Positions 1-20,000 of a stretch of DNA of 20,000 nt are shown in pieces. Numbering within the stretch: the first letter of the stretch is position 1; every line of letters starts with the position of its first letter. Under the pieces are notes generated by a model that was given only the letters and a program-made list of their open reading frames with translations, was not told the origin of the DNA and made no database searches. This DNA comes from an uncultured virus (IMG/VR IMGVR_UViG_3300031841_004478) (lineage: Duplodnaviria > Heunggongvirae > Uroviricota > Caudoviricetes). A program made the translations under genes and the position numbers. The DNA is taken from the IMG/VR virus record IMGVR_UViG_3300031841_004478, one strand, 5' to 3'.

Positions 1-3000
1 TGATATACACCAGTTCCAAATCCATCTTTCCACAATCTAAATAAAATACCATCTTCACCGACAGAGTGAGATGTAGATGAACCAACTGCTACAAAATTTC
101 TACCATGAGCATCCCATACCATGGATTTATTAATATCATCATTACCCATATGTCCAAGAGAATTTGCCCATTCAACGCTACCATCTGAATCATTAATAGC
201 AGCAAAGAAAGTATCTCTTCTCATTAAAATATCAGATGTATAATCTGGATGAGCAGCATTACTATCTAAATCCCATCCTTCTCCACCTACAATAAATCTT
301 ACTTGGCCATTATGGAAGAATTGATCTTCATTTTTCCACCAATCTCTTTTATCTGAATCTTCAACGACAACTGAAAGGAAACGATTTACATTACCGTATT
401 GAGATTGATATGTTTTTGACCAATATTTTGTAGTATTATGTACAGCAGCACCGCTTCCTGTAGTTTCGGTATATATTTGCCATTTTTCTGCTAAAGCAAA
501 TCCATATCCATTTGTTCCATTAGAATCGCCTGGAGTAAGATTCAAATCTTCTATTTGACCAACAACAATAATATCATATTTTTGACTATCGCTATAATAT
601 TTTAAAACATCAATATCATTAAATACATTTTCTTCATTATTATAGTTTGTAAGTGTATTATCTGAAATAGCAGCTGCAGTTGCATCTTCATTAACTAAAT
701 TTGTATTCCAATGAATAAGATCTGAAGTAAATACATTTCCATAACCCCACATCGGAGCTCTGTAATTACCACGCGTTTCAGATCCAACGAAGAAGAAATC
801 ACCAGTATCTTCTTTTCCTGGTTTTATTCGTTTAATATGTAAAGATGTATCATATGTTCCGCTATTTGCAATAGCTTCTGTTGATTTTGAAACAGTAACA
901 TTTCCATTTGGATCCATTAAGAAAATTAATCCAGAAGTTAAAGTATCTGAATCTCCAGTAAATGAATTATTTTCGATAAATCCTACTACATATTCTTGAC
1001 CTTGTCGAGTTACAATACAATGATCGGTTATTTTATGAACATTTGTTCCTTGAAATAATCCTTTTGTAAATTCTACAGTATGAGTTGCTAGATTTATTTT
1101 GTTAATAAATCCACTTCTTTTACCTGTTTGATTTTTTGTCCAACCAGATGTATAAGCATAGCCATTTCTAATATCAATTGAATTTATATTGGTAGAATCT
1201 GGTCCTACTGAATAATAATAATTTTCTTTATAATTATAATTTTTATCCCAAGCCTGTAAAATAGCTCTACCATTAATAGTATCATTACCTACAGTATAAA
1301 AATTACCAGAAATACTATCTCTTTGAACATCATATAAGTACATATCAGCAGAGTCATTTGATTGATGAATATTTCTACCCCAACCATGTACCCATTGATC
1401 GCCTTTAGGAGCAAGTTCTCCTTTTGAATAACCAGATAATACAAGTTTATTATTAATTTTATCTTCAATAATACCAGTAAGGAAGTTATCACCAGTTCCA
1501 CCCCAAGTATAGCTTACTGAATTATTTTCGTTATCAACAATAGTAAGTAATAAATCACCAGTATTTTCTGCACCAGTAGTTTGAGGATGTCCTTCAAGTC
1601 TACCAACAAGAGCTTTACGACCATCTTCAAGATAGATTCCTTGGAAATAATATTCTTCTGAATTGCCAGTATTAATTTCTTTTAGATTATAGAAGGTAGG
1701 AGAAGCTGTTTTCCATTGGAATATTGATGTTCCATTTGCAATTCCTTCTGGTTCTGTACCAGTATTATATTCAATAACTCCATCTGAATGAGTATAGCGT
1801 AAATAACCACCCTGAAGAGGTGATCTTGTTGTAAATGTTCCGGTAGTTGTATCATATGACATGTGATCGTAACCATCAAATGCACCACCAGCCAAGTCAA
1901 AACTATAAAGACCTTTACCCGAATAATTACCTGCTGCTCCATCTACACCAGAAAGAAGAGTAAAGAATTTAGTAGTTGCAGCGTTATATTTAAATCCATG
2001 TAATCTTAAAAATTGATCTGAATCATTTGTTACAATATTACCTTCAAGAGTTAAATCACCAACTGAATCGATTTGATTTGGCGCACTAAACATTTGCACA
2101 CCACCTTGTAATCCACTTGATGCTGCAACGTAAATATTACTGCCAACACTTGTAATATAACAATCCGGTTTATGATCTAAACCATGAAATTGAAATGGCA
2201 TATCAATTTGATTTAATGTACCTGGAGAAATTGTATTAGCATCTGTCAATTGCCAGATTTTTTGATCAAATGTGCCATCTCTTTCAGTAATAACTATTTG
2301 ACCATACATATTATTATGAAGTGAACAAATATAATATACTGTCTCTGCAGTTTGAGGAGTAAATGTAAGAGTAGAACTACCCGTTCCTCCGCCTGAAGCA
2401 CCTGCCACATTATGACTAGTTGGTGTTGGATTAATGCTAGTAGTATCACGTATATACATTGGGTGAGCAAGATATTGAGAGTTCTCAATTGTTAATGTAT
2501 CACCGACTTTGATGTATATTGTTGGTTGGTTTCTTTCAGCATGAGCACCTTGTCTATCATTTCCAGTTATCGCATAAACAACACCACCGCCGACGATATC
2601 TGTAACTTCATAATTGTAAGGACGAGCTTCAGCCTTCATTATAACAGGCATATATATTTTAGAACCAAATGCATGACCTGCACTTATTCTTAATGCATAA
2701 GAACTTTGAGTGCCTTCAGCGTTTTCATTGCCTCCTGGATATGGATTGAAATCAGGATCAGCTATGTCAAATGTACCATAATTTACTTCATTTGTAAAAG
2801 ATCCAGAAGTGGAAGTGTATGTTCTCGAAAATACATTCCAACCATTGGCTCCAGCATCGCTTAAATAAAATGCATGGAATCTATTAGAACCACCCTTTAA
2901 AATACCACCAGGCATATAGTTAATACCAGCGGTATTAGGTAAAGTCACGTCATTGTGAGAGTTGTGAGCACCACCAACAGAAGGAGTGTGAATACGAGCA

Positions 3001-3647
3001 AGAGGAACTGAATATGCACTTTGACCTTGTTTTGCAAGGATATTAATTAAGTAACCAAATTGTTTATCGGCTGGTCTAATATAACCGTCTGAAGCAAATA
3101 CGATTCGTCCATCATCATATTTTGAATAGTTTGAAGGAAGGTGTTTGTGGTATTGATAAAATTCCCAATTACCACCAGCATTTGCTTGATAAAGTCTATC
3201 CCAGTAAAACGCATCATCTTCTAATGAACCACCAGACGGAGTAGTTGCTCCAGTATTATCATCACCAAAGGTACCAATATGCGCAAACATAAAGGCATCA
3301 TTTTCAGTTTGGTTTGTAATATCGTTTAAACCAGGACCAATGTCTTGTATACATCCACCATGGTATCTTAAAACACCAGGCGCATGTGAATCATCAATAA
3401 ATGTAATTGTACCGTCTAATTCAACACGATTTGCATTAGTACTTAATTGACTCGCAGAACCAATTGATAATACTGTATCCCATTCATATACTTGAATAGA
3501 GTTTCCAGTAAGTACATTATTAGAATCCAAATCAGATGGATGATATGTATACCAATATCCTGCATCAGAAATATGGTGCATAACTGGTAAACCCAGAAAA
3601 TCTGAATCTACTAATGCGACTTCTCTTGTTAAATTAGCAATTGCCAT
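1..3647 (-). CDS. Large virion/structural protein, probable beta-propeller(s) with an embedded cupredoxin-like domain (3' end outside window)
   Basis: ATG at 3647, 3 nt after the upstream stop at 3651. Manual translation stays open to position 1 (>=1215 aa): MAIANLTREVALVDSDFLGLPVMHH...EDGILFRLWKDGFGTGVY. Blade-like beta repeats (YTWGGTGDNFLTGIIED; WANSLGHMGNDDINKSM..FVAVGSSTS). Cupredoxin motif AHPMYI...YYICSLHNNMYG at about 2283-2620. Absent from the ORF track, presumably because no stop lies in the window. Confidence 0.9.
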   Translation of the reverse strand, partial: MAIANLTREVALVDSDFLGLPVMHHISDAGYWYTYHPSDLDSNNVLTGNSIQVYEWDTVLSIGSASQLSTNANRVELDGTITFIDDSHAPGVLRYHGGCIQDIGPGLNDITNQTENDAFMFAHIGTFGDDNTGATTPSGGSLEDDAFYWDRLYQANAGGNWEFYQYHKHLPSNYSKYDDGRIVFASDGYIRPADKQFGYLINILAKQGQSAYSVPLARIHTPSVGGAHNSHNDVTLPNTAGINYMPGGILKGGSNRFHAFYLSDAGANGWNVFSRTYTSTSGSFTNEVNYGTFDIADPDFNPYPGGNENAEGTQSSYALRISAGHAFGSKIYMPVIMKAEARPYNYEVTDIVGGGVVYAITGNDRQGAHAERNQPTIYIKVGDTLTIENSQYLAHPMYIRDTTSINPTPTSHNVAGASGGGTGSSTLTFTPQTAETVYYICSLHNNMYGQIVITERDGTFDQKIWQLTDANTISPGTLNQIDMPFQFHGLDHKPDCYITSVGSNIYVAASSGLQGGVQMFSAPNQIDSVGDLTLEGNIVTNDSDQFLRLHGFKYNAATTKFFTLLSGVDGAAGNYSGKGLYSFDLAGGAFDGYDHMSYDTTTGTFTTRSPLQGGYLRYTHSDGVIEYNTGTEPEGIANGTSIFQWKTASPTFYNLKEINTGNSEEYYFQGIYLEDGRKALVGRLEGHPQTTGAENTGDLLLTIVDNENNSVSYTWGGTGDNFLTGIIEDKINNKLVLSGYSKGELAPKGDQWVHGWGRNIHQSNDSADMYLYDVQRDSISGNFYTVGNDTINGRAILQAWDKNYNYKENYYYSVGPDSTNINSIDIRNGYAYTSGWTKNQTGKRSGFINKINLATHTVEFTKGLFQGTNVHKITDHCIVTRQGQEYVVGFIENNSFTGDSDTLTSGLIFLMDPNGNVTVSKSTEAIANSGTYDTSLHIKRIKPGKEDTGDFFFVGSETRGNYRAPMWGYGNVFTSDLIHWNTNLVNEDATAAAISDNTLTNYNNEENVFNDIDVLKYYSDSQKYDIIVVGQIEDLNLTPGDSNGTNGYGFALAEKWQIYTETTGSGAAVHNTTKYWSKTYQSQYGNVNRFLSVVVEDSDKRDWWKNEDQFFHNGQVRFIVGGEGWDLDSNAAHPDYTSDILMRRDTFFAAINDSDGSVEWANSLGHMGNDDINKSMVWDAHGRNFVAVGSSTSHSVGEDGILFRLWKDGFGTGVY

Positions 3648-3650
3648 AAA

Positions 3651-4019
3651 TTATGTTCCTGAAATTGGTATTCCTGGTCTAAATACGATATCTGTAGTAT
3701 TTAAAGCAAATCCAATGAGCAATGCTCGAGTTGCGGTTGTAGGTGTTGGAGGTGTAGAAATTAGATCACCAGTTGTTCCTAAATAATATGGAGAACCAGG
3801 TGTTAAACCTGAAAATCCTGAAACAACTCCACTTGCATAATATTCACCACCAATTTTAATTAAGATAGCTAAAAGTTGTGATGAAGTATCGGTATTTGCC
3901 GCGTTAATTGCTGTATTTGAACCAGATATTCTAACTACTTTACCATTGTCACCGCCAGTAATATTAGGAACGGTAACGGCATTAGAAGATAGTGTACTGG
4001 TCGATTTAATAAATGCCAT
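3651..4019 (-). CDS. Small virion protein, capsid-cement/decoration (DUF2190-like) fold candidate
   Basis: 122 aa in the structural operon; motif GFSGLTPGSPYYLGTTG...PT...IGFA typical of phage fibre/cement modules. Fold assignment is from motif recall only. Confidence 0.6.
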   Translation of the reverse strand: MAFIKSTSTLSSNAVTVPNITGGDNGKVVRISGSNTAINAANTDTSSQLLAILIKIGGEYYASGVVSGFSGLTPGSPYYLGTTGDLISTPPTPTTATRALLIGFALNTTDIVFRPGIPISGT

Positions 4020-4022
4020 TTA

Positions 4023-4991
4023 TTATACTCCCTCTCTGACGAGTTCTAAATATGATGTATTTAATATAGCACCAGTGTTATCGCTATTTGAAATCATTAA
4101 TTCGACAAAATCATCTTCTAAAAAATAAAATATTTCATCTAGTTCAATAAAATCATTAGCACTCATATTAATAGTTGTTAAATTTGTAGTTGTAACTCCA
4201 CGAGTTCTTCTTAAGGATATTGTATAAGAATCTTCTGATCCAGCAGAAGAAGTACTAACAAAAGATCTAACTTTATAATATCCTGATGCTCTAATTGTAA
4301 GTCTTTCTGGTTCTGTATTATACCAATACAAATCGCCTAAAACATTAGCATTCGTATTAAAATCAACATTATTCCAAGTTGTTGCAAGAGGACTACTTGT
4401 AGTATTAGATGAAGCATTTAAAATTGCTCTTACTCCACTAAAAGCAACATGGTTACTTACACCTGTACCTGGTGTAAAACCAAGACGATATAATTGGAAT
4501 TCAGAATTTGCATTAATTGTTCCTGTTCCTGTACTTTCTTTACCATAAACTTCTAAATAATCCCCGGAATTTAATTCTATAGTTTGATCATAACTAGTAT
4601 TTTGATTAGGACCTAAAGTAGTTGTATCAATAGCTATTCCATTTTTTCTTAATTCAAATGTATAAGAAGCTCCAGCACCAGTTGATCCAGTAAAATATGA
4701 TACGGTTATTCTATAAAATCCAGTAGTAGGAGCAGTTAATCTACCTTGATTAGCATTTATATAATAATTATCGATATCAAATTCTAAATCTTGAAATTGA
4801 ATTAAAGAAAAATCTTGAGTTAAAGTATATACGTTTTGATTATATAATTTAGCTCCGCTAAAATTCTTACGTGTAGTAGATGTAATTACATTCCAGTATG
4901 GACCATCGCTATCATATTGCCATATTGCCTGATTAGGATCGGTGTAAAGATCTAAATGATTTGGTAAATTTGGAAAAATTAGTGTTGCCAT
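4023..4991 (-). CDS. Fibre/receptor-binding protein with two tandem C1q/TNF-like domains
   Basis: N-terminal FPxxP...W.YD...W attachment-type module, then two similar domains: NFSGAKL..IQFQDLEFD..GRLTAPTTGFYRI..IELNSGDYLEV and AFSGVRA..TWNNVDFN..RLTIRASGYYKV..FYFLEDDFVEL. These match the C1q pattern F.A....I.F....D....F.AP..G.Y....L..GD.V. Confidence 0.7.
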   Translation of the reverse strand: MATLIFPNLPNHLDLYTDPNQAIWQYDSDGPYWNVITSTTRKNFSGAKLYNQNVYTLTQDFSLIQFQDLEFDIDNYYINANQGRLTAPTTGFYRITVSYFTGSTGAGASYTFELRKNGIAIDTTTLGPNQNTSYDQTIELNSGDYLEVYGKESTGTGTINANSEFQLYRLGFTPGTGVSNHVAFSGVRAILNASSNTTSSPLATTWNNVDFNTNANVLGDLYWYNTEPERLTIRASGYYKVRSFVSTSSAGSEDSYTISLRRTRGVTTTNLTTINMSANDFIELDEIFYFLEDDFVELMISNSDNTGAILNTSYLELVREGV

Positions 4992-4994
4992 GTC

Positions 4995-6242
4995 TTAATA
5001 CTCATCAAATAGAAGATTAACTTGAAGTTCATTTATAATTCCCACTGGACTTGAAATTTCAACCCAAACATAATTGTTAGCTGGAATAGTTGAAGAAGAA
5101 ACTGTTAAAGTATCACCTGAGGTACTACTCGTAATAGTTCCAGTAGATGCTACTGTTCCAGTTCCAGATCTACTTGGAGCATAAACGACAGATATATTAA
5201 CTGATGTACCACCTCGAATAACTCCTCGAACTTCAGTTAATTCAAAAGATCTATCGGCATAAAATAATGTCTGTTCATCACCTGAACCTGGGCTTAAAAA
5301 CACTAATGATCTTGGAGAAATAGTTCCACGAGATCCTGTATAACCAGCAGATCCAGAATATCCTTGACCACCATCACTAATAGTGGGATCTGCAAATAAT
5401 ACCCAATGACCATAACCAGAAACGATAAAATACATATATGATTTGCCAGTTTTAGTGTCATACCAAATTTGACCACCAGCTGGATTTGCAGGAGCATTTT
5501 CAGAATATCCAATTGCTCCAGCTGATCCCGTATATCCACGTCCTTGTGGAGATGCATCAACCCATTGTCTACTTGCGGATCCATCTTGTGGAAGTACATT
5601 AATAGTACCAACCATAGGAGCATGAACACCACAAATATAATAGTAGGTTCCAGCTGAATTGAATTGATACGAAGTCGTACTTGTACCACCACCATAAGTA
5701 GATGGAGGATTTTCTACGTTGTATGATGAGTTATAATCATTCGTAATGGGATCAAGTTGAGTTACAAAGAAAAGTGGGTGATTATTAAATTCGCCATTAG
5801 TTATAGTAACTGTATCACCAGCAACAATATTAATAGTTGGATTTAAAGATGCTGGATCACCATTAGTATAATTTTTCATTCCATTACGATCAGACCAACC
5901 GGTATTGAATGAAAATACACTATTAGTTGTATATGTGCTATTTACAGTCATTGAAACTGTAATATTACCAGCTGCGGCTGGATCTCCATCATCATAATAA
6001 ACTTTTAAGCGACCATTTACTGCATCCCACCAAAGATTACCATCTCTTAAGGAATTACCAGATGGAGCAACTGAATCTGTCTCTGCACCACCACCTGAAA
6101 TATTAGCAATAGTATTACTTGTATTTTTATAATACAAAACACCATCAGCGTAGTTTAACGCCAATTCGCCGTAATCTAGATCAGCTGGTAATGGTTCCTT
6201 CCCCGTGACCGAGGAACGTTTAAGTTTAATCTCTGTTGCCAT
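4995..6242 (-). CDS. Tail-fibre-associated protein with Mtd_N-like N-terminus, inserted cupredoxin domain and short collagen-like G-X-Y runs
   Basis: N-terminus IKLKRS..GK.P...L.YGELALNYADG.LYY; two GxxWxD..G..xxY...W modules; GYTGSAG-type triplets; NHPL...YYYICGVHAPMVG. Confidence 0.75.
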   Translation of the reverse strand: MATEIKLKRSSVTGKEPLPADLDYGELALNYADGVLYYKNTSNTIANISGGGAETDSVAPSGNSLRDGNLWWDAVNGRLKVYYDDGDPAAAGNITVSMTVNSTYTTNSVFSFNTGWSDRNGMKNYTNGDPASLNPTINIVAGDTVTITNGEFNNHPLFFVTQLDPITNDYNSSYNVENPPSTYGGGTSTTSYQFNSAGTYYYICGVHAPMVGTINVLPQDGSASRQWVDASPQGRGYTGSAGAIGYSENAPANPAGGQIWYDTKTGKSYMYFIVSGYGHWVLFADPTISDGGQGYSGSAGYTGSRGTISPRSLVFLSPGSGDEQTLFYADRSFELTEVRGVIRGGTSVNISVVYAPSRSGTGTVASTGTITSSTSGDTLTVSSSTIPANNYVWVEISSPVGIINELQVNLLFDEY

Positions 6243-6298
6243 CTCGTAATCCTAATAAGGTAAGCTTTAATGAGTAAAAACTCAGCTCCACTTTCTTC

Positions 6299-6306
6299 TA
6301 TTTATA
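6299..6306 (-). promoter_or_regulatory. T4-type late promoter TATAAATA
   Basis: Perfect TATAAATA on the minus strand in the intergenic gap, 56 nt upstream of the ATG at 6242. Confidence 0.8.
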
Positions 6307-6310
6307 CAAG

Positions 6311-9300
6311 TTAATATGTTCCGCCATCAATTATAGCCTCAATATTTCCATCAACTTTAATACCACTTGATGTTCCAAGTATTCTTGCACCAGCACCGCT
6401 ATTTGTAATTGCAAGATTACCCATATATGGGTGGTTCAAACATTGATATCCAAATGAACGAGGTCCATCATCTTTTACTTTAATTTGTGCATATGAATTT
6501 CCAACATCAATATTACCAGCAGTGCCAACATATTTAATATCTGCTGCACTATCAGAAAGTAATCCAGATTTTTGATTATCCCAATAGAATCGAATATCGT
6601 GTGTTGACATTGAAGAATCATTATGATGGAATCTATATGTTACACCTGGAAGTAAATCAAGGAGCGGAGCTTGAATTTCTTTATCAGTATAAAGATGATC
6701 TGAATCATATGCGATGTAATAACCTTTTGCAGATCCTTGTTTCCAATATCTATGTTGACCAGTTTTAAATCCAGTTCTTACATAAATGTTAATTAATCCT
6801 TGATTATTTGAGTCTTGAGTAATACCAGCAGTGAGGTTTTGAGAATCTCTATTTTCATATGTTCTTTGAACTATATTATTCTTAATTCTATAATCACCGT
6901 TAGAATCATCAGTGACACTAATTAGATTTGTCTGTAATGAATCTGAAGTAAGACCACTTTCTACAACAACCGAGCCACTTAATCTTGAAATAGTAGCAGA
7001 ATCAGCTAAGATTTCTCCAAGAGAACCTTGGAATCCATTTCCACCTCTTATTTCAACCCCAGTACTAGTTGTTAATAATCTCTTTTTATCATTATGCCAT
7101 AGATTTACAATAGAAACCTCAGAAGTACCACCGGCAGTTATTACTCGCTCTAAGGCATCAGTAGTTTGAGCATATACGGCAAAATCCTGTCCATTGTCAT
7201 TAAGAGTAATTCTAAATCCACCTTGATCATTTTCAAGATTAAAATTATTTCCATCATGATAGAAATATGCGTTGCTATCGGCACCAAAATAAACTTTTTG
7301 GTTATCGCCCCAACCATTAATAATAGCTGGATATGATCCACCGTCTGCGGTACTAATGGTAGCAGTTGAAGTAGCAGAATCCCATGCAAATGCTGTTACA
7401 CCAGCAACCGAAGTTGTTCCAATACTATCTACAAAACCAGATGAATCTAGTGTAATTATTGGAACTTCTGAAGCTGAACCCCATATTCCATTATAACTTG
7501 TAGCACCTGATCTTGTAATTGTAGTAAAGTTTGCTGTACTACCAGATATATTTGTGATAACAGCCGAATCAGCAGTAAGCGTATCAATATCAACTAATGT
7601 TAAGTTAATATTATCTGCGTATAGACTATCGATATGTGCTTGACTTACATTTAATTGGCCGATATAAGCAGAATCAATATTTGCATTTGCTGATGTAAAG
7701 GTATCAATATCACCAGTTGTGACATTTAATTGCCCAACATAAGCAGAATCAAGTGAAGCATTAGCCGATGTAAGGGTATCAATATCACCAGTTGCAACAT
7801 TAAGTTGACCAATATATGCGCTATCTAATACAGCATCAGCTGAAGTCAATGTGTCTATATCAGCAGTTGTTACGTTCAATTGATCTACATAAAGTGAATC
7901 AGCATCAGCTTGACTTACGTTTAATTGTCCGATATAAGCAGAATCGAGTATAGCATTTGCCGATGTTAATGTGTCAATATCTCCTGTTGGTACATTTAAT
8001 TGAGTAATAAATGCAGAGTCAGAAGTAAATTGACTAATATCACCAGTAGCAACATTTAAATTATTTGTAGCAATCGAATCGAGAATATCACTATCAACAC
8101 GCGATTTTAAATAGTATTGATTAGTTGAACCTTCAAGTAATTGATCTGTAGTATGATTTGAAATATCAGTTACTGTACCAGTGACATTACCTGTAAGATC
8201 AGCATTTACTGTATCTGCGTATAATGTTCCAACTTGAAGCGGAGCATATTCTAATGAAGGATCAGCGAAATTAATATTTGCTTGTGGATCTGGTAAATAT
8301 TGTTGGAAAAGTTTCCATCTGAAATCCGATGGATCTCTTATGAATCCAGAATAAGCATGCGAATCTGCTGGTGGATTATAGTTACCAACAATACCAATTT
8401 GAACATCGATTGGTGAAGCTTCACCTGACCAACTATCTCCAAGATCGTGACCAGTTTCTGCTGTAAATGCAATTTTAATTCCATTTGCAAGATTTGCAAC
8501 CAAATCTCCTGATGAAAGTACAAAGCTTGTTGAACCTAATGCTGAATCAAATGGTTCTAATGATCCATATTGACTATCATAAGACCATTCAATCTTATCA
8601 CCTTCTCCACCAGATCCTACGCTATCAATGCGAACGTGGAATTCGACAACACCGTCACCAGTATAGTGTCCTGTAAGTGATGCATCATTAGTTCCAGTTC
8701 CACCAAAATTGGTAGCGGCAAGGCCAATAGTATCACCTGCACCCATTTCAATAACGGTGTCAGATACCGCTAAACTTTGAACCGAAGTTTGAACTTGAGA
8801 ACCAATAACTGTAAGGTTACCACCGATTGTAAAGTTAGCATCAACTCTACCAGAACCTGTTACACGAATTTGTTCGAAGAATTCTCTAAATGGTTTAATT
8901 TGAATACAACCACCAACTGCTGGTCCACCTTGAGAATCTTGTACAAGAACTGTACCAATTTCATATGCAAAGTTAGGATATTCAGGAGCAGTAGAAGTAA
9001 ATTTACCAGCGCTATCAGCCGATACAAATAATTTTGTACCAGGAGCATAAGCTGAAGTATCTAATCTTCCAAGTAAACCACGCTGTAATACAAGACCAAA
9101 AGTGTTATTATTAATACTATCTTTTAGAACACCAATTGTTTCATCAATAGTATTGATATCATTTGCTTGTGCTTTTTCAATTGTTGGGAAATCATTTGTT
9201 GCACCAGTTACATAAACTGGTGTTCCTTTTGGAATCATAGCACCAGAGTTATTATAAACTCTTACGACATCATCTTGACCAATTTTAATTGGAGAAGCAG

Positions 9301-11839
9301 TAGCTGGTTTATATACGAGGGCATCAGGTCCAGAGTTATAGTATACTGTACCTTCATCACTTGCAGGTTTAGTATTATCATCCCAAAGAATTGGATCAAA
9401 TCTTATAAAGTCTGCTGATACTGAATCAGCATTTAAAATATCTACACTTAAGTTTTCAATTCTTGCAGAATCAACAGTAGCAGCATCAATGTGAGCGTTT
9501 GAAACATCTAATTGTGTAGCATGTGCCGAATCAATAGTAACTTGACCTAATGTAACATTATCAATATCTGCTGTGACAACATTTAATTGATCAACATATA
9601 AGCTATCGGCATCAGCTTGACTTACATTCAATTGACCAATATAAGCGCTATCTAATATAGCATCAGCTGATGTAAGAGTATCAATATCTGCTGTAGCTAC
9701 ATTCAATTGAGTAGCATAAGCACTATCAATATCTAATTGAGAAATATGTGCTGAGTCAATATCACCTTGACTAACATTTAATTGATCAACATATAAGCTA
9801 TCCATATCAGCATTAGATAGATTCAATTGACCAACATTAATGCTATCTACAGTTAATTGACTAATAAACGCAGAGTCAGCAGTTAAATGTTTAAGAGTTA
9901 AATCTCCAGGTAAACCACTTGCAGTTTTAATAGAAAGCGAACCTGCACTATCTTGTAGTTTTACTTGGCCAAGATGAATAGTATTGCCAGAAAGATGTAG
10001 ATCTTTCCATTTATTAGTAGAAGTACCAAGATCATATGTCGAATCTGCCCAAGGTATAAGATCACCTTCAACATATGTTTCACTTCCAAGATGAATATAC
10101 ATTGTACTTGAAGCTTTTAATACACTATTTGTAGCTTCAATATAATTTGTACCATCACCTGTGTTGTGATAGATTTTTAAATCTTCACCTGCACCAAAAT
10201 TTAATTTAATGTCGTCTTGAATTAATACATTGCTGTTGAAGCTATCAATAACAGTATTAAATACTTGACCATCACCTGTACTAATTCTATAAGTATTTGT
10301 ACTTGAGATCCAACGTGTGCTATCTACTGAAGCAACTAAAACTTCTCCAATACTATCGATACGTCCATAGCTATCAACTGAAAATACTGGCATTTGTGTT
10401 GGTGAACCATATGTGCCAGCTGTTGAATCATTAATTGCTGTAAGATCAAAGAAGTTACTATCTGGATACCAATGTAAGTTATAATTGCTATTCATAGCAG
10501 CATCTAAGTCAGAGTCAAAGTTATCCTTTGAATAAACTTGGTCAACGTCAATTGAGAATTGACCTGATGCAGAATCATATAACAAGTCTCCATCAGTGCT
10601 AAAATAACCTCTAATAGTAGCAATAGATATATCATCCCCAAGTGCACTATCGAATCTTGTTCTTCTATAATATAAATTTGGTTCTGGTACACCTGGTCGT
10701 TGTGTAACAGTAAGAACACCATACATGTCTGTATGATTAGCACATTGATAATAATATGTACCAGGAACTGTTGGTGTCCAAGTTACTGTAGCAGTACCTT
10801 GTCCTGTAACTCCAGACGCTTGATCTCCAGTACCATCTCCTTGCACAGTTTTAATGTACATTGGATGATCACCAGATACAGTATTATTAAATGTAATTGT
10901 ATCATCTGTTCTTATTGTAAGAGCAGGATCTCCGCTATTAATTGAACCTGTTCTATCTGAACCTGAAACTTGATAGAAGAAATTGTTTATTGCTGAAAGA
11001 GTAAGTGTATAACTTTCAGTCGCAGGTTGAGGATCACCAGGACCTTCAACAAGATCATCAGTCGTAAATGGATTTAAATTGATATCTGTTTGAAATAATC
11101 CACCATCACTTGTATTAATGCTAAATGTACCAGAACCAAGTGAAGAATCATAACTAATTGAATCGAGTGAAGCAACAGCTACGTCTGAAATTGCTGTAAT
11201 TTGACCACGCGAATTTGTTGTAAGAACTGGAATACGAATAGAAGAACCAAATGTTCCAGAATCTGCACCTGTAGAATCAAGATCAGTTGTGATTGTAAGA
11301 ACTTGACCAATTTTTACACCGCGTGTGGACAGGCCTCGTCCACCAGCCAATGTAATAGTTTCACCATCATATATTTGAACAGAGTCAGTAAATCCATCAT
11401 CCATTGTAAAGGTAACTTCTTTTACCTTATCAACTTCTTGGTCTACATAGAATTTTGTTGTAAGAGAACTATCATCAAAAACAGTAAGCTGTCTTTGGTT
11501 AAATCTATCAGCTTCAACTCGGCCATCAAAGAAAGTACCGTTAATAGCATTAATATACAATTCATTTAATTTAGCTGGATCATTAAAATCTACAGTAATT
11601 GCATTACTATCGAAAGTAAGATAATCTACATTTAATTTACGAAGTACATTTAAATTGCGATATTCTGATGCAGCTGAGTCATATACTAAAAGATCATTGT
11701 GTTGACCTTCACCGATGTTTTGACCTGTGCCAGCATCACCTGATATATTAACACCACTTAGATTGTTAAGACTAAATGAACCAGATGTGACTCTTCGTAT
11801 TGGTGTACCAACAACGACTCTTCTTACAAAAGTTGCCAT
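6311..11839 (-). CDS. Long mosaic tail fibre protein (1842 aa)
   Basis: S/T/D/G-rich. Three GxxGS...PV...D..G.I modules, two TTD.L.EG..N.YY motifs, a DLIP.ADSTYDLG....W motif, two pentapeptide-repeat blocks, two cupredoxin-like domains and a C-terminal IDGGTY, all typical of T4-like phage fibres. Confidence 0.85.
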   Translation of the reverse strand: MATFVRRVVVGTPIRRVTSGSFSLNNLSGVNISGDAGTGQNIGEGQHNDLLVYDSAASEYRNLNVLRKLNVDYLTFDSNAITVDFNDPAKLNELYINAINGTFFDGRVEADRFNQRQLTVFDDSSLTTKFYVDQEVDKVKEVTFTMDDGFTDSVQIYDGETITLAGGRGLSTRGVKIGQVLTITTDLDSTGADSGTFGSSIRIPVLTTNSRGQITAISDVAVASLDSISYDSSLGSGTFSINTSDGGLFQTDINLNPFTTDDLVEGPGDPQPATESYTLTLSAINNFFYQVSGSDRTGSINSGDPALTIRTDDTITFNNTVSGDHPMYIKTVQGDGTGDQASGVTGQGTATVTWTPTVPGTYYYQCANHTDMYGVLTVTQRPGVPEPNLYYRRTRFDSALGDDISIATIRGYFSTDGDLLYDSASGQFSIDVDQVYSKDNFDSDLDAAMNSNYNLHWYPDSNFFDLTAINDSTAGTYGSPTQMPVFSVDSYGRIDSIGEVLVASVDSTRWISSTNTYRISTGDGQVFNTVIDSFNSNVLIQDDIKLNFGAGEDLKIYHNTGDGTNYIEATNSVLKASSTMYIHLGSETYVEGDLIPWADSTYDLGTSTNKWKDLHLSGNTIHLGQVKLQDSAGSLSIKTASGLPGDLTLKHLTADSAFISQLTVDSINVGQLNLSNADMDSLYVDQLNVSQGDIDSAHISQLDIDSAYATQLNVATADIDTLTSADAILDSAYIGQLNVSQADADSLYVDQLNVVTADIDNVTLGQVTIDSAHATQLDVSNAHIDAATVDSARIENLSVDILNADSVSADFIRFDPILWDDNTKPASDEGTVYYNSGPDALVYKPATASPIKIGQDDVVRVYNNSGAMIPKGTPVYVTGATNDFPTIEKAQANDINTIDETIGVLKDSINNNTFGLVLQRGLLGRLDTSAYAPGTKLFVSADSAGKFTSTAPEYPNFAYEIGTVLVQDSQGGPAVGGCIQIKPFREFFEQIRVTGSGRVDANFTIGGNLTVIGSQVQTSVQSLAVSDTVIEMGAGDTIGLAATNFGGTGTNDASLTGHYTGDGVVEFHVRIDSVGSGGEGDKIEWSYDSQYGSLEPFDSALGSTSFVLSSGDLVANLANGIKIAFTAETGHDLGDSWSGEASPIDVQIGIVGNYNPPADSHAYSGFIRDPSDFRWKLFQQYLPDPQANINFADPSLEYAPLQVGTLYADTVNADLTGNVTGTVTDISNHTTDQLLEGSTNQYYLKSRVDSDILDSIATNNLNVATGDISQFTSDSAFITQLNVPTGDIDTLTSANAILDSAYIGQLNVSQADADSLYVDQLNVTTADIDTLTSADAVLDSAYIGQLNVATGDIDTLTSANASLDSAYVGQLNVTTGDIDTFTSANANIDSAYIGQLNVSQAHIDSLYADNINLTLVDIDTLTADSAVITNISGSTANFTTITRSGATSYNGIWGSASEVPIITLDSSGFVDSIGTTSVAGVTAFAWDSATSTATISTADGGSYPAIINGWGDNQKVYFGADSNAYFYHDGNNFNLENDQGGFRITLNDNGQDFAVYAQTTDALERVITAGGTSEVSIVNLWHNDKKRLLTTSTGVEIRGGNGFQGSLGEILADSATISRLSGSVVVESGLTSDSLQTNLISVTDDSNGDYRIKNNIVQRTYENRDSQNLTAGITQDSNNQGLINIYVRTGFKTGQHRYWKQGSAKGYYIAYDSDHLYTDKEIQAPLLDLLPGVTYRFHHNDSSMSTHDIRFYWDNQKSGLLSDSAADIKYVGTAGNIDVGNSYAQIKVKDDGPRSFGYQCLNHPYMGNLAITNSGAGARILGTSSGIKVDGNIEAIIDGGTY
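7520..8059 (-). repeat. Pentapeptide repeat block B (36 pentads; 25-aa higher-order unit LNVxT-GDIDT-LTSAN-AxLDS-AYIGQ)
   Basis: Translation parses without indels as LNVAT/GDISQ/FTSDS/AFITQ/.../ANFTT; 15-nt and 75-nt periodicity in the DNA. Confidence 0.9.
9407..9901 (-). repeat. Pentapeptide repeat block A (33 pentads)
   Basis: Translation parses as LTLKH/LTADS/AFISQ/LTVDS/INVGQ/.../VSADF with hydrophobic or small residues at positions 1 and 3. Confidence 0.9.
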
Positions 11840-12204
11840 TATACGCCTCCTCCACCAGTACCAGTAACTTGTGGAGTTACTTGAATTCTACCTTCAAGAA
11901 GTCTTTCAATAATTGTATCGCCATTACTATCTTGGAAACTCAATTTCACATCATATACATATCTTCCTTTTTCTAGATTTGATGTTTGAGCATTAGTTAA
12001 AGATATTACAGCAACACCATCTGTTGATGGATTTGCAACAACGGAGTTAAATGATATTAAATTTGTGGTTGAATAATTTCTCTTTAATTCTGCTGAAACT
12101 TGATAGTTTGAAAGGTCTTTTGTATTACCATTCTCATCTACACAGTATATTTCAATGGCCACGTCTGTGCCTTGATCGATTGTAAATTCTTCGTATTGGG
12201 CCAT
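11839..12204 (-). CDS. Conserved virion protein of T4-like phages (BppU-N/fibre-attachment-like beta fold)
   Basis: Pattern I.QG.D....DL..Y......K.......F......G...ISLT..QT..L..GRYVYDV......RLLEG...V.P.VT; first gene after a late promoter; SD GAGG upstream. Confidence 0.7.
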   Translation of the reverse strand: MAQYEEFTIDQGTDVAIEIYCVDENGNTKDLSNYQVSAELKRNYSTTNLISFNSVVANPSTDGVAVISLTNAQTSNLEKGRYVYDVKLSFQDSNGDTIIERLLEGRIQVTPQVTGTGGGGV

Positions 12205-12253
12205 GAAATCCTCGTTTCTTTGTCGGTATTGCTACCCTGCCGCTATTTAGTAT

Positions 12254-12261
12254 TATTTATA
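12254..12261 (-). promoter_or_regulatory. T4-type late promoter TATAAATA
   Basis: Perfect TATAAATA about 50 nt upstream of the ATG at 12204; an adjacent CTAAATA variant lies at 12244-12250. Confidence 0.8.
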
Positions 12262-12286
12262 AAAAAAATGATTTATATATAACATT

Positions 12287-13210
12287 ATGAAACGAGTTAT
12301 TTATAGTATTTTTATTCAAATCCCAAATGATGATTTAGATTGGCAACCACCATATCCAGGTGAAACTGAATCTAAAAATGATAAAGCTAATCGAGTGTTT
12401 TTACAAAACCATGATTGGCTTACAGCAATGCAAAAGACATACGCTGAAAGTATCGACGCAGAGTATATACAATACACTAGAGATGACAAATATTTAGAAT
12501 TTGAAAAATGGTATAAAGAAAATCATACTGACGTTACAGTTTGGAATATTGTAAATTTTTATAAAATTCATTTAATGTATGAATTGTCTCGAGAATTCGA
12601 CGAGGTTCTTTATCTAGATATTGATGTTGTTCCTATTACAAAGAAAAACTTTTTTGCTGAACACGATTTAAATGAAGGCATTGCTATTTTTCAAAATGAT
12701 CCAAAGGTAAATGCATCTCTTAAAAATATAAGAGATCAAGCAAAATGGAGAGAACAAGTAGATGAATCAGCACATAGTATTAGATCTCCTGCTGCTAAAT
12801 ACTGGAATGCAATTGCTTTATTATTAAATGAAGGAGAAGATCCTAAAAACTTTGTCTACAATACCGGGATTGTTGGATGCAATAAAAAATGGCTAGATAA
12901 GTTAGCATATTTTGAAGATCATGATTATTGGCTTGAAACAATGTCAGAATTAAAACATGAAGAAGATTCTATGTATCCTATGTGGATTCAAGAAATATTC
13001 GGGTGGGATAATGAAACTTTATGGAGTGTAAAAAATAAAATAAATAAAGTGCCAAATATATGGTTACGGCCTGATTGGCACCACTTTATGGATAATCATT
13101 GTTATGTGCCAAATGGTACTAATTTTATTCATGTTATTAATAAAGAATTTGATTGGGTAAAGGAATGGTGTGAGCAAAATAATATTCACCCAGTATCTTC
13201 CACTGAATAA
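12287..13210 (+). CDS. GT-A fold nucleotide-diphospho-sugar transferase
   Basis: K..L......DEVLYLDIDV (DxD), YNTGIV, DNET and W.HF...FIHVINK motifs. Confidence 0.75.
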   Translation: MKRVIYSIFIQIPNDDLDWQPPYPGETESKNDKANRVFLQNHDWLTAMQKTYAESIDAEYIQYTRDDKYLEFEKWYKENHTDVTVWNIVNFYKIHLMYELSREFDEVLYLDIDVVPITKKNFFAEHDLNEGIAIFQNDPKVNASLKNIRDQAKWREQVDESAHSIRSPAAKYWNAIALLLNEGEDPKNFVYNTGIVGCNKKWLDKLAYFEDHDYWLETMSELKHEEDSMYPMWIQEIFGWDNETLWSVKNKINKVPNIWLRPDWHHFMDNHCYVPNGTNFIHVINKEFDWVKEWCEQNNIHPVSSTE

Positions 13211-13850
13211 CCAGTTTGAAGAATACGCAGACTATATAGAAAATAAGCAAAGAAATTATGCACTAAAGTATGGAGCAACATATGCTCTTCATACGCCTGA
13301 TGATATAGACAATTATGATGACTTACAATTAAATAAAATATTGTTAGCAGAAAAATATGCTCAACAGTTTGATCAAGTATTATATATTGATTATGACGTC
13401 ATTCCAACTGATTATGCGCCTGACATTTTTAGAAAAGTAAATGGTCTAAGCTTATATCCAACATTTCCAAAAGTTGGTATGAAAGAATATGATAAGCTTT
13501 TAAATAAACAAATGATGTTAGCGTCTGAAGGTCGTAAATATAATAATATCATTTACAACACAGGTGTTTTCCATTGTGATAAAGCATCAATGGAAGAATT
13601 AAAGTTTAGTGAAAGATTCGATGAATGTAAAGAGCTATGTTCAGACTTTAATAACGAAGTTTACATCAGTTATATCATAGAACGATATGGTTGTAAACAC
13701 AATTTTTTACCAATGTGTTGGAATTATATCTTAGATGGATTTCAAGAAATGCCAAACGCTGCAGGATATTTTCATCACTATCATCATAAAAAATTTTGGT
13801 GCCTCCTCCCGGACTCGAACCGGGACGCTATTACTAGCGAGAGATTTTAA
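13170..13850 (+). CDS. GT-A fold nucleotide-diphospho-sugar transferase, paralogue of the upstream gene
   Basis: DQVLYIDYDV (DxD), YNTGVF, NNE and WNY...FHHYHHKKF. GTG start; 3' end overlaps tRNA-Leu antisense. Confidence 0.75.
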   Translation: MSKIIFTQYLPLNNQFEEYADYIENKQRNYALKYGATYALHTPDDIDNYDDLQLNKILLAEKYAQQFDQVLYIDYDVIPTDYAPDIFRKVNGLSLYPTFPKVGMKEYDKLLNKQMMLASEGRKYNNIIYNTGVFHCDKASMEELKFSERFDECKELCSDFNNEVYISYIIERYGCKHNFLPMCWNYILDGFQEMPNAAGYFHHYHHKKFWCLLPDSNRDAITSERF

Positions 13851-13882
13851 GTCTCTTGTGTCTACCATTCCACCAAGGAGGC
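13797..13882 (-). tRNA. trnL: tRNA-Leu(UAA)
   Basis: GCCTCCT/AGGAGGC acceptor stem, A73 and CCA; AGAGA-CTTAAAA-TCTCT anticodon arm; long variable arm CGCTA-GTAA-TAGCG; TTCGAGT T-loop. Confidence 0.97.
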
Positions 13883-13884
13883 AT

Positions 13885-13960
13885 TGGAGCGGGCAATCAG
13901 GTTCGAACTGACGACATTCAGATTGGAAATCTGACGCTCTACCAACTGAGCTATACCCGC
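13885..13960 (-). tRNA. trnG: tRNA-Gly(UCC)
   Basis: GCGGGTA/TGCCCGC acceptor stem, U73 and CCA; TCAGA-TTTCCAA-TCTGA anticodon arm; 76 nt. Confidence 0.97.
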
Positions 13961-13966
13961 ATAATT

Positions 13967-14152
13967 TGGCCCGCCCTAGAATCACCGCTATGCAGATCAT
14001 CTTTGATTTCATCCTGCACCGACGGGCAATGCAGGCATAGACTGTTACTCCACACATAGATTACCAACAGTCTAATCTCATCTATGTGACCTCAACATTT
14101 AGAGGATTTTCTGGGCGGGAGTGGAGGGTTCGAACCTTCTTAAACGCTCCCG
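13967..14152 (-). ncRNA. Candidate structured non-coding RNA in tRNA cluster (5' tRNA-minihelix, pseudoknot, terminal stem plus CCA)
   Basis: Fills the gap between tRNA-Pro and tRNA-Gly with 6-nt AT-rich spacers on each side. CCCGCCC (14113-14119) pairs with GGGCGGG (13970-13976), followed by CCA. Crossing 9-bp helices at 14080-88/14053-61 and 14066-74/14038-46; hairpins at 14090-14105 and 14013-14035; T-arm-like GAAGG-TTCGAAC-CCTCC. Confidence 0.7.
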
Positions 14153-14158
14153 TTATAT

Positions 14159-14235
14159 TGGTCTCGGTAGCTGGATTCGAACCAACGACCTCTAGTACCC
14201 AAAACTAGCGCACTACCAGGCTGTGCTATACCGAG
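14159..14235 (-). tRNA. trnP: tRNA-Pro(UGG)
   Basis: CTCGGTA/TACCGAG acceptor stem, A73 and CCA; CTAGT-TTTGGGT-ACTAG anticodon arm; 77 nt. Confidence 0.97.
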
Positions 14236-14343
14236 TTAACCTTGTCCTCTATATTTTTTAAAACTACGTTTTGTGGATTTATTCATTGACGAAAACTTTA
14301 CATTTCGTTTTCCGATAGAAGTTTTCTTATTACCTTTAGCCAT
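14236..14343 (-). CDS. Small very basic protein (35 aa) ending KKYRGQG
   Basis: MAKGNKKTSIGKRNVKFSSMNKSTKRSFKKYRGQG; SD GAGG upstream of the ATG; stop abuts the tRNA-Pro 5' end. The KKYRGQG ending is recalled from small conserved marine phage proteins. Not in the ORF track (short). Confidence 0.8.
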   Translation of the reverse strand: MAKGNKKTSIGKRNVKFSSMNKSTKRSFKKYRGQG

Positions 14344-14361
14344 AATTTTCCTCACTTTAAT

Positions 14362-14438
14362 TGGCGATTGCGGAAGGACTCGAACCCTCAACCTACAGAT
14401 TAGAAGTCTGTTGCTCTATCCAGTTGAGCTACGCAACC
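14362..14438 (-). tRNA. trnR: tRNA-Arg(UCU)
   Basis: GGTTGCG/CGCAATC acceptor stem, G73 and CCA; ACAGA-CTTCTAA-TCTGT anticodon arm; 77 nt. Confidence 0.97.
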
Positions 14439-14599
14439 ATATGTATAACATAATAACCGATAAGTCCGAGGAGGATCCAGCCAGCGTATTTGTATACGAG
14501 GCGGATCACTCCAAGGAGAAGTGCCAGAGCCACACAGAGAAAGAGGAGAAGGAGAACGGGCTCTGGCACCTCATTCAAAATTTCAGGTAGATTTTCCAT
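14429..14599 (-). CDS. Small membrane protein (56 aa, two hydrophobic helices)
   Basis: MENLPEILNEVPEPVLLLLFLCVALALLLGVIRLVYKYAGWILLGLIGYYVIHMVA; start overlaps the end of the upstream gene and the stop lies 10 nt inside tRNA-Arg. Not in the ORF track (short). Confidence 0.7.
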   Translation of the reverse strand: MENLPEILNEVPEPVLLLLFLCVALALLLGVIRLVYKYAGWILLGLIGYYVIHMVA

Positions 14600-14822
14600 C
14601 CTTTATTCTTTCCAACAATTTTTTAACTGTTGGAAATTCTCTCATTGCTAAAATTTCAGGTTCAACAGTTTCCATATGTACAAGATGTATCAATACATCC
14701 ATCGTTTGTTGTTCGTGTTCTGTTAAACATTCACGTAATTCCATTAACTCTCGAGGAGTTTCACATTCCCACATCATATCGAGTAATACTACTTGATGAT
14801 CAGTAAGTCCGTCTATTCTCAT
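14583..14822 (-). CDS. Hypothetical protein (79 aa)
   Basis: Start reassigned to ATG 14822 (MRIDGLTDHQV), which forms an ATGA overlap with the upstream stop. Confidence 0.7.
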   Translation of the reverse strand: MRIDGLTDHQVVLLDMMWECETPRELMELRECLTEHEQQTMDVLIHLVHMETVEPEILAMREFPTVKKLLERIKDGKST

Positions 14823-15136
14823 GCAGCCACATCCTTTGGAGAACAAGCTTTAGCCTGTTCTACTAGGAACTCACGATAGTCTTCGTCAAGTTCGTTGAGT
14901 TCATCTTGCCACTCTGCATGAGAGATTACAGCTACCGGAAACTCTTTGTAGAAGATATTGTTCTCGATGAATTTGGCTGCAACGAATGCCATAGCATCTT
15001 GTGGACGTGAAAGATCACTAACGATATAGTCGTGACCACCTTTCATTTTCCAGTATGCATTACCAGAAGCGAAACGACCATCTTCGCTGTGTGCGCCATA
15101 GTTTTCAAGAATTTGTGTTTTTACTACGAATTGCAT
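14819..15136 (-). CDS. Hypothetical early protein (conserved-looking TQ..ENYGAH....YWK.KGG motif)
   Basis: 105 aa; strong SD GAGGAG; directly downstream of the early promoter. Confidence 0.8.
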   Translation of the reverse strand: MQFVVKTQILENYGAHSEDGRFASGNAYWKMKGGHDYIVSDLSRPQDAMAFVAAKFIENNIFYKEFPVAVISHAEWQDELNELDEDYREFLVEQAKACSPKDVAA

Positions 15137-15149
15137 ATCAAGTTCTCCT

Positions 15150-15220
15150 CTTTTGATATATCTATCCTACTACAAGTAAAAAGTAATGTACATGCTTTTT
15201 TTCATTTTTTTTCGTTTTTT
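15150..15220 (-). promoter_or_regulatory. Sigma70-like early promoter, copy 1
   Basis: -35 TGTACA (15187-15192), 17-nt spacer, -10 TAGGAT (15164-15169), upstream A-tracts (UP element); motif repeated at 16578-16606. Confidence 0.75.
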
Positions 15221-15507
15221 TATAACGAATGACATTCTGCTGGATTTTCTGGCCATTCAACTAGAGTTCTAAAATCTTGATATCCACCAATATGTTTGCC
15301 TCGTTCATCATAAATTTGTGGTACAGTCTTAAATCCATGTTGTTTTAAAAATCTTAAAGCTGTTTCATTTCCATCTATTTTTATTTCTTCGTATTTAATT
15401 TCGTGCTTTTCCATTAAATCCATTGCTGCATCACAAAAGATACAACCTTTTTTGGAATAAACTCTATACGGCAAAACTTTCTCCACATCCACAAGAGGCA
15501 GTCGCAT
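15220..15507 (-). CDS. Glutaredoxin (NrdC/NrdH-like)
   Basis: VYSKKGCIFC (CxxC), TVPQI cis-Pro motif and HIGGY. True start may be a few codons downstream. Confidence 0.9.
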   Translation of the reverse strand: MRLPLVDVEKVLPYRVYSKKGCIFCDAAMDLMEKHEIKYEEIKIDGNETALRFLKQHGFKTVPQIYDERGKHIGGYQDFRTLVEWPENPAECHSL

Positions 15508-15748
15508 TAGGATTTATTACTTTTAAATACGAACCACCAAGTTCCTCTACATAATCCACAGTACATCCAAATACAAACATTTCTGCTAATGGATCTAGCC
15601 ATAGATTGGCGACAGTGGGTTCTTTATCAGTTGTTCCCCACTCATATTGAAAACCTGAACATCCTCCTCCTTTTACAGAAAGAGATACATTTGGTTTACC
15701 TACTTTTTTTAAATATTCTTTTGCTGAATCAGTTACTGTTAGCTGCAT
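15464..15748 (-). CDS. iscA: A-type Fe-S cluster carrier (IscA/HesB family)
   Basis: VKGGGCSGFQY and NPNATASCGCGESF with all three conserved Cys. Confidence 0.95.
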   Translation of the reverse strand: MQLTVTDSAKEYLKKVGKPNVSLSVKGGGCSGFQYEWGTTDKEPTVANLWLDPLAEMFVFGCTVDYVEELGGSYLKVINPNATASCGCGESFAV

Positions 15749-15950
15749 CTGTAAGCTCTTTTATTCTTTTTAACAGCTCATATTTATGTTTTTCAAGTTC
15801 AGCTACATTTTCTTTTAACATAGTATTTTCTGATGTTACTGTTAACAAAGCTCTACGCATTTGTTCGAGCTCAGAATTTTCGTGATTATTCCAACCTTCT
15901 TTTTGTTCAACCCTTGGTTTTTCAAGTGGTATTCCGAATGAATATTCCAT
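15729..15950 (-). CDS. Hypothetical coiled-coil protein
   Basis: 73 aa with a heptad-like C-terminal half; overlaps both neighbours. Confidence 0.55.
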   Translation of the reverse strand: MEYSFGIPLEKPRVEQKEGWNNHENSELEQMRRALLTVTSENTMLKENVAELEKHKYELLKRIKELTDAANSN

Positions 15951-16312
15951 TTTTCTAGTAAAACCTCCTGTTTTTCATAAGCTTCGATTTCCCAAGGCAA
16001 ATTTAAATACTCTTCACGAGTCTTCCAGAACACAAATTCGGAATACAATTCTTTACGAATGTATTGCTTAACATGTACCATTTCGTGAAATATGCATGTG
16101 ACAAAGTCTTCATAATCTTGAGTCTTATCGATTTGTAACTCGTATTCTCTATCATCGATTTGTTCACATGTACCCTGATAACCATCCATTTTTTTCAAAT
16201 GGATTTCTATATAACAATTATTTATACGAGGAAACAACTCTTTCCAAGCAAATAAAGCGGCCTCTTCTGCAAGCCGCTTTAGTTTTTTATTTCCACCTTC
16301 TATTAAGATCAT
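15842..16312 (-). CDS. HExxH zinc metallopeptidase-like protein
   Basis: IFHEMVHVKQY and Y.NLPWEIEAY; start reassigned to ATG 16312 (ATGA overlap with the upstream stop). Confidence 0.8.
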   Translation of the reverse strand: MILIEGGNKKLKRLAEEAALFAWKELFPRINNCYIEIHLKKMDGYQGTCEQIDDREYELQIDKTQDYEDFVTCIFHEMVHVKQYIRKELYSEFVFWKTREEYLNLPWEIEAYEKQEVLLEKWNIHSEYHLKNQGLNKKKVGIITKILSSNKCVELC

Positions 16313-16551
16313 GATGCTACACAAGTAGGAATTTGACCTTCACGAGATTGGCCAAGAATGCCAGTGATGTAATCAGCACGCATAGTGTCCATATTGGTGG
16401 TACGAATTGAACCCCACTTCCAAAGACCACGATCATCGACTTCGTTATAAAGTTGTTTATGACAAATATCAGCTAATTCTCCATCTTTGAATTTTTTCTC
16501 AAAGAAATCACCTTTTGCATTAGTAGCTGTAACCATCCATTTGAATTCCAT
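16309..16551 (-). CDS. Hypothetical early protein (80 aa)
   Basis: SD AAGGAG 6 nt before ATG 16551 (MEFKW), downstream of early promoter copy 2. Confidence 0.7.
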   Translation of the reverse strand: MEFKWMVTATNAKGDFFEKKFKDGELADICHKQLYNEVDDRGLWKWGSIRTTNMDTMRADYITGILGQSREGQIPTCVAS

Positions 16552-16565
16552 AACATTCTCCTTCA

Positions 16566-16620
16566 TTTGATATAACTATCTTACACTATTCAGTAGAGAA
16601 TGTACATGTTTTTTTTAAAA
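16566..16620 (-). promoter_or_regulatory. Sigma70-like early promoter, copy 2
   Basis: -35 TGTACA (16601-16606), 17-nt spacer, -10 TAAGAT (16578-16583), upstream A-tract; shares flanking CATGTACATT and ATAGnTATATCAAA with copy 1. Confidence 0.75.
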
Positions 16621-16634
16621 TTCTTTTTGTTTGA

Positions 16635-16647
16635 AATCAACCACTTA
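16635..16647 (+). promoter_or_regulatory. IHF-consensus site candidate
   Basis: AATCAACCACTTA matches WATCAANNNNTTR exactly, with an A/T tract on its 5' side. Confidence 0.4.
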
Positions 16648-17205
16648 TCATTTATTTAGGTTTAAAGTTGCCTCTATTTTTTCTCTGATCACATAGTGCG
16701 CGTACATATCATTTAACCATGTATGAGCATAAGGTTCAATACCAAATCCAGTCCAATCGAAAGCAATAGAATCTAAATCTATTAAACAATAATTTCCTGG
16801 GTGTCTCATAAGAATGTTATCAATTGAAATGTCAATATGCTTAATTAATTTACCTTTATAAGCAGAATAATTTATAAATGCTGAATTAATATTAGAAACT
16901 ATTTTTATGCATTGTAAAATAGATTTGCCCCAATATGTAATATCACCAGTTTTAAGACATAAATTATGTTGATCGTCAATCCAGTCCCTCATACTTTTTC
17001 CAGAATATTTTTCCATTATTATTTCTTCACCCGGCGTATATGAAATAATAGTTGGTAAAAAATCCATATATTGCGCTAGCTCGAAATAGTTATTAAACCA
17101 TTCTTGATTATAATTTTTTCCATATTTTTTACTAAATTTTTTAATGACTGTATTATCATCACAATATACTGACGATTCTCCTTTCGTTTCTTGTAGTAAC
17201 TTCAT
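16648..17205 (-). CDS. Protein-kinase-like fold enzyme (small-molecule, sugar or protein kinase)
   Basis: VIKK lysine, IIMEK hinge, catalytic loop HIDISIDNIL (HxDxxxxN) and LIDLD Mg-binding motif. Confidence 0.8.
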   Translation of the reverse strand: MKLLQETKGESSVYCDDNTVIKKFSKKYGKNYNQEWFNNYFELAQYMDFLPTIISYTPGEEIIMEKYSGKSMRDWIDDQHNLCLKTGDITYWGKSILQCIKIVSNINSAFINYSAYKGKLIKHIDISIDNILMRHPGNYCLIDLDSIAFDWTGFGIEPYAHTWLNDMYAHYVIREKIEATLNLNK

Positions 17206-17843
17206 TTTTTTATTTTTTTCTCATGGACTATAGCTTCAACATTATCACTTACTGGCATTTTAAATCCATTATGAATATGATGAATATTAAATTTTGTCTT
17301 ATTAAACTCTTTAAACATACCTGTCCAAATAGGTCTCCAATTTGTAGAGAGTTTATTATTCTGACGAGGATCTCTTACAGAACTAAGATAAAAATCTGAA
17401 CAACTATTTAAATTAAAATCAAACATAGAATCAAATCCCCACATATTGATTTCATCTGCCTTTAATTTATTTGCCGCATAATGTACCGCCATATGGCCAC
17501 AACTAAAATTTGTGTACATATTTCCTTGCGTATCGTCTTTATTTACTTTTGCATATGGAGGTAAATTTAAATAAAATTCTTTTACTTGAGAAGCATGTTT
17601 CATATAGAAACCTGGATATTTTTCCATATGAATTTTTGGACGATAGCCTAAAATCCATTGACCTGGTGCTTGTAAAGATCCATCAGTCAATGCTTTCATA
17701 AATTTAAAATCAACTATGCATGTTGCATAAGCATCTCGCACAGGAAAGGGAGGAAGATTACATGTAAGCTTTAATCCTTTACGAGGTTCTCTTTGATAAA
17801 GGCTTGCCCAATCTCCGTTACCAATTACATGAACTACTTTCAT
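17202..17843 (-). CDS. Maf/DUF115- or sialyltransferase-like Rossmann enzyme (putative nonulosonate-type glycosyltransferase)
   Basis: HVIGNG, TCN, IVD, SCG..A...A and I.MWGFD motif series. Confidence 0.55.
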   Translation of the reverse strand: MKVVHVIGNGDWASLYQREPRKGLKLTCNLPPFPVRDAYATCIVDFKFMKALTDGSLQAPGQWILGYRPKIHMEKYPGFYMKHASQVKEFYLNLPPYAKVNKDDTQGNMYTNFSCGHMAVHYAANKLKADEINMWGFDSMFDFNLNSCSDFYLSSVRDPRQNNKLSTNWRPIWTGMFKEFNKTKFNIHHIHNGFKMPVSDNVEAIVHEKKIKK

Positions 17844-18115
17844 TATTTTCTTCTATTCCTTGATTGCCTTAATTCGTGCCGCCAATCGGATTCTTTTTGA
17901 GATTGTTTTTCCCACCAATCATCATCATAACCTTCTGCATAATATCTTAATCTTCTATCCATCTTTTTTGCCATACCATAAGCCTCTTCTAAACGCTTAA
18001 TAATATCTTTACGATCTGGCATTTCTTCAGCAATAATATCATATATTTCTCTGTGTACTTCACATATAGTTCGCAGTCCTCTTACAGCACTATGAGAGGT
18101 GTCTTTTATACTCAT
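17843..18115 (-). CDS. Hypothetical protein (RTICEVHREIYD...AKKM..RL motif)
   Basis: 90 aa, tightly packed in the operon. Confidence 0.7.
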   Translation of the reverse strand: MSIKDTSHSAVRGLRTICEVHREIYDIIAEEMPDRKDIIKRLEEAYGMAKKMDRRLRYYAEGYDDDWWEKQSQKESDWRHELRQSRNRRK

Positions 18116-18117
18116 TT

Positions 18118-18729
18118 TTACAAACTCCCTGCTATTAGTTTTTTTATATGAATATTACCTTTATAACCAGTCCAATGATGAATCAAAGGATTAGGCGGTA
18201 CAGTATTATCTAAATGGTCTATTCGCAAAACATTAAATCGTCTTGGAATATCAGAAATATATATCATCCTCTTCAAATCATCTTTTAACATATAATGTAA
18301 TGTTTCTTGATCGCCTTGTATGGGGCTTTGTTCTACTGCGATACTCCAATCTTTTAAAACTTGAATTGGTCCTTGAATCCCAACCACACCAGAATTATGC
18401 CACATTTCTCCTGATCTTGTGGACCATGGAAGATCTTGACACATTGCCAATTTATTTGGCTCAATGTATTTCCATATTGTATCTAAATTACCAAGTACTT
18501 CACAATCTGTATCTAACCATACAACTTGATCTGCAAGTGATGTTGCATCTAACATTGCTGATGGTTTCTTAAACCAACCCTTGGCAAGTGGATTAAATTC
18601 ATCAAAATCGTAGATCTTAATTGGTATATCATTCCATTTTTTAAAATTTTCAAGGAACCATGGCAACTGCCAACGAGTTCGATGATCACAACCAGTAATA
18701 AAAAGTTTAGATAATTTCGTATTGCTCAT
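18118..18729 (-). CDS. GT8-like glycosyltransferase
   Basis: WFKKP, VVWLDTD (DxD), NSGV, GDQETL and IHHWTG..G motifs. Confidence 0.8.
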   Translation of the reverse strand: MSNTKLSKLFITGCDHRTRWQLPWFLENFKKWNDIPIKIYDFDEFNPLAKGWFKKPSAMLDATSLADQVVWLDTDCEVLGNLDTIWKYIEPNKLAMCQDLPWSTRSGEMWHNSGVVGIQGPIQVLKDWSIAVEQSPIQGDQETLHYMLKDDLKRMIYISDIPRRFNVLRIDHLDNTVPPNPLIHHWTGYKGNIHIKKLIAGSL

Positions 18730-19354
18730 TATAATTATGTTTCGCTAAGCATCCCGTTTCATTTTGAATTGTGGTAAAACTATCTTGACATTCTACTGGC
18801 CAAGGATATTTTTCTTGTAAACCTGGAAATGTATGAATATTCAAAAATACATCTGTAGGTCTTGCATTACGTTTAGCTTCATAAACTAATTGTTCTGCGC
18901 CTTTTGGTGAAACGCAATACGCATGAGCACCTGGAAAATATGCTTTCGAAGTCAATGGACCTTCACCAATTCTTGGCATATTATATTTACCATACGACGG
19001 AGAACCAAGATTCATAGCAACAACGGGCTGTAATTGACTGTTAATATTATTAACAATAACTGCATCGTGTTCAAAGATAAAAAATGTTTTATAGGATTCG
19101 GCACATTGTTTCCATAATGTATAATGAGATAAGAATGCTGCAATACAATTAGGAGTACGAGAATATCGTTCTATAAATCCACGTTTATCGATACCTTCTT
19201 TTGTAAGAATGCCAGCCAAATCATCTTTAGGTGTAATAGCTGGAAACATTTCGATGTTTATACCGCCATATCTTTGGCCAGATTCAATACATCGTTCAGC
19301 TGCTGCGACCGACTTTGGATTATCCATAATTGTGATTACAAAATTATTATTCAT
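18707..19354 (-). CDS. GT25 family glycosyltransferase
   Basis: FPAI, FLSHYTLWK, IFEHDA, GAHAYCVSPKGA..L and PTD motifs. Confidence 0.85.
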   Translation of the reverse strand: MNNNFVITIMDNPKSVAAAERCIESGQRYGGINIEMFPAITPKDDLAGILTKEGIDKRGFIERYSRTPNCIAAFLSHYTLWKQCAESYKTFFIFEHDAVIVNNINSQLQPVVAMNLGSPSYGKYNMPRIGEGPLTSKAYFPGAHAYCVSPKGAEQLVYEAKRNARPTDVFLNIHTFPGLQEKYPWPVECQDSFTTIQNETGCLAKHNYNEQYEII

Positions 19355-19572
19355 TATCCACCTACGTATATGTCATTTTTAGGTCTGTACCAATGTTTTT
19401 GATGATGTATTCTTCCAAGTAAATTTTGAATTTCGTGCATTTCTTCTTTCAGTTTTTCTGATGTATCACCACTTGCAATTGCGATACCTCTTCGACCAGC
19501 TTTAGCTCGTAATGCGTGTTCGATTATTTCTATATCTCGTACTGATAAAGTAAAGCTTGTGTTTGGTTTCAT
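19354..19572 (-). CDS. Hypothetical protein (72 aa)
   Basis: ATGA-coupled to the upstream gene and stop-start coupled to the downstream gene. Confidence 0.7.
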   Translation of the reverse strand: MKPNTSFTLSVRDIEIIEHALRAKAGRRGIAIASGDTSEKLKEEMHEIQNLLGRIHHQKHWYRPKNDIYVGG

Positions 19573-20000
19573 GTGGTTGTTGATGGAAGTCCTTGAACTC
19601 TCGTATAAAATTTACGAGTAACTCCCATTCCTTTCACTAATTGTTTACACATTAAAGCATCATTTGGCCATAACCCATATTTCTTTACTAACTTCAACAG
19701 TTGTTTTGCTCCATCTGGTTTAATTATGTATGCTGAATTACCAGCTAAACCTTGTGGAACATTTACAGAATCAACTGTAGGAACTGGAACAATATTGTCT
19801 TTTCCTTTACTTGCAATTTCCATAAATTCACGTGCTTTTCTTGTGGCGTATAAAGGATTATTAATACCAATAATTTGATGATTAGACCACAAAATCTGCT
19901 CATCTAATTTATTAATAAAAACTGCATCGTGTTCTAAAATAAGAAATGGTTTTGCAGCTCCTGCACATTGTCTCCAAAGTTTATAATGACTTAAAGCACA
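19569..20000 (-). CDS. GT25 family glycosyltransferase (5' end outside window)
   Basis: Frame is open to the window edge: CALSHYKLWRQC...LILEHDA...GNSAYIIKPDGAKQL...PND. The track start at 19892 is an internal TTG. Confidence 0.85.
   Translation of the reverse strand, partial: CALSHYKLWRQCAGAAKPFLILEHDAVFINKLDEQILWSNHQIIGINNPLYATRKAREFMEIASKGKDNIVPVPTVDSVNVPQGLAGNSAYIIKPDGAKQLLKLVKKYGLWPNDALMCKQLVKGMGVTRKFYTRVQGLPSTTT

What the first reader, a model, noticed from the sequence alone, without database searches (positions are those of the whole stretch)
2283..11041. Four cupredoxin-like domains with complete type-1 copper ligand sets in three phage virion proteins
Seen: a His followed 45-55 aa later by YxCxxHxxM occurs four times. 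(a) ORF 1-3647: AHPM (H 2463), YYICSLHNNMYG (C 2325, H 2316, M 2307). (b) 415-aa protein: NHPL (H 5778), YYICGVHAPMVG (C 5631, H 5622, M 5613). (c) Fibre N-region: DHPM (H 10865), YYQCANHTDMYG (C 10742, H 10733, M 10724). (d) Fibre tip: THDI (H 6599), YQCLNHPYMG (C 6440, H 6431, M 6422). Copies a-c also share DRxG and P-T/A-I/L-x-I-xx-G/D-D-T-x-T-x-x-N. Known: His/Cys/His/Met with a CxxHxxM loop is the amicyanin-type blue copper site. Inference: the virion may display many Cu sites, a copper counterpart to the iron-in-tail-fibre idea. Possible roles are mimicking a ligand for a host Cu-uptake receptor, redox chemistry at the cell surface or stabilising the particle. The copies are very divergent yet keep all four ligands, which argues for selection on metal binding. 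I recall similar YYCxxHxxM motifs in cyanophage structural proteins but no functional characterisation.
Basis: partly seen in the sequence, partly recalled or inferred. Interest (0 to 1): 0.9.

Follow-up and report, generated by a model that had tools for sequence, protein, structure and literature searches.

The report
Blue-copper domains on marine phage particles
Three probable particle proteins of a marine T4-like virus carry small blue-copper-type domains with all four copper-holding residues, part of a large, mobile and apparently undescribed family that may make many ocean viruses copper-decorated particles.

Summary
Observation confirmed. Four H…CxxHxxM sets lie at the stated places; 0 of 20,000 shuffles give two. 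Profile and AlphaFold searches place the domains among cupredoxins. Just beyond the window, ORF A holds a fifth, circularly permuted copy, with all four ligands in 22 of 22 orthologues. The domain is a mobile insert: orthologues of ORF A carry none, one or two copies. The ligands are lost together or not at all. The phage is a T4-like myovirus of unknown host, and the genes sit between baseplate and neck genes. Homologous carriers are in purified cyanophage virions. The family spans cyanophages, SAR11 and OM43 phages, giant-virus proteins and surface lipoproteins of marine Flavobacteria. My literature searches found no description of it. Type-1 copper binding is likely (~0.85) but unmeasured. 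The role is open. Best guess is an accessory, copper-loaded contact module (~0.4). Mimicry of a host copper-receptor ligand is unlikely as the general explanation (~0.1), because the hosts are so diverse.

The parts
3..3647 (-). Protein A, aa 1-1215 of 1,762 (rest in L001). Multi-beta-propeller protein; the C-terminal propeller resembles CylK/SBBP. Carries domain a and, beyond the window, the permuted fifth domain (aa ~1418-1531, L001:13220-13561).
2274..2615 (-). Cupredoxin domain a (aa 345-458; H395, C441, H444, M447), a clean insertion; absent from 21 of 45 orthologues
1865..3647 (-). N-terminal region of protein A (surrounding domain a) with ten near-invariant His (96, 123, 167, 169, 220, 228, 231, 258, 550, 595); no family assigned
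3651..4019 (-). 122-aa ORF in the same operon, no copper motif, function unassigned
4023..4991 (-). 322-aa ORF in the same operon, no copper motif, no family hit
4995..6242 (-). Protein D, 415 aa; N-terminus like tail-fibre distal-subunit families
   Evidence: phrog_35830 E 4.7e-10, phrog_17885, phrog_1699
5577..5972 (-). Cupredoxin domain b (H155, C204, H207, M210); passes the Pfam Copper-bind cut-off (25.6 vs 21.2 bits)
6299..6306 (-). TATAAATA (T4 late-promoter consensus, recalled) in the gap before protein D
   Evidence: the window total of 4 is no more than chance (mean 4.13), only the position is suggestive
6311..11839 (-). Protein E, 1,842-aa fibre-like protein with DSxY(I/V)xQLNV repeats; C-terminal 282 aa modelled as a homotrimer; no HxH motif
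6392..6796 (-). Cupredoxin domain d at the C-terminal end of the fibre (H1747, C1800, H1803, M1806); second subfamily; AlphaFold pLDDT 91.7
10691..11020 (-). Cupredoxin domain c (aa 274-383; H325, C366, H369, M372)
11839..12204 (-). 121-aa protein heading the operon; hits phrog_1084 (unknown function, E 1.7e-20) and phrog_3304 (tail-fibre assembly, E 1.2e-17)
12254..12261 (-). TATAAATA (late-promoter-like) upstream of the operon

Best explanation
The five copies belong to a mobile, single-domain cupredoxin module that marine viruses graft onto outward-facing places of particle proteins (fibre end, gp9 C-terminus, propeller loops), much as phages use Ig-like domains. Each intact copy holds one type-1 copper ion through His, Cys, His and Met (fold and ligand set shown computationally; binding inferred, ~0.85). 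The apo-protein probably picks up copper at or after lysis, since particles assemble in a copper-poor cytoplasm (inferred). Most likely role (inferred, ~0.4): an accessory contact module. The copper-His patch, held away from the particle, makes weak, non-receptor-specific and possibly redox-dependent contact with cell surfaces and raises encounter or retention. It is not an essential receptor-binding part.
For: Fold: the family profile hits plastocyanin, amicyanin, pseudoazurin and NirK chains; 43 of 87 members hit Pfam Copper-bind at E<=0.01. The model of d (pLDDT 91.7) best matches the N-terminal region of Hyphomicrobium nitrite reductase 6tfd_A (Z 8.2, rmsd 2.9, 102 aligned), and most of the top 50 are cupredoxin-fold proteins. 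Ligands align with those of plastocyanin 1fa4. Selection on the site: 24 of 24 domain-a copies in orthologues recruited by a distant region keep HCHM at mean identity 49%. 259 of 306 domains from the 150 best representatives are intact; 35 of 36 that lose Cys also lose the second His, while control columns do not co-vary. Rare Met-to-Gln and Met-to-Leu copies are the known axial substitutions (PMC4059628). A permuted copy keeps all four ligands in 22 of 22. Mobile and accessory: orthologues of A carry 0, 1 or 2 copies, or one at a third site; absent from S-PM2, HTVC008M and KVP40. Display: intact domains in S-SM1 gp9 and an S-SZBM1 baseplate protein, both reported in virion proteomes. Fibre-end trimer score 0.89 vs best control 0.00 (mark reached by 20 of 30 solved pairs and 1 of 23 single chains; runs agree in >=75% of contacts; pLDDT >=74). 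In marine Bacteroidota the domain caps long lipoproteins built of Ig-like, DUF285 and InlB-B repeats.
Against: No metal measurement exists, and model coordinates were not returned, so ligand distances were not measured. Foldseek against PDB gave no match at E<=0.001, and its top row was a non-copper peptidase; the VIA Z of 8.2 is only just above the level the tool calls common. Nothing here shows binding to any surface or any effect on adsorption. Met is kept in 19 of 36 Cys-less copies, so part of its conservation is structural. Ligand-less copies persist in 24 of 147 proteins, so a metal-free role exists for some. The three window proteins were not shown in particles, and the host is unknown.
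Confidence: 0.4

Rival explanations
1. Protective redox sink: particle-bound type-1 Cu exchanges single electrons with superoxide or other reactive species in sunlit seawater, or mops up toxic free Cu, prolonging infectivity independently of the host.
For: Type-1 sites are mainly electron-transfer sites (PMC4059628 passages). Shared by viruses of unrelated hosts and by surface proteins of marine Bacteroidota, which points to an environmental rather than a host factor. Isolate matches are almost all marine cyanophage, SAR11 and OM43 phage records; none is from an enterobacterial phage by the organism tallies.
Against: A virion cannot regenerate the site. Copies sit on tail-associated proteins rather than over the capsid where the DNA is. 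No dedicated redox partner was identified next to the domain genes in the loci examined (only part of the neighbours were scanned).
Confidence: 0.2
2. Structural role: copper, or another metal, clamps a small beta-sandwich used as spacer or stabiliser in fibres and propellers; redox is incidental.
For: Ligand-less copies are retained, and 23 of the 24 proteins that have them also have an intact copy. Copper centres give mechanical signatures on forced unfolding of azurin and plastocyanin (PMC4532836, abstract only).
Against: The domain is an optional loop insert in proteins that exist without it, so it stabilises nothing essential. It also occurs as stand-alone secreted 124-131-aa proteins in Bacteroidota.
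Confidence: 0.15
3. Copper Trojan horse: the holo-domain mimics the cargo of a host copper-uptake receptor and serves as receptor-binding protein.
For: Precedent: secreted azurin binds the TonB-dependent Cu transporter OprC (PMC6907878, abstract). Copy d lies at the end of a predicted trimeric fibre, and its four ligands are not among the listed interface residues. Parallel to the iron hypothesis (PMC11705849 passages).
Against: The same module is on phages of Synechococcus, Prochlorococcus, Pelagibacter and OM43 and in giant-virus proteins, which are unlikely to share a receptor (inference). Most copies are not at fibre tips. Related phages lack it.
Confidence: 0.1
4. The site holds Zn or no metal in nature; the ligands are conserved for another reason.
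For: Virions assemble in the cytoplasm; cupredoxins made there are often Zn-loaded and seawater free Cu is very low (both recalled). No direct measurement.
Against: Met, Gln and Leu at the axial position and the CxxHxxM loop (308 of 346 loops) follow type-1 Cu rules; Met is a poor Zn ligand (recalled).
Confidence: 0.1

Closest known systems
Single-domain type-1 cupredoxins (amicyanin, plastocyanin, pseudoazurin; Pfam PF00127)
   Same: Beta-sandwich fold and His…Cys-His-Met ligand set in register; short CxxHxxM loop; Cys-His gaps of two to four residues are usual in blue cupredoxins (PMC4059628).
   Different: Scores 20-28 bits against NCBIfam cut-offs of 88-110. His-Pro after the first ligand in 248 of 275 intact domains, where pseudoazurin and plastocyanin have His-Asn. 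Embedded in large proteins with no signal peptide. One natural circular permutation.
Cyanophage PetE (auxiliary plastocyanin gene)
   Same: A phage-encoded blue-copper protein (PMC3037559 passages).
   Different: PetE is a stand-alone host-metabolism protein. S-SM1 PetE scores only 12.9 bits against the family profile, versus 80 for the S-SM1 gp9 domain.
Iron-binding HxH tail fibres (T4 gp37; Ferrojan-horse hypothesis)
   Same: Metal sites on phage fibres, proposed as ligands in seawater (PMC11705849 passages).
   Different: Those are Fe sites built from HxH pairs along the fibre. These are intrachain, redox-type Cu sites in a movable domain; protein E has no HxH.
Ig-like decoration domains of phages (recalled)
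   Same: Promiscuous, patchy insertion in structural proteins, alongside LamG, F5/8, subtilase, YHYH and YadA domains.
   Different: Cupredoxin fold with a conserved metal site; so far seen almost only in aquatic viruses.
Pfam PF25489 At5g54830-like domain and Bacteroidota surface proteins
   Same: Some members of the family hit PF25489, including a T9SS-tailed protein with intact HCHM copies. Flavobacterial lipoproteins carry domains up to 53% identical to copy c.
   Different: Cellular and secreted; no function was found in the papers searched. No window protein hits PF25489.

Membership tests
Cupredoxin superfamily | Greek-key beta-sandwich fold | tested here: met
   Model of d pLDDT 91.7; best structural match 6tfd_A Z 8.2, rmsd 2.9, 102 aligned, top 50 mostly cupredoxin-fold; profile hits to 76 PDB sequences, the 60 shown all cupredoxin-fold proteins. 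Foldseek alone gave no E<=0.001.
Type-1 (blue) copper site | His, Cys, His plus axial Met (or Gln/Leu) at homologous positions | tested here: met
   definition from PMC4059628 passages
Type-1 (blue) copper site | The four ligands converge in space | tested here: inconclusive
   Implied by fold match and aligned ligands; coordinates were not returned, so distances were not measured
Type-1 (blue) copper site | Cu binding, ~600 nm band, small hyperfine EPR, electron transfer | not testable with these tools
   needs purified protein
Pfam PF00127 Copper-bind | Score above gathering cut-off 21.2 | tested here: inconclusive
   Met for protein D/domain b (25.6 bits). Domains a and c hit at E<=0.01 when scanned alone; d does not hit.
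Amicyanin (TIGR02657), plastocyanin (TIGR02656), pseudoazurin (TIGR02375) | Score above equivalog cut-off; stand-alone exported protein | tested here: not met
   Best 28 bits vs 110.2, 25.9 vs 87.85, 20.4 vs 109.85; embedded in large proteins
Virion structural protein | Encoded in the structural late module | tested here: met
   In relative G002 the genes lie between baseplate genes and neck, terminase and sheath genes; tail-fibre PHROG hits for D and E
Virion structural protein | Detected in purified particles | not testable with these tools
   Shown only for other carriers of the domain: S-SM1 gp9, 25 peptides (PMC3037559 Suppl. Table 8); S-SZBM1 498-aa baseplate protein, 9 peptides, matched by name and length (PMC9146016)
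Circularly permuted cupredoxin (fifth copy) | Complementary halves in swapped order that fold as one domain | tested here: inconclusive
   Halves match positions 61-104 and 1-59 of canonical domains; modelled at pLDDT 86-96 as strands. Fold searches of that 433-aa model returned only propellers, so the fold of the insert was not tested separately.

The most novel reading that the evidence does not exclude
A large share of marine viruses are copper metalloparticles. They display tens of redox-active type-1 Cu centres whose oxidation state, set by electrons or superoxide at a living cell's surface, gates attachment or tail triggering, so that the virion senses host activity. In protein A the inserted cupredoxins may also feed electrons to an unrecognised His-rich metal centre in the propeller, making a virion-borne copper enzyme. 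The fifth copy would be a natural circularly permuted blue-copper protein.
Probability: 0.12. Interest if true: 0.95.

Novelty: new variant of a known kind. Interest (0 to 1): 0.74.

Why it matters
The metal chemistry proposed so far for phage fibres, in the papers I read, is iron on HxH motifs. A redox-type copper site as a recurrent, mobile part of virion proteins would be a new kind of particle decoration. It is common: 207 isolate records match copy c, and 6,147 clusters at 50% identity score E<=1e-10 (this count includes cellular proteins). It is directly testable, because blue copper has a colour and an EPR signature and cultured phages carry it (S-SM1, P-SSM2, S-TIM5, S-SZBM1, Melnitz). 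This gives the 'metals on virions' question a clean experimental handle. It would not matter for the ocean copper budget: about 1-2 pM even if 1e10 virions per litre each held 66-100 ions (assumed numbers), against roughly nM dissolved Cu (recalled). Automated 'plastocyanin' labels on such proteins (JGI names) may also inflate counts of photosynthetic auxiliary genes.

Tried and rejected
Chance motif: rejected. PetE-type auxiliary plastocyanin: rejected. One in-genome expansion of all four copies: not supported; in a quick tree (146 rows, 113 columns, careful search and clade test unfinished) d is separated from a-c by a branch with 99% SH-aLRT. A link to light-dependent adsorption (recalled for S-PM2): S-PM2 has no match, so the domain is not needed for it. 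Foldseek PDB search of d: no match at E<=0.001. Fold searches of the permuted-domain model returned only propellers. Profile-profile d versus a-c type was weak (probability 25%, E 8e-4) but aligned the ligands. Assigning the His-rich N-terminal region of A failed in Pfam, NCBIfam, PDB and the ESM Atlas; a homologue search found 10 unnamed relatives without Pfam domains. Host: not identified. The closest isolate to relative G002 is Phage C48C1 (TerL 70.7%), which has no host in its record and no paper found; no photosynthesis gene among 85 of 99 ORFs of G002 scanned. Sigma-70 scan uninformative. Literature: ten searches and term look-ups in PMC9004378, PMC12801897, PMC12906663, PMC3037559, PMC7029224, PMC5628999 and PMC9146016 found no description of cupredoxin domains in virion proteins or of a natural permuted cupredoxin. 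The library lacks most subscription papers, and of all supplements only one file of PMC3037559 was read, so unseen supplements may bear on this.

Full report
OBSERVATION. The four motifs are in the sequence as described. His-to-Cys spacings are 46, 49, 41 and 53. They are the only 4 six-frame matches of CxxH-x(2,4)-M in the window and use 4 of the 8 cysteines in 3,472 residues; 0 of 20,000 shuffles produced two or more. Copies a-c are 29-35% identical to each other, and d is 13-18% identical to them.

CONTEXT. No own genome is held. Record L001 overlaps the window (12,613 of 12,615 bases identical) and completes ORF A to 1,762 aa. In a close relative (handle G002, 104,858 bases, 62% complete), orthologues of the same genes lie between T4-like baseplate genes and the neck, terminase and sheath genes (85 of 99 ORFs scanned, no photosynthesis gene among them). 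The closest isolate by terminase is Phage C48C1 (70.7%; filed under Kyanoviridae, no host given). Proteins D and E hit tail-fibre PHROGs. TATAAATA (T4 late consensus, recalled) stands in the gaps before the operon and before D, although 4 matches in the window is the chance level. The last 282 aa of E model as a homotrimer: score 0.89, best control 0.00; the mark was reached by 20 of 30 solved pairs and 1 of 23 single chains; runs agree in at least 75% of contacts; pLDDT at least 74; the job is unlike the calibration. The four ligands of d are not among the listed interface residues, which fits outward-facing intrachain sites but does not prove it.

FOLD. Domain b passes the Pfam Copper-bind cut-off, and its ligands align with those of plastocyanin 1fa4. 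A profile of 87 domains (A2) matches 76 PDB sequences; the 60 shown are plastocyanins, amicyanins, pseudoazurin, rusticyanin, auracyanin, nitrite reductases and oxidase subunit II. 43 of 87 members hit PF00127; d does not. The AlphaFold model of d (pLDDT 91.7) best matches 6tfd_A residues 29-137 (Z 8.2, rmsd 2.9, 102 aligned), with cupredoxin-fold proteins filling most of the top 50. Against this, Z 8 is near the level the tool calls common, and Foldseek found nothing at E<=0.001, ranking a non-copper peptidase first. Coordinates were not returned, so ligand distances are unmeasured. The domains are not amicyanins, plastocyanins or pseudoazurins by family score. 248 of 275 intact domains have Pro after the first His, and 308 of 346 loops are CxxHxxM.

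SELECTION ON THE SITE. Of 146 non-redundant domains from my loci and first protein search, 134 have H/C/H/M, 2 have Gln for Met, 4 are mis-aligned halves of the permuted copy and 6 have lost Cys and the second His together (73 partial domains and 73 near-duplicates dropped from 248... precisely, 219 of 248 spanned all ligand columns and 146 remained at 80% identity). Many of those loci were recruited with a pattern containing Cys and His, so this count is biased. Two cleaner tests follow. First, among 45 orthologues of A recruited by aa 1300-1762, all 24 that have domain a keep HCHM at a mean identity of 49%. Second, in the 150 best of 1.84 billion representatives, 306 of 385 domain hits span all ligand columns; 259 are intact, and 35 of 36 that lose Cys also lose the second His, whereas a conserved Tyr and Gly do not co-vary with Cys (sequences are related, so the p-values overstate). 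Gln and Leu are recognised axial substitutions (PMC4059628, passages). Met survives in 19 of 36 Cys-less copies, so it is partly structural. 23 of the 24 proteins with Cys-less copies also hold an intact copy, though ranking by score favours such proteins.

A FIFTH, PERMUTED COPY, AND MOBILITY. Beyond the window end, A carries the C-terminal half of the domain (YYYQCxxHxxM, C1448) before the N-terminal half (GHPF, H1519). The halves match positions 61-104 (60-65% identity) and 1-59 (46-52%) of canonical domains, and all four ligands are kept in 22 of 22 orthologues (these were recruited with a region that includes this copy). In a 433-aa model the insert is predicted at pLDDT 86-96 within a CylK-like propeller; its fold was not tested alone. 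Of the 45 orthologues, 22 have both copies, 2 only copy a, and 21 neither; 3 of the 21 carry a copy at a third site. The gaps are clean. The domain is therefore an optional, repeatedly inserted module. A quick tree separates d from a-c (99% SH-aLRT; careful search and clade test unfinished), suggesting at least two acquisitions.

DISTRIBUTION. Copy c matches 207 of 50,697 phage records: 164 Synechococcus, 21 Prochlorococcus, 18 Cyanophage, 3 Marine virus, 1 Actinomycetia. Copy d matches 20, including tail-fibre proteins of P-SSM2, Pelagibacter phage Mosig and OM43 phage Melnitz and an S-TIM5 'virion structural protein'. No enterobacterial phage appears in these tallies, though 740 Escherichia records match the terminase. 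Of 5 named genomes tested, S-SM1 has 3 matches, C48C1 1, and S-PM2, HTVC008M and KVP40 none. Structural matches include Marseillevirus and Pithovirus metagenome proteins (ligands there not checked). The profile finds 12,325 clusters at E<=0.001 and 6,147 at E<=1e-10; these include cellular proteins such as tandem classical cupredoxins. In GTDB genomes, 65 of 75 loci carry Bacteroidota titles, mostly marine Flavobacteriaceae (recruited with a pattern that contains the Cys). There the domain usually ends long lipoproteins made of Ig-like, DUF285 and InlB-B repeats, or stands alone as a 124-131-aa secreted protein.

VIRION EVIDENCE. S-SM1 gp9 ends in an intact domain and was detected with 25 peptides in purified virions (PMC3037559: section 26 and Suppl. 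Table 8 read; column heads were lost in the text, and I assign the first column to S-SM1 from the text and the presence pattern). An S-SZBM1 baseplate protein ends in an intact domain and matches by name and length (498 aa) a protein listed with 9 peptides in that phage's proteome (PMC9146016, passages and table rows). The three window proteins themselves have no such data.

MECHANISM. Shown: fold, ligand set, concerted conservation, mobility, structural-module context. Inferred: one type-1 Cu per intact copy (~0.85), loaded at or after lysis; display on the particle (~0.85). For the role I commit to an accessory, copper-loaded contact module (0.4): it is placed like an adhesion domain on both phages and bacteria, it is patchy among relatives, and it is shared across unrelated hosts. 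Rivals are a protective redox or Cu sink (0.2), structural clamping (0.15; PMC4532836, abstract only), receptor mimicry (0.1; azurin-OprC precedent, PMC6907878, abstract only; iron parallel, PMC11705849, passages) and a non-Cu metal (0.1). None is tested here. Protein A also has ten near-invariant His outside its cupredoxins, conserved in orthologues that lack them and unassigned by any library. They may form a second metal site or a His-type catalytic centre.

NOVELTY. Cupredoxins are well known, and pipelines already label some of these proteins 'plastocyanin'. Ten full-text searches (listings seen) and term look-ups in seven papers found no description of such domains on virion proteins or of a natural permuted form. 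Subscription papers and most supplements were not visible. Verdict: new variant of a known kind, widespread and directly testable; interest 0.74.

Noticed in passing
L001:13220-13561 (beyond the window's left end, protein A aa ~1418-1531): Fifth cupredoxin copy, circularly permuted, inserted in a propeller; all four ligands kept in 22 of 22 orthologues.
   Followed up: yes
window 1865-3647 (-), protein A aa 1-595: Ten near-invariant His (with invariant Tyr, Trp, Asp) across 45 orthologues, including those without cupredoxin inserts; no family hit. Possible metal centre or His-type lyase propeller.
   Followed up: partly
L118-L182 (GTDB genomes): The same domain caps large Ig/DUF285/InlB-B lipoproteins of marine Flavobacteriaceae, several per genome, or occurs as small secreted proteins; no description found in my searches.
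   Followed up: partly
L024:4519-4917 and L035:37-432: Phage copies with Gln as axial ligand (stellacyanin-like).
   Followed up: no
P0120, P0121, P0144, P0200; L056: Proteins with tandem arrays of up to 9-14 profile matches, mixing intact and ligand-less copies; co-domains include subtilase S8, YHYH, LamG, F5/8.
   Followed up: partly
BFVD hits: Marseillevirus and Pithovirus metagenome 'beta-sandwich proteins' match the fold of copy d (E 3e-8 to 7e-4); ligands not checked.
   Followed up: no
window 12287-13850 (+): Two ORFs on the opposite strand next to the fibre operon; the 226-aa one hits Glyco_transf_8 weakly (E 3e-4). Possibly virion or host glycosylation.
   Followed up: no
window 13797-14438 (-): Four tRNA genes: Leu(TAA), Gly(TCC), Pro(TGG), Arg(TCT).
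   Followed up: no
window 15220-15748 (-) and 18707-19354 (-): Glutaredoxin and an Fe-S biosynthesis (HesB/IscA-type) gene side by side, and a Glyco_transf_25 gene further on.
   Followed up: no
window 7600-9800 (-), protein E aa ~680-760 and ~1300-1400: Two blocks of DSxY(I/V)xQLNV repeats, probably fibre shaft.
   Followed up: no
L110:4739-15954 (G002): Opposite-strand cluster with a Nol-like carbamoyltransferase, several radical-SAM proteins, an aminotransferase and a glycosyltransferase inside the structural region of the relative.
   Followed up: no

Follow-up and report, generated by a model that had tools for sequence, protein, structure and literature searches.

An uncatalogued CCA-ended RNA element with predicted pseudoknots in the tRNA operon of an uncultured phage

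What occupies the 198-nt spacer between tRNA-Pro and tRNA-Gly in the tRNA operon of an uncultured phage? The window analysed here, a stretch of 20,000 nucleotides from IMG/VR record IMGVR_UViG_3300031841_004478, is phage DNA, as indicated by PHROGs matches for tail-fibre assembly and glutaredoxin-type genes. The nearest related record (G001) contains this region in identical form; its 26,398 bases are rated 17% complete, which points to a genome of about 155 kb, and we infer that the phage is a marine, T4-like one. An initial annotation of the window had marked in this spacer, at 14119-13967 of the minus strand, a CCA-terminated and pseudoknotted RNA that lacked both an anticodon arm and a credible ORF. 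Every helix listed there is present on the minus strand, at the positions given below, and the questions that follow are how far the element extends, which of its helices can coexist, and what such an RNA might do among tRNAs.

The tRNA operon and its spacer

On the minus strand the operon runs tRNA-Arg, small ORF, tRNA-Pro, the spacer, tRNA-Gly and tRNA-Leu. Its first tRNA, tRNA-Arg(TCT) at 14362-14438, and the upstream neighbour of the element, tRNA-Pro(TGG) at 14159-14235, are called by both ARAGORN and Rfam; the downstream neighbour, tRNA-Gly(TCC) at 13885-13960, is called by ARAGORN, and tRNA-Leu(TAA) at 13797-13882 is the last gene, followed by a T run. Both neighbours that had been named for the element are confirmed. 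Between tRNA-Arg and tRNA-Pro, an ORF (14236-14343, minus strand; phrog_17967) encodes a basic protein of 35 aa with annotated relatives in Pelagibacter, Methylophilales and Roseobacter phages, the best being those of Kyanoviridae HTVC008M and Melnitz. A paralogue of this protein, 66% identical, lies about 1.7 kb upstream (L002:1289-1372), and relatives are encoded in 475 viral loci. A tRNA-type gene is present in six of the best 80 of these 475 loci, and one locus for the neighbour protein was found among genome contigs.

The spacer has a GC content of 0.46; the window as a whole has 0.34, and the coding spacer between tRNA-Arg and tRNA-Pro 0.28. Two ORFs cross the element (13731-14057, minus strand, and 13856-14059, plus strand) and are not credible, because both run through tRNA genes, in agreement with the initial view of the element as non-coding. 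A scan for promoters and terminators returned four sites where 5.4 were expected, none of them informative, and the T4 late-promoter word occurs at chance level. By eye, a possible early promoter lies at 15164-15192 (minus strand), ahead of the ORFs that lead into the tRNA operon; it has 8 of 12 consensus matches, a 17-nt spacer and A tracts upstream, and falls below the scan threshold.

The spacer does not hold a further tRNA (RF00005): no cloverleaf with an anticodon arm is found in it, and neither ARAGORN nor Rfam makes a tRNA call there. Rfam 15 gives no match in 13961-14158 up to E 5, for manA, GOLLD, ROOL, YrlA and ToxI as for its other families, so that the element is indeed uncatalogued. 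When folded without knots, it has a z of -2.84, with 3 of 200 shuffles as good. These data support the view of a non-coding element, uncatalogued and structured, that ends in CCA and sits within the tRNA operon of a phage.

A tRNA top half, two knots and a competing closing stem

The stretch pointed out initially is real, but it starts at 14152 instead of 14119, and a second knot within it had been overlooked. Its first part, at 14152-14112 of the minus strand, resembles the top half of a tRNA without an anticodon arm, hereafter the stub. A 6-bp acceptor stem (14152-47/14121-16), with a C-A mismatch at the 7:66 position, is combined with a T stem (14139-35/14127-23) containing one A-C mismatch, a canonical T loop (14134-28), a C discriminator at 14115 and CCA at 14114-12. 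Acceptor stem, T arm and NCCA stand in the register of a tRNA, and 7 nt separate the acceptor and T stems where the D and anticodon arms would stand. A descriptor of the stub found no match in 3000 shuffles, a count flattered by the fact that the descriptor was written after the element had been seen.

A seawater RNA-library contig (X7 record 29; 187 nt, depth 110) aligns to 14235-14104 of the window, beginning at the first base of tRNA-Pro; it differs by two substitutions and by 19 extra bases located between 14142 and 14141. The substitution at 14138 turns the A-C mismatch of the window into a G-C pair and yields a perfect 5-bp T stem, and the extra bases form, by eye, one hairpin with GG in its loop as in a D loop. 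They are bounded by a 5-nt direct repeat, and the stub of the window therefore looks like a deleted form relative to X7, with a 19-nt loss and a T-stem mismatch. A second contig (X22 record 9) leaves the window at 14142, the same insertion site, with 18 bases to spare. A more tRNA-like allele of the stub thus exists. In X7 record 29 the final 36 bases are unlike the window, the divergence beginning after 14104, 8 nt past the stub CCA, which is a weak hint that other sequence can follow the stub. Being contigs, X7 and X22 report presence only, and strand, start and expression are not readable from them. Altogether 24 sequencing runs matched, all with small shares, and four of the 24 were mapped onto the window; the stub is covered in one RNA library, and 13970-14103 is uncovered in all four mapped runs, which proves nothing. 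Most of the cover comes from the tRNAs of other organisms.

A 4-bp hairpin (14090-14105, minus strand; 14105-02/14093-90), described initially and with a pairing probability of 0.51, lies near the 5' end of the knot module. Knot 1 (14038-14088, minus strand) is an H-type pseudoknot made of the two crossing perfect 9-bp stems listed in the initial annotation, S1 at 14088-80/14061-53 (9 bp) and S2 at 14074-66(65)/14046(47)-38 (9-10 bp), with loops of about 5, 3-4 and 5-6 nt. Among 2000 dinucleotide shuffles, one contains such a pair of crossing perfect 9-bp stems. Across the 20 kb, 4 of 794 sliding windows contain one, all four lying over the element, and related phage loci yield 3 such windows out of 13,628. 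With stems of 8 bp, 10 of the 794 windows pass, at four places (the element and three others), and this weaker version is not rare. Crossing 8-bp inverted repeats at ~9076-9750 and 17500-17680 lie inside coding sequence, in a repeat-rich long ORF (6311-11839) and in an ORF at 17202-17843, and are probably due to chance.

Knot 2 (13969-14035, minus strand), also of H-type, is the knot that had been missed. Its S1 (14035-30(29)/14018(19)-13) has 6-7 bp, with a loop 1 of 1-2 nt, and its S2 (14027-21/13975-69, 7 bp, one U-G) runs into the last CCA; loop 3 measures 37 nt and has room for small hairpins. The hairpin 14035-27/14021-13 with two U-G pairs, listed initially, is present in the same stretch. 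The terminal CCA (13967-13969, minus strand) is preceded by G (RCCA) and lies 6 nt before the 5' end of tRNA-Gly, and a full-length S2 would include the discriminator and the first C of this CCA among its paired bases. A knot before CCA is found in 3 of 3000 shuffles, again a flattering count from a descriptor written after the element had been seen, and Knot 2 is the only match in 45,906 distinct tRNA-flanking bases of the loci examined. All knot stems are intact, three of them perfect and one with a single U-G.

The spacer thus holds three separate non-random features, namely the stub, Knot 1, and Knot 2 with its CCA, and we count this for a reading in two modules. The structure is real and non-random, and the spacer element is probably a real RNA gene. 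The initial annotation had drawn it differently, with a 7-bp closing stem (14119-13/13976-70) directly followed by the CCA at 13969-67 and extended by 14112-09/13981-78. That stem is present as drawn; its standing as a real closure is doubtful, its strands being shared with the tRNA top half and the second knot. The 5' strand (14113-14119, minus strand, pairing with 13976-13970) is the 3' acceptor strand of the stub plus CCA, and the 3' strand is the S2 strand of Knot 2. Using both strands, the closing stem excludes the stub acceptor stem and Knot 2 S2.

If the closing stem were the true one, the spacer would yield a single RNA of 152-153 nt, a 4.5S-like long-stem substrate of RNase P that carries Knot 1 and hairpins, with the T arm as a decaying leftover. 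The seven G-C pairs plus 4 bp dominate nested folding, where the closing stem reaches a probability of 0.996 in the ensemble of the whole spacer and the stub acceptor stem 0.0. Constrained energies are -57.9 kcal/mol for the closing-stem fold against -43.7 plus -16.4 kcal/mol (S2) for the other, before any knot penalty, and folded as separate nested pieces the parts are no better than shuffles (z -0.84, -1.12 and -0.55). The stub of the window is, moreover, damaged, and a stem directly before CCA also occurs in tRNA-like RNAs of related arrays (L223, L220). Yet nested programs can score neither knots, including Knot 2, nor tRNA tertiary contacts. A 7-bp stem before CCA appears in 72 of 3000 shuffles, the commonest by chance among the features scored, while the two folds that it would break up appear in 0 and 3, and the departure of the X7 contig shortly past the stub CCA argues against a single RNA as well. 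When the letters of the G-rich 3' strand are permuted, 1 of the 7 arrangements matches the C-rich end of the stub, so the closing stem comes cheaply once stub and knot exist, and it would be unable to form once the stub had been cut at its CCA. We lean modestly towards the stub plus two knots as the fold, consider the closing-stem fold rather unlikely, and regard the single closed RNA as an unlikely product of the spacer.

The two folds are mutually exclusive and lie within a few kcal/mol of each other once the knot penalty is allowed for, and several other exchangeable helices exist (14040-35/13993-88, 14126-21/14053-48, and 14018-14/13995-91, the last already noted initially). Both facts suit an RNA with two states, in which maturation of the RNA itself or of the neighbouring tRNAs would be timed by folding: the closing stem would shut a 186-nt precursor and hide the stub from RNase P, and stub plus knot would be the processable or active state. 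Against such a switch, the G-rich and C-rich strands cross-pair easily, as the permutations indicate and as does a third partner of the G-rich strand at 14036-31; it has no evident ligand or trigger and no comparative support, and we hold it to be decidedly improbable. Because the element is shorter than 200 nt, is accessible to in vitro synthesis, and offers a choice between two exclusive folds that predict clearly different things, its processing, charging, protein binding and any part in counter-defence lend themselves to direct tests.

Distribution of the element and other RNAs of related arrays

Three syntenic relatives lack the element. L213, in which the neighbour protein is 98% identical, has the order Arg-ORF-Pro-Leu, without the spacer element and without tRNA-Gly, and L062 and L063 have the same gene order with the same two absences. 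Absence in three of three points to an accessory cassette. When L213:4628-4993 is compared with 13797-14438 of the window, the tRNA-Arg, -Pro and -Leu alleles are visibly different and the neighbour proteins 79-98% identical, which suggests that tRNA genes are exchanged within the array.

In all homologue searches the sole second copy of the knots was the identical one in G001 and its loci. Against 50,697 phage records, blastn returned nothing for the 198-nt query at E 1 and 15 short chance matches for a 90-nt query at E 10. Three pattern scans of viral contigs gave 2 matches (the element's own and one chance), 12 (its own and 11 without a tRNA) and 5 (its own and four without a tRNA); a looser scan gave at least 120, and none of the 120 checked fits. 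The metagenome contigs contained one match, in GC-rich coding DNA, and the genome contigs none. With BLAST of whole related records, matches of 14-15 nt were obtained in 1 of 50 and 2 of 50, the one inspected being coding-like, and nhmmer over related loci detected no knot homologue. Single-sequence covariance models (R1 and R2) reached a best E of 0.68 in 100 loci and of 0.25 in 35 loci, gave no match in a further set of 37 loci, and on whole records matched 1 of 48 and 1 of 50, G001 only. Models built from one sequence have little power, and the records are mostly fragments; the figures therefore do not establish that a homologue is absent. The initial annotation had envisaged covarying homologues from marine phage tRNA clusters; in the searches made the knots have no homologue and hence no covariation. 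A literature search that covered few subscription papers returned no description of this RNA, and among the 10,006 viral candidate RNAs of PMC10690425 no match was present in three of its six supplements.

The element could also be a non-functional relic, with a tRNA gene eroded to its top half next to a once-functional RNA that was acquired by recombination, in a tRNA array that changes fast, and is now decaying. The 19-nt loss between direct repeats and the T-stem mismatch relative to X7 fit such a history, as do the absence from all three syntenic relatives, the lack of a homologue in the searches made, the lack of cover over the knots in the four mapped runs, and the presence of another stub with truncated arms elsewhere (L003/L233). 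However, decay would not have spared all four knot stems, which are intact, and the tRNA genes are themselves patchy among relatives, tRNA-Gly being missing too; as tRNA genes come and go between relatives, patchiness does not mean lost function. We therefore judge a relic improbable.

Larger phages, reached via the neighbour gene, carry a knotted tRNA-like RNA in their tRNA arrays (G022, G021, G049 and G014). This RNA of 85-90 nt has an acceptor stem, a T arm and CCA, and a knotted core replaces the D and anticodon arms (L223:1010-1097, plus strand; L220:865-952 and L226:460-548, minus strand; partial in L231:1-52). Pairing holds in all 57 cells, and 7 of the 19 pairs are changed on both sides, a figure reached by 0 of 500 shuffles and compared with 0-1 in slid controls, in a count that comes from three sequences (G021, G022 and G049), two of them close, with the structure drawn from these same sequences. 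It has no Rfam match at gathering score. Homology of our element to this family was rejected, 82 of 500 shuffles scoring as well. A covarying, anticodon-less and CCA-ended RNA in related arrays suggests that the kind is under selection in such operons. Given that anticodon-less, CCA-ended RNAs are known from other phage tRNA arrays, T4 RNAD among them, the new class raised initially as a possibility was an overstatement.

Several other RNAs were observed in these arrays. GC-rich hairpin RNAs of 55-75 nt stand directly after the last tRNA in L217, L219, L225, L228, L229 and L346; they have a GCCCTC loop word, and in several cases a T run and a sigma-70-like promoter come next (by eye). The GCCCTC word, present also in a loop of T4 RNAD, is complementary to GAGGGC before the start codons of nearby early genes, again by eye. 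Just upstream of tRNA-Asn in L220, L223 and L226 lies a conserved element of ~60 nt without an Rfam match, whose AACGG hairpin loop can pair with an upstream CCGT and whose stem shows compensatory differences between L223 and L226 (both by eye). Two related, stem-closed RNAs of ~60 nt, found in the 69-nt Asn-Ser spacer of L221 and upstream of tRNA-Ser in L230, have an internal TCTGATAAA word in common and no Rfam match. A GC-rich stretch of 105 nt (L047:1683-1787, the Arg-Leu spacer of L228) likely forms, by eye, an H-type knot within a closing stem, plus a second hairpin. The other tRNA stub (L003:350-391, the Ala-Gly spacer of L233) has a short acceptor stem, a T loop and ACCA in 42 nt. Further uncatalogued RNAs of this kind suggest that tRNA mimics are commonly carried by the tRNA operons of phages.

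A proposed role and known counterparts

As the best explanation of the whole, which we advance tentatively and rate a little short of an even chance, we propose an accessory cassette of two modules that is processed by the host and gives an uncharged mimic or decoy of tRNA ends. The 198-nt spacer cassette would be co-transcribed with the tRNAs and excised by host tRNA-processing enzymes. The cleavage site of RNase P lies at a fixed distance from the elbow, measured along the stack of T and acceptor stems, and the enzyme seems not to need the D loop (PMC4919913); the stub should accordingly be cut at 14152. That cut, before 14152, would be guided by the T loop of the stub and its 12-step acceptor/T stack, and a second one would fall before tRNA-Gly at 13960. 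Cleavage of the A/U-rich trailer after 14112 would leave a stub of 41 nt, or of 60 nt for the longer allele, which may mainly be a processing handle, and would also free a knot RNA of ~140 nt (about 14108-13967). In bacterial tRNA processing, 3' exonucleases trim trailers to CCA, and the 6-nt trailer left on the knot RNA by the tRNA-Gly cut would be trimmed in this way.

Within the knot RNA, the four stems may stack into one long, nuclease-resistant rod, the last 12-14 bp of which would end in G-CCA, as a pseudoknotted look-alike of an acceptor arm without T arm or anticodon. The pairing of the discriminator and first C by S2 would hinder a cut by RNase P and keep the RNA whole; at full length it would also hide the CCA end that a decoy should show. 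By the usual identity rules of the synthetases, neither RNA end shows an obvious identity set, so the RNA is expected to be uncharged. Such a stable decoy of tRNA ends could occupy host proteins that bind or attack CCA ends and spare the phage tRNAs. Taken on its own, the decoy role is a guess that we consider possible and somewhat doubtful. A more specific version, in which a knotted acceptor-arm RNA released by a mini-tRNA, possibly with a folding switch, serves as a nuclease-proof decoy against anti-phage tRNA nucleases or tRNA-surveillance enzymes, seems quite unlikely. If this version were true, the element would represent a structural class new among the counter-defence RNAs of phages, and a testable role would be at hand for the RNAs of phage tRNA clusters that still lack an explanation.

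Could the element instead be a catalytic or sequestering RNA of a known type? It might be a theta ribozyme that trims tRNA 3' ends, part of a two-piece tmRNA, or an antitoxin decoy of the ToxI type, directed at defence by type III toxin-antitoxin systems. ToxI RNAs, too, are knots of the H type, and AAAU words flank the knots here; by eye, however, the spacer has no tandem repeat units of the kind found in ToxI arrays. Melnitz, a related marine phage, carries a permuted tmRNA (ssrA), in which a T arm and CCA likewise precede a run of knots. Yet our stub has its own 5' acceptor strand and the element has one third of the length, the similarity to Melnitz ssrA is equalled by 260 of 500 shuffles, and no ARAGORN or Rfam match to a one- or two-piece tmRNA, no G3-U70 pair and no tag frame ending in alanines are found. 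Theta ribozymes, HDV-like and known from gut phages, adjoin phage tRNA 3' ends and have double pseudoknots (PMC10879173), and here too a pseudoknotted RNA stands beside a phage tRNA. Nevertheless, a loose descriptor for the HDV-like nested double pseudoknot (P1-P2-P3, catalytic C in J4/2), used without a positive control, gave 0 matches, no structure in HDV order starts within 5 nt of the tRNA 3' end, the knots are tandem and not nested, and there is no hammerhead core. With the Rfam result above, these observations give no support to the ribozyme suggested initially and make any such known type very improbable.

tRNA top halves act as processing signals in the t-elements of plant mitochondria and in MALAT1 mascRNA. 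Like our stub, these combine an acceptor stem with a T arm and CCA in the register of a tRNA and have no anticodon arm; here, though, the stub precedes a knot RNA in the operon of a bacterial virus, and the resemblance is an analogy only. The knotted end has a counterpart in the tRNA-like ends of TYMV and TMV, with which it shares an H-type knot directly before the 3' CCA, in our case at the level of sequence and with other pairings competing. The tandem knots also recall the pseudoknot domain of TMV, where tandem knots lie upstream of the end. However, the knot of the phage element stands without the T, D and anticodon arms that would complete an L shape (14035-13967 contains no T loop), has longer stems and a 37-nt loop 3, follows no mRNA, has no Rfam match and belongs to a DNA phage. 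H-type knots with a 3' RCCA are substrates of RNase P, and so are the tRNA-like ends of TMV and TYMV (PMC12710915); plant-virus tRNA-like structures are aminoacylated (PMC4810235).

The position of the element is that of the T4 RNAs RNAC (species 1, 139 nt) and RNAD (species 2, 119 nt), whose function is given as unknown in PMC3014915 and PMC9697503. They, too, are small non-coding RNAs in a phage tRNA cluster, ~6 nt from their neighbours, and our element lies on the same strand as the tRNAs of its cluster and a few bases from them. With a predicted knot RNA of ~140 nt, in a range of 140-186 nt, against about 120-140 nt for the T4 RNAs, the element is comparable to them in place and size. There is no sequence similarity to RNAC or RNAD, 203 and 234 of 500 shuffles scoring as well. 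T4 RNAD ends in an encoded CCA and T4 RNAC has a T arm, whereas here the T arm is at the 5' end, in a separate mini-tRNA, and the 3' end is a knot. The element is thus a different design for the slot of the T4 cluster RNAs, a tRNA handle followed by two knots that end in CCA. Our best guess is that it works like a T4-type cluster RNA with a knotted end of the plant-virus kind, while being a member of neither family.
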